A stretch of 64,000 bases of DNA. It comes from Haplodiscus bocki (lineage: Eukaryota). Every line of letters begins with the position of its first letter. Positions within the stretch are counted from its first letter, which is position 1. The notes beneath the pieces are model-generated. The model was not told the DNA's origin. It did no database searches and saw nothing but the letters and a program-made list of their open reading frames with translations. This document shows positions 1 through 64,000 of this stretch, one piece after another. The DNA is taken from contig OZ296650.1 of assembly GCA_965655095.1 (NCBI GenBank), forward strand, positions 108,748,001-108,812,000, given 5' to 3'. A program made the position numbers and the translations under genes.

Positions 1-3000
1 AAAGAACGAGCAACTCGACCGAATGAACCTTTCGGTCAGTACGAATCTTTTCATCTCATAAAACACCCTTCTTCCAATTTGGTCGTTCGTAAGGAGGCTT
101 CAATGAAAGAAGGCCGATTAGCAAAATCATTGAGTTTGAGTCGAGTCAAGGAGAAAGAATCTTTCCACCTTGTTTCAAGCAAGAATAAAGTTGAATGTCA
201 GCAAAAAGTGGGTGAACGAAATTCTTCAACACGTGTTAAATACTTCTGCCTAAGCTGACGGATGCGATCATTTGAATAAACAACACGTGTTAGTTGAATT
301 TGGGCGTCGTTAATGATTGTTGAAAGTTCAAAGCAAAGGACAAAAATCCGGAACGAACATTCAAAAAGCAAAGTTTCTAAAAAAGGCATAAGGAATTTGA
401 CCTTGAAAGACGAACAAGACCAAATTAGAGCTCTCGAAACTGCAGCGTGTTTGGTGCAATGATCGCCTGAATTTTGCTTTTAGTCGTAAGGTTTCCAGGT
501 GCGGATTCTTATGCTCTTTTTTTCGGGTGTTTTTCTATTGGTTTTCATTTCCAAAAGTAGAGCCTCCCAGTTCTCCAAATTGGTGCCCGCATAAGTGTAT
601 TGTCAATGAAACCAAAAAGCTTGGAGAGCAGAGTATTCTGTTGTTTGAATGGCGCAAAAAAGCACAGAGCGGATAAGCAGTGCGGGCTTGAGAAAGGGCT
701 CCTGTTTGTATTCAAAAATTCAAAGAAAAAATTGTCTCAGTATTGCAAATTTCCTACAGAATCCTTGGACTAATTGCTAGCTGCTCATGCTATGTCTATT
801 GCGGCTCCGCCTGTTTTGGGAACAACTTTTCAGAAACTTGCGGGAGTCTCAACAAACAAGGAAGTCTGAGTAAGGAAGGTCAACAGTGTGGAAAAAGGGA
901 AACAGAACAAACCTGTGAAAACGACTAGCTTTAGAAGGTTCTTTTTGTGATGTTGTAGTCTAAATTAGACTTCAAATGCATATCTGTACGGGTTTAGACA
1001 TTTCAGGCGTACCTGCAGGAAAATTTTTGATATAGGCGAGCGAGAGCTAGGTACAGGGAGAAAGAAGGGCTTTGCTTTTCATAGCCTCGTTTTTCATTTT
1101 TGAACGCAAGCCAGTTGCTGAAAAAAACGCAAATATTCAAACCAGTCAGAAGAAAAGGAGTTTTTGAAGTATGCAGCAATTACGAAAACGGTCAAACAAT
1201 AAAAACTCGACACTCATAATCAGAACAGAAGAAGTGCGCCAGTGATGGAAAACGAATGAGACCATTCAAGGCAAAAGACGGAACATTTCATTACGACGAG
1301 AAGAAACTGTGAACATAAGCACTAAGGTGCTTAGCGCAAGGCTCGAGGAAGTAATCAACCTTTTGACTACATCACTGACCACATGCTTATGCAATGCCAG
1401 ACAGCATGTAGCAAAATCCGTGGAGATTAGGAGAGAACAACCAAGAGATAATAGCGGAGGTTCAAGGTCACTATCCCAACTTCAAACAAAATTTGGCTGA
1501 AAAAAAATTGTCATTTCAAAAGTCAGCGAAATCCAGCTGCTGTTTAGCAAATGCCCTCGCAGAGCAGCAAGGTTCCAAAACTTGACAACCAGGTGGTAAG
1601 TAAACAAAAACGAATCTGGAAAAAAATCTGCCCAAACAGCCGTGATTTCTCGATAACTTTTCTCAGAAAACTCAAGAAAAAGAATTTTCGCGGAACTCCG
1701 ATATCACATGAACAATCAGGAGATCCAGATGGTTATAAGTAGACACACACTCGAGGCAATTTTCTAGTTGAAGAGCGTCGTAATAAATTATCGCACAGGG
1801 TAAAAACAATCAAAAAATTTCTCTACATCTAAAGATTACCTTGGCCAGACCACCTATCTTAGACGGAGCGTACCCCGAAAAGCTCCCGACGTCTTCTCCA
1901 AGCATCCCAATGGTCTTCAAGACACCCAGTTTACTTTTATTGTTTGAGCAACGGGATAAAAAGTTTTTGGAAGAGTCGACGAAGGTTAAGGAAACCTATT
2001 TTTTTTGCCAATTTTGAGCAATATTTCCATGCCAAAATTTCGCTCGCAGTCGAAACATGAATCAAAACTCACTTCTGAAACAGTTCCTCAATTCAAGTGA
2101 TATGCATCATTTTGAGGCAAGCTGAACGCGCTAAACTTAGATAATGCAGCAATTTATTTATAAATTCAAGTTTTTGCACAAAAATATTCGGTAAAAATAT
2201 TGTGAAAAATCAAAAAAAATAGGCCAAAAAGTAAATGCAACTAACTTTTCATATTCAATCGCCTAACCAGCATTGTGATGCCATACATGGGATATTAGGC
2301 CAGAAAAGCGCGACAATGTAACCCATGCCCTCTGAAAAATCTGGGTTTTTAATTATTTTCGCCAAAAAACTCGCCGGCGGAAAATATTCGGCCCCAGTCA
2401 ATGATGACGTTGCCAGCCAGCTAAGCAAAAAGCAAACGGATCCTACAAATGCGTTTGTAGAAAAAGCGACAAAGTTATGATACGCAGTGGGCAATGGGGA
2501 ATGTCGAATCTGTTCCCAAAAAATTCAAAAAATTTCCGATCTTATTTTGACGGAAACTGGCTGGAAAAAATTGGCAAAAAAATCACAGCACGCCGCTCAA
2601 ATGAATGGTTCTCCATAGATTAATGCAAGAAGATTAGCAATTCCAAGCTTCATGTAAAGACAACTCAAAAATATAAGCTTTGCCCTCCCAAAAAAAATCC
2701 GAAAAATGAAAAATTTTTTCGCTAATGACTCGTCGAAAAAAATTTCGCTGATCAAAAATTTCGATTATGATAGATCGTAACCCCGTCGTAGTGTTTTTAC
2801 AAAAATCGGATAAATCTGAACTATAGGTGCCGAAAAAAAACACATTCAATGAGATGAAACGCAGAGGGATGTCACGGACGGGGAAAAAACGGAATCATTT
2901 TGACGTGCCCTTGAGCGAATAGGTTTTGCTCCGCTCGCTTAAAAAAAGGATGATTGTGATAATGTGGTGGTTCCCAAAGTGGAAGTCAAACACGTTTCAG

Positions 3001-3214
3001 GAAGACTGTAAGCTGCAAGGAACTTAATGAACCAAAGTTCGTTGCTGGGTTATGGTGAGGAAGCAACTTGAAAGTAATACTGTTTCTTGAACCGCCATTA
3101 GAAAGTAGAAATTCTGGCGGCTTAGTATTCTAGTTGTGTTCTAATTTTTTATAGGTGCCCTCGATATTCGATCTTTCATAAAGGGCACAGTTCTGAAAAG
3201 GGGACAAAAATACC

Positions 3215-3297
3215 AACCTGAAGGAAACAAGAAGTTGGAAAAATCATCGGAGGCCGAAACCTGAAGGAAACAAGAAATTGGAAAAATCATCGGAGGC
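3215..3297. repeat. Tandem duplication, 43-bp period, 2 copies
   Basis: aacctgaaggaaacaagaa(g/a)ttggaaaaatcatcggaggc starts at 3215 and again at 3258, with one mismatch. Confidence 0.9.
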
Positions 3298-6200
3298 TGG
3301 AGGGAGGAACGCGAATGATGTGATAATTAATCGTCGCTTAGCCAACACATTGCCAGTGAACGGCTATTCTGTATAGAAGTAAAGGCTTGTGATGATTCGC
3401 CATTACTCAAAGGCGAAGCTGTGCTCCGCAACACTTGCGCCAACGGATTAGCAATAAACAAATCGAACACATTTATATGTTATTTAAAGGATCATGCTAC
3501 TACGAAAGCCACTGTGTGAATGATTACACAAAATTTCTTTGACTCAGCTGTTATGGAAATTTGACAAGTGCAAATGGCTATAGGAATCAATCCACTTTTA
3601 TTTAATAAAAATAAACGCGCAGGCTAGAATATAGGCCACGTGAACAAAGTTTTTCCAGAAAACAAGAAAAAAGTCTAGCTCACAAAAGACTGCAGGCACA
3701 AATGCGAGTTGTAAAGTAAACGGATCGCAAAAAAAAATGAAATTCGAAGACAATGATGAAATCTTACTTGCTCAAATGTAATTATCTGCTTGTTGGGAAC
3801 AATAAAATGAACGCAAAATAAAATAACCAAAAGGAGAAATTGAAAATTGCTGAAGTAATGGGATTTGTGTGGAAGTGGTAATGTTTTGTAGACTAAAAGA
3901 AGAAACCGGGGTTTTGCCAGCTCTTCTGGAGGCAATCGGTGAAACAACGAGGACACCAGAAACAGAAGATTACTCTGTAGCCAAACTGGGAAACGCATCT
4001 TCACCACAGGAATTGTACAGGACATGTCCGAAAAAAACATCAGCATCTGAGCCATTGGTAAGAAACTATCAAGATGAGCTAACTAAATGAAAACCGGCAT
4101 GCAAACAGAACACTTGTTTCGGATGCTCGGCACAGCCTAATATTTATCAGGCATAGGCATCCTAAGAGTTTGGCGTTATGCCAACGGTAAGAGTTGAATA
4201 CGGTAAGCAGCCAAACAGAAGGGGAACTCTCGGCGAGCTGACTACCTAATGCATTGCGGTGAAAGCGAGCATTAGCGGGATTCTAAATGCGGGCCTATTA
4301 AAGAGCGGGCAGTTGTAGTATTCAAAAATCATGTTGTCGAGAAGCAAATTGGCAGTTAAACACCAAAGATACAGTATGAGAAGAGCGCTGTGATGAGGCG
4401 TCAATGGCAATGAGGGCCATGAGATTAACGATGTGAGTAAAAAAAACTGAAAATCAATCATGATCAGCCAAAAATGTGAAGAACATCAATGATCAATGAC
4501 ATGGACTGAAGAGACAATTGTAAATTCGGAAGCTTTGAAAAAAATTGTAAAAAGGATTACACATCACCGAATCAGATCGTATACTGAATAGAGGTCAAGG
4601 GAAGTCAGACAGTCCAGGAAATTGCCGAAATGAAATTATTTGAAAACTTCGATGAAAAAACGAGCAAAATCCAAAACTTGCCGAAAGGGGGGGAGCAGAA
4701 AATCGAAATTGGAATTTCTCTAATGCAACCGAAGAACCGCTATATCAGTGTCACTACCGAACAGGGAGTTGATGTGACAGCAAAAATGAAGAACAGAAAT
4801 TTTCGAGAATTGGGAAAATGCTGCATCTGAGGCAAAAATTCGACAAGTTATTAAGTTTAGAGGACTACACACAGGCTAACTAACTAACAAACACTGCTAA
4901 CAGAAAGATAATGTAACGCGATTATCGTTCACTTTGAAAAACAGTGATAGCGACTGATTGATGATGTCAAAAAAACTCTTAATATGGAGACAAATGTCGG
5001 CTAATGCACCTAGAAATGACCACAACCATGTTTGGGAATGCTGATATCGTGAATATTATGACAGTCCAAATGTTGCTTTCAAGCTAGGAAGCTTAACTTC
5101 AAGCGTTTCATACGTAAATATTTGCAAAAAGCGCCTTGTTGCAGCTAAATTGTAGATGACTCGCTTTTCATTGATCAAAGAAAGTTACAAACGATTCTAT
5201 TGAAAGTTACTATTTGAAGGATAATTTACGCAAAGTACAGCAAGAGGCTACCGCAGAAGCTAAACTTTTCCCGAGTCTCAAGAAACTTATTGTGCTATAC
5301 ATGCAGCAGTTATTATAATACTAGAATGAGAAAAAACAAACACCTGGATGTTTTTTAAAATCAATAACTGCATTTATGACGTCATTGCTAGCAGATAAGC
5401 AATTGTTTCAATTCTTCAAAAAACGAGGTTTATTCTTTTGCAGCTGTGAAAATTTAGGCAGCTGCTGTAGTTGCAACGATTGAAACGGTATTGGAGTGGA
5501 AACAGGTTGAGCCACCAGCAAAAGCAAGCTGTGACTGAAAAAGAAAGCGAATACGATTCAAAGTCTCAATAATGGCCTGACATGATCTACCAGTTGCGAA
5601 ATCATCACCACATAGGTGGATCAAGAAGGCCGGTCTGTCGCAGTTTGTTAGAATTGACGATTCGAATGTATAATGGCGTGTACCAGAGTAATTGAAAGGG
5701 ATTCGGAGTAATTAAATGGGATCCGTCGAGTCAATGAGTACGCACATTAGTTTCAATAGGCACCAACTATAACATTTCAGGAAGCGTCAGGTCCACTGGA
5801 CAACCCTGGAACTGACTTTTTAGTAGTTATTGAGAATCTTGCAAAATCTGAGTAGACAAACTGTCATTACAACTATCAGTAAAACGTAATCTCGGCTCAG
5901 AAAGTAGTGGCTCGGTTTTCGGTTGGATCAAGCACCACCACTGGAGATGGGTCACTGCTACAAGTAAGGATAAATGAGCCGTCTCACCGGCCCCTCCGAC
6001 TAGCACGGGCGTCACTGCGATGGGAAAACGAACCCTGAGAGTTGAAAGCGACTGGTCTGCCATCACAAATTGTGCTGCAACCACTTTGATGGGAGGTTGC
6101 AACAAAAAAACTAAAGCCTCATGATGGGTGTTCGTTGATTGCGGAAGTATCCCATCGAGGGACCGCGTTGGAAATTCAAAATGGACAACAGGAGGATCAT

Positions 6201-8228
6201 CACCTCGACCTTGGAATTACAGGTCATAATCGAAAAAGCCGGAAAGAACGTGAGTAATTAATGCCCACTCTTCGAAAAAACTAATGTCAAGAAAGAGATG
6301 ACGGGACATTGTTCCAGCCTCGTAATATTAATGGGCACCGTATTTATTGTAAGAAGTTGTGATTTTAGGTTTCGCCTCGGAAATATTCTCGGTAACAATC
6401 TCGTGTAAGGCAAAAACGTATTCAACACGTGGAAATTTTGCAAACCTTGTGATATTGAATAGCAGATCTATAAGTTTGATAGGCTCAAATCCACAGAAAA
6501 AACGGTACGACTACAGCCAGTTGTTGAATAGTTAGAATTATAACGAACCCAAAGTTCCATTTGGACGTATCTGTACAAATCATTCCATTATTTATCTGTA
6601 TTGGAAGTGAGAGTACATTTAGGGAAACTATGAGAGCGGTCAACGACTGCCACCGTTTGTCCGTATTTGCAACTAGCATGTTGCAATTGTACTTCAGGTA
6701 AATTTGTTCACTCACGCATTAGTTCAGCAATAGAGAAAGTACCCAAATCAGAGAGAATTATAAGTCTGGAAGAAGTTCTGGTTAACTCACTCTCTAGGGT
6801 GTCTGCTCTGACATTTCTCAAAAGAAGAGCAAACAAGTATCAATAGCTGTTAAAAATTAGTGGTGGAGTGATGATTTCAGTGGTCCAAGCAAAATTACAG
6901 AAACTGGCTGTGAAAGTATTCTCAAATATCATCACGGAGCTCCTCTAAAAAGTAGGCATCTAAGAGTTTTTGATGGATGGAATAAAGAATTCCGTGAAAA
7001 TTGGAAATTACTTGCATTTGCAAATTTGAGACGATTTTAACAAAACCTAGACGTCCGGCAATTTTTGATTTCTGAAGCATTTTGTTTAAGTACATGACAG
7101 AAGTACACTAAATTAGTAGACTATCTGAGGACGTCAAAAAAAGCAAGTTCTGAACAGCATAAAAGGCATAGGCACCAACAGTGCAAGGCATTAGGCGCTA
7201 GGTAATTAGTATGGCAGAAAAGTAAAAATAGGATTTATCGAAAATTTCATCGCGTCGAAAAACTGCAGATTAACTGAAGCGTCAAAAATTTTTCTATCGC
7301 GTCGAAAACTTCAGACTCTGCGACGAAAATGTCGAAGAATACAATAGTCTAGTGGTTAACTTTACGCTTTGAATAGTTTGTAATAGTTTGACGCTTTGGG
7401 AGTAAACAAATTTCAGACACGATGCATGGTTACCATTTTGAAAAAGCGAAAACAGGATGCGAATTAATGTGAAAAATTCGAGAATATTTGAATATAAGTA
7501 CGTGAAGATTTGAATCTAAGCCCCAACTGCCTAAAGTACTTGAAGTCTAAAAGTGAACACTGACGCTCGTTCTAGCTTGGGGCAAGTTGTTAGAGAGTAA
7601 ATAGAAAAGTCAATATTAAGCAGGGACCATTCCGGGTCACTTTGGTGATCAGCCTCGCTCAGTTGGTCGGTCACGAAGACGTTAGCGAAGGAAAAATAAA
7701 ATCTATGGGCATTAAGTTTCACTTAATGCCTAAAACTGGGCACACGCCTGTTTCAATACACATTCTTCCAGTCCGAATGTGTAAAAACATTGCAACAAGC
7801 AATTTTTAACAACGTGAAAAAGGGTCTTTTTCAGTATCGCCTAATGTGAGGAAAAGTATGTCCCCATCTTCAAATAATTATATTAACGGAACGTTCTTTG
7901 ATACTATTTGCAACGAATATCAGAGTTATTGTTTGATGTAATCCTTGAGTGATTTATGCAATTATAAACTAGTGATTACTCATTCAAGTTATTCATTCGG
8001 AAAAATGTGACTCCACTTATCTCAACTGCTAGGGGAGGGGGGGAGATAATTCGGTGGGGAAACTGGAAAAGACAATCGAACACTCTGAACACCACATGTA
8101 AATAAGGAATTGACAATTTTCACACCTTCAACGTCCGCCCAATCTCTGTCCCCTCAGGCAGGTTACACAACACTTGCAGAATTGAATGGCCAAGAAGAAT
8201 CCAACACTTTTCCTTTATCAAGCAGAAT

Positions 8229-8507
8229 TCAACCACTGCTCGTTTTTTGGGCTTCGCCACCTGGAGTAGCAGAGGAGACCTCAGTAGTAGTGGTAGTAGT
8301 AGAGGTATCATTAGGAGTAGTTACCCAATCGGGCAACGTGTACTCGTAGGATACGATAACGCCATCGAAATGCACTATTGGTACGGGGGTATCTCCGTCA
8401 TGTTCGTTGTATAGCATGCGATTCCTGAATTGGCGAGTACCTCTGATTTGGCGAAACAGAGCAAACACGCCGAAACCATAGCTGATGGCAGCGAAGATCG
8501 TTATTAT
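8229..8507 (-). CDS. MARVEL-domain-like 4-TM protein, last coding exon (TM4 plus Thr-rich C-terminal tail)
   Basis: Acceptor tttag ends at 8508. Reads IITIFAAISYGFGVFALFRQIRG...DTSTTTTTTEVSS...SSG*, in frame with the ORF-track entry 8229..8468; phase 0 with the upstream exon. Confidence 0.75.
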   Translation of the reverse strand: MITIFAAISYGFGVFALFRQIRGTRQFRNRMLYNEHDGDTPVPIVHFDGVIVSYEYTLPDWVTTPNDTSTTTTTTEVSSATPGGEAQKTSSG

Positions 8508-9578
8508 CTAAACAACAATTTCATACTTGAACAAAATGACTGCCATCCTTTCGTTTCGTTTCCTTTTGACAATCAAGTCGGGCTGCCCGTAAGACTCTCA
8601 ATTAGTTAGGGAGATAAAAAAATGGGGCGTTTTCTTAAAAACTTAAAATTGTTTCGAAAAATTAGCATCACGCAAAATTCGGGTATTCTCAAATTTGACG
8701 CTACATTTGCGTCGTGCTTTGAGTTCTTTCCATGCAGGTAGAAAACATGTGAATGTCATACCAGGCAGTAGATTTTAGTCGATTTCAGAGCTCATGAAAA
8801 ATCTACGTGATAATCGGGTACTTTAATTCCCACTAGAACCAAAAAGCCCCAAAAACTTACCTACGTTAGCAGTTTATGTACACCCATTTTGGGCCTCTGC
8901 GTTCATCAAATTTTAGCTGTAGAGGTGAAAAAAAACATTCGGGTAATTAAATTTCATTTGGCAAAAAATATTCTAACGCAGACTTGGTACCCGTTAAGCT
9001 TCCATTAGTTGAAAGTTAGCTAACAAACTGCTCCAAAACATACAACATTGTCAGAGTTCTTGAAACTTTCGCTCTAAAAACATTGCCTTTACTCAATGAG
9101 CTGCAGCTAAAACTTGTTAATGAAAGCGGAAACGTTGTATTCAGTCATTTTGCCATATTCAGTCAAAAAGCAACAGATTGTTCAGTTTCGTAATTTTCAA
9201 TCATTTTGCTAAAAATTATAATTTAACTTCACAACGAATATTCAGTTGAATTTTCAAATATAGCCACCGAATTTTCGAATCAACTTTCAATTTATTTGTT
9301 TCAACTCCATTTAGTTGACAGCGTGACCGCTCGGATTCTAGCCTCTTACAGGACAAGTGGAGGCCGTAACAAGTAGTACTAACGATACTACTTTGCCAAA
9401 TACGTTAGTTTTTTCGACCAGTTCTGTTTTCAAGGAGGTAAAATATTCATCGCCACTGAATTCATTACATTTTGACGTTTAAAATCAAATTTTTGGCATT
9501 TTCTATGTCTGTCCTGTATTTTTTTTTCAATTCTTGACGTCTTTTACAACCATGAGCAGAAAGGTTGCAACCACTAAC

Positions 9579-9704
9579 ACTGCTTTCGTGGGCTTGAATT
9601 GAATGCCAATCCGGGTAATGCTTCTCGTAGTAGAGCGCAACTTCCAAGACCAACACGCTCAGAACACCGAAGGCCAGAAAAAACACCGAACTGATGAAGA
9701 GGTC
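9579..9704 (-). CDS. MARVEL-domain-like protein, middle exon (TM3)
   Basis: Acceptor ttctttcaag, donor GTTAGT; 126 nt = DLFISSVFFLAFGVLSVLVLEVALYYEKHYPDWHSIQAHESS, phase 0 at both ends. Confidence 0.75.
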
Positions 9705-10609
9705 CTTGAAAGAAATGCAATGTAAGAATCAAAACTTGATCCACAACAAACAACATAGCCACCTAAGCCGGATAGGACTTCAATATTTTTTTGAGATAAA
9801 TAACCATAGGGTCCCCACTTAATCCTTATTCCGTTTTCCCGCGAATTCGGATCGATAAATTAAAATGTTCAGGGGTTTACACATATATTAGTAGATTGGA
9901 GTAGATTGGCTGAGGAACAAAAAATATCTTCATTTTTTTACTTCCACGCTCTCACCGCTTCTATGATGGTCCATATCGTTCCTCCTCAACTCACACGCAG
10001 CTTTGCTGCGTTTTGGAAAAATTCTAAATGTCGCACGAAAATCCTTATGTCGGAGGAAGTCGCAAAATGTCGTACGAAAAAGTATCAAAAACAAAAACCG
10101 AGTAACAGAATAAATACTTCGCAAAATTAATATTTACCGAAGTCCTTAAAATAAACAAATTGATCTGTAGAAATCACAGTTGAACAGAGTAACGTTACTT
10201 ATAGGGTGAAAATTAAAATGAAATTCGGAGAGTTCAATTTTAATCACAAAAATATTCAGCATCCTTATAAAAGTGCAGCACATATGAAGTTTAAAAAAAG
10301 TCATTAGCAAATAAACTTATTATCGCGTGATTATTTTGAAATGACAATTTCAAAACTTTCCAGACACGCTCGAATGGGGGAATTTTTCACATCAACTACT
10401 TCTTACGTATGACCATAACAGATGTATGTCAAGTGTAAATGTTCTGAAGTCATCACTTCCCGGCTGTTTTTACAGTCACTTGCCCGTGATATAATAAGTC
10501 ATTGACAAACAGCACAGTCATCGTAATGACAGAGGATCGAACATACAACCGTTCGCTCTCCAAGCGGACTCATCACCAAAGCAATTTGCAAAGAACTTGG
10601 ACTAGCCAC

Positions 10610-10891
10610 TTTGTAGAACTCGAATGGAAATTGATATGTGAGTTTGAAGAAGTGCACAGTGAAGAAGAGAAGAGAGAATACGACAGAAGCAATTGTCACC
10701 ATTGCTAAGACCTCCAGTCTCCAATGCATTGGAAGATCCATCACCTTCCCTTCATCTTGCTTGGTTACAGCCAGAACACACACTGAACAGATACCCGAGG
10801 CCGCCTGAAACAAATTTAGAACTGCTGGAATCCAATCCCGTGATTTGTACAAAATATGGGACAATTTATACAACCTTCGTGGAAACGCCAT
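10610..10891 (-). CDS. MARVEL-domain-like protein, first coding exon (TM1-TM2)
   Basis: ATG at 10891 (MAFPRR...). Hydrophobic segments AVLNLFQAASGICSVCVLAV and LEVLAMVTIASVVFSLLFFTVHFF, then FPFEFYK. Donor is either GTGGCT after 10610 or GCTAGT after 10607. Spliced product is ~228 aa with the four-helix spacing of MARVEL (MAL/CKLF/plasmolipin-like) proteins. Confidence 0.7.
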
Positions 10892-12219
10892 ACCAATTAG
10901 GTCAAAAAGGAAAGTAATTAAAAGGCTTTTTATTTGACTTTTGATGCTCGATATCTCTACAATCAATCATCAGACATTTCTGTTGAAAATGGTCGTTTGG
11001 CGTGCCAAATTGCGGGATCGAAAAAAAAATGCAGGGTGCAATTACACGGAGAACTTTACAAAGATCTAATATTTTGAAAACATCGTCCATATTGCGACAA
11101 CTTCTGTCCGTATTCCCCACAATCCATTAGTTTTAATCTGCTCCAATAAAAGTGCTGCTGTAACTTTAGTTAAGGCTGGACACATTAATGAGAACATTTA
11201 TACTCATATTTAGTCAGCCGTTTATTAAAGTAAAAACCGACTTTTACAGTGATTCGTTTGTTTTCACAGCTAAAACGTCCAAACGCTTTAACATTTTAAG
11301 GCCCCATCTCAATGATGTACATTTATGGGATCATTTAATGAATAGTTTAAATGATCCTTTAAATTCTTATAATTTTTTACTTTGAAAAAGTTAAACTATT
11401 TTGATTTAAATGATTGTTTACTTTCAAAAATCCTGGAAGTCTTATTTTTTCAAATTTTAATCCTTGATATATGTCAAACTAACGCCATGTGAGAACTTTC
11501 CGATCAAGAAAGTCGTTGATACCGTGTTTTAAAACTATTTAATCAAAAATTTTGAGAAAAATCAATTGACAAAAGGATTCCACTGAATTTCCGATTTCCT
11601 TTAGATCGAAACACGGTTTTTAAATCCTATATAAAATGGAGATAGTGGACCGTATCTCGGCTTTTTCAAACCTATCAAAATGTTTGTGACGTCATTGCCC
11701 AAAGACCGAAGCGAGCAAGTGAAAATGGCGAGCCAATAAAAAGCGAGTAAATAAAACTCAGTGACCATGTGTTGGTTATGGCGTCATGATGATCATGTCG
11801 AATGAAGAAATCGAAAGAGTTCACCAAGTCGTCCGCTACATTTACTCGCTTGCGTTATTCATTCAGTGTGATAACAGTGACTCTCGAAAAGACGTGAGCG
11901 GGTCTTTAGAAGGAAAATTTAATCTGCCGATTCGGCAGAAGGGCTTGGTAGTAAATAAAAATGTACATCAACGTGCACCCAACTTAAAACAAACGATGGT
12001 CCGGAAGTCTAGACAGAAGGGCAAAAAGCTTTGAAGCCGTATATGAAAATTGGAGACTGCGGAAGTCCAATTTTTTTGAGAACGTCCCATTCTTCAGATT
12101 TAATTTCGTATACACCCCGTGTAATATTTCATCAATGCCGGCAGTGGTGGCTCAAAATCTCTATCCTTGTGCCTTCGAAAGGATCTGCACCTCTACTATA
12201 ATTTCAGAAAAATTGTACT

Positions 12220-15200
12220 TGCAAGGGTAGCGGTGGTTCCCTCTGTCCATAAAAAAACCCAAAGATACCTTAAGGTTACAACGGAAGTATATGCAATATC
12301 ACGTCGTTCAAAAATCACCCAATAGCAACCACCTTCTCATTTGCGACTCACAAGCCAGCACCCGAGACACAGGTGTATTGAACGTGCGTCCGTGTGCGAG
12401 ACCATCTTTTCATTCACTGTTGGGAACGACTTCGACAGTGAAGTATCCTTCACCCGCTCAGCTCATCAAAATGCAGAAGATTTACGTGATCTAGCCAAAA
12501 TTCTTGTCGAACGAGCCAAAAACGCATTCGTGCTCGGAATTCCCGAATGACATCACAGTCTAGAACGCAGAAGCAAGGTGAACTCTAGGCAGCAAAAACT
12601 GACGGGAAGCATTTTGGAGTTCATCCAAGCTAGACACATCAAGCTGAGCAAATAACGTAGATCTCGACTCGGTGGGACTCATGAACTTGTACATGCTTGT
12701 CTCCGAAAAATATAAAATTTAACAAATAGGAGGTCTAACAAGACAATCTGGGCACTGCTGAAGTTCTTGAGGGTCAAGGTGACATTCCAGGTCAGTTTTC
12801 CTTTCATTTTCTCCGCAGGTACTTTAGTGATCCACCGAAAATGAAAAAAAAACGGTTTAACCGAAGAATCCTATCGCCAGAACGAGTGAACAGAAACAAC
12901 TCGAATAATAGTTACCAAAAGTCATGGCGGTTAAATCCACTTGCACTTCTCGTTAATAAGTTTTGCACCTGACTAGCAAATGTAATCGATTCGAAGAAAG
13001 TCATTTACGATCTTAGTTGAAGTGTAAGATAATTTTTCCTTCATCTACTGACTGCAAAAACGAAACACGAAAAAATGATCCGAACGACTGAACAGCCTAA
13101 AGTTGACAAAACTCGGCAAGAAACTTTCACGCTTTGAACGAGCCTGGGAAACGTCCTCCGAACAAATGGAGAAGCTGAAACGAAAATGTCAAACAAGAAG
13201 ATGACATCGTCAAACAACAAAGCCTCATTCGCTGAACAAGCAAAACAAAACACGGAACCGCAACGGGAAGACGAATATTCGTTGGTGAAAAACCGGTTGC
13301 GACCTCGGCATTCGAATTAAGGGAATGGCGTGGCGGTAGCAAAAGAACAAAGCGGCGTCGCAAAACTGACCAAACATAGACAAGAGATTAATAGTATCCT
13401 TGGACATCTTGGCATCTTAGAAACCAAGCTCACTAAACTTATCAAATTGAGCAACACAATCCCGCACAAGGATCTCGTAAAATCAGAAATTGATCCGGAC
13501 AGTAAAATAAAGATCTCATCGTCAAAACAGCATTCAAATTGAAAAGATACAAGAAAAATTATCCTGAGTTCTATAAACAAAGTAACATCTTTAATTTGGA
13601 AACTACCACTGAAGCAAATTGAATTGAACTGTTAGCTGAGTCTCATTTCCCGGGATATCTACTTCTGAAGGACCAACTCGGCGGCGATGGACTCAAAGAT
13701 GAAGATGAACGGCATATCTTGGACACATCCAGCGAACTCAGCTTTAGCCAACACCTTCACGACCCCAACTCCAAACAACTAATCGTGCTATTGAGCAATA
13801 ATGAGGACCCGACACAAAAATGCGTGGCAGACCACACATTCACAGAAAACAAAAAATAATGATCACAACGTATATTCGACACTGTAACATATCCAACGTG
13901 AAGATTGGAGTCCGGATACTCAACAGGAAAAATATGGACTCATAAACCTGACTGAACGCTTTAGCAGACGCTATCAACGAAAAACCAATTGATCCGTATT
14001 GCAAACGCAGCGCTAACGCACTGATGGAACCTTATTAGGCTGACATCACACAGTTCACCATACATCAGTAAACGCATTTCAGACATGCATCAAAATCAAG
14101 CCACAAGGAAGAGAAAAATACCGCAACGTAGCTCAATGTCTGTCCATCAGGCGGCTCTAGAACTAAATCAAGATTGAGACGGAAAACGATTTAGGTAGCA
14201 ACGAGACAAAAGCTTCTAGCTCACGCTAGTTCTTTCGGATGCACCAGTAAAATGCCTTTATCAAGAAGAAACCCACACTCCCTCATTCAGGTATTTCACA
14301 CAGAAAGAACTACCGACACCGATTAAGATTGCGCACGGCTTTTCAACGAATTCTTTACCAGTGTCTTGAACTCCAAGGTTTACGATGGAACCATCAGCTT
14401 CCAAAATAGTTCACTGAACCGGATTAGAATTAGCGAACGAAAATTAGACACTTCTGAACAGTTGGAGCACAGACCAATCGACTGGCCTAGATGACTTTAG
14501 AGGTATTTTCTTACAACAGGCCTTGACCTCTTTTAACGAATCCTTAACTTTACTCTTCCAAAATATTCCTAAAACACCGGGACTCGAAAGAAAACTAACA
14601 CTAGATCGAGACACGATCTCAAAGCTCTTCATAACATCACAATCAGAAGAAACTGTACAGTTGTTAGAAAGATCCAATATCACACAGGATCTGTAACACC
14701 AGTTCTCACATACAGCTTCAAACATACAAGAACATGGTGCCTTGCAGAAGTTAAAGTGTAAAGCAAGCACTAGACTATAAAGATACTGTTGAAATGTCAA
14801 CTTCTCCCGGGTTCACTATACATGGAAATCCACGAATTACAATACCTACTAGACTAACGAAACAGAAAGAATGACATTGAACCCAGCACTCTTCCAACCT
14901 AGCAGTAATCAAAGCAGCAGAAAGGAACTGATCACACCCTCATACTAGACTTACAAAGTTTAATGAAAACTACTCCCACGCGCGAGCTTCCTCTACAACT
15001 TGTTTATACAATTGGTATGAAACGGAACATAAATTGACAAAACATCCCTACGTAAGGTCTACTGTCATTATTTCGCGCAAAAAAACAATGGAAAAGTTCT
15101 ATGCACCTGGAAGACATTGTGTCTTTGCAACAACAAATGAACCCATTATGGAAAACTAGTCCATTTCTCCGCAGGTATTTTAAGGTTCTACAGAAACGGA

Positions 15201-15292
15201 CCAGGATATCACATCAAACGAGAAAGCTACGAGACACTTCCGGAGGAACGCCCGTCTTGGCTTGCTCAACAGACTATTCAACTACTACTACT
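12220..15292 (+). mobile_element. LINE A: decayed, internally deleted CR1/L2-group non-LTR retrotransposon with ORF0 + ORF1 + ORF2 remnants
   Basis: SGNH-like ORF at 12291-12720; ORF1 RRM motif DLGIRIKG near 13300-13325; ORF2 remnants FNEFFTSV (~14342) and STGLDD (~14478); C-terminal CTWKTLCLC (~15103-15129); (ACT)n tail at 15281-15292. The 5' boundary is approximate. Confidence 0.75.
12291..12720 (+). pseudogene. ORF0 of LINE A: SGNH/GDSL hydrolase-like, frameshifted
   Basis: HLLICDSQ (block I GDS-like, 12330-12353), IFSFTVGND (block III GxND, ends 12430), AFVLGIPE strand, NNVDL (decayed block V DxxH, 12651-12665). Confidence 0.65.
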
Positions 15293-16527
15293 TTGTTGGA
15301 AGAGAACTTTTCACGGCGCGAAGGCTTCCGTTTTTATTCAACTCGCAACTAACAAAAAAAATCTCTTCCACCTTTTTATCTGATTCCATTCAAATTATTT
15401 TTGTTCCATGAAACTTTGTTGAAAGTATTTCAAATTAAACACCTGACAGGGATTCAAACAAAGCGAGTGAATTTAAAAATAATCATTTTCAACTGTCTGT
15501 AAAATAGCGTATTTCAAATTAAGGGATTTGGAGACCTAAGTGACAAGATATAGGACTTAAATTTGTTAGTGTCTTCGAAATTGCCAAAGATTTCAACTTT
15601 CTCCCATGAGAATCGGGGAATTGTCGCATTTCCACCAAAATTATATGGAATAGCATGTGGAAAATTAAGCCTTGCCATAACTTTTCGCAGAAATGCCCGT
15701 AACGCAGATGAGATACGGAACTTCAAAGAAAAATCTACTCAATTGAAAATTCAGCTGCAAAATTTTAAAAATGCTTCTGAATCTTCCAGTGCTAGCTTTA
15801 CTCCACTTCCCTAAAAAACTGCAAAAGTACGCTATTACTATAGTGCCAAGAAAAAACATACCTGCTTTTGAACAATTGAAATTTTTGCTCGACATTGAAA
15901 GTGTCAAAGGGCTGCATGTTGAGGTATCTTTTATGCAATTTATGACCATTAGCAGTTCAAAATAAAATTATAGCTCACAAGCTGCATTATTTTGGCACAT
16001 CCATAATTCTTCAGCACATACTTTGCATCAATGCAGGATTTCCAATCCCTCTTTGCGCCATCCTCGACAAGAACTTCCCTTGTGCACAGCTGTTCTGATT
16101 GATTGCGTTCTCGTTCCTCAACAAACGCTTCATCATTTACATTCGAGCTCATCTCCGATACCCAAATACTTCTATTGCATCAGAATACTTCTAGTGCAAG
16201 TATTTTAATAGAACAGATGCACTACTCTACATATTCACTAAAACAGAGCCTATTTCTCTGTTTCCAGAGTTGATTGGAACAGGTGATTTAACATTAGGAG
16301 CAGAAAACTGATCACAAATTGATAAGAAACAGTTTAACAAACTCGCAGAAATAATCGTCCGTTAGTATTGGGAAAGACGCCGGACAAAAAACCGTACCCC
16401 TAAACATTACTAAACATCATTATTAAATAGTTAAATAATGATCGGCTGGGGCAGCTGTGGTGGCCCCCTTTGATTGATCTTCACAAATTCAGAGGAAGCT
16501 GACTAGAAATTGGATTTTTCTCAACAG

Positions 16528-17124
16528 ATGATAAAGATCATTGCTGCCAGCTCCCTGCAACACTCCCTAAAGTCACTCCCACAAGCTGAACAAGATAATC
16601 TTTCCGAAATTATCTATTCTTTACCTGGTTTAAATCTTGATCCGACCAACAATCGTTTCGTTTACCCTTATCTGACTTCTGCCCCGTTGAGAAATGTTCA
16701 GCTAATCCTCTGGCACGATTTACTTAACAACACCCTTACTTCTCATCCGAAGAAGAAAAATATCCCTCAGACTGTTCCCCAACTTATCGAAACCCTCAAA
16801 AGTCTCCAAAACCTTTTTCGTGTGGTAACTTGCCAACGTGACGGTGCCCCCTACATCTTCGAGGAGCTTCTTAAAGCTTTGCCCTGTTACGTTATTGATG
16901 TCACGAAGCATATCATAAGCGCAACAGAACAACTCAACGATACTATTATCTCTCAATATAAACGTCTTCATCTATCTGCTGATCTTGAGCTTCGATCTTT
17001 GTCTGTAATCCTTCATTACCAAACAAACATCAAACGAATTTTCAAAACTAGAGGAACGAAACCCAGGAACACAATTGACAGACGCGAAGCGAAGAAGAGG
17101 CGAATCCCAAAACACCTTCAGTGA
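16528..17124 (+). CDS. ORF0 of LINE B: intact 198-aa SGNH-hydrolase-like protein with a basic C-terminal tail
   Basis: Uninterrupted ORF; first ATG at 16528, in-frame TAG upstream at 16504. Motifs KIIAASSL / SLPGL / LILWHDLLNN / YKRLHL fall in the order and spacing of SGNH blocks I, II, III and V. Homologous relics lie upstream of LINEs C and D. Confidence 0.7.
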   Translation: MIKIIAASSLQHSLKSLPQAEQDNLSEIIYSLPGLNLDPTNNRFVYPYLTSAPLRNVQLILWHDLLNNTLTSHPKKKNIPQTVPQLIETLKSLQNLFRVVTCQRDGAPYIFEELLKALPCYVIDVTKHIISATEQLNDTIISQYKRLHLSADLELRSLSVILHYQTNIKRIFKTRGTKPRNTIDRREAKKRRIPKHLQ

Positions 17125-17139
17125 CGAATCTTGTTAAGT

Positions 17140-17265
17140 AGGTGTGCTTGTTGAGTCACTGGCTCTGAGCCCCTCCCAATAGGATTCTCTGTACGTGTAA
17201 GTTTAGCATTTCTGATATACCGTCTTTGAAAGGTGTGCTTATTGAGTCTCTGGCTCTGAGCCCCT
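17140..17265 (+). repeat. Duplicated 35-bp motif in the ORF0-ORF1 spacer
   Basis: aggtgtgctt(g/a)ttgagtc(a/t)ctggctctgagcccct at 17140-17174 and 17231-17265. Confidence 0.9.
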
Positions 17266-17293
17266 TCAAAAGATAAGTGATCCCAGGAATAGG

Positions 17294-18109
17294 ATTGCTT
17301 CTGATAACAACTATTACCCTACCGTTGCTGAACTGCTGAACACATCCAACAGTGACCTAACCAGCTTTCTTTCTAAGGCTAAAAAGGCTACTTTGGAATG
17401 TTTACTACGTGAAACTTTGTCGCAACTGAACGATGCCAAGAAACACAATGAGCAATTGATAACATGCTGGGATGAAAACAAACGCTGCCTCCAACAACTT
17501 CAAAACTCTGTAACTGAAATCGGCAAAACTTCCCCGAAAATTATATCTGAGACATCAGAACCAGCAGTCTGGGCTGACGTAGTGAAGAAGTCCCTAGATG
17601 AAAGAGATTATGACAAAGCGGCATCAGAAACCGTTGTGTTTTACAATATTGCTGACCATTCCGATGACATTCCAATTACTCAACAACTGGAACCCTTTTT
17701 GAAAACGCTAGAAATTCCTTCCTCTGTAGTTAAATGTGCCAAAAGGCTTGGTGAACGCAAAGCTGCTCAAAATAAAAAATCATCTGTGCCTTCTAGACCT
17801 CGTCCCATTGAAGTCTGTTTGAACTCAGTTTTCGATAAGCGTCTCCTCATGAGCAATGTATCCAAGTTAAAAAGTACTGCAGTCTTCGTGAAACCAAAAC
17901 TGTGTTGGAAGGATCGTCTTATTGAGAAAGAGCTTCTTCATGCAAGATTTGAAATGGTTAAGAAAGGTGCCGATCGTTCACTCTTCCGGATAAGAGACCT
18001 CAAACTATTCTACAATGCCTCTCCTGTTGATGTTTCTGACGTTGACAAGTTCATGATGACAATTAACACAATCTCTGATAATTTACATCCTAATTCTGGT
18101 CCGGAATGA
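17294..18109 (+). CDS. ORF1 of LINE B (coiled coil + RRM-like + C-terminal domain)
   Basis: Frame open from 17246 to the TGA at 18107-18109. Motifs TVVFYNI, AKRLGE, RPRPIEV, KLKS..VFV, RIRDLKLF are typical of RRM-type LINE ORF1. No N-terminal ATG; ATT-GCT-TCT at 17294 may be a mutated start (inference). Confidence 0.8.
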   Translation: MASDNNYYPTVAELLNTSNSDLTSFLSKAKKATLECLLRETLSQLNDAKKHNEQLITCWDENKRCLQQLQNSVTEIGKTSPKIISETSEPAVWADVVKKSLDERDYDKAASETVVFYNIADHSDDIPITQQLEPFLKTLEIPSSVVKCAKRLGERKAAQNKKSSVPSRPRPIEVCLNSVFDKRLLMSNVSKLKSTAVFVKPKLCWKDRLIEKELLHARFEMVKKGADRSLFRIRDLKLFYNASPVDVSDVDKFMMTINTISDNLHPNSGPE

Positions 18110-20941
18110 CTAGTTAACCCAAAGATATGTCTTCTAAATGCTCGTGGATTAACAACTATAGCAAAGCGATCACGCCTACTTGACTACCTTATCACCAACC
18201 AAATTGAATTAACATTCATCACTGAGACTTGGTTGGATCACACTTTTGACGACAATGTTGCCTCGCTGTTTGGGCAGTACACTGTAATCGGAAGACGTGA
18301 CCGTTGTAATGGCCCTCACGGCGGGGTCATTGCCTTGAAAAGGGTGTCCTCTAGCATCAATTTCTCAAAAATACCGCTAGATGACTGTTTCGACTTTGCT
18401 TGTGCGTTCGTGCAAAATAGCCGGAATGTCTCACCAATACTACTGCTACTTGTCTAGCTTCCCCCTTCTAGCAGTCGTTACAGTGTATCAGCAAATGAAC
18501 TTTCTGTGTGAATTGATAGCCTCCTCAACTCTCTTATCTCTGAACATTCAAATTCTTTACCCCATTTTTGTGTCTTAGGTGACTTCAATCTTCCGAAATC
18601 ACAGTGGAAGACGTTGAGTAGTAGCGTTGATTATGAACTTGATGTCTTAGATATTCTGAGCAATCACTTTCTCACTCCGATAATTACTAACACCCCAACG
18701 CACATAGCTAACAATGTTCTGGATAACATTCTAGTAAGTGATCCTTCCCTTTTCAATCTATTATCAATCGACTCTGGTGCCAATATCAGTGATCACTATC
18801 CTATAATTTTTGAGTGTATTATTTCAGAACAACTCGTATTGGTATCTAGTCCTCTGCAATACAATTTTAACAACATGCGCTCGTTGAACAACTTTCGAAG
18901 CTACTGGCAACCCTTTGATTATTCCAACCACCCTAGTAGCACCGTAGAAGAATTCTACTTACACCTTCATAATGCAATCGCTCTTACTCTAGTCAAGAAA
19001 CGAACAAAACGTGTAAAGTTACCATATTATTACACTTCACACACTGTCCACTGCTACAATAGACTTGAAACTCTTAAACGACGTTGTATACGAAATCCAA
19101 CTAATAAAAACTTGACCAATCTAAACAGCTCACAGAAAGATTTCGACGATTCTGCAGAGTTGGACAGAATCACTTTACTTCATGGCTCCACCACCCACTT
19201 AATCTCTGAAAGCTTCAAACTTCTGCGCTCTCTTTCCAGCCAAACTCTTCCTCAAATAATGTTCCGTGGAGACAATTATTTCAACTCAGTTGCTGCAATT
19301 GTAAATGGGTTCAATGATTTCTTCGCTGAAAATTTCAACTTGCAACACTTTGATGATGTTGTGCCTTCGACCGACTGCTCACTTGAGCTTGATGGAGTAC
19401 TTGACACCTTCTCTCCCTGTGAAATTGTCAACTTCATAAACAATCTGAAGTCTTCTACGTCCCCAACCAACGGCGGCTTTCCCACACGTCTATTGAAACT
19501 TCACTCAGAGTTATTTGGAAAACTTCTACATCCTGTATTTTCATCGGTTGTCTTGACCAGGATTTTTCCACCAGAGTGGAAAGCGTCTCACATACTTCCG
19601 CTACATAAAGATGGTCCTAAAAATTGCATAGAGAACTATAGACCCATCAGTCTCCTTCCGAAAGTCTCTTTAATTTTTGAACGCATTCTTTTCAATTAAA
19701 TCTATTCAGCCATCAAAGACAAACTACATCCGAAACAATTCGGTTTCCAAGCCAAACGAGGAGCAGTCCTGCAACTTCTCGACTATCTTGAAACTATATA
19801 CAGACAATCTTCAAGCATTCTGTTTGCTGTGTACCTTGATTACGCTAAAGCCTTCGATAAAGTGCCTTATGCTGTCCTATTGAAGAAACTTCACACATTT
19901 GGTATGGATCTGAATTTCATTTCTTTGATGAGATCTTACCTGCTCGACAGAACACAAAAAGTTTCTGCCCAAGGTCAGCTCTCAAATGCCCTTCCTGTAC
20001 TTAGTGGAGTACCACAAGGCTCTGTATTGGGTCCGCTTCTATTTCTACTGTTTATTAATGATCTTCCAGCAATCTTTTTAGATGCTATACCTTGGCTCTT
20101 TGCCGATGATTTAAAACTTTTGTTCAATACAGCTAACTTCCATGACGACTTAAGTAGGTTGCATAACTGGAACCTCTCAAATGGAATGCTAGCCAACACA
20201 GCTAAAACAAAGACTCTCAACTTTAAATCTGTCACTGGCGTTAATCTAAGTGGCATTAACTTGATGAATGTAAATTCGCAAAGAGACCTCGGAGTCGTAG
20301 TGACCTCTAACTTGAAATGGGACAACCATATCGATATCAGGATCAGCAAAGCGCGCAAATCTTTCTTTCTTCTGAAAAATACTATTCCTTGGAGCACGCC
20401 TTCGAAGACAAAGTATAACCTCTATCGCAGCATGGTCCTATCTGTCCTTCTCTATGGCGCCGTCATCTGTTCTCCAAGTATGTCTTCGTTGAAGAAAATG
20501 GAGTCCTTCCAAAAATTTTGCTTTCGGTGGATTTTTGGAAAAAAGCTGAATTATGAAAGAACTTTGAAAACTAACAACCTACTGCCAATTGCTTACCATA
20601 TAGAGCTGGAGTCCCATTCACTTCTACTTAACTTACTTTTAAATAAATACGCCTACAATGTTGATGAAATAGTGACGTATCAGCCACGAAAACCTTATAA
20701 AAGGCTGAGTTCTTTCAACCCCCTTGTCCTTTCTTCGAACATGAAACATTCTGTTCTGAGAAACTCCGTTATGTCTTTCAATTATCTCCATCGTCATTCT
20801 ATAATCAGTGAACCGCATCCATCCTCAATCAGAAGTGTAAAAATTTTTCTGTTGAATAAAACCTTTGATTTCGATAATACTTGTACCTATTATATTTGTT
20901 GCTGCTGTGCTAAATGCTCACATTTGAAAAGTCTGATATGA
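18110..20941 (+). pseudogene. ORF2 of LINE B: APE endonuclease + reverse transcriptase, three in-frame stops, no frameshift
   Basis: LLNARGL, ITETWL, HGGV, GDFN, LD, SDH (APE); NYRPISLL, YLDYAKAFD, GVPQGSVLGP, FADD (RT). One frame throughout, with stops TAG 18455, TGA 18509 and TAA 19697. Confidence 0.95.
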
Positions 20942-20960
20942 TCTTTCTCTTCTTACATTT

Positions 20961-21007
20961 CTTGGATACCTGAAAAGGAATTAAGTCTTTCTCTCTCTCT
21001 CTCTCTC
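20961..21007 (+). other. LINE 3' stem-loop (cct-GAAA-agg) and (TC)n tail
   Basis: cttggatacctgaaaaggaattaag followed by a TC dinucleotide run; a 3' stem-loop plus simple-repeat tail is typical of CR1/L2-group elements. Confidence 0.7.
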
Positions 21008-23202
21008 ATTACAATCCAACTGCTATTAGATAGACTATTTTTGAGAGTTACTTTCGGGTAAAATGGTACTTTGGGTGCTTTAAAGTCACCCACATAGTTC
21101 AAATGTTATCAAACTGTTCATACATATAAATGAATAAAATGAAAATGTAAAATATCCTCCCGCAAATTGGGGTTGAAAGAATTTATATATATATATATAA
21201 AGTCACCCAAAAAGTAACATAAGCTACCGGCTTTTCATGGAATTTTTGTTCTTTCCCCTCCAAATAGACTTCAAAGCTACAAATGAACGCTCTATTGCTA
21301 TGAACAAGGTCTTCAAGCTTTAATTTCTTTCTAAAAATTTACTTTCTGAGCCTTCGTTGCACAAAGGCCACCTGTTTTTCTTGACTTTTTCAGCAATTTA
21401 ATTTTTGAGCAATTGACAACCAAAAATGTCAGTGACACTGCGCTTTTTGTTAGACGTAAATTGAAATGTCAATTTCAAATGTGTCTATATCATATGTCAA
21501 AAAACTAGGTTGTCGGGTTCGGCAGCTTTTTGGAAGCAAATGCCTGGTTTTGACAAAGAATAAACACACGCAACAGGCCGTTTCGACGGAGTAGTTACCT
21601 GGAAGAAAAATGTATCCGACAGAGACGAAGTTCCACTTCCATTGATTTTGCAACGAACCCGAAGAAGGGCATTGACTAATTCCCCAACGGCAGAAACAGC
21701 TTGATTGATTTTCTTGAGGTTTTCCATAAGGCAAAATTTACAAAGGCAGCTGATCAAAAGCAGCCCGAATTATGAGGATTCAAATGGGGCAGTGAATGGC
21801 AGCAGTTTAACTGGAAGTCCTCGAAAAAACGCAATTATAGAAAAGTTAGAACCTCAAAGAAAAAATCTATTTTTTTTATGTCTAAAAAGTGAAATGAGTA
21901 TCACAAACAGGATAAGACTGCTTTTCGGCAGATTCTCCCTACTGCTATCGCAGACTTTTGAACGACTAGACGGCCGCGATCCGACCAGTAGACTCCGTTA
22001 TTAAAAATACGTTGAACAATGATACCAAGAAAATTTTTCCGTATTGCAAAGAACAAGTCAGGAAAATTCGCAAGGAACGTTTGAACCGCCAGTTTTTTTC
22101 ATATTACGGATCTCAAATAACCACTGGATGGCCACAATCCATCTAGTGAAAAATGGACTGCTAACAAAATTTCGTTCTAAAGCATCAAGTCACAGGATTT
22201 CATGGGTATAGCATGAAAATCTGAAGCTAGGTATTTGCTTCTTCACGAATTCTTTATAATTAGGGCTTTGGAATCGGCAGTGGATGGTTTCGGTCCAACA
22301 AGTGGGTTTTAAGAACAATAACCTCGAAAACACAGGCGCAAAGTGCTTTGACCAAGGCTCGGAAAGATTAGGCGTCATGATTGTAATGCACTTCTGAAAA
22401 CTTTACTGCAAAGACTGTTAAGAACAGTCAAGTATGAGGCTCCAAAACTAAGTAATTAACACTTCAATCACTGTTTTTCAGCGGCTAAAATGTTCAGCAG
22501 CACAAACTTTAGAGCATCTTCAATAACAATATTGGGCAATTATTTTTTTAGAAAAATCGGTATACTTCAACAATAGCTAGAACGCAATAGGGCACCAGAT
22601 TGTATAAGCACAGTAAATGAAGGACAAAATAGGACTTTTCGACGTTTTTGATGAAACTTATTCAGCCAATGGAAAGTTATTGGCTCCCGAAGTTTGCACG
22701 TGAACATTCATGATCTTCCAATTTGTTGAAAATCAGGTTGATCGGAGCACTAGGTAATGAGCAATTGGGCATCAAGATTGAAAAAACCACAAAAGTTACG
22801 ACAATCTTATCTCTGGTAAAGGAAACTAGTTGTTAACAGTGCCACTGTTTCAACCTCAATAAGCTTTACTTCGATGATGTTGCGAGCGCCTAAAAACGCC
22901 AGCAAATTTCGAGTTTCAAACTACAAGACACTAGGAATGTATGATATAGCACCACCATTCATCAGAGGTTTTTCAAATTGCGCATCTGAAACTCAGCATT
23001 GGATGAGGGCAATCCAACTCGATGGGGTTTGAGAAAAACAAATTTGAAAAATGATGCAAGCGAAAAGGATCAAATTGAAAAAGAAGTCTACAGTTTGAAA
23101 CATCTGAAGCAGACGATTTCCGTTTCTTTTTCTCTCTACAAGTCGCGCACATGAATGAAAACTGGACGGTGGATGAGAAAAAAACAAATTCGAACAAAAA
23201 GA

Positions 23203-25153
23203 CAAAGAAAGGAAAGAAACACTTTATTTTCCACATGCGCATCTTAAATGACATATACACTTGAAAGGAGAAATATCCTGCATATGCACATGTAGAGGAC
23301 CCTCTATAAGGTCTTAACCTTTTCGAGAGAGGACCCGAAAGCTCCAAAGCTATGTAGAAGCAATTGTTAGTTCAGTTTCTCAGACTTCGAAATATGAGTT
23401 CGGCTAGTGTCTCAGGGCAGCTACTGTTTTTTGCTTCCCTTACCTTATGCATTAGTTGATTTTCTGACCATTGAAGTATGTTATCGGTACAGTAATAATT
23501 TGCGATGAAGTAAGTTAATACTTTTGAACCGCGGTTTTTTATAGACTGCTCTTTTCGCAACTTCGAAGTACGAAGATGGTAAAAGCCACCGCTACTTACA
23601 CTCCTCGTTTCATGAAGATTGAAGCGTGTCTTATAGAAGCTGTTAGGAAAATAGGAGCAATTTTCTCCGCGCACTGATTTAAGACAGAATTTAAGAAGCT
23701 CCATAGCGTACAACTCGAACACATTTAAAAAACCACTTTGAAAGAACAGTTCTCGACTAGGGTGAAATTGCGGCTTAAAGTGAATTAACTTGAGTACTTT
23801 TTTTGAATGATGTAAAGGGGGTTCAATTGGTGTCTTGATGTACAGCCATAAACCAACAAACCATATTTGATGATTGCTTCGATATAAGTTTGGTAATACT
23901 TCAATAAAGTCACCCTGGGTACGTAATGTCTCATCAGTCGAACTATGACGGACAATTGCTTCGATAGTTTTTTCACTACGTAATTGATATGGGAATGAAC
24001 CGAGAGTTTTGTATCAATATGAATCCCCAAATACTTTGCACTTTCGTCATCTACTAAAATTACAACCATAAATTGAACATTAGATGTATGGTTGAATTGC
24101 AGCATTTGTGTTTTTGGAATGTTGAAAGCTAGTTTATTTGAACTCATCCACGACGGAACATTCATTAGTTCTTTGTCGAGACACGAGGTTAATGATTTTT
24201 TTTAGAGTATATCAAGTTTGCGTTATCAGCAAAAAGATACGTGGTCACAATTGGGCAAACTTTAGGAAAGTCATTTATGTAAATATTAAAGAGTAAAAGC
24301 CTTAGTATCGAGAGCCCTGTGGGACACCACAATTGATCGACTCGAAATCTGAACATTTATCGTGTACAAACACAGCCCATTTCCTGTTTCTTAAGTATGA
24401 TTGAAACCTTTTATTCACAATTCCCCTGACGCCGCATTGTGACAGTTTTTCCAATAATCTGTAAGGATTAATGGTAACAAAAGCATTTCGAAGATCTAGC
24501 ATAACACTGGTAAATTCTTCATCAGTGCCTGATCGTATGTTCTCAGTAACCTCCATTAGTGCATCTACAGTTGAATGCTTAGATATAAGTACAAACTGCT
24601 TCTCATGAAGTATGTCGTTTTTGTCGAGGAAATTTCTCAGACGGTTGTACATGATTTTTTCAAGTACTTTACTCGAAACTGGTAGTAAAGAAATTAATCT
24701 ATAATTAACAACGCCGGTTTTACTTCCAGATTTAAATAGTGGATTTACTTTGGCAGTTTTCAGACTGTCTGGAAACTCGCCTTGACTAAACGTTTGATTT
24801 ATTAACTTTTGTAGATATGGGACTATAGCCCAAGCAGATATCATCAAAACGTCAGCAGAAAGTTCATCGATGCCGGATGCTTTGCCAATTTTAAGATCGG
24901 CAATTGAACGATGGATTTCGTCTAATGATGTTGGTTTTAAAGACATGCTATTCAAAGTACGCTCCGATTGGAATTCTTCAGCCGACATTGCAGATATGGA
25001 TCTGGAGACACGTTCACCCTGTGAAGCAAATCTTTGAATGAAAAAGTCTGCTAGATTATCTTCCCGAACGACTACATTGTTTTCCGGTTCAATGATGCGA
25101 ACTTCATTCTTGGTTACGTTCGTTCTTTCTTTCCTTCTTTCTTTCTTTCTTTC
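23203..25153 (-). mobile_element. 5'-truncated, decayed L2/Crack-like LINE (RT to 3' end), copy 1
   Basis: KASGID, NYRLISLLP, GVPQGS, YLFADN, KYLGI; 3' UTR hairpin aaggt-taag-acctt, AATAAA, then a degenerate (TTTC)n tail on the minus strand. Confidence 0.9.
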
Positions 25154-25273
25154 TACATGCGTTTACTACAAACAACTGAAGCAGACGGTGTCTGTTTTTA
25201 TTCTCTCTAAAAGTCGCGCACATGAATGAAAACTGGACGGTGGATGAGAAAAAAACAAATTCGAACAAAAAGA

Positions 25274-27224
25274 CAAAGAAAGGAAAGAAACACTTTATTT
25301 TCCACATGCGCATCTTAAATGACATATACACTTGAAAGGAGAAATATCCTGCATATGCACATGTAGAGGACCCTCTATAAGGTCTTAACCTTTTCGAGAG
25401 AGGACCCGAAAGCTCCAAAGCTATGTAGAAGCAATTGTTAGTTCAGTTTCTCAGACTTCGAAATATGAGTTCGGCTAGTGTCTCAGGGCAGCTACTGTTT
25501 TTTGCTTCCCTTACCTTATGCATTAGTTGATTTTCTGACCATTGAAGTATGTTATCGGTACAGTAATAATTTGCGATGAAGTAAGTTAATACTTTTGAAC
25601 CGCGGTTTTTTATAGACTGCTCTTTTCGCAACTTCGAAGTACGAAGATGGTAAAAGCCACCGCTACTTACACTCCTCGTTTCATGAAGATTGAAGCGTGT
25701 CTTATAGAAGCTGTTAGGAAAATAGGAGCAATTTTCTCCGCGCACTGATTTAAGACAGAATTTAAGAAGCTCCATAGCGTACAACTCGAACACATTTAAA
25801 AAACCACTTTGAAAGAACAGTTCTCGACTAGGGTGAAATTGCGGCTTAAAGTGAATTAACTTGAGTACTTTTTTTGAATGATGTAAAGGGGGTTCAATTG
25901 GTGTCTTGATGTACAGCCATAAACCAACAAACCATATTTGATGATTGCTTCGATATAAGTTTGGTAATACTTCAATAAAGTCACCCTGGGTACGTAATGT
26001 CTCATCAGTCGAACTATGACGGACAATTGCTTCGATAGTTTTTTCACTACGTAATTGATATGGGAATGAACCGAGAGTTTTGTATCAATATGAATCCCCA
26101 AATACTTTGCACTTTCGTCATCTACTAAAATTACAACCATAAATTGAACATTAGATGTATGGTTGAATTGCAGCATTTGTGTTTTTGGAATGTTGAAAGC
26201 TAGTTTATTTGAACTCATCCACGACGGAACATTCATTAGTTCTTTGTCGAGACACGAGGTTAATGATTTTTTTTAGAGTATATCAAGTTTGCGTTATCAG
26301 CAAAAAGATACGTGGTCACAATTGGGCAAACTTTAGGAAAGTCATTTATGTAAATATTAAAGAGTAAAAGCCTTAGTATCGAGAGCCCTGTGGGACACCA
26401 CAATTGATCGACTCGAAATCTGAACATTTATCGTGTACAAACACAGCCCATTTCCTGTTTCTTAAGTATGATTGAAACCTTTTATTCACAATTCCCCTGA
26501 CGCCGCATTGTGACAGTTTTTCCAATAATCTGTAAGGATTAATGGTAACAAAAGCATTTCGAAGATCTAGCATAACACTGGTAAATTCTTCATCAGTGCC
26601 TGATCGTATGTTCTCAGTAACCTCCATTAGTGCATCTACAGTTGAATGCTTAGATATAAGTACAAACTGCTTCTCATGAAGTATGTCGTTTTTGTCGAGG
26701 AAATTTCTCAGACGGTTGTACATGATTTTTTCAAGTACTTTACTCGAAACTGGTAGTAAAGAAATTAATCTATAATTAACAACGCCGGTTTTACTTCCAG
26801 ATTTAAATAGTGGATTTACTTTGGCAGTTTTCAGACTGTCTGGAAACTCGCCTTGACTAAACGTTTGATTTATTAACTTTTGTAGATATGGGACTATAGC
26901 CCAAGCAGATATCATCAAAACGTCAGCAGAAAGTTCATCGATGCCGGATGCTTTGCCAATTTTAAGATCGGCAATTGAACGATGGATTTCGTCTAATGAT
27001 GTTGGTTTTAAAGACATGCTATTCAAAGTACGCTCCGATTGGAATTCTTCAGCCGACATTGCAGATATGGATCTGGAGACAAGTTCACCCTGTGAAGCAA
27101 ATCTTTGAATGAAAAAGTCTGCTAGATTATCTTCCCGAACGACTACATTGTTTTCCGGTTCAATGATGCGAACTTCATTCTTGGTTACGTTCGTTCTTTC
27201 TTTCCTTCTTTCTTTCTTTCTTTC
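25274..27224 (-). mobile_element. Same LINE fragment, copy 2
   Basis: Near-identical to copy 1 at +2071. Confidence 0.9.
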
Positions 27225-27344
27225 TACATGCGTTTACTACAAACAACTGAAGCAGACGGTGTCGGTTTTTATTCTCTCTAAAAGTCGCGCACATGAATGA
27301 AAACTGGACGGTGGATGAGAAAAAAACAAATTCGAACAAAAAGA

Positions 27345-29295
27345 CAAAGAAAGGAAAGAAACACTTTATTTTCCACATGCGCATCTTAAATGACATATAC
27401 ACTTGAAAGGAGAAATATCCTGCATATGCACATGTAGAGGACCCTCTATAAGGTCTTAACCTTTTCGAGAGAGGACCCGAAAGCTCCAAAGCTATGTAGA
27501 AGCAATTGTTAGTTCAGTTTCTCAGACTTCGAAATATGAGTTCGGCTAGTGTCTCAGGGCAGCTACTGTTTTTTGCTTCCCTTACCTTATGCATTAGTTG
27601 ATTTTCTGACCATTGAAGTATGTTATCGGTACAGTAATAATTTGCGATGAAGTAAGTTAATACTTTTGAACCGCGGTTTTTTATAGACTGCTCTTTTCGC
27701 AACTTCGAAGTACGAAGATGGTAAAAGCCACCGCTACTTACACTCCTCGTTTCATGAAGATTGAAGCGTGTCTTATAGAAGCTGTTAGGAAAATAGGAGC
27801 AATTTTCTCCGCGCACTGATTTAAGACAGAATTTAAGAAGCTCCATAGCGTACAACTCGAACACATTTAAAAAACCACTTTGAAAGAACAGTTCTCGACT
27901 AGGGTGAAATTGCGGCTTAAAGTGAATTAACTTGAGTACTTTTTTTGAATGATGTAAAGGGGGTTCAATTGGTGTCTTGATGTACAGCCATAAACCAACA
28001 AACCATATTTGATGATTGCTTCGATATAAGTTTGGTAATACTTCAATAAAGTCACCCTGGGTACGTAATGTCTCATCAGTCGAACTATGACGGACAATTG
28101 CTTCGATAGTTTTTTCACTACGTAATTGATATGGGAATGAACCGAGAGTTTTGTATCAATATGAATCCCCAAATACTTTGCACTTTCGTCATCTACTAAA
28201 ATTACAACCATAAATTGAACATTAGATGTATGGTTGAATTGCAGCATTTGTGTTTTTGGAATGTTGAAAGCTAGTTTATTTGAACTCATCCACGACGGAA
28301 CATTCATTAGTTCTTTGTCGAGACACGAGGTTAATGATTTTTTTTAGAGTATATCAAGTTTGCGTTATCAGCAAAAAGATACGTGGTCACAATTGGGCAA
28401 ACTTTAGGAAAGTCATTTATGTAAATAATAAAGAGTAAAGGCCTTAGTATCGAGAGCCCTGTGGGACACCACAATTGATCGACTCGAACTCTGAACATTT
28501 ATCGTGTACAAACACAGCCCATTTCCTGTTTCTTAAGTATGATTGAAACCTTTTATTCACAATTCCCCTGACGCCGCATTGTGACAGTTTTTCCAAAAAT
28601 CTGTAAGGATTAATGGTAACAAAAGCATTTCGAAGATCTAGCATAACACTGGTAAATTCTTCATCAGTGCCTGATCGTATGTTCTCAGTAACCTCCATTA
28701 GTGCATCTACAGTTGAATGCTTAGATATAAGTACAAACTGCTTCTCATGAAGTATGTCGTTTTTGTCGAGGAAATTTCTCAGACGGTTGTACATGATTTT
28801 TTCAAGTACTTTACTCGAAACTGGTAGTAAAGAAATTAATCTATAATTAACAACGCCGGTTTTACTTCCAGATTTAAATAGTGGATTTACTTTGGCAGTT
28901 TTCAGACTGTCTGGAAACTCGCCTTGACTAAACGTTTGATTTATTAACTTTTGTAGATATGGGACTATAGCCCAAGCAGATATCATCAAAACGTCAGCAG
29001 AAAGTTCATCGATGCCGGATGCTTTGCCAATTTTAAGATCGGCAATTGAACGATGGATTTCGTCTAATGATGTTGGTTTTAAAGACATGCTATTCAAAGT
29101 ACGCTCCGATTGGAATTCTTCAGCCGACATTGCAGATATGGATCTGGAGACACGTTCACCCTGTGAAGCAAATCTTTGAATGAAAAAGTCTGCTAGATTA
29201 TCTTCCCGAACGACTACATTGTTTTCCGGTTCAATGATGCGAACTTCATTCTTGGTTACGTTCGTTCTTTCTTTCCTTCTTTCTTTCTTTCTTTC
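27345..29295 (-). mobile_element. Same LINE fragment, copy 3
   Basis: Near-identical to copy 1 at +4142, with a few private substitutions (e.g. RFLEK vs RLLEK). Confidence 0.9.
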
Positions 29296-29969
29296 TACAT
29301 GCGTTTACTACAAACAACTGAAGCAGACGGTGTCTGTTTTTATTCTCTCTAAAAGTCGCGCACATGAATGAAAACTGGACGGTGGATGAGAAAAAAACGA
29401 ACTCGAACAAAAAGAGAATGGAAAAAACTTTGAAAAAAGAAAAAGATCTCGAAATATGACTGAAAAGAAGTTCAAAATGGGACCCTGCAATCTTTTGCAG
29501 ATTCTCAGTCTTGCGTTATCCAATGAACAGTGGTCGAAAATGGTCTGAAGCTTAAGTACTACGGTAAAACGATTCAAAATAGTTTTTACAGCTCTTTTTG
29601 AGAACATAGGAAACAAAATTTTTGCTGTTACACTATAACCCTTATATTATAGTCACTGATCATTGGTTGATTTTATTTTCAGTCACGCGCTTACAAAGTA
29701 AGTAGGATAGGCCAGTTGAAAAAAATTTGAACGATTTTCGGATTGCATTTTAAGAAAGACATTAAAAACAGATTGGAGTTTCGAACAGATCGGAAAAGAA
29801 TGCTACTGACGATCCCACTCCATTACAATATACTAGTGGCAAGAGCAACACAGTCGCTAAGTGTAACTTCGTGAGGCTCGCTAAATCAATACTTGTTCGT
29901 TTCTACCTCAGAGAGTACGTTTCTAACTAAAGAGATGATGCATCAGTTGCCAGAAGGCTGTTTTGAAGG

Positions 29970-32900
29970 GCAAACGAACGAACTTTGGTCAAAAAAAGAA
30001 CTTTTGCTCCTTTGGAAAAATTAGGGAAGAAAGAGTTTTTTTCTCTGATACCCGGCAAATACTTAAGGCAACTCATAAATCAAAGATCAGAGGGGACCCT
30101 CCTACAGGCGAAAATCACGTAAGACGTGAATACCCTTGTGAGGGTAACAATAAGATAAATGAAGAAGCTCGAAATTTGTCTAGTATGGTTTAACATTCAA
30201 TTCAATCAACTTGTGGGCGACAACCAAATTCTGGATGTACTTACTTGAAATTTTACTAACCTGACTGTTCATTTTCAGACCGACAAGGGAAATAGAAAGG
30301 AAATAGTTCAAATGTCTAGCATCGCGATGCTTTAACGAAGTTTTCTACTTATCACAGTTCGCAGGAGGCAGTTCATAAAATCGAATTCCTATGCTCCGTG
30401 TCATAAGAGATGCACTTGATTTTCTTCTGCAGAAGTAATAGCCTGGTCAGTAGGATATTTACTCTGCATGAAAAGTACAACAAACTCAACTTGAGCAAGT
30501 CTACTGTAATCTAATAGTATTTGGAGAGAACCTCAGAACTCTCAAACTGTTCCTCCGTACTACTCGATCTCTGTATTTTGCAGTAGATGAGTTTGTGGAG
30601 TTTGTGGATAGTTCTCTGCGGAAAAAAAGGTTAGGGATGCTCCTAGGAAGAACAAACGTAAACTAAAGGTAGGAAAAAAATTGAAGACTTCGCGCAAACA
30701 TTATGAAACGTGGGGAAAAGAATGTTTTGACCATGTGCCTCAAACGTGCAAAAACTGACAGATGTTTGGAAGTTCTTCCAACTATTTCATGGAAAAAATC
30801 AGTAAATGCCAATTCTTCGTCGCTCTTTTTTCCAAAGTAAGTAACATATGTTTGTTTCTCAATTGAATTTCGACCCAAAGGAGTTTCTGCTCTTGTGAAG
30901 CACCTATTGGTAATACTTGCGTTTAGGCTACGTTGAAAGTCAGTCCATTGATCCGCATCTACTCCGGTATCTTTTTCAATTCTTCATTCAATGCAAAAAC
31001 TGGCCTTTTAGCATGGAATACAGGTAATTACTATCGTCTGCATCGAGTTATCTTTTGAAAACTGAAGAAATTCTCGGAAAATTATTCACAAATCAAATGA
31101 AAAGAGGTGGTCCTAAATTGGAACACTGAGAGACTCCACACGTTACTGCACGGACTTCAGACCAGACTGAATCCAGATCAACGGATTGCCAACTTTTATT
31201 CAAGTAGGAAGTGAGCCAGTTTAAGGGAATTCCACGTTTACCAAATTTTTTTATCTTGAACAGCAGCCTATCATGATCAACGGAATCAAAGGCTTTACTG
31301 AGATCCGAAAATACTGATACGTGCTCTGTCTCTTTTTCTCTCAAGTATTCAGCAATCAATGCACGATAAGTTGAATGTTTTGCAGAAAAACCAAACTGTT
31401 ATTCATATAAAAGATCGTGTTATTCCAGAAAAGAACTAACCCTATCTTTTACTGCTCGCTCAGGGATTTTACTAAGACAGGGTAAGTAAAAAAGAGATAG
31501 ATCGATAGTTGTCCAATTTTGTTTCTGAATCTTCCATCTAAAGATGAAGGACACGTGTTGGAATTAAGCATTGAGGAAAAAAGCCTTCACTTAAAGAGGA
31601 ATTGAAGTTATCAAGCAATTAAGACCGATTTACAGGAAACAACATATAAAAACATCTGCTGTAATGTCATCAATACCAGGAGCCTTTTTATTTATCAATT
31701 TAACTATTATTTTCAGAGCCCGTTCGGATCGATAGGGAAGAAAAACAAAGATTCTTCATTCCTTTCGTATGTTTCAACTAGAATGTCTTGTGGATTATCA
31801 AATGAACTTTGTTTATTTGAACGAATTTCTCGTCGAAACATTTTGCTATCATCAATTCATCTGTCACAAGTTCACAAAGTTCATTTTTGATAACCAACGG
31901 ACATTTTAAGTTGCCTCCTCCAGGTAAAGGATTGAATTCTTCGAAAAAGCTATTCAGATCTTCTGAATTAAATGTAAGTTTCGTTTCAAAATACTCCATC
32001 CTTGTTTTTTTTCAGCGGAACAGTTTCGTTCTGACAGGTTTTATATCACTGTTCATCGAGCGGACTTTATATTCTACAAAAGCTACGACACGAAGACTTT
32101 TTGTTGGTAACAAAACGTTCAATTTCGTTGATAAACTAAGCAGTTTGCGGCTTTGTAGTTTTTTAATTTAGCGTATGGTGCACGATGACTGCTACAAAAA
32201 TGTTCAGAAATTTATCAAGGTGGTTATCAGGGTTCTGCGGACAAGGAAAAGACTGCAGCTGGATGCTCAAGTCGTTAAAGAAACCATCGAGTGTTTCCTA
32301 ATTTTTTCAAGGTTGAAAGTGTTGTCACTACATTCTGGAGGGATTTACAGTTGAGAGGTGAACATGAAGAGGCAGCAGAGAGATCTGTTATACCGAGTTT
32401 TTTCTCTCCTACTTTGTTATCAAAGTTGTAGTTAAGAAGAACTTAGTCCAAAAACGTAGATGAGCTCGATGCTTCATGATTGGAGCAGAAATGTCTTGTC
32501 AGAAGCCACTTTTTTCCATTTACTTGCATCCACTGTACTGATGTTACAGTTTGCACTAACAAATCAACATTCAGGCCTTCTAACTTGAAGCAAGAAAAAT
32601 CGAAAGTTATTAGAGTACACAACAAGTCATCAAAATCCGCCAAAAACGTTCTTTTGCAAACTGAAAGTCCATTGTACAAACATGCCACTAAAACGCATTT
32701 TATTCTCTGTTGCGAGTTTGGAAATAACTCTTTTCAAGGAAGACCTAATTCTCACTTCTTCAAACCAAATGGTTTCAAGAATGTACATAATCACTTCTTC
32801 CCTGCCCGATTTACCGACATTATACAAAGGAAACGACTATCCCTTTAGACCAGAAACACCTAACTCAATGATTTAACTCAGCCAACGTTCGCTCAGAAGA

Positions 32901-33990
32901 CAAGGGAAGGCTTCTCAACAAATACCTCGTGAGCATGAAGCATTTCAAAGTTTTCTGAAAGTGAATGTATGTTCATGTGCAGGAAGCACTCAATATTATT
33001 TTCCTTTTTTCGTTTCAAGGCTTTCTTGAATTTCCGATGGTCTTTCTTGAAAAAAAAACCATTGTCTTTTGCAAGCTGTAAGAATCAACATTTTTTTTCA
33101 TTTGTAATGGTGTGCAATTTTGTCGAAGACCAGTTTTTTTGCCATCATTGTCACGCACACTAATGTTCTCGTTGAACATTGACACCGCTTTCAAGTCGTC
33201 TTTGTTACGAACTTTGGCTCTATTTTGGCTCGCATGAGAGTCCAGTCCTTATTGATGTAAACCAGACTGTTTGACTCCCACATTTCCTTCTTGCGAGTGA
33301 TCATTTCGAAACTTGTGTGCTGGCGAACGAATTTCACCAACATTAAGCGTTTACCCGTGCGGCTTGGGACTCGACGACCACACTGATATCACTTTTCGGT
33401 ACCTTCAGCCCCACATGTTGCGACAGTTCGACCACTTTTTGATAGGGATCTTCATCTGCGGCCTCTTCAAGACGGAAAATGCGGTTGTTTTCTCGCCTCC
33501 CATACTGCTTGTTGGTGTAAGCGCGCAACAGCGAGAACAAGTTGGAGCGCTCATATTTTGATTGGTTGGGGAGGTGCAGTCCTGAACCTCGTTACCTCCG
33601 TTGCCGCACAGAAACCGCACAGGAAAGATCGCTCGATGAACCTCTTGGTACGCCCTTAGGGAGCCACTTTGGAAGCCAGGGAGGGCACTGGTTTCAACCC
33701 GGCCTCTTCCTAATGCACCCGAAAAGATGGTTCGAGCCTTGCTCCTCCTCTTTAGTTTCGGGCTTTGAGGGCATCCCCAGACAGTGGTAGATGCATGTCA
33801 AAACCATATCTATTTGATAGGTTTATCACAACAATTAGGTAGGACGTAAAAACTATAAGTTTGATTGATTTTTTTTTTCAAAAAGTTAGAGATTTTTTCT
33901 ATAATTCGACTTTTTCCGTTTAACTCAACTTGATGCATTGTAGCAAAGTAGAAATTCACATTCACGTCAGACGTTGTCATTGACCGATGT
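29970..33990 (-). mobile_element. LINE E: near-full-length, decayed L2/Crack-like element (ORF1 + ORF2, no ORF0 seen)
   Basis: ORF1 starting MPSKPETK at 33775 with QYGRRENNRIF...DIS motif; APE remnants FLHMNIHSL and LSERWL; RT motifs FSDLSKAFDSVDH and GVSQCSNLGPPLF; 3' UTR hairpins tcacgt-aag-acgtga and accct-tgtg-agggt near 30115-30145. Boundaries approximate. Confidence 0.85.
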
Positions 33991-36520
33991 CAAAACTAGG
34001 TTTCCAATTCTATCATGTCCTTTGGACATGTTGAACTTCAGTTGTTTTGCTTCATTCCCAACTTGATGTTGAGGGAATGTCCGTCTATTTAAATCCAGAG
34101 GAGCACAGTTTGGAAGTGAGTATAATCGATTTTCTGCAAAGACACTGCCGTAAAATTGTTGAAGAGTTCGCTTTTTTTTCGATCTGCCTACTAGAGTCAG
34201 TATCCTCTCATCCGACTATGGGGGTATTCTTGGCGTTTTTCGAATTTAATTGAATTAAAACTGGATTTTGTTGAATGCTCTTCTTGTAAAAACGTCACTC
34301 TTGATTTCTGCCAGTTCGATTTCTGATAAACTTTGGATCTTCTCCTGAATTTTTTTGATTTTCAGGAGTCTTTCGAGATATTTATTGGGTTTTCATTTTT
34401 CAGTTTGCATGTTTTTGATCATGTGGTAGGTTGTCAGTCATATCCAAGACTAAAAGTTTGTTCGATGATTTTTAAATCTTGATAAAAATTTGTAGATCTT
34501 TTCCCATAGCCATTCGTAATATTTTAATACTAAAGCATATGAATGGTTCATTTCTTAAAAAGGCATTGAACACAACCCAGTCAGAGCACCTGGGAGCGTG
34601 CTGATAGTTCCGTTTTTTCACAAAGTTGTTATCAGCACATACGACAAGAGTGGAAAAACCAGCTGGTGGTCCAAGTATTTGTTGCTGAGCTTGTCTTGAA
34701 GCAACAGGTCGGTGTGGCAAGATACGACCAGTTTCGGATTTTTGCAGAGTAAGACGTCCACTCAATATGGCTTGTTTTGCGAGGAGAGGTTGAGTTCTAC
34801 AAATTTTTCAGTCACTTGTGCCTCGTAAATGTTTGTAAAGGAGAGAGTTACAGCTTATTTGAGAAAAAGATGTCACCTAGTAATATTCGAAGTTTTTTTT
34901 CCATGGAAAGTTTGTGACATGAAATCTTATTCAGCATGCCTTTGTTTGTAGTCTATTGGTAACCGGTGAAAGCGGGTCCCCTGCTGATGTACCACTGGAT
35001 GAATTTGTGACGGCTGTAAATACTTCCAAGATAAAATGGTTAGGTATTTTGTAGCCATTACCAATTTTTAGGGCATTGAGGATGCCGCTACGTTCAGTTT
35101 TTTATCTAAGTTGCTTCCGGGCCGTTCCTGTAGAAGTGTTAGTATTCAAGGAGAAGTAAAGCTGAAGTTACATCCTCGGTGAGCCAAATTTCACGAAGAC
35201 AGATATTGTCATATATTAATTTTAGTCACTTTTTTCGGGAGTTCCGTCCAGTTTTTTGCATCACTTGGTTCAATGGATACCAAATTATCATCCTTTTAGT
35301 ACTTCCAGCATTAGATTTCTGAGTCGAACGGTCTTTGGGTCGAAGACTTTGCCAATCAGCTCCCTTCTTGACGTCAGACAGTCATTTTGTTCTTGCGTCT
35401 TCCGTCGATAGTGCCGGGCCGATTTGAAATTGAAGCTCAGGAGAGTCTCTCAGCTTGGTTGTCAATTTAAGAAGTATGTTTTTAGCGATTCCATTTTCGG
35501 TGTTGAGCAGCAGTTTTCTAGCTCATTTGTCCGGATTGCATTTTCCCAGCCGAATGGCTTGAGTCAGTTTTGTGTCTTGGATTTCCAAACAAGCAAGTGT
35601 CTTGTCGTTGGTTGCCTTTTCTTCCTACGGTTGTGCTATTTCAGTCAAGTCCTTGCTTTCAAGAACTCTCCGGATGGGGATGACAAAACAAAAAGATCCG
35701 GCCCTTTCACCGTTCTGTTGCAAGTGGTTCACATGTCTTTCCTTAAGTTTATTCAGGTCGTGATTTTCCTTCGATGGGTTTGTTGGAACAAACTAAGAAA
35801 GAAAAGTTGGGAAACTTTTGAAGCACTTTTAGACGGAACGCCCTGAAGACCTGGACAACTAAATCCAATTCTACAGCAAGAAAAATCTACTAATAGTACT
35901 CATTTCTCGTTAGATTTTTTCAACTGTTGGTTTCTTCGCCTTGGATTGCTTTTGTCTTGGCTTTTGAGACAGCATCTCTTTTCTATTCTTTGACAAAAGG
36001 GAGGACGGTTGAAGTCCTTATTGCAAAGAGTGCCACTCGAGGAAAGTGGGTTGTTGGAAATTTTGGAATTTTTGTAGAAGTTTTCGATTATTCTCTTTTC
36101 TGCGGGCATTAAGGTTGGTCGTGATTTCCACAACTGAATTTTGTAGCGTTTGGAGATTAGACAGGTTGTTATCAGCTCTTTAATGATGACAGGACAATGC
36201 TCCAATGAATTTGGCAGAGTTCTCATTTCGTCGAGCAGCTGTTCCGACCTCAATTTTTATCTGGGATCAATTGGATGAAAAGCTTGATGAAAAAGGCTTT
36301 TGGTGTAAGCGGCCACCAAGGTTACGTCCGGGATTTCATTTTATCTGACACTTTTTAGTTGTCTGAAAATATTTTAGGTTGTCGAAAGTTAAGATGAGTT
36401 TCGAAAATGATACAATCCTGAAGTTTCTGATACCATTTTCAAATTTCTACGAAAATGATAGGAAAAGTCAGGAAACTTTAGTTTGGCATTGACTTCCAAA
36501 AAAATTCTGAAAGCAGAAAA
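33990..36520 (-). mobile_element. LINE C: decayed 5' half of a three-ORF element (ORF0, ORF1, endonuclease/linker)
   Basis: ORF1 relic IRRVLES...AIRLGK...ARKLLL...KLRD...RRELIGK..DPKTVRLRNL (35300-35700) is homologous to ORF1 of B; EN motif DNICLREIWL; linker SKGHDRIGNL near 34000-34030, where it abuts LINE E. Confidence 0.75.
35900..36450 (-). pseudogene. ORF0 relic of LINE C
   Basis: Allowing one frameshift it reads EQLLDEMRTLPKFIGALSC...VVEITTNL...LLQKFQNFQQPTFLEWHSL, aligning by eye to B ORF0 PQLIETLKSLQNLFRVVTC...VIDVTKHI...IISQYKRLHLSADLELRSL; basic tail follows. Confidence 0.55.
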
Positions 36521-39500
36521 CAAATCTCTCCCAAATCAGACATTAGTTTTTTCTCAAAAACATCTTAAAATTGAGAAATAAGAAATATTGAACTCAAAAC
36601 AACTTTGTTGAGAGTTAAGAAGGCATTTGAAACGAGATGGTTTCAGTTACCAATCGCACATGACCGTTGCCAACAAATATATCGCCCAAAAAGTACCTGG
36701 CTTGTCCAATTATGAGCGAAATTCATCCCACTGCTGATCTTGTGAGAGTTGTGAACGGTACAACAAGTAATGCGGGCCGACCGTATCAACCTGCCTGTTT
36801 GTCTGCCTAATAATGGCGAACCTCACGGATATTCTCCTGATAAAAGAGGCACAAAGGCATTCGAATTACTCAATTCGAATTTTATGCCATCGAAAAAAAA
36901 TCGATCGACTTTGCAAACTTCCTGAAAAACTAGCATTTTCTTAGACAGTAGAAAAACTCTTCGTTAATCATCTATCACATTCTCATGGACAAAAGATATT
37001 GTCAGTATGATTACATTCAAAACTCCACTTCTTTGAACAATTGCGTCTAACATCTGAACTCATACCAAGCCGTTTTATTGCAGACACTTCGACAATCAAA
37101 CAAAGTCTGTTCTATTGTAGGGAACGTTATTGTGCCGTCTGTTATCGCCTCACCTGACAAATTACTTGCTGTGCTTGGTTTTATAAATCGTTTGAACTAG
37201 GTTAAAAATTAGATGAAACCGCCTCGATACATTGGAAGTTGTGCTGCGGGTTAACTGAAAAAATCGATTTTATGTAAATGTAAGCACAGATGCGAAGCGT
37301 AGCTTTGCAAAGCTGGCAACTCACAAGAATCCAATCTTTTGATAAGTTGAAACAAAACGACTTTCCAGCAAGTCACACAAAAGCCAAAAATGTCTTTGAA
37401 AAAGTATGACAAAAGACTATCGAGAACACTTCACTAACCAAGAATTTGACGCTAAAGTTAACGAAAAAGTTCAGAATAAATTTTTTCCAATCGAAAAGCT
37501 TGAGAAAAAAATCCCGACAATTGCGCCAGTGTTGTTTTTATTGACGAAATTTTGTTCCAATTCTAAACACTTTCGAGAATAGTAGAAATCAAAGTTTCTC
37601 GGAACAATAGCACACTGCTTCCACGATTCCAACGAACAAGCGATCAAAAACTGGAAACGCTAGTAATACGAGCAGCACTGATTACACTTGGCAGCAAATG
37701 TTTGATGTATTATCGGAATCATTTCAAATTTTCACTTGTACTGAGATCTCATGCGACGCTATTCATGGTAATGCAATTCTCATCTTGCCCATACATGACA
37801 AAACATGAACGACGCCAGGGTCTTGCATGGGAAAATTACATGTTTGCAAACTGGGCAAACACGTTTTACAGGGGTTTAAACCGAAAAAATCTTACGTGCA
37901 GAAAACCGTCTCAGACACTGAGTTACCAAATCTGGCCGAGGGCGTAGAGAAATCAATCAATTTTGGGAACTCGAGTATTATTCAATATGTGCAGGAGCTG
38001 TGATTCATAGCGACTTCAATGCGACCTCATTTACAACAATCAGATAAACGAAAGTTGAGAAATTATGAAGGAATACTGGACTGCTAACCTCAAAAAGTCA
38101 CAGTGGGAACAACGGATGAACCCAAATGAGTCGAAATTAGATCAAACCCTTACGATACTCCCAATGCACCGGAATGGATTCTTGCGATGGCCAAATTCAT
38201 GCCAAGAGAATACATAAATATTCTCAATATGTAAAAATGGGTGGTTGTGATAACTGTGTCGTTCTTTCGGGAGGGGGGAAGCGTTCCAAGGGTTAGTTTA
38301 GACACGATCCGTTAGGCATTTGGAAGAGCAAAAAGATTCACGTTACTGGTCATGATAAAACGTTTTCTTCAACTCTTTCAATGGTTCATCTGCCGCTAGG
38401 TTCACTGCCATTGGATGACGTGTTCTCTGATCCAAGGTTCTCTGCCGAAAATGTTTTAACAGATTTATCAATAGCGTCTGGTCGTGCTAGCAAGCTTGTT
38501 GTCAACAGTAAATTTTTGAGTACACGTTCAGTAGCTTCGTTAACAAATTGTAAAAGTAATTGAGCACCATTCTCTGTTTGGCTGGTTTCAGTTATTGCAA
38601 TTGCACATGTTTTGTTAATATTTACACTATATCCGTTACTTTTAAGATTTGACTTTTTTTTCAGTTCTCAGTGGGTCTTCTTCATTTTTTCTCTCGGGAA
38701 CCCCTCGGGTTTCCTTCTTGCTATATGAACTTTTTGACAACCCAGTTTATTTGTGAACCTCAGGCCAGAAGAGATTGAGAAAGAATTAGATAACCACAAA
38801 AAACTGGGCGCAAATGAAAAAATAATGAAGCAGGAATAGTGTCCCGATAATGGAGGATTACGCAAAAACTAGCAGTTGATTTTCAGCAAGATACTTAGAA
38901 ATTGGATAGATTCTTGAGAAGATTGGGGGAATGAATGGCTGCAGGTACTAAAGTTCTGTCATGCTCGCACGAATGCAAACGTAACTGTATAAAATTGCTA
39001 ACTGTTTTAGCTTACATCCTATTATGAAGCCCTTAAATCTATTTATTATCATCCAAAACATACGAACTTACGCAGCTTTGTCGAAATGAAACACACAATG
39101 TATTCTTACATCCTTTCCAATGATGTGAACACGACTATGTAATTTTTAAACTCGTTGAAAGTTATGCTAAACAATCCTCACCTGGCAATAATCATGCTAC
39201 GCACCTGAATCCATATTTCAGAAAATCATTTGGAAGTGATATATAACGCACCTGATTTCACTAGAGGTAAGTGGTATTTCAGCACTTTTACTCAAAAAAG
39301 TAAGCCGTAACACACTTCAATCTAGCCACAGTTTTTTAAATTTTCAAGAGTCAATTTTTGAGAATGAGCCGTTTCACGCATCACTAAAATGCTATCGAAG
39401 CTAGTGAAAAAAATTTCACAATTGGGAAGAGAGCTATACTACGCATCACTTCGACGCGTTAAGCAGAAAACGCCTTAAAGTTCGATTATTGAAGTGAACC

Positions 39501-42500
39501 CTCACACATCTCACTCATATGTGTTGTTAAAAGTAACGAGTGTGAAGTTAATACCTTGTAGGTGTAGTCAGATTTTACTATTTAAAAAAACTCATCATCG
39601 ATAGTGAACCGTACCAAACCTCACTTTTGAGTGTCCAATGTGCACCGCGGCAGTAGTTCCATTTTGAAACTGAGCTATACCAGACCTCACTGTAATGCAA
39701 TTTTTTTTGAATAAGCGCGGGAACAGCCTCGAAGTCTGCTAAACGTAATGTCAGAATCATCTTAAGTTTTTTCATTGGAGGCTAAGTAAAGATGATCAAA
39801 GAGAGCGAACCGTACACAAGCTCTCTCCACTCAATCAAGCAAGTTACAACCAACGCTACTTGCAACATAAAGTATTGAAAAAATTATACAATGCAATTAG
39901 TGAGGCCATTATAGCACCATCCATACGGTCAAATCTTGCAGTTTAATTGTAAAATAAATTGTTGTATTAGAAACGCGACAAGTGCAGGAATCTTTGATAC
40001 AAGCTGGTGAAGCAAGTACAGGAGTGAAAGTGAGCTCCAATGAGAAGTATTGAAATCGTCATGTGACTTCTTAGCGTCTGCCTTAAGGGCAAAGCCCCTA
40101 CTCACTACAATACACATAATTTCGTTTTTCCGTAGTAACGTACACAGCCTCGTTCCACATCTGCCGCGAGCACATTGTCGTTTTCTGAGAATTCAAAAGC
40201 TGATTTCAGAGGTTTTCTGCCTTCCATTATTATTTTTTTCCATTCATGGTAAATGCAATTCCATGCATACATGGTATCTCAGTACGGGCAGTTATCAGGA
40301 TTTGGACTCGCTTTCTTTTAATTATCATGGTTCAAACTTCGGGAACCATCCTTGTTATAACCACGCCAGCTCGCTGACCATAAATAAAATCGTTTCTGGA
40401 TTTTCTTCATTGTGGTATCAAGAAAAGTAGTGCAAGGTTGTGCGTGAGGTTCCTTGTGATGTTTGGTTGTGTGGACTTCTAAATTTTTCCTATTATGGTG
40501 TAGTTCATGAGATTTTCTTCCTATTTTGACCAATGGTGGGGAAACTTGTTTTGACAAATTGACAGTTTCTGATCACGGTCAATTCTCAGTTTTTACCGGT
40601 AACGTTGAATCGTTTCGCAGGTGACTGAGCTGGAATTCCTTATAAAACGTGAAATGCTTTGCTTTTGAAGCAGATTTCGAGTTACTATAATGAATATAAT
40701 AGATACTCGTTGGACCAAAGTCTTGAAGCTTCCCAAGATGGATGTGAAAGAAGTGCTCGAACCGAGGAGACATTTTAAATTTATTTTTGTTTTCATCGTT
40801 CTTTTTATCGTGATCAATATTGTTAAATCATTACTGTTTTTGTTGGTAATGTTAATGTGAATTAATTTTCTTGGATTGGCATGAGTTTGCGCATTAGCAT
40901 TTAATTTTCCAAATACAGTTCGTGTCGTTCCACTACTTGTCGCTTGTCAGAGTCTTTCTTTATAAACTCGATGATCCGTGGTTTCGGATATTTATTTTCC
41001 GCAAGGTCAATATATGACAGCAGGCTGTTGATATACCACAATAAAATCAAAGATTCATCAATATTTACGATGTTCGTTGTAGAATTGATGCATCATTGAT
41101 GATATTGATGACAAAATTAATGAATCATCGATGTTACCAATGTGTTCTCGACTGGGGTGTTATTTTCCGTTGAAATTTTAGTTGCAAAGGAAAAAATCAA
41201 TTCAGTAGTGGAATTTTTCTCTTTCCCTGATTTTGCGAATGTCACGGATAATGCGTTGCAAACTGCAACGTACTTTGAAGGAAGCAAAGATGTGGTATCA
41301 TCGCGTTGGAATCATAAAATCTGTTTTAGAATGCATTCAGATAATTTTTTACATTTATTTTCAACTATTTGTCCCAAAAAGCAGTATTTTGTAACATTAA
41401 TTAGGGTTTTTTTGACAAAATTGACTTCTTTCTTGAACGTTCTCCATTTTTCAATCTGACCAGCAATTCGTATTTTTCACAACTTTGACGGATAAAAATC
41501 GACTTCCCAAGATTTTCGACTTTCCGAAAATCATGAAACATTTTTCTGTAAAAATCATTTATCAGTTCAAAGATGCTGTTCCTCAAAAATGCTTCCAACA
41601 CTTATAAGGTGTTTTTGCCGTGTCTTAAAGGACACAAAAAAATAATCCCAAAATCCGGAAAGTTTTGTTGCGTAAATAGTATATTCCAAGAATGCCAAAA
41701 AAATCAGCATTAATGATGTATTGATCCTTCTCTCTATTCAAGCTCAATTTATCCCATAAACTAGCACATGGACTGACTACCTTCTTCGAAAACTCACCTA
41801 CAGCTATTATTACTAGAATTTTAATCAAAAATGCTGTGGACTTCCTTTGTCTCATCGGTACGCAGATTACACAAAGAAGTGCATAGGACGATTATTCTTA
41901 TTCAGTTATCTTACGGACTAACAACCTTATTTCTTTCCTCAGAGTCTCAATTGACAATTTCATATTTTTGAAAAGAAAATCTGGATCATCAAAATCGGTT
42001 TCGCTTCCTGGAGCACTGACAGTCTGAAGATGCCAGAAAGGGCTACTGATGATGGTTTTTCTCGATAATCAAACTAAATTTTTAATGCAGAAATATCTGC
42101 TAGATTTCGTCCATCACAATGTCGATAGATTGCTAGGTTTTTCGTTATAAAAAGCTAATTCCTAGTTGGAAGGTTGTTTTCTTTGCATCAGAACCGTGGT
42201 AGGCCTGAAAAACCAAGAGGTTGCACCTTTTCACAACTTTCCGATAACCAAACTCAATTTTTCGAAATTTACCGTTCTTACTTCATCCATCGTATTCCAA
42301 AACTTCAGTTTCTAACTTGCAAGTTTTACTTCACATCAGTTTTGCCATCGTTGTAGCGTAATCTGGAGACTTGACTGCAGAAATTGTTGGGATTGATTGT
42401 GATTGGCTGCTCAGATTTTTGTAGCTTTCAAGTACTTTTTCGGTAAGCTGTTAGTTGTGTATAGTCAAACTTTTCAGATATCGCGTCATTGGCAAAAAAA

Positions 42501-45500
42501 CAAGGTTTTCCTCATTGCATTAAGATTTGGTATAGAAGTTTTCGATGCAGTGACTCATTGTCTACAAATTGAGACTCTTTCAAAAAACTCATTCATTTTT
42601 TGAAGTTTTCCAAGTTAGCCCAGGTACAAAACTTGCCAATTTGACCAAGTTCCACCTGCAAAAAAATCTTCTCAGTTCACAAATTGATAGCATGTACGCA
42701 ACATAAATATCACAGTTTTTCAAGCAAAATTGTGGTATCAGATTTTCGCAAGTACGTCAAGTCACTTGATGTTTCATCTCAAACGCTCAAGGACATCGAT
42801 TGGATTCCTTCGAGATGTTCTTGCACTACGTTATTGACATTCGGGCTACGTTATCATATTTTAGCGGCGCTCTTTTCCTAATATATAGGTGACATTGTCT
42901 GAGCTTCTTGGCAAAAAAACCGCCGATTTTCAATTTTCATTTAAAAATTGCTACGATAAGTGCGCATCGACGAATCTTAGAATGGTAGCGGCGGTATGGG
43001 CGTGCATATCAGCGATCTTGAAAAAACACAGGCGCTTCGCAGAAAAAGTTCGACCCTGGGGCTCAACACTTCCTTTCAGATGTGTATTCCAAAAAGACGA
43101 GACAAAGAACCAAAATGGCTCAACGACAATTCATCATTCTAATTTACTGAGAAGGCCTGATACTCTTGTCAAGTTTATGCGCAAGAAAAGGTAGAAAAAG
43201 TCAAACTCAAGCGAAGAAGTCATCTGACATAGGCATAGCGACAGAATAAGTTTTGGCTATCGAATAGCAAGACTATGACAAAAAGTTCTTTGGCACTAGT
43301 TGTTTCTTCATAATTCAAAATTTCTTCAAAGCCATCAAAAAACGTCATCTTTTTCACCTGAATATACCTAAAGGAAAAGAGAACAACAACTGATTTTGAA
43401 AAGCATCAAATGTTTAGTGAGTAGCTCCAATAAAATCTACACAGTTTCTTCATTAGTGGAAAAACATTGCGTATCTTGAACGGGGATCAAAAGAGTCTTT
43501 CTCTACAGCTCGTAAATTGAACAAGCCCTGAAGAACTTGGCAGAAAATGAAGCAAAACGGCCGGATGGCTGCATAAACCTTCACTTTTAAGAGCTGGCTC
43601 GTGCACTTCTACTTTTTTTGTTAATCAATAGCATTGCGCAAAACAATGCAATCTGGTTTACAAAACAGAAGTTGTTCTACTCCTGTTCGAAGAAAGAGCT
43701 GAGAGCAGCAAGCCAATTACTCTACACTGCAGCACATCAAAACTTCTAAAATCGTTACTTCTGATCAACTTATCAGAAACAAAGTATAACCTTTCCTCCG
43801 TCGCTTTTTCTAATGGAAAATGTCCAAATCAAGCAAATGACATATGCAAAATGAATCGTTTTGAAATCATAAGCGCAACCCCCGAAGGCTTGATGGGTTA
43901 GAGTTGCCCTTTTAAAAAAATCACCTGCTACACTCCACACGTATGTTTGCTTTGACAAGAAGATTATCACAGAGGGCAAGGGTTGTTGCGAGAGATTCTG
44001 CTGCTGAATTTGACGAATAAGTTTCTCAGTGCTTTTTGCCTTGTTCCACTCCATAAGATGCAATTTTTCTCTGAGTCTTCAGTCCCCCGTCTAACTTTAT
44101 CTCATTGGGCAGTGAACTTGATGTCAACATTGGTGTAGACTCCAGCAGTTATTCACAGCTTTTCTAGCATCTCGTTTTTTTTTTTGGAATTTGGAAAACC
44201 TGTCAAAGCCCTCTCATTTGTGTTGAGGAGACACCGCAAAGCTTTATAATGTCATAGGGATTATCGCATCTCGTGGAGGAGGTATGCGTGACTCAGAACT
44301 ACATCCTTCTTATCCTGCACAGTCCTGGAAAAACTGTGATTCAATGAGTCTGTTGGGTAACTAACAGACATGTTCATTCATGCGTCTGCAATCTCGGAAC
44401 ATAATGTTCAATGAATTAATTTTTGAGAAATTATTTCTTCATTTCGCACAACTTTTGAAAGCTTTAGCTTTCTACATGCTTACCAAGAATATAACATGTT
44501 TAACATGCTTTTTGCGTGTTTCAATTCATTAACTTCTGTCAGGTACTGGTTGAGAACGATTGAAAAAGTGATAGTTTTTAAACAAAATCAGGTAATAGTT
44601 TCCACTTGTTTCAGTTTGCTGACTTGGAAAACTTGAATTGCGAGCGTTTAAAAGCAACGAATGCCATAGTTCGGCTTATTTTTTCATTTTCGGTGGCCAT
44701 TTATGGGTAACCAAAAGAATTCTTTCCCACATTTCTGAAAGATTAGAATACAGACATGCTTGAACTCAGTTGTAGATTTCGGAAACATGAGTGTGGGTAC
44801 TGCTCATGGTAATTTTAGCAGTCCGACCCCGCGTGTGAAAATCTTGCAAGTTTAGTTTTTCGACTATGTTTCATTACCACTCCTGAGATGATATTTGAGA
44901 CCAACAAACTGCTCTGCTCTCATTTCGCACCTCGTCGCCTTCATTTTCGTTGTTGGTATTATTATTGATGGCCCAATTGTTGTACCAAAATTAATCTATG
45001 AGCCGTTTTTCAGGGCCATCAAATTGTGTTGCAAGGATTCACCAACAGCATAAACTGACAGCATTATAAATTTCCGTCGAAAAAAAGCTTTCGAAAGGAA
45101 AATATTCAATTCAGTAGCCGGAGTTTTTTTTCATTTCCGGAAACTGCCACTGCCAAGACGCGCAGACTTATGAGCGCTCATATTGCGGAACAGTTAGTGC
45201 CTTGAATATTACATACATGTGGGCACAACCGCGATTAGGAAGCCAAAGCCCGTTGTCGGCCATATTTTTTTTCCTTTTTTAAGATACTCGTTATCGCATC
45301 CTTACATTTTAATACCAGAAAACAGTGTTTATTCAAAAAAAATAGGGTTTTTGATAAGTGGGCTCTATTTCTCCCAAAAATTATTCATTTTCCGAAGTAT
45401 TTGAAGCAAATCGGGGTTTGTCGATTTCTATAAAAAAATCGGGAAAAAATTGATTTTCCAAAAAAGCCGAAAAAAATTAAAGGTCTATGAATCAGCTGAA

Positions 45501-45603
45501 AAAAAAAAACATTTAAAGCTGTATATCCTTGATTTTTTTTCCAAATTCCGGGTATCAGTTTTTTTCGCTACCTTGGATTCTCCGGTGTCAAATTAAATTT
45601 CCT

Positions 45604-45984
45604 TCAAAAAGTTTTCTCCTGGAACATGTCGTTCCGTGATTTCCAGATTGAAGAAATACTAAAAACTGCAAATAGTATTGAATTTCCTTTATGTTGCAAC
45701 TCTTCTTTCTCCAAAACCACAAACCTCATTTTTTTGAAGTAGGTCTCATTCATAAACTTTGTAAAGATACCAGAGTACTTCGTCGAAAATCTGCTAGTTT
45801 TGTGCTTTGCGTCACAATCTAGATTGTCCAAAGTTCCCGCAAATGCTAACCTTGTTGAAACATCTCGATATTCAAACTGTTTTTTCTCAATAACTACTGG
45901 TTTGAATTCACCCATCAAGTCCTGAGTCAAAAAATTGCACTTGTAGACAAGCAGTTGATTAAAAAACCCTTCGTTGTCTCCCAT
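45604..45984 (-). other. 126-aa ORF of unknown function with a decayed upstream paralogous segment
   Basis: GEFKPVVIEKKQFEYRDVS recurs as GKIKPVVIKKNDYEYRDMS at ~46390-46447 on the same strand. Confidence 0.4.
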
Positions 45985-48900
45985 GTGTCATGTGTTCCCG
46001 ATTGTCCAGAGTTTCCAAAAGAAGCTAGTTCAGATTTATCTCGATTTTCAAAATCTAAAAATCTCTTAAGCTAATTGTTTGACTCCTGATATCAGGATCG
46101 CAATCGGCAGCCTTAATTTGTGATAAATCATTCGATTAGGAAGTCATTGATGCTGCTCCTTGCAACAGAATCATAAGAATCCGAAAATTTCGAATAGTGG
46201 TGGTAACAACGCTTCATCCCGGTTTTCAGAATTCAATTTTCTCCATAACTACACGTTTACTTTTTGACGCCGAGGTGTCAATCAAAAAATTTACAAATTT
46301 TTGGGACAATTTGATGAGATTATCTTCAACTTTGATCCTTGCATCAAAATCCCTGTAGTCTGAAGTTTCCGAAAAACAGTACTAGTATTGACATATCTCG
46401 ATATTCATAATCATTTTTCTTGATAACTACCGGCTTGATTTTTCCTGGTAAAAAATGTCATTCAAAAAAACTACATTTGGATTTTAAGATGTGGTTGAAA
46501 TACATTCAGTTTGTTCCTTCCGTCCAAATCCCTACAGTCCCGGAAACTGAGAGATGTTATTAATATTGATTAATGTCGACGTTCAAAGAAATACCTCTCC
46601 GTAAATACAGGCTTGATTTCTTCCATCAAGGCCTCAATCCAATACTATACACCTGTACAGGGGAATTCACTTGAGGAGTCAAATTTTGTGTTCCTTGATT
46701 TAGAATTCTGATGATCCGATTATTCCAAAAAGAGCCACCAGTTTTGGTTCATCAAGAGAAGTAAAAACTTTTCCCCCGTGACCAGCTGCATGTTTTTTTC
46801 ATCAAGGTCTCAATAGCCAGACCATTAGATGCAGAAACTGTCTGATGTGAAAAAGCATTGATTTTGTTATGTGCGGGGGTATTCTGATAGTTCGAAACAG
46901 CCAACGAAGTGCTATTAGTTTTGATGGTTTTCCGGCACTCTAACTCTGAATTCTCCATAACTGGTCACTTTTTTTGTTGAGTCAATGTCCCAATTTAAAA
47001 CTTACCTTCGTTCCTAAACTACTCGAATAATTTTTAGTTTATATTGTTCCTTGCATTGAAATACGCATGGTCCTAGAGTGCCAAAATGCTCTCAATTTTG
47101 ACAAAGCTTCACATTTAAAATTTTTTGTCCATAACCACATGCTTGATCTATTCATCAAAGTCACAGTCAATATGCCTGCACTTTTTGAGGAGTGTTGAGT
47201 TGAAAAACTATCAAAACCATTGCTGCATTGAAATCCAGAAGTCTTCATAATTTGGCCGCTTCTCGATTATTAAATTCGTTTCTCTCTAAAAATTTTGATT
47301 TGAGTGTTTTCTTCAAGCTCTCAACTTAAAGTAATCCAATTTTTGTTCGAATATGCATTTATTACTCAGCACTGTTCGTCCATGAAGTGGAATCTTAAAG
47401 AACCAGATCTGTCAGAAAAGGCTGTTAGTCTTGAAGCGTTTCCTTGTTCAAACTAATATTTTTTAGTCTTACCTGCTCCATTCTTCCGTCAAAAATATAA
47501 ATAATAATAGCTCTTTTCTCCAGGCGTACTATTCGTTTCCGAAAGTCAAAGAAGTTGATTTCTACATCCCAATTGGAATCCCAATTGACCAAAAATGGCA
47601 ATGAGATATTAGTACTGCGATATGTCGTTCTTCAAAATTATCCTTCGCGAAAACCACAAATTGAACTTTCTATCAAGGTCTGAATTGACGACGATATGAA
47701 ATCAAACGTTTATCAGATGGAATTATCAGTGGCTTTCTCCCTTATATTGGATCATTGAGAGGCTGAACGTCCAAAAATGTCCAATTATGATTCTTCTTTT
47801 GTCGATTTCTAGACTCAAAAACATTCGAAGCTATCGCCTGGAATTCTTAGAACGAAGTCCCTATCGAGATATTCTTATGCCAAAATTGCGTTATTATTAA
47901 ACTTGATTGAGTGTATATTCGTTCACTTTTCTTATGCGCCACTTTGAAGGAAAATATCCTCTTGTTTTCGATGGGCTGTTAATGTAATTTTGTACCTGTA
48001 ACAATACTGAACTCTTTGTTAAAGGCGTAAAACGGAAATCCGTTAAAGAACACGGATTGGAGATATTCAGACACTTTTTTCATGAGAGATAACATCATGC
48101 GTCGTTACAAAAACGATTTTTGAAGAAACTACATGACCGGTCAAAACCAAAATAGGTTGCCCTCCTCAGCAAGTAGGCCCGATGTTTCTACTTGATTTTC
48201 TCACAGCTCCATAACTAGTCAATGGCCAAACGGTTGTTGTTTTTTTTCGGTTTTTCTGCGTGCTTTGTAATGGAATTTCTGGTTCTATCAAAATGTTGGT
48301 CTGCTTTTGCTTGAAAAAAAAATCAATTAGCACAGTTTTTGTAAGAGGACAAGAAAGTTGTTGGACAATCTATTTGGAGTAAAACGTTTTTCTATTAAAA
48401 AGTTTGGTCCAAACAACTAAATTTGAAAAAAACCATACATTCAGTGTAATGAATAACGTTTTATGTTGCTTCTAATTGAGTTTTGCCAAAGCACTGAAGG
48501 ACATTTCCTTAGAAACAATGACAGGGGAGAAATATACGAGTGTAGTGAGGGTAAGAGACTTCAGAAATGAAACTGGTACTGCAAAGGGGATGTTGCGTCT
48601 AATTCCTATTGTTCATTGATTAGAGGACCCAGCTAAAACTGTATCTCTGCGTAATACTCAAATCTCCCTGGCTTAAAACTTTTTCAACAACAGATTCATC
48701 TAAAACCATAAGAGTCTGAAAACAATATAAGAAGCAGAAGGTTTTCGAACTACATAGTTAATGTTCAAGATTATATTCAATTGATCATTTTTTTATCGGA
48801 CCTAATCTTTCTTGCATGCTGGTAGCAAATGAGGTTGTCAGCAAAGTCAGATCATTTATACATAAAAGGTATTAGTTTTCCCTAATTTTCTTTCCATCGT

Positions 48901-51900
48901 CCTGCTGGTAGATCAAAAACAGAAGAAGACATAGAAGCCTGGCTGGCAGTAATCCTAATGTAACAGCACGAGCTTTTCATTCAATTATAAAGACTCCAAC
49001 ACCTTGTGTTTTGTTTGCTAGATGCGAATCGTTAAGATGAGAAGAGTCCTTCTGGAGATTGTAGTGGTTCTGAAGTATTTTTTCCCGCCGAAAAATATGA
49101 AACTTTTACGTACATTGAAACAAATTGATGGTGAAAATGTCGAAAATCTTTTTACTAACATAGCAATTAACATTTTTCGAGAAGCTGCACAGTTGTGCTT
49201 CCACAAACGGATACATATTGATGCCGGGAAAAAAGTTTTCCGCTGGCATAAAAAAATTGCGTTCATCAAACAGTGAAACTTAAGGAAGAATGCTCAGTGG
49301 ACTATAGTTAACTACTGTATTCTGTGAGACAACTTTAAGCAGCGGAGCTACCAAAGATTGTTTCCAAAAATAGATTTTGTATTATGGGAGTGGGCATCTC
49401 GGATCCATGCTTCGAAGAATAAAGAAGAATTACAAACAGACGCTTTCAGATGAAACCAAGTCTGATAGCCTAATCCTTGAGTTTCGGATGAAATGATTGT
49501 ATGAGTAAGTCGCGTTCGTTCCGCATTAGGTAGCGGCGCAAGACTTTGAGGCCGACCTGCAGGTATAGTACAATATGGTGGATTTTGCCATGAAGCTTTT
49601 AGAGACCCAAGTAAGGGGCAACATCAAGATTTATCAACTTAACGTTATTACGTAACTTACCAATAACGTAGGAGGTTGTGTTCATTTGAATCAACCGTTT
49701 CAGGTTAAAACAAAACTGCTTGTTTTCTAAGGAATGACGGAGAGACCACAGTTTGGAAACTCATATCAGGGCTATTTTCGTGGGATTTGCCAAACTCATC
49801 GTGCGTGAAGACTAAAATGGTGTCGCCTGCATTTGTTATGCTATATTCTAACGTGCTACCTTCGACAAAGATAGGGATTCTGACAATTTGATTCAGTTGG
49901 AGCAATTTTGTGATTTGAGGAAAACAGCATTCGTTCACTTTCCGATTTTTCACTTTTTCACCTTTGACACCTTTGAACTGTGAGAGCACCCACAAGGTAA
50001 AAATGTCTTTCGGGGTAAATGCTCGTTTCTTTGTTATTTTGATAGTGTTTGACATATTAAGTCATGGAAGACTTCATGATCAGATATTATGTAAGGTTTT
50101 TAAAAACAGTAGAACTTTTTAACAATGAGTTGAATCAATGCATCAAGGCAACAATACCTGCTGAAGAGAGAACATTTATTCAAAAAATTCATGGCTGCGC
50201 CTTGATGAAAATGCTTCGTGGGATTATTTACCGCATCAAAAGGTTTTTAACCGATCTTTTCCAGCCTTCACATAAAAACATCTCAAGTGAACTAGTTCCT
50301 CTGTCAAAATAATTCAGTATTTTGATCGTTTGAGTCCGATAAAGTGTAATTGTCAAAAGTGAGCAGCTGGTGCAGACCTTTTTTTCCATCCCAGTTGGAA
50401 ACAGATTGGCAGTTTAAAACTAGAACCGAAAACACTGTTGTTCGCCATATATCAGATAGGTGTAGTGGCCGACATTTATGAAAGTACTGCAATTTTTCAA
50501 AGAAAAAAAACTTCTCTACAGAGATTCTCGCTGTTTATTTTTGTAGCAGTGCGCCAAAATTTTTTTGCAGTCTAGCATTCGGCACTGGGCAATTGTTTTT
50601 CCAAGTACACAAATTGCTCGTATTTCTGAACCAAAAGAGGTTCCTTCAATTCACGGACATTTCATTTTGACAAGTAACGGCCCGGGATGGTTTCTTTCTT
50701 TAAGCAGTTTGCTGATCGAATCCATTGAAATCTATTTCGACCTACTGAGCGCACGGTAGAATTTGATCTCAACGTGTACCTCCATTTCCAGGAACACCAT
50801 TGGCAATCATCAAGCACTCACTCATCTACGGAACAATAGGTAATTCTTAAGGTCGGAACAGTACAAGGTTTAGTGAAAATTCGTTCACGTTGCTCATTAA
50901 AAGACTGGTTGAACGATTTCTTTACATTCAGTTACTGATATCACAATCGCAGGATTAGGGCATCTTTATGACGTTTTCTCATTTCACATAGGTCACAAAA
51001 TATGTGCTCATTTTGTATTGAGTCGAGAAATCCAGGTTTGGCAAAGCACATCCACACAGGCATCCATAGATGGCAGTCATATTTCACCCAGCCTCTTACG
51101 TTGCCGTGCAACATACACCTCGTACATTTATCACCTTTGAATTTGCCGAGTAGCTTTCTACAATTGGATCAGTGACTACCATACACAGTAATAAAATTAT
51201 CCAATTTTACAAGATGTGCTTTCTTTTACATGGAGACCGGTTCTTCCCTCCTGCAGATTTTGTATTCCCCTTACTTAATTTCCAACTAGGCAGGCTTTCG
51301 AGGGTTGTTCATGGTGCCTCTTCTCTGTACAAGTGGGTCTTGCTTGCCAATTTCGTAGACTGCCTCGTCCAGGTTTGAGAAAACCGGGAAATTGACAGGT
51401 GCTGACAAGCTCCATTGACAAATATAAAAACAAAATCTATTCAGTTCATTTCATTGATTTCTACCTTAGGTACTCAGGTAACTCAAAAATGACATTTACA
51501 GTCCGAACATTAGCTGGGAACAATTATCTATTGCAATTTATAACGCATAATTCACTTGAAAAACAGGAGTTGTATTGTTGTTCAAAACTGGACCCGTATG
51601 TCTTCACTTGAACTACAGAAATAAGTGAGATACTCCACTTCCTACAGCATGGAATTTTATCAATTTGTTTTTCTTTTTCTTGGCTCTACTTGACGCGTTC
51701 CGAACAAAAACACTGTGTAGTGTTCGGAGTCAGATAGACAACCAAATTCTACTCAAACTATTCCACTGAATTAGTCTTAGAGATTTAATTCAACAGCGGA
51801 TCTTGCCTTCAAAAAAAACTTCTTCGCAGGCAATTCTTCCACTGGGTGGGATTTGGAAGAGTAGCTCAAATACTTTTAGCTCGCTTGTCAGAGTTCCAAT

Positions 51901-51975
51901 AAAACGCAAACTTTTTATTTATTCTCATATTTATGATATTTCAAGGGTGCCCATCCATTTGAACCAAACCCATCT

Positions 51976-52570
51976 TTGGTATGCCTCATTGGAGCCAGCT
52001 CCCTAAAAACTACTCGGAAATCTCAGCAATTCAAGCGACGAACGACTCTACACAAAGTAGCCATATCTATTCCCGGACTCTTCCTGAACCCCAGAGCGAT
52101 GAAGATTTTGAACATTTTAGAAAATTTGTCGAGGGCATCCACCTCACACTTAGGAGGGACATACTTCTTTGGCACGAGCTAATCAACATCACTCAAACTC
52201 CCCAATTCAGTAAGAACAATCGTCCCTGTTCAGTCCCAGAATTCCAATAGCACCTGAACTATCTGAAGTCATACCTCAGTGTAATTGTGTACTGCCAAAA
52301 GTTTTGTACTTTCCCTATGAGTAAGAAATTGCAAGGCACATAAAATCTTTCGGTCGACATCACACTTCTTTTTGTTCCATTGATAAAAGAAGACCCCAGA
52401 GACGTTGATAGAATTCAGATCAGTCCAATGGGCAAGTTTTTTGGAGGGTTAGTTTGTCCCTAAGATCATCAAACGCAAGGAAAACCTCTTGTCACCTGTT
52501 CGAACGGAGAATATTCGAACGGAGAAATCGAGAAGAGAAAAAACGCAAAAACTGAAACAGTTTTTACTTT
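51976..52570 (+). pseudogene. ORF0 of LINE D (homolog of B ORF0), frameshifted
   Basis: CLIGASSL...ISIPGLFLNP...ILLWHELINITQTP...RPCSVPEF...VIVYCQK matches B KIIAASSL...YSLPGLNLDP...LILWHDLLNNTLTS...IPQTVPQL...VVTCQR; ends in a basic tail. Confidence 0.8.
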
Positions 52571-52620
52571 TTTAGACTTTTCTGCGGTTGCACTTCCACA
52601 GAACATTTTTGGTTCGGAGA

Positions 52621-55600
52621 AGCGCCAATAAAACAACTACATGGTATTGAAAAAAAATTGGAAAAGTAGTGAAAAACATGTTCTAAAAGCATTCCAAGGA
52701 AAGATGTAGTGTTTCTTGCAATAAACGAAACATCATGCATTTCTCGAAAAACTGTACAAAATTGTTTCAAACCGCTAATATTTGAGTCATGAAGATTTCT
52801 CAGGTTTTACTGCGCACATGCAACAGTTGTGTCGAGAGAAACAAACGTGAGATGATTCTGTTTTTTATCATGGAAGACAGATCAAAGTTCGTCGGGGTGA
52901 ACCCGAAAACAATCAACAAAAACTTGGAGACATTTCAACAGGACTTCGAAGTCATCAAACGAGAAGGCGAAAAATTTAAAAACTAAATCCGAAAAAAGTG
53001 TTCAACAATGTGAACAAGAGCCTTGCTCGTGCTGATACGAAAACCTGCGATGGAACAAGAATCCGAGGGCTGCCTGAGGACACGTCACGGTGCCAATGTC
53101 AAAGTTATGATCGCAATTTGCAAAGAGTGAACAATTGTTTCGTTTTTATTCTCTGTTGATGCTGAAATAGTAGATATGAAGAAACTTGGTGAGTTCAACC
53201 CGGCGAATGAACGTTTACAAAAGAATGGGAAGGAGGACTGATCAAGCTATCAGATGCCAAGTTGGAGGAGTAAGGAAAAACCGTGTGTGTTAGCCAAAAA
53301 TGTCATCAAAAGAAAAAAAGTTGGATTATGAACTGTCGAGACGAGATACGGAAATTGTCAACCATGGTACCCATGCCACTAAGATTAAGGTCAAAGACAT
53401 GAAGCTCTACTTGTACCTCAAAATGAAGGGAAACAAAAAAAACTTAACCAAACAGGTCAATTGTTTAGAATTCAAGTCAACTAGAACAGAAATGAAAAGG
53501 CTCTCGCATTTTTATCTTGGTAGAATTAGATCGAAGCATGGTGTTCGCAAATGAAGTCATAAACAAACCCTTCGAATTGATCTGCATCACCGAAGTTTGT
53601 CCTGTTTCTATAGTCTCTGAAAAATACAATCTTTTTACAGAAATATGAAATACGTCGACGTGAGAATTGAGCGCCCAACTACAACCTTGAAAGCTAAATA
53701 TGGACGGCGTTTTTGGGCTAACAAACTCTCTGACCATTGAATGAGTAAATCTCAACTCTGAAACAGAGACGTTTGCAAATGCTATCGGTTGTGAAACAGC
53801 AAAACTGTTAAATGTCAATGAAACAACTACATGGTATCGGAAGAAATTTGGAAAAGTAGTGAAAAACATGTTCTAAAAGCATTCCAAGGAAAGATGTAGT
53901 GTTTCTTGCAATAAACGAAACCACATGCATTTCTCGAAAAACTGTACAAAGTTGCTTCAAACCGCTAAAATTTGAGTCATGAATATTTCTCAGGTTTTAC
54001 TGCGCACATGCAACAGTTGTGTCGAGAGAAACAAACGTGACATGATTCTGTTTTTTATCATGGAAGACAGATCAAAAATCGTCAGAGTGAACCCGAAAAG
54101 AATCAACGAAAACTTGGAGACCTTTCAGCAGGACTTCGAAGTCATCAAAGGAGAAAGTGAAAAATTTAAAAACTAAATCCGAAAAAAGTGTTCAACAATG
54201 TGAACAAGAGCCTTGCTCCTGCTGATACGAAAACCTGCGATGGAAAAAGAATCCGAGGGCTGCCTGAGGACACGTCACGGTGCCAATGTCAAAGTTATGA
54301 TCGCAATCTGCGAAGACTGAACAATTGTTTCGTTTTTCTTCTCTGTTGATGCTGAAATAGTAGATATGAAGAAATTTGGTGAGTTCTACCCGGCCAATGA
54401 GCGTTTACAAAAGAATGGGAAGGAAGACTGATCAAGCTATCAGATGCCAAGTTGGAGGAGTAAGGAAAAACCGTGTGTGTTAGCAAAAAATGTCATCAAA
54501 AGAAACGAAGTTGGATTATGAACTGTCGAGACGAGATACGGAAATTGTCAACCACGGTACCCATGCCACTAAGACTAAGGTCAAAGACATGAAGCTCTAC
54601 TTTTATTTAAAAATGAAGGGAAACAAAAAAAAATTAACCAAACAGGTCAATTGTTTAGAATTCAAGTCAACTAGAACAGAAATGAGAAGACTCTCGCATT
54701 TGTATCTTGGTAGAATTAATTCGAAGCATGGTGTTCGCAAATGAAGTCATAAACAAACCCTTCGAATTGATCTGCATCACCGAAGATTGTCCTGTTTCAA
54801 TAGTCTCTGAAAAATACAATCTTTTTACAGAAATATGAAGGACGTCGACGTGAGAATTGAGCGCCCAACTACAATCTTGAAAGCTAAATATGGTCGGCTT
54901 TTTTGGGCTAACAAACTCTCTGACCACTGAACGAGTAAATCTCAACTCTGAAACAGAGACGTTTGCAAATGCTATCGATTGTGAAACAGCGAAACTGTTA
55001 AATGTCAATGAAACAACTACATGGTATCGGAAAAAAAATTGGAAAAGAAGTGAAAAACATGTTCTAAAAGCATTCCAAGGACAAATGTAGTGTTTCTTGC
55101 AAAAAACGAAACAACATGAATTTCTCGAAAAACTATACATAGTTGTTTCAAGCCGCTAGTATTTGAGTCGTGAAGATTTCTCAGGTTTTACTACGCACAT
55201 CCAACAGTTGTGTCGAGAGAAACAAACGTGATATGATTCTGTTTTTTATCATGGAAGACAGATCAAAGTTCGTCGGAGTGAATCCGAAAACAATCAACGA
55301 AAACTTGGAGACATTTCAGCAGGACTTCGAAGTCATCAAACGAGAAAGTGAAAAATTTAAAAACTAAAATCAAAAAAAGTGTTCAACAATGTGAACAAGA
55401 ACCTTCCTCCTGCTGATACGAAAACCTGCGATGGAATAAGAATCCGAGGGCTGCCTGAGGACACGTCACGGTGCCAATGTCAAAGTTATGATCGCAATCT
55501 GCAAAGAGTGAACAATTGTTTCGTTTTTCTTCTCTGTTGATGCTGAAATAGTAGATATGAAGAAACTTGGTGAGTTCTACCCGGCCAATGAACGTTTGCA

Positions 55601-58600
55601 AAAGAATGGGAAGGAGGACTGATCATGCTATCAGTTGCCAAGTTGGAGGAGTAAGGAATCACCGTGTGTGTTAGCAAAAAATGTCATCAAAAGGAAAAGA
55701 GTTGGATTATGAACTGTCGAGACGAGATACGGAAATTGTCAACCATGGTACCCATGCCACTAAGACTAAGGTTAAATATATGAAGCTCTGCTTGTACTTA
55801 AAAAAGAAGGGAAACAAAAAAACTTAACCAAACAGGTCAATTGTTTAGAATTCAAGTCAACTAGAACAGAAATGAAAAGGCTCTTGCATTTGTATCTCGG
55901 TAGAATTAATTCGAAGCATGGTGTTCGCAAATGAAGTCATAAACAAACCCTTCGAAATGATCTGCATCACCGAAGATTGTCCTGTTTCTATAGTGTCTGA
56001 AAAATACAAACATTTTACAGAATTATGAAATACGTCGACGTGAGAATTGAGCGCCCAACTACAATCTTGAAAGCTAAATATGAACGGCTTTCTTGTGCTA
56101 ACAAACTCTCTGACCATTGAACGAGTAAATATCAACTCTGAATCAGAAACGTTTGCAAATGCTATCGATTGTGAAACAGCAAAACTGTTAAATGTCAATG
56201 AAACAACGACATGGTATCGAAAAATTTTTGAAAAAGTAGTGAAAAACATGTTCTAAAAGCATTCCAAGGAAAGATGTAGTGTTTCTTGCAATAAAATAAA
56301 CAACATGCATTTCTCGAAAAACTGTACAAAATTGTTTCAAACCGCTAATATTTGAGTCTTGAAGATTTCTCAGATTTTACTGCGCACATGCAACAGTTGT
56401 GTCAAGAGAAACAAACGTGACATGATTCTGTTTTTTATCATGGAAGACAGATCAAAAATCGTCAGAGTGAACCCGAAAAGAATCAACGAAAACTTGGAAA
56501 CATTTCAGCAGGACTTCGAAGTCATCAAAAGAGAAAAGGAAAAATTTAAAAACTAAATCCGAAAAAAGTGTTCAACAATGTGAACAAGAGCCTTGCTCCT
56601 GCTGATGCGAAAACCTGCGATGGAATAAGAATCCGAGGGCTGCTTGAGGACACGTCACGGTGCCAATGTCAAAGTTATGATCGCAATCTGCAAAGAGTGA
56701 ACAATTGTTTCGTTTTTTTTCTCTGTTGATGCTGAAATAGTAGATATGAAGAAACTTGGTGAGTTCTATCCGGCCAATGAACGTTTGCAAAAGAATGGGA
56801 AGGAGGACTGATCATGCTATCAGTTGCCAAGTTGGAGGAGTAAGGAATAACCGTGTGTGTTAGCAAAAAATGTCATCAAAAGAAAAAGAGTTGGATTGTG
56901 AACTGTCGAGACGAGATACGGAAATTGTCAACCATGGTACCCATGCCACTAAGACTAAGGTTAAAGATATGAAGCTCTGCTTGTACTTAAAAAAGAAGGG
57001 AAACAAAAAAAAACTTAACCAAACAGGTCAATTGTTTAGAATTCCAATCAACTAGAACAGAAATGAAAAGGCTCTCGCATTTGTATCTTGGTAGAATTAA
57101 TTCGAAGCATGGTGTTCGCAAATTAAGTCCTAAACAAACCCTTCGAAATGATCTGCATCACCGGAAACTGTCCTGTTTTTATAGTCTCTGAAAAATACAG
57201 TCTTTTTACAGAAATATGAAAGACGTCGACGTGAGATTTGAGCGCCCAACTACAATCTTGAAAGCTAAATATGGACGGCTTTTTTGGGCTAACAAACTCT
57301 CTGACCATTGAATGAGTAAATCTCAACTCTGAAACAGAGACGTTTGCAAATGCTATCGATTGTGAAACAGCAAAACTGTTAAATGTCAATGAAACAACTA
57401 CATGGTATCGAAAAAAATTTGGAAAAGTAGTGAAAAACATGTTCTAAAAGCATTCCAAGGAAAGATGTAGTGTTTCTTGCAATAAAGGAAACAACATGCA
57501 TTTCTCGAAAAACTGTACAAAACTGTTTCAAACCGCTAATATTTGAGTCATGAAGATTTCCCAGGTTTTACTGCGCACATGCAAAAGTTGTGTCGAGAGA
57601 AACAAACGTGACATGGTTCTGTTTTTCATCATGGAAGACAGATCAAAAATCGTCAGAGTGAACCCGAAAAGAATCAACGAAAACTTGGAGACCTTTCAGC
57701 AGGACTTCGAAGTCATCAAAGGAGAAAGTGAAAAATTTGAAAACTAAATCCGAAAAAAGTGTTCAACAATGTGAACAAGAGCCTTGCTCCTGCTGATACG
57801 AAAACCTGCGATGGAATAATAATCCGAGGGCTGACTGAGGACACGTCACGGTGCCAATGTCAAAGTTATATCGCAATCTGCAAAGAGTGAACAATTGTTT
57901 CGTTTCTCTTCTCTGTTGATGCTGAAATAGTAGATATGAAGAAACTTGGTGAGTTCTACCCGGCCAATGAACGTTTACAAAAGAATGGGCAAGAGGACTG
58001 ATCATGCTATCAGTTGCCAAGTTGGAGGAGTAAGGAAAAACCATGTGTGTTAGCAAAAAATGTCATCAAAAGAAAAAAAGTTGGATTATGAACTGTCGAG
58101 ACGAGATACGGAAATTGTCAACCATGGTACCCATGCCACTAAGATTAAGGTCAAAGACATGAAGCTCTACTTGTACTTAAAAAAGAAGGGAAAGAAAAAA
58201 AACTTAACCAAACAGGTCAATTGTTTGGAATTCAAGTCAACTAGAATAAAAATGAAAAGGCTTTCGCATTTGTATCTTGGTAAAATTAATTCGAAACATG
58301 GTGTTCGCAAATTAAGTCATAAACAAACCCTTCGAATTGATCTGCATCACCGAAGATTGTCCTGTTTCTATAGTCTCTGAAAAATACAATCTTTTTACAG
58401 AAATATGAAATACGTCGACGTGAGAATTGAGCGCCCAACTACAATCTTGAAAGCTAAATATGGACGGCTTTTTTGGGCTAACAAACTCTCTGACCATTGA
58501 ACGAGTAAATCTCAACTCTGAAACAGAGACGTTTGCAAATGCTATCGATTGTGAAACAGCAAAACTGTTAAATGTCAGTGAAACAACTACATGGTATCGA

Positions 58601-59760
58601 AAAAAATTTGGAAAAGTAGTGAAAAACATGTTCTAAAAGCATTCCAAGGAAAGATGTAGTGTTTCTTGCAATAAACTAAACAACATGCATTTCTCGAAAA
58701 ACTGTACAAAGTTGCTTCAAACCGCTAAAATTTGAGTCATGAATATTTCTCAGGTTTTACTGCGCACATGCAACAGTTGTGTCGAGAGAAACAAACGTGA
58801 CATGATTCTGTTTTTTATCATGGAAGACAGATCAAAAATCGTCAGAGTGAACCCGAAAAGAATCAACGAAAACTTGGAGACCTTTCAGCAGGACTTCGAA
58901 GTCATCAAAGGAGAAAGTGAAAAATTTAAAAACTAAATCCGAAAAAGTGTTCAACAATGTGAACAAGAGCCTTGCTCCTGCTGATACGAAAACGTGCGAT
59001 GGAATAAGAATCCGAGGGCTGCCTGAGGACACGTCACGGTGCCAATGTCAAAGTTATGATCGCAATCTGCAAAGAGTGAACAATTGTTTCGTTTTTCTTC
59101 TCTCTTGATGCTGAAATAGTAGATATGAAGAAACTTGGTGAGTTCTACCCGGCCAATGAACGTTTACAAAAGAATGGGAAGGAGGACTGATCATGCTATC
59201 ATTTGCCAAGTTGGAGGAGTAAGGAAAAACCGTGTGTGTTTGCAAAAAATGTCATCAAAAGAAAAAAAATTTGGATGATGAACTGTCGAGACGAGATACG
59301 GAAATTGTCAACCATGGTACCCATGCCACTAAGATTAAGGTCAAAGACATGAAGCTCTACTTGTACTTAAAAAAGAAGGGAAAGAAAAAAAACTTAACCA
59401 AACAGGTCAATTGTTTGGAATTCAAGTCAACAAGAATAAAAATGAAAAGGCTCTCGCATTTGTATCTTGGTAAAATTAATTCGAAACATGGTGTTCGCAA
59501 ATGAAGTCACAAACAAACCCTTCGAAATAATCTGCATCACCGAAGATTGTCCTGTTTCTATAGTCTCTGAAAAATACAATCCTTTTACAGAAATATGAAA
59601 TACGTCGACGTGAGAATTGAGCGCCCAACTACAATCTTGAAAGCTAAATATGGACGGTTTTTTTGGGCTAACAAACTCTCTGACCATTGAACGAGTAAAT
59701 CTCAACTCTGAAACAGAGACGTTTGCAATTGCTATCGATTGTGAAACAGCAAAACTGTTA
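52621..59760 (+). repeat. Tandem array of six ~1190-bp units derived from LINE D ORF1 plus the start of the endonuclease
   Basis: Unit starts at 52621, 53811, 55001, 56191, 57382 and 58571; copies differ by scattered substitutions and homopolymer indels. Confidence 0.97.
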
Positions 59761-61270
59761 ATCTGCAGTATCCATAACTCCTTGTTGGTACTCCCTGCAG
59801 ACTGCCATGTCACGAATTGAAAGTTCTATTATCTGAAGTCACATCGAAAAGAAAAAAGACTACAATGATAGTCAACAGCAGTACCGCGTTATAATAATTC
59901 CGCCAAAGTAAACTGGAGAACAATGACTTCAACACACAAAGAGGAACTTATCATGGCCGTGCCAGTAAATTACAACTTTGAACAGATTTCGGGTATCCAA
60001 TTCACTGTCTTGCTGGCTAACAATACTGAAACTGCTTATTCGTTCAGCTGGAGGAACGAATCAGCAGTCGTACGAGAACTATCACGCCAATCACACACTT
60101 CGCTCTTTTGCTCAGACCAATTGTCACGAGATGCAGGTATGGATCTCCATGTAAAAGTATTATTTCGATGCCGTGGAATTAACCTAGAGGAGGGGTTAAT
60201 TCTAACGGAATAATTGAAAGTACAATTGAGCAGACTTTCCAGCCACCTAGTCACAGTAAATGTGACAAACTCGTGAGACAAAGGTTCGACCTGATTAGGA
60301 CGAAAACGAAAAAAACTACTCCCGGTCTTCCCAAACATAGATTTATGCTACCACCGTGTGTTTACCTAAAAGAAACCGAAGTTGTTGCACAAGGAAACTA
60401 CTATTCAGGAAGTCGTCGACAAGGAATCGTCAATCCAACAAAAACTAAAGAATAAAACACCATAGAAATAAATTTAGGAATGTCGTGCACTTGCCCACTG
60501 AAACTCCAGGAATCTGTTTTGTCTGCGCGAAAGTTTGCGGACTTACAGAGACCCGTAAAATAAAAAACAGCCAGTCTTTATCCTGGGAAAAATACCTTGG
60601 ATGGAGCAGCAGCAAAAAGTGATTGGAAACAGCTGAAACTTTGTACCTTTTATTTGTCCAAACCTTTCGAAAGGAATAAGCATCTTCACAATGGGAATAC
60701 AAGGCGTGAAGTTGGAACAAAATTATACATGATGAACTGCAGCTTTAAAATGCTGCTCCAATTACAGACGATAAAAACTGTCGAAATATTGTACTGAAAA
60801 GTCTTTCTGCAACGTTGCCCATCTGGTTACTACTTGCAATCAGGACACTGTTTGAGGAAGCGTCTCAGCAAATTTATGATTAACCTTCAGAGTAACTCCA
60901 GTTTCCAAAAAAAACACAAGGAAGCTAGACTGTTTCCGACCAGTATGTCTTCCTTGCACTTTTTCGCAAGTGTTGGAAAAGTTGGTCTTCGATTTCATCT
61001 AAAAAAAGCGGAAGCATATATTACATCAGAGCCACTTCGAAACTGGAGAGGATTCTTCAGCCTCAAAGCAGTTATTAATTTTCCCAGACAAAATCTATGG
61101 GTTCTCTCTTCGAGGATTCCGTCACAAACTGTTAACATTCGTTCACCTGGCTTTTGAAGACGGTGTGTCAAAAAAGGTTAAAAAGAATACTTCTTCAAGC
61201 ACTCTTCAACATGGGAGTTAGCGGAAAAATTTAACAAGACTTTGAAAGCTTTCTCTCGAGTTACACTCAA

Positions 61271-62223
61271 TCATCTGTTCATCTGTTCAGTACTGTGACC
61301 AGGTAGTCCTCTATTCACAGCTCCCAATGCTAGTGGCTTCTTTCACTGCAAGTGTTACTGGACCTCACTGCAACGTCATCTGAGTTGGTCTCAACATGAA
61401 TTTTCTTTTCTCCCAGCACTTGTCCAGGCTTGAATTGAATGTAAAGGTGTTAACGGATTGGATAACCTCTCTAGGGAGGTTGTTCCACTCTTTCACCACC
61501 CTCTGTGTGAAGAAATGCTTCCTAAGGCTAGTTCGACTTTTATTCATTTTCAGCTTCAATGCGTGGCCTCTGGTCCTATTGTGCCCCTCACGGGTCAGCA
61601 GATTTGTCGTCACAGATTGATCGTACCCAGAGTTGTTGGTAAGCATTTTGAAGACTTCAATCATATCTCCTCTCAAGCGTCTATATGCTAAGGTTGGCAT
61701 GTCAAGTTTTTTCAGTCTCTCTTCGTAAGATAGGTCTTTTTACTCATGTACACGTTTTTAAGCCCTTGTTTGCACATTCTCGATGAGGTTTTGGAGTTTG
61801 ACTGACGTGGGGTTCCATACCGAAGTGGCGTACTCTAGGTGCGGTCTAACAATTCCTCGGAAGAGGAACCTGAACTTCAAAATATCCAATTGAAAGGTCC
61901 GTTTGATGAGGCCAACCAATCGATTGGCTTTTTTGACTTTATTCACAATGTGTTTTTCGAATTTCAGGTCTGAGTCAAATGTCACTCCCAAGTCCGTCTC
62001 AGTATTATCGCTTGAGATCGGTAGTAGTTTCCCTCGCTGGGCGTAGTACTCTCGTTCAAGCTGCTTGGCTCCTCCAATCTTTAGGAGCCTTGCCTTTTTT
62101 TGGCTGAAACGGCAGTAGCCATTTTTTGCTCCAATCTTCAAGCCTGTAGAGGTCATTTTGAAGCGATTCACCATCTTCCTTACAGTTCACCTCTTGGTAG
62201 ATCTTTGTATCATCTGCGAACAT
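61271..62223 (-). mobile_element. 5'-truncated CR1-type LINE nested in the RT of LINE D, TSD CACTCAA
   Basis: Begins at MFADDTKIY; VRPHLEYA..VW.P, RLRGDMIEVFK, RTRGH..KL, RKHFFTQRVV.EWNNLP; (GAACAGAT)n tail; cactcaa at 61264-61270 and 62224-62230. Confidence 0.93.
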
Positions 62224-63479
62224 CACTCAAGTAACTTCTTTTTTCGAAGCCCCAGTCATTACCGAGAAGGGTACCACAAAGTCGAATTCTAGGCCCACGG
62301 TTGTTCCTTCTTTTGTTTACGATATTCCTGACTTACTTGTTCACTCGCCCGAGTTACGGATACTATGATGACACGAAGTTCGGCCCAACTGTTGAGTTAA
62401 GCGTGAAGATGATGTTTATTGCCTTCGTAACCCGTATGAAAGGAACGAAATTGGAAAATTTGTAAACAGCAGTTGAAAGGAACAGAGCAGACATTTTCAA
62501 GGGTCATTGTCTGATAAATCACTTCTTGAATCCTGACATCGAAGACTTTCTGGTTCGATGTTGGCTCATGATATGAGTTTGACTGAAAGTTGCGCAACCA
62601 GAGTACACTAGGATACCAAGGACTTCTATGCGGTTGAAAGGAACAGAACTCTTCTCATCTCACAGAATACCAATTGGACAATTACATCGGATACATTTTA
62701 CCCGTTGCAGTTTACCTCTGAGCGAGCAAAACAAATGAAACATTTCGAGGCCGTTCAAAATTAAGCTGTTTCTTGGATCACAATTTTTTATAGTGGAGCA
62801 TGATGAAGAAGCTATTTTCGCTAAATCCCCTACGCCTCTCTGTTCATGAAGCAACATGTCTTCTTGTTTGTATTCTCAATCTCGAGTGAGTATTCCGAAT
62901 TGACTTCTTGCGGCTTGGTCGAGATAGCTGCACGGAACCTTCAGCAGCACAGTAGAGGAATTAACGTGAATAAAACAACACTGATTGCCGACCAGTAATT
63001 GAAGTTCTTGAGGCGGTTATACAACAGCAAAGTACATTTAACATGGAGTATTGTCTGTCTATGTGGGAGCTGGAACATAAAATCGCAGCTATCAAAACTA
63101 GAACTGCGGGGATCAAACCCCTTCAGCTCACGGACTCTGAATTTTGTAGTACTACTTCTTGATTTAGAAAGTAGATAGTTTAGTGAGTTGCCATGGAACG
63201 AAACTTACCTCGATCACTTCGTGCGGGTGTTTTTTCGCGACTATTTCCTATAACTTTTAAATCCTTGAAGAGTGCGCGTCGTCTAAATGCTTTTTGAACT
63301 TTGTAATGGTACGTCGATGAATGCTATGTGGTGTAAAAAAACTTGAATGTCACGACCTCGTTCTACTTTGTAGAGAATGAAATGTAACACTTCCTTACGA
63401 AATTGAATGCTACTTCAATGCAGTAATCTGAAAAATGACTTTTGAAAAACTTAACAGGGAGTCACTGATTCCTTTTGTT

Positions 63480-63570
63480 ACTATCGTTTAAACCTGGACT
63501 ACTTCTAGAATCTTGTCCCTAGTTGTATCGAAAGGTTTTGAGAAAGAACTGTACAACCGAGTTGAAATTT
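63480..63570 (+). mobile_element. Short decayed LINE RT fragment
   Basis: ILSLVVSKGFEKELYNRVE resembles the RT segment that follows NYRPIS. Confidence 0.4.
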
Positions 63571-64000
63571 GCCGGCTATAGTTTTTTCATTACTTTAGGT
63601 AGGCAGTACAACAAACGTTTCTTGATTACTGGTCCAAAATCGACCTGCTTGTCACATGAATCCTTCGAAAACTGTGCAAAGGGCGCTACATGATTGTTTA
63701 CAAAATCCTTTGAAATAATTTTGAGAATTACGAGCCGGTAATCCAGATTTTGTTTTGTCATCAAATTTGTGAATTGGCGAGGCTACACAACTTTTTAAGG
63801 TTGCGGGGAAGTTACGAAGATACAAAACGCTTCCAAAAACTTTCACAGTTATCGAAATCGAATAAATGGTTCAGAACAAAATTTCCAACGAAAATGAATC
63901 AAGATATGCGTAGACGATGCACGTTGAAACGGGAAAGCCAGTGTTACGAGAACTGTAACGGAAAGGTAATGTGAAGGTTTCGGGAAAGCATTTGTTCTAA

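Follow-up and report, generated by a model that had tools for sequence, protein, structure and literature searches.

Does a small open reading frame that precedes ORF1 in a LINE retrotransposon of Haplodiscus bocki belong to that element, and what might its protein do? The question is raised by element B, which lies on the + strand from 16429 to about 21007 of the 64,000-nucleotide stretch of contig OZ296650.1 analysed here (the window). We conclude that this frame, ORF0, is very probably the opening cistron in a family of APE-type LINEs and encodes a small SGNH-fold protein. It appears to be a modular gene, for which we propose a function below.

An extra first ORF in a LINE family

The features of element B are listed here in order along the + strand.

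16429..16527, +: 5' UTR of LINE B, its first base being the A of the Inr-like TCAGTT motif
16448-16468, +: conserved GC hairpin motif GGGGCAGCTGTGGTGGCCCC, within the 5' UTR
16528..17124, +: ORF0, intact and stand-alone, 198 aa, with a predicted SGNH/GDSL-hydrolase fold and a basic tail
17146..17170, +: stem-loop 1 of the ORF0-ORF1 spacer (motif scan, alignment, pair counts, folds)
17237..17261, +: stem-loop 2, in which the motif of stem-loop 1 recurs (motif scan, alignment, pair counts, folds)
17246..18109, +: ORF1-like open frame, 287 codons from stop to stop
18110..20941, +: ORF2, APE endonuclease and reverse transcriptase (RVT_1 match, alignment to the L004 APE-RT, translation)
20942..21007, +: 3' UTR, closed by a (TC)n run (20990-21007), where homology to L013 stops

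The first-pass annotation had described an intact 198-aa first ORF in B and had argued that it was unlikely to be a chance neighbour of the LINE. Both statements hold. B and another copy, in locus L013, align as a single block (16429-21007, 93.7% identity), which places ORF0 inside the repeat unit. The onset of L013 homology is at 16429, and contigs of unique flank stop, and loose ends begin, at 16429-16452. In sequencing runs that behave like DNA, contig depth steps from ~18x in the unique flank to 360-1500x upstream of ORF0. ORF0 and ORF1 have about the same depth, and depth is higher toward the 3' end, a gradient typical of 5'-truncated LINE copies.

The ORF1 of B, annotated as complete, is an open frame that starts within stem-loop 2 and shares the frame of ORF2, with a single stop in between. 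Across roughly the first 200 codons of that open frame there is no in-frame ATG; a Pfam match is absent, as is the PHD-like motif, though relatives have one. The Atlas feature neighbours of this frame are eukaryotic ORF1p-like clusters (Baculo_FP_2nd, Transposase_22). The identification of ORF2 as an APE-RT stands, given a Pfam match to RVT_1 (E 6.7e-16) and the alignment to the L004 APE-RT, but the frame is interrupted by two in-frame stops, at 18455-18457 and 19697-19699. The first of these has a different letter inside the codon in family contigs of four runs, and looks private to copy B. With an ORF1 that lacks an ATG and an ORF2 that contains stops, copy B is dead.

The layout recurs outside B. 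About 13 genomic ORF0 contexts were examined, and ORF0, then an ORF1 frame, then APE-RT are found in six LINE copies that represent five subfamilies (B, plus those in the fetched loci L001, L002, L004 and L013, the last with two elements). The order ORF0, ORF1, APE, RT is constant, with 90-270 nt between ORF0 and ORF1. ORF0-linked LINEs have RVT_1 and Exo_endo_phos matches, with APE and RT on one strand; the family of B is thus an APE-type non-LTR retrotransposon. In four subfamilies (L001, L002, L004, L013) ORF1 has its own ATG and a PHD-like Cys motif, and a PHD Pfam match is found in L005 (E 1.3e-4). The tricistronic LINE lineage that had been proposed, with separate SGNH and PHD/ORF1 proteins, is therefore supported by these copies, with the exceptions that B itself has no PHD motif and that ORF0, as described below, is not confined to LINEs. 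An Inr-like TCAGTT 5' end upstream of ORF0 is common to the five subfamilies. Every LINE-linked copy has the combination of TCAGTT and hairpin motif 19-200 nt ahead of its ORF0 ATG, and it is absent elsewhere in the 245 kb scanned. The closest named proteins to the RT have at most 31% identity and none carries a clade name; the CR1 clade is the only one for which a PHD-plus-RRM ORF1 has been reported (PMC4120745), and this offers a lead for the clade of this RT.

A conserved stem-loop follows ORF0. In B, stem-loop 1 begins 22 nt past the ORF0 stop and consists of a 4-bp outer and a 5-bp inner helix. All but one of the 13 + strand matches to the motif in 245 kb lie 14-120 nt past an ORF0 stop. 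In the alignment 98.9% of cells pair, with compensatory changes in two pairs, and the structure is common to LINE and Gypsy copies.

Two other elements in the window hold remnants of the same gene.

35913..36179, -: ORF0 remnant of element C, C-terminal half (profile match 36179-36021, E 5e-7)
51976..52572, +: decayed, frameshifted ORF0 homolog of LINE D (tblastn E 1e-6)
52626..59761, +: tandem array of D, 6 copies of a 1190-bp ORF1-derived unit, about 95% identical

The weaker homolog reported in C is recovered, with APE/RT pieces downstream at 34848-31099 on the - strand. That in D is recovered as well, by frameshifted profile matches at 51937-52340 (E 9e-9, 3e-6 and 7e-3), but D is not a plain LINE: the array, whose unit bears PHD/ORF1-like pieces, lies between its ORF0 and an ORF2 piece at 60198-60623. 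In both elements ORF2-like pieces are thus downstream of the ORF0 homolog on the same strand. Element A lends no support. For its supposedly SGNH-like ORF (12231-12547) neither the ORF0 profile nor Pfam gave a match, and only short GDS-like and GxND-like strings speak for it.

ORF0 as a portable module

New here is the presence of the ORF0 family in BEL/Pao and Ty3/Gypsy retrotransposons. In the BEL/Pao element of L010, LTRs at 5619-6137 and 14130-14648 enclose ORF0 (7001-7648), followed by DUF1759, Pao and DUF5641 ORFs; ORF0 is also present in L007, an independent copy of this element. In the Ty3/Gypsy element of L012, with LTRs at 6832-6964 and 11665-11797, ORF0 (7001-7588) precedes gag-PR, RT-RH and IN, and a second copy, in L003, is about 90% identical. 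The LTR positions, together with collinear homology, place ORF0 in these independent copies as the first ORF, between the 5' LTR and gag. One clade of the ORF0 tree (SH-aLRT 99) unites five LINE-linked and two Gypsy-linked ORF0s. The gene is therefore not LINE-specific, and behaves as a portable accessory module.

The family is large. Forty close homologs have 45-90% identity, and representative clusters number 669 at E<=1e-3 and 365 at E<=1e-10, nearly all of them 190-215 aa long. Close pairs have dN/dS of 0.5-0.85; in distant pairs dS is saturated and dN is 0.30-0.47. None of 70 members matches a Pfam GDSL family, even at E<=1, and neither of two profiles finds a PDB sequence match. ORF0 is thus an orphan family, with no detectable sequence relationship to the Pfam GDSL families that find the known CR1/L2 esterases. 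Lacking a Pfam model despite its hundreds of clusters, it is now invisible to TE annotation.

Given these varied surroundings, ORF0 could be thought to lie outside the LINE, as a gene of another element or of the host beside which LINEs and LTR elements lie or insert. Diverged homologs do adjoin different element classes, and L005/L006 and L008 have no clear retroelement downstream of ORF0. Against this, homology between copies is unbroken from a point ~100 nt ahead of ORF0 as far as the 3' UTR, the unique-to-repeat depth step and the Inr-like terminus kept in five subfamilies are both upstream of ORF0, independent copies hold the gene within an LTR pair, and spacing and orientation are constant. 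These observations already contradict such an arrangement here, and we give it almost no credence. Slightly less improbable, yet still distinctly unlikely, is that active masters make ORF0 and ORF1 as one protein by splicing or frameshifting, so that a stand-alone ORF0 reflects decay or an artefact of ORF calling. Donor-like GT strings (AG|GTRNGY) past the ORF0 stop in six copies, and the missing ATG of B ORF1, could be read in this way. However, 149 of the 150 best representatives are shorter than 300 aa, as expected of the separate protein first annotated, and the stop is at a common position across subfamilies of 21-60% identity. Moreover, all three frames between ORF0 and ORF1 of B are closed by several stops, ORF1 of the relatives starts with its own ATG and PHD-like motif, and in LTR elements ORF0 stands alone in front of gag.

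A predicted SGNH fold with an incomplete triad

The structure model of ORF0 (pLDDT 95, pTM 0.86) has a three-layer alpha/beta/alpha SGNH fold over residues 1-170, the fold anticipated at first pass. The best 50 of 48,161 PDB chains compared with the model are all SGNH/GDSL proteins (Z 7.3-10.5), with 137-167 aligned residues spanning residues 1-170. The top Foldseek match is PAF-AH Ib (probability 0.99), with TM scores of only 0.4-0.5. Among the five best rows of the Atlas structure search (TM by query 0.50-0.57), four carry GDSL-lipase Pfam families and the other is an Acyl_transf_3 family, and the best Swiss-Prot matches are PAF-AH and GDSL esterases. Beta-strand 1 of the model begins at residue 2, with no N-terminal helix or coiled coil. 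The tail (171-198) is basic, and in 9 of 10 members sampled the last 35 residues include 9-15 K/R.

The catalytic blocks, assigned by order and secondary structure rather than from superposed coordinates, are partly retained among 70 diverse members (21-60% identity), and agree with the Ser, His, missing Asp and basic tail noted originally. Ser8 is kept in 67, in the context G-A-S-S-L with Ala in place of the GDS Asp; in the model it follows strand 2-6 and is the first residue of helix 8-15, a position consistent with the SGNH fold. The putative oxyanion residues are Gly34 of block II (61/70) and Asn68 of block III (65/70), the latter within W-H-D-x-I-N-N-S and not GxND. His148, the candidate block V base, is kept in 69. 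Position 145, where DxxH would have its Asp, is K, R, S, Q or A and never a conserved Asp; the only conserved acid near His148 is Glu154 (66/70).

The OSK domain of Oskar is SGNH-like and binds RNA, without a catalytic triad. Because ORF0 has G-A-S and I-N-N-S and lacks the DxxH Asp, its protein may likewise be a non-enzyme, serving as a structural or RNA-binding RNP component or as a nuclear-import adaptor. The strongly conserved basic tail, the absence of a GDSL Pfam match and the occurrence of OSK (5a4a, Z 8.5) among the structural matches are consistent with this. Counter to it, true esterases outscore OSK (Z 10-10.5), and 93-99% of members retain Ser8, Asn68 and His148, a level of conservation that suggests a catalytic or ligand-binding pocket and is hard to explain otherwise. 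We regard a non-catalytic ORF0 protein as possible, though the less probable outcome.

Proposed role and comparison with known systems

SGNH esterases are, to our knowledge, the least understood LINE-encoded activity. We propose an element read from its Inr-like 5' end through the 5' hairpin, ORF0, the stem-loop or stem-loops, ORF1 and the APE-RT ORF2, which may be expressed as a single transcript. ORF0p would be a small cytoplasmic or nuclear SGNH-fold protein that keeps Ser, the oxyanion Gly and Asn, and His, but not Asp. Its most likely mechanism would be that of a Ser-His esterase or a lipid-binding accessory factor. Its part may resemble that of the esterase domain in CR1/L2 ORF1p, for instance in anchoring the RNP to membranes or in the modification of a lipid or acyl substrate, while its basic tail may bind element RNA or direct nuclear import. 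ORF0p would work alongside an RNA-binding ORF1p, not instead of it, and the stem-loop past its stop may assist translation of the ORF that follows or act as a binding site for ORF0p.

The placement of ORF0 beside ORF1, with its recurrence at the 5' ends of BEL/Pao and Gypsy elements, points to a function of its own in the life cycle of retroelements, and one that can be transferred. A more speculative extension, to which we lend only tentative weight, is that ORF0 and the stem-loop moved as a cassette between LINEs and LTR retrotransposons, with ORF0p partnering ORF1p or Gag and the stem-loop acting in termination-reinitiation or as an ORF0p site. If so, esterase-type and RRM-type ORF1 functions would not be mutually exclusive, and several retroelement orders would share, in this cassette, a new class of accessory gene. 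ORF0 is also a clean genetic handle, being a small ORF that can be removed with ORF1 untouched, and the tricistronic layout with conserved inter-cistron stem-loops is a natural system for studying downstream-ORF translation of LINE RNAs.

The likeness to primate L1 ORF0 is one of name only: both are extra ORFs at a LINE 5' end, but the L1 frame runs antisense, is restricted to primates and has neither sequence nor fold in common with the ORF0 described here. Kapitonov and Jurka, in 2003, reportedly described the type IV (esterase) ORF1p of CR1, L2 and RTEX LINEs. This protein, exemplified by zebrafish ZfL2-1 (PDB 4c1a/4c1b; PMC3905857, PMC4120745), is a closer parallel: an SGNH-fold protein encoded upstream of the LINE APE-RT ORF, accompanied by basic arginine-rich sequence and proposed to take part in RNP assembly at membranes. 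In type IV elements, however, ORF1p is itself the esterase, with a coiled coil ahead of the esterase domain, whereas ORF0 is a separate ORF without one and sits upstream of a second gene of PHD/ORF1p type. The known type IV esterases are found by Pfam GDSL models (PMC13343379) and ORF0 members are not. The ZfL2-1 esterase (4c1b) is absent among the structural matches listed and gives no sequence match; it crystallised as split half-domains (PMC3905857), which hampers matching.

Bdelloid rotifer Vesta LTR retrotransposons and Athena Penelope-like elements carry a GDSL-esterase ORF3 (Rodriguez & Arkhipova 2017, PMC5408684). As with ORF0, a stand-alone SGNH/GDSL accessory ORF, without signal peptide or TM segment, is common to different retroelement classes in one genome group. 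ORF3 is 3' of pol and has canonical GDSL blocks, whereas ORF0 is 5'-most (before ORF1 or gag), highly divergent and common to LINE, BEL/Pao and Gypsy elements, with a post-stop stem-loop shared by LINE and Gypsy. For another extra SGNH-hydrolase ORF, that of Ngaro retrotransposons, Goodwin and Poulter (in 2004) are said to be the source. In a later account this DIRS-order ORF has no proven function (PMC9210276); it resembles ORF0 as an additional SGNH-hydrolase-domain ORF in a retrotransposon, but is on the 3' side, after the tyrosine recombinase of a YR retroelement, and standard SGNH profiles detect it.

Type IV elements have no RRM or other RNA-binding ORF1 domains (PMC3905857), unlike the ORF0 LINEs, which also carry a PHD-like ORF1 (L001, L002, L004, L013). 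Since the only studied cases have an esterase instead of an RNA-binding ORF1p, Schneider et al. (2013) suggested that the two are perhaps redundant or mutually exclusive (PMC3905857). In the ORF0 LINEs, esterase-like and RNA-binding-type genes are found side by side, as separate genes of one element.

Organisation of element B and its LINE relatives

The 198-aa esterase-like reading frame (ORF0) that opens the LINE element B lies within the repeat itself. Alignment of B with a second copy in L013, one of the fetched loci carrying ORF0 homologs, gives a single block of 93.7% identity from 16429 to 21007, an extent greater than the 16528-20941 of the first-pass annotation. The block spans the 5' UTR, ORF0, spacer, ORF1, ORF2 and a 3' UTR with terminal (TC)n. 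Contig depth was taken from four sequencing runs with genomic-DNA behaviour; runs listed as kind 'rna' look like genomic DNA, with even cover over unique flank and no joints. Depth rises from ~18x over unique flanking sequence to 360-1500x at 16429-16452, upstream of ORF0. It is similar over ORF0 and ORF1 and climbs toward the 3' end of B, as expected for 5'-truncated LINE copies. Given the single block and the position of the depth step, ORF0 is part of the repeat unit and not a chance neighbour, as had been proposed from the sequence.

Reading frames of element B
16528-17124, + strand: ORF0, intact, 198 aa (ORF calling and translation)
17246-18109, + strand: ORF1, open frame after the spacer (translation)
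18110-20941, + strand: ORF2, APE-RT (RVT_1, E 6.7e-16), in the same frame as ORF1 with one stop between

The layout first described for B thus stands for the intact 198-aa frame, the spacer and the APE-RT ORF2, and fails for a 'complete' ORF1, which lacks the PHD-like part and has no in-frame ATG in roughly its first 200 codons. Neighbours of B's ORF1 were found by language-model features only, and are eukaryotic ORF1p-like clusters (Baculo_FP_2nd, Transposase_22). Translation of ORF2 shows two more in-frame stops, at 18455-18457 and 19697-19699; the first of these codons has a different letter in contigs of other family copies, and that stop looks private to B's copy. The stop between ORF1 and ORF2 lies at 18107-18109 in B and at 8583-8585 in L004, where the frame is likewise shared. 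The two form one unbroken 731-aa frame in L002 (7681-9873), and their frames overlap in L001.

Among the only about 13 ORF0 contexts sampled, the order ORF0, 90-270 nt, ORF1, then APE and RT on the same strand recurs in L001, L002, L004 and L013 (60%, 48%, 49% and 87% identity to B's ORF0, respectively) and in a second, different element in L013. The second L013 element, L001, L002 and L004 each have an ORF1 that opens with an ATG of its own and with a PHD-like Cys4-His-Cys3 motif; this part is also missing from B's close relative in L013. Pfam did not recognise the motif in the ORF1 of L001 and L004. We call it PHD-like because of the Cys/His pattern and because a related ORF in L005 matches Pfam PHD (E 1.3e-4). 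A homolog search with the RT returned no proteins with clade-bearing names.

All LINE-linked copies share the 5' terminus TCAGTT(A)AA..., followed by a hairpin motif, GGGGCAGC(T/C)GTGGTGGCCCC, that lies 19-200 nt ahead of the ORF0 ATG and occurs nowhere else in the 245 kb scanned. The homology block of B begins exactly on the A of the Inr-like TCAGTT. Insect LINEs have Inr-type internal promoters, and by analogy B's 5' end would resemble that of a full-length copy driven by an internal promoter. A short upstream ORF of 11-14 codons (16438-16473 in the window; same place in L013, L001 and L002) is present in four of the six LINE 5' UTRs examined. It starts about 10 nt from the LINE 5' end, runs through the conserved GC hairpin and ends before ORF0.

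Homologs of ORF0 had also been claimed for two other LINEs of the window, C and D, and an SGNH-like ORF for A. The family profile bears out the homologs in D, where ORF0 is frameshifted, and in C, where its C-terminal half is detected.

Remnants of elements D and C
51937-52340: ORF0 of D, frameshifted (family profile, E 9e-9, 3e-6, 7e-3)
52626-59761: tandem array in D, six copies of a 1190-bp unit, about 95% identical, with PHD/ORF1-like pieces (self-BLAST)
60198-60623: ORF2 piece of D, following the array
36179-36021, - strand: C-terminal half of ORF0 of C (family profile, E 5e-7)
34848-31099, - strand: APE/RT pieces of C, downstream of its ORF0

The 1190-bp unit is derived from the PHD/ORF1 region of D. 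For the SGNH ORF proposed in A (12231-12547), the ORF0 profile and Pfam both gave no match, and it was dropped as support.

A second long-period tandem array, of about three 2071-bp units that are 99.4-99.6% identical, occupies 23098-29415. Every unit carries a 228-aa ORF with RT similarity on the - strand (24302-24988, 26373-27059, 28444-29130), so this repeat is a LINE-internal RT fragment amplified in tandem. Both arrays were found by self-BLAST, having been missed by Tandem Repeats Finder with its period limit of 500. Beyond B, at 21093-21198, lies a 106-bp insert with terminal (TA)n. An 11-bp direct repeat, AAAGTCACCCA, borders it on both sides (21082-21092 and 21199-21209). Contigs cover the insert 4-5 times as deeply as the LINE, so it is probably a SINE- or MITE-like element of very high copy number.

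The ORF0 protein and its predicted fold

A word-indexed search found 40 ORF0 homologs at 45-90% identity, almost all of 190-205 aa. Searching 1.84 billion representatives with an ORF0 profile gave 669 clusters with E<=1e-3, of which 365 reach E<=1e-10. Since 149 of the best 150 representatives are shorter than 300 aa, ORF0 is a stand-alone protein, unfused to ORF1, in agreement with the earlier reading. Between subfamilies synonymous sites are saturated and dN is 0.30-0.47; close pairs have dN/dS of 0.5-0.85, as is usual where the active lineage is under selection and inserted copies decay neutrally.

Sequence comparisons did not place the family. Pfam, run on B's ORF0 alone and on 70 diverse family members, gave no GDSL family and no other meaningful match; two ORF0 profiles found only noise among PDB sequences; and an ESM-Atlas feature search returned no usable neighbour (best score 0.44).

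Predicted structure supports the SGNH fold that had been suspected. An initial model from 27 close sequences (pLDDT 79, weak Foldseek matches) was superseded by an AlphaFold2 model on the 70-sequence alignment, with pLDDT 95 and pTM 0.86. In a Foldseek-independent structure scan of 48,161 PDB chains, the top 50 matches are all of SGNH/GDSL fold (Z 7.3-10.5, 137-167 aligned residues, over model residues 1-170), among them PAF-AH Ib, OatA, carbohydrate esterases and the Oskar OSK domain. When the Foldseek candidates of the earlier model were re-aligned, 43 SGNH entries came ahead of the first Rossmann fold. Foldseek is weaker (E about 1e-3, TM 0.4-0.5), with PAF-AH ranked first at probability 0.97-0.99. 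Of the five best matches in an ESM-Atlas shape search (TM by query 0.50-0.57), four carry GDSL-lipase Pfam families and the fifth belongs to the acyltransferase family Acyl_transf_3.

Conservation was scored over the 70 members (21-60% identity), and the signature positions occur in order: G-A-S8-S-L (Ser in 67/70), P-G34-L-S (Gly in 61/70), W-H-D-x-I-N-N68-S (Asn in 65/70) and L-H148-P/Q (His in 69/70). These SGNH residue assignments are based on order and secondary structure. The Asp usual three residues ahead of the His is absent, the nearest conserved acid being E154 (66/70). Of ten members sampled, nine have 9-15 Lys/Arg among their last 35 residues. The combination described initially for B, with Ser and His kept, the block V Asp missing and a basic tail, is thus supported. 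By analogy with ZfL2-1, ORF0 may be catalytic, and may bind lipid or RNA.

ORF0 in LTR retrotransposons and the associated stem-loop

The ORF0 family is not LINE-specific, and more diverged members occur in LTR retrotransposons. In BEL/Pao elements, the slot between 5' LTR and gag is taken by the homologs P0068 and P0219, which share about 30% identity with B's ORF0. In a small Ty3/Gypsy element, P0034 (47% identity) and P0031 (45%) come immediately after the 5' LTR.

LTR retrotransposons carrying ORF0 (coordinates of each locus)
L010, BEL/Pao: LTRs 5619-6137 and 14130-14648; ORF0 7001-7648; then ORFs with DUF1759, Pao_retrotransp and DUF5641
L012, Ty3/Gypsy: LTRs 6832-6964 and 11665-11797; ORF0 7001-7588; then gag with zf-CCHC and protease, RT-RNaseH, integrase

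L007, from another sample and with different flanks, is collinear with L010 from LTR through pol; L003 is a second Gypsy copy at about 90% identity, and L009 has a Pao fragment downstream of its ORF0 homolog. In an ORF0 tree of 73 rows, with genomic context established for 12, the Gypsy-linked proteins fall, nested or as sister, within a clade (SH-aLRT 99) whose other context-known members are LINE-linked. The BEL-linked proteins lie elsewhere, outside this clade.

Upstream of the complete element in L012 (750-7780), the LTR-plus-ORF0 segment of this Gypsy-like element stands in tandem, with a unit of about 1.66 kb and at least four copies, whole or partial, that are 98-99% identical. In L005 (1-9074) and L006, P0049 (33% identical to B's ORF0) precedes a 1.4-kb stretch of small ORFs lacking annotation, after which comes a PHD-finger ORF, and this 5' block is duplicated whole at a spacing of about 4.9-5.3 kb. 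No APE/RT was seen within 7 kb in either locus, which may represent another element type or a non-autonomous derivative. In L008, as in these two loci, no retroelement could be clearly recognised behind ORF0.

Directly 3' of the ORF0 stop is a ~26-nt motif, GCUU-NNN-GAGUC-NNN-GGCUC-N-GAGC. Of 13 + strand matches in a motif scan of the 245 kb, 12 lie 14-120 nt past an ORF0 stop, in LINE and Gypsy copies alike; the motif was not found downstream of the decayed ORF0 copies in C and D. Over ten instances, 98.9% of cells pair in a 4+5-bp two-helix hairpin, compared with at most 51% with the partners slid. There are compensatory changes at two pairs (G-C to A-U; U-A to C-G to U-G), and single-sequence folds recover the hairpin. 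B, L002 and L004 have the motif a second time, shortly ahead of where ORF1 starts. As the instances are few and themselves supplied the structure, these patterns do no more than suggest a conserved stem-loop travelling with ORF0. Such a stem-loop could serve as a reinitiation signal, a protein-binding site or in another role. In six copies, belonging to LINE and Gypsy elements, splice-donor-like AG|GTRNGY strings occur 5-25 nt past the stop of ORF0 (17128-17140 in the window; L001 7585-7595; L004 7575-7590; L012 7590-7600; L013 1100-1115), overlapping the 5' flank of the stem-loop.

Comparison with known esterase-bearing retroelements

An SGNH esterase is known as the ORF1p of some CR1, L2 and RTEX LINEs (PMC3905857, PMC4120745, PMC13343379). 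Bdelloid Vesta LTR elements have one as ORF3, Athena Penelope-like elements also carry one (PMC5408684), and in Ngaro elements it forms an additional ORF (PMC9210276). One earlier suggestion is that an esterase and an RNA-binding ORF1 may be redundant in combination, or may exclude each other (PMC3905857, section 13). Full-text searches of the literature turned up no account of the ORF0-ORF1-ORF2 layout. Unlike the esterases of these known elements, ORF0 forms a 5' cistron of its own with no coiled coil, has diverged beyond the reach of GDSL profiles, and occurs together with a PHD/ORF1p-type gene. It differs further in its conserved downstream stem-loop, and in being common to LINE, BEL/Pao and Gypsy elements, in the same 5' position.
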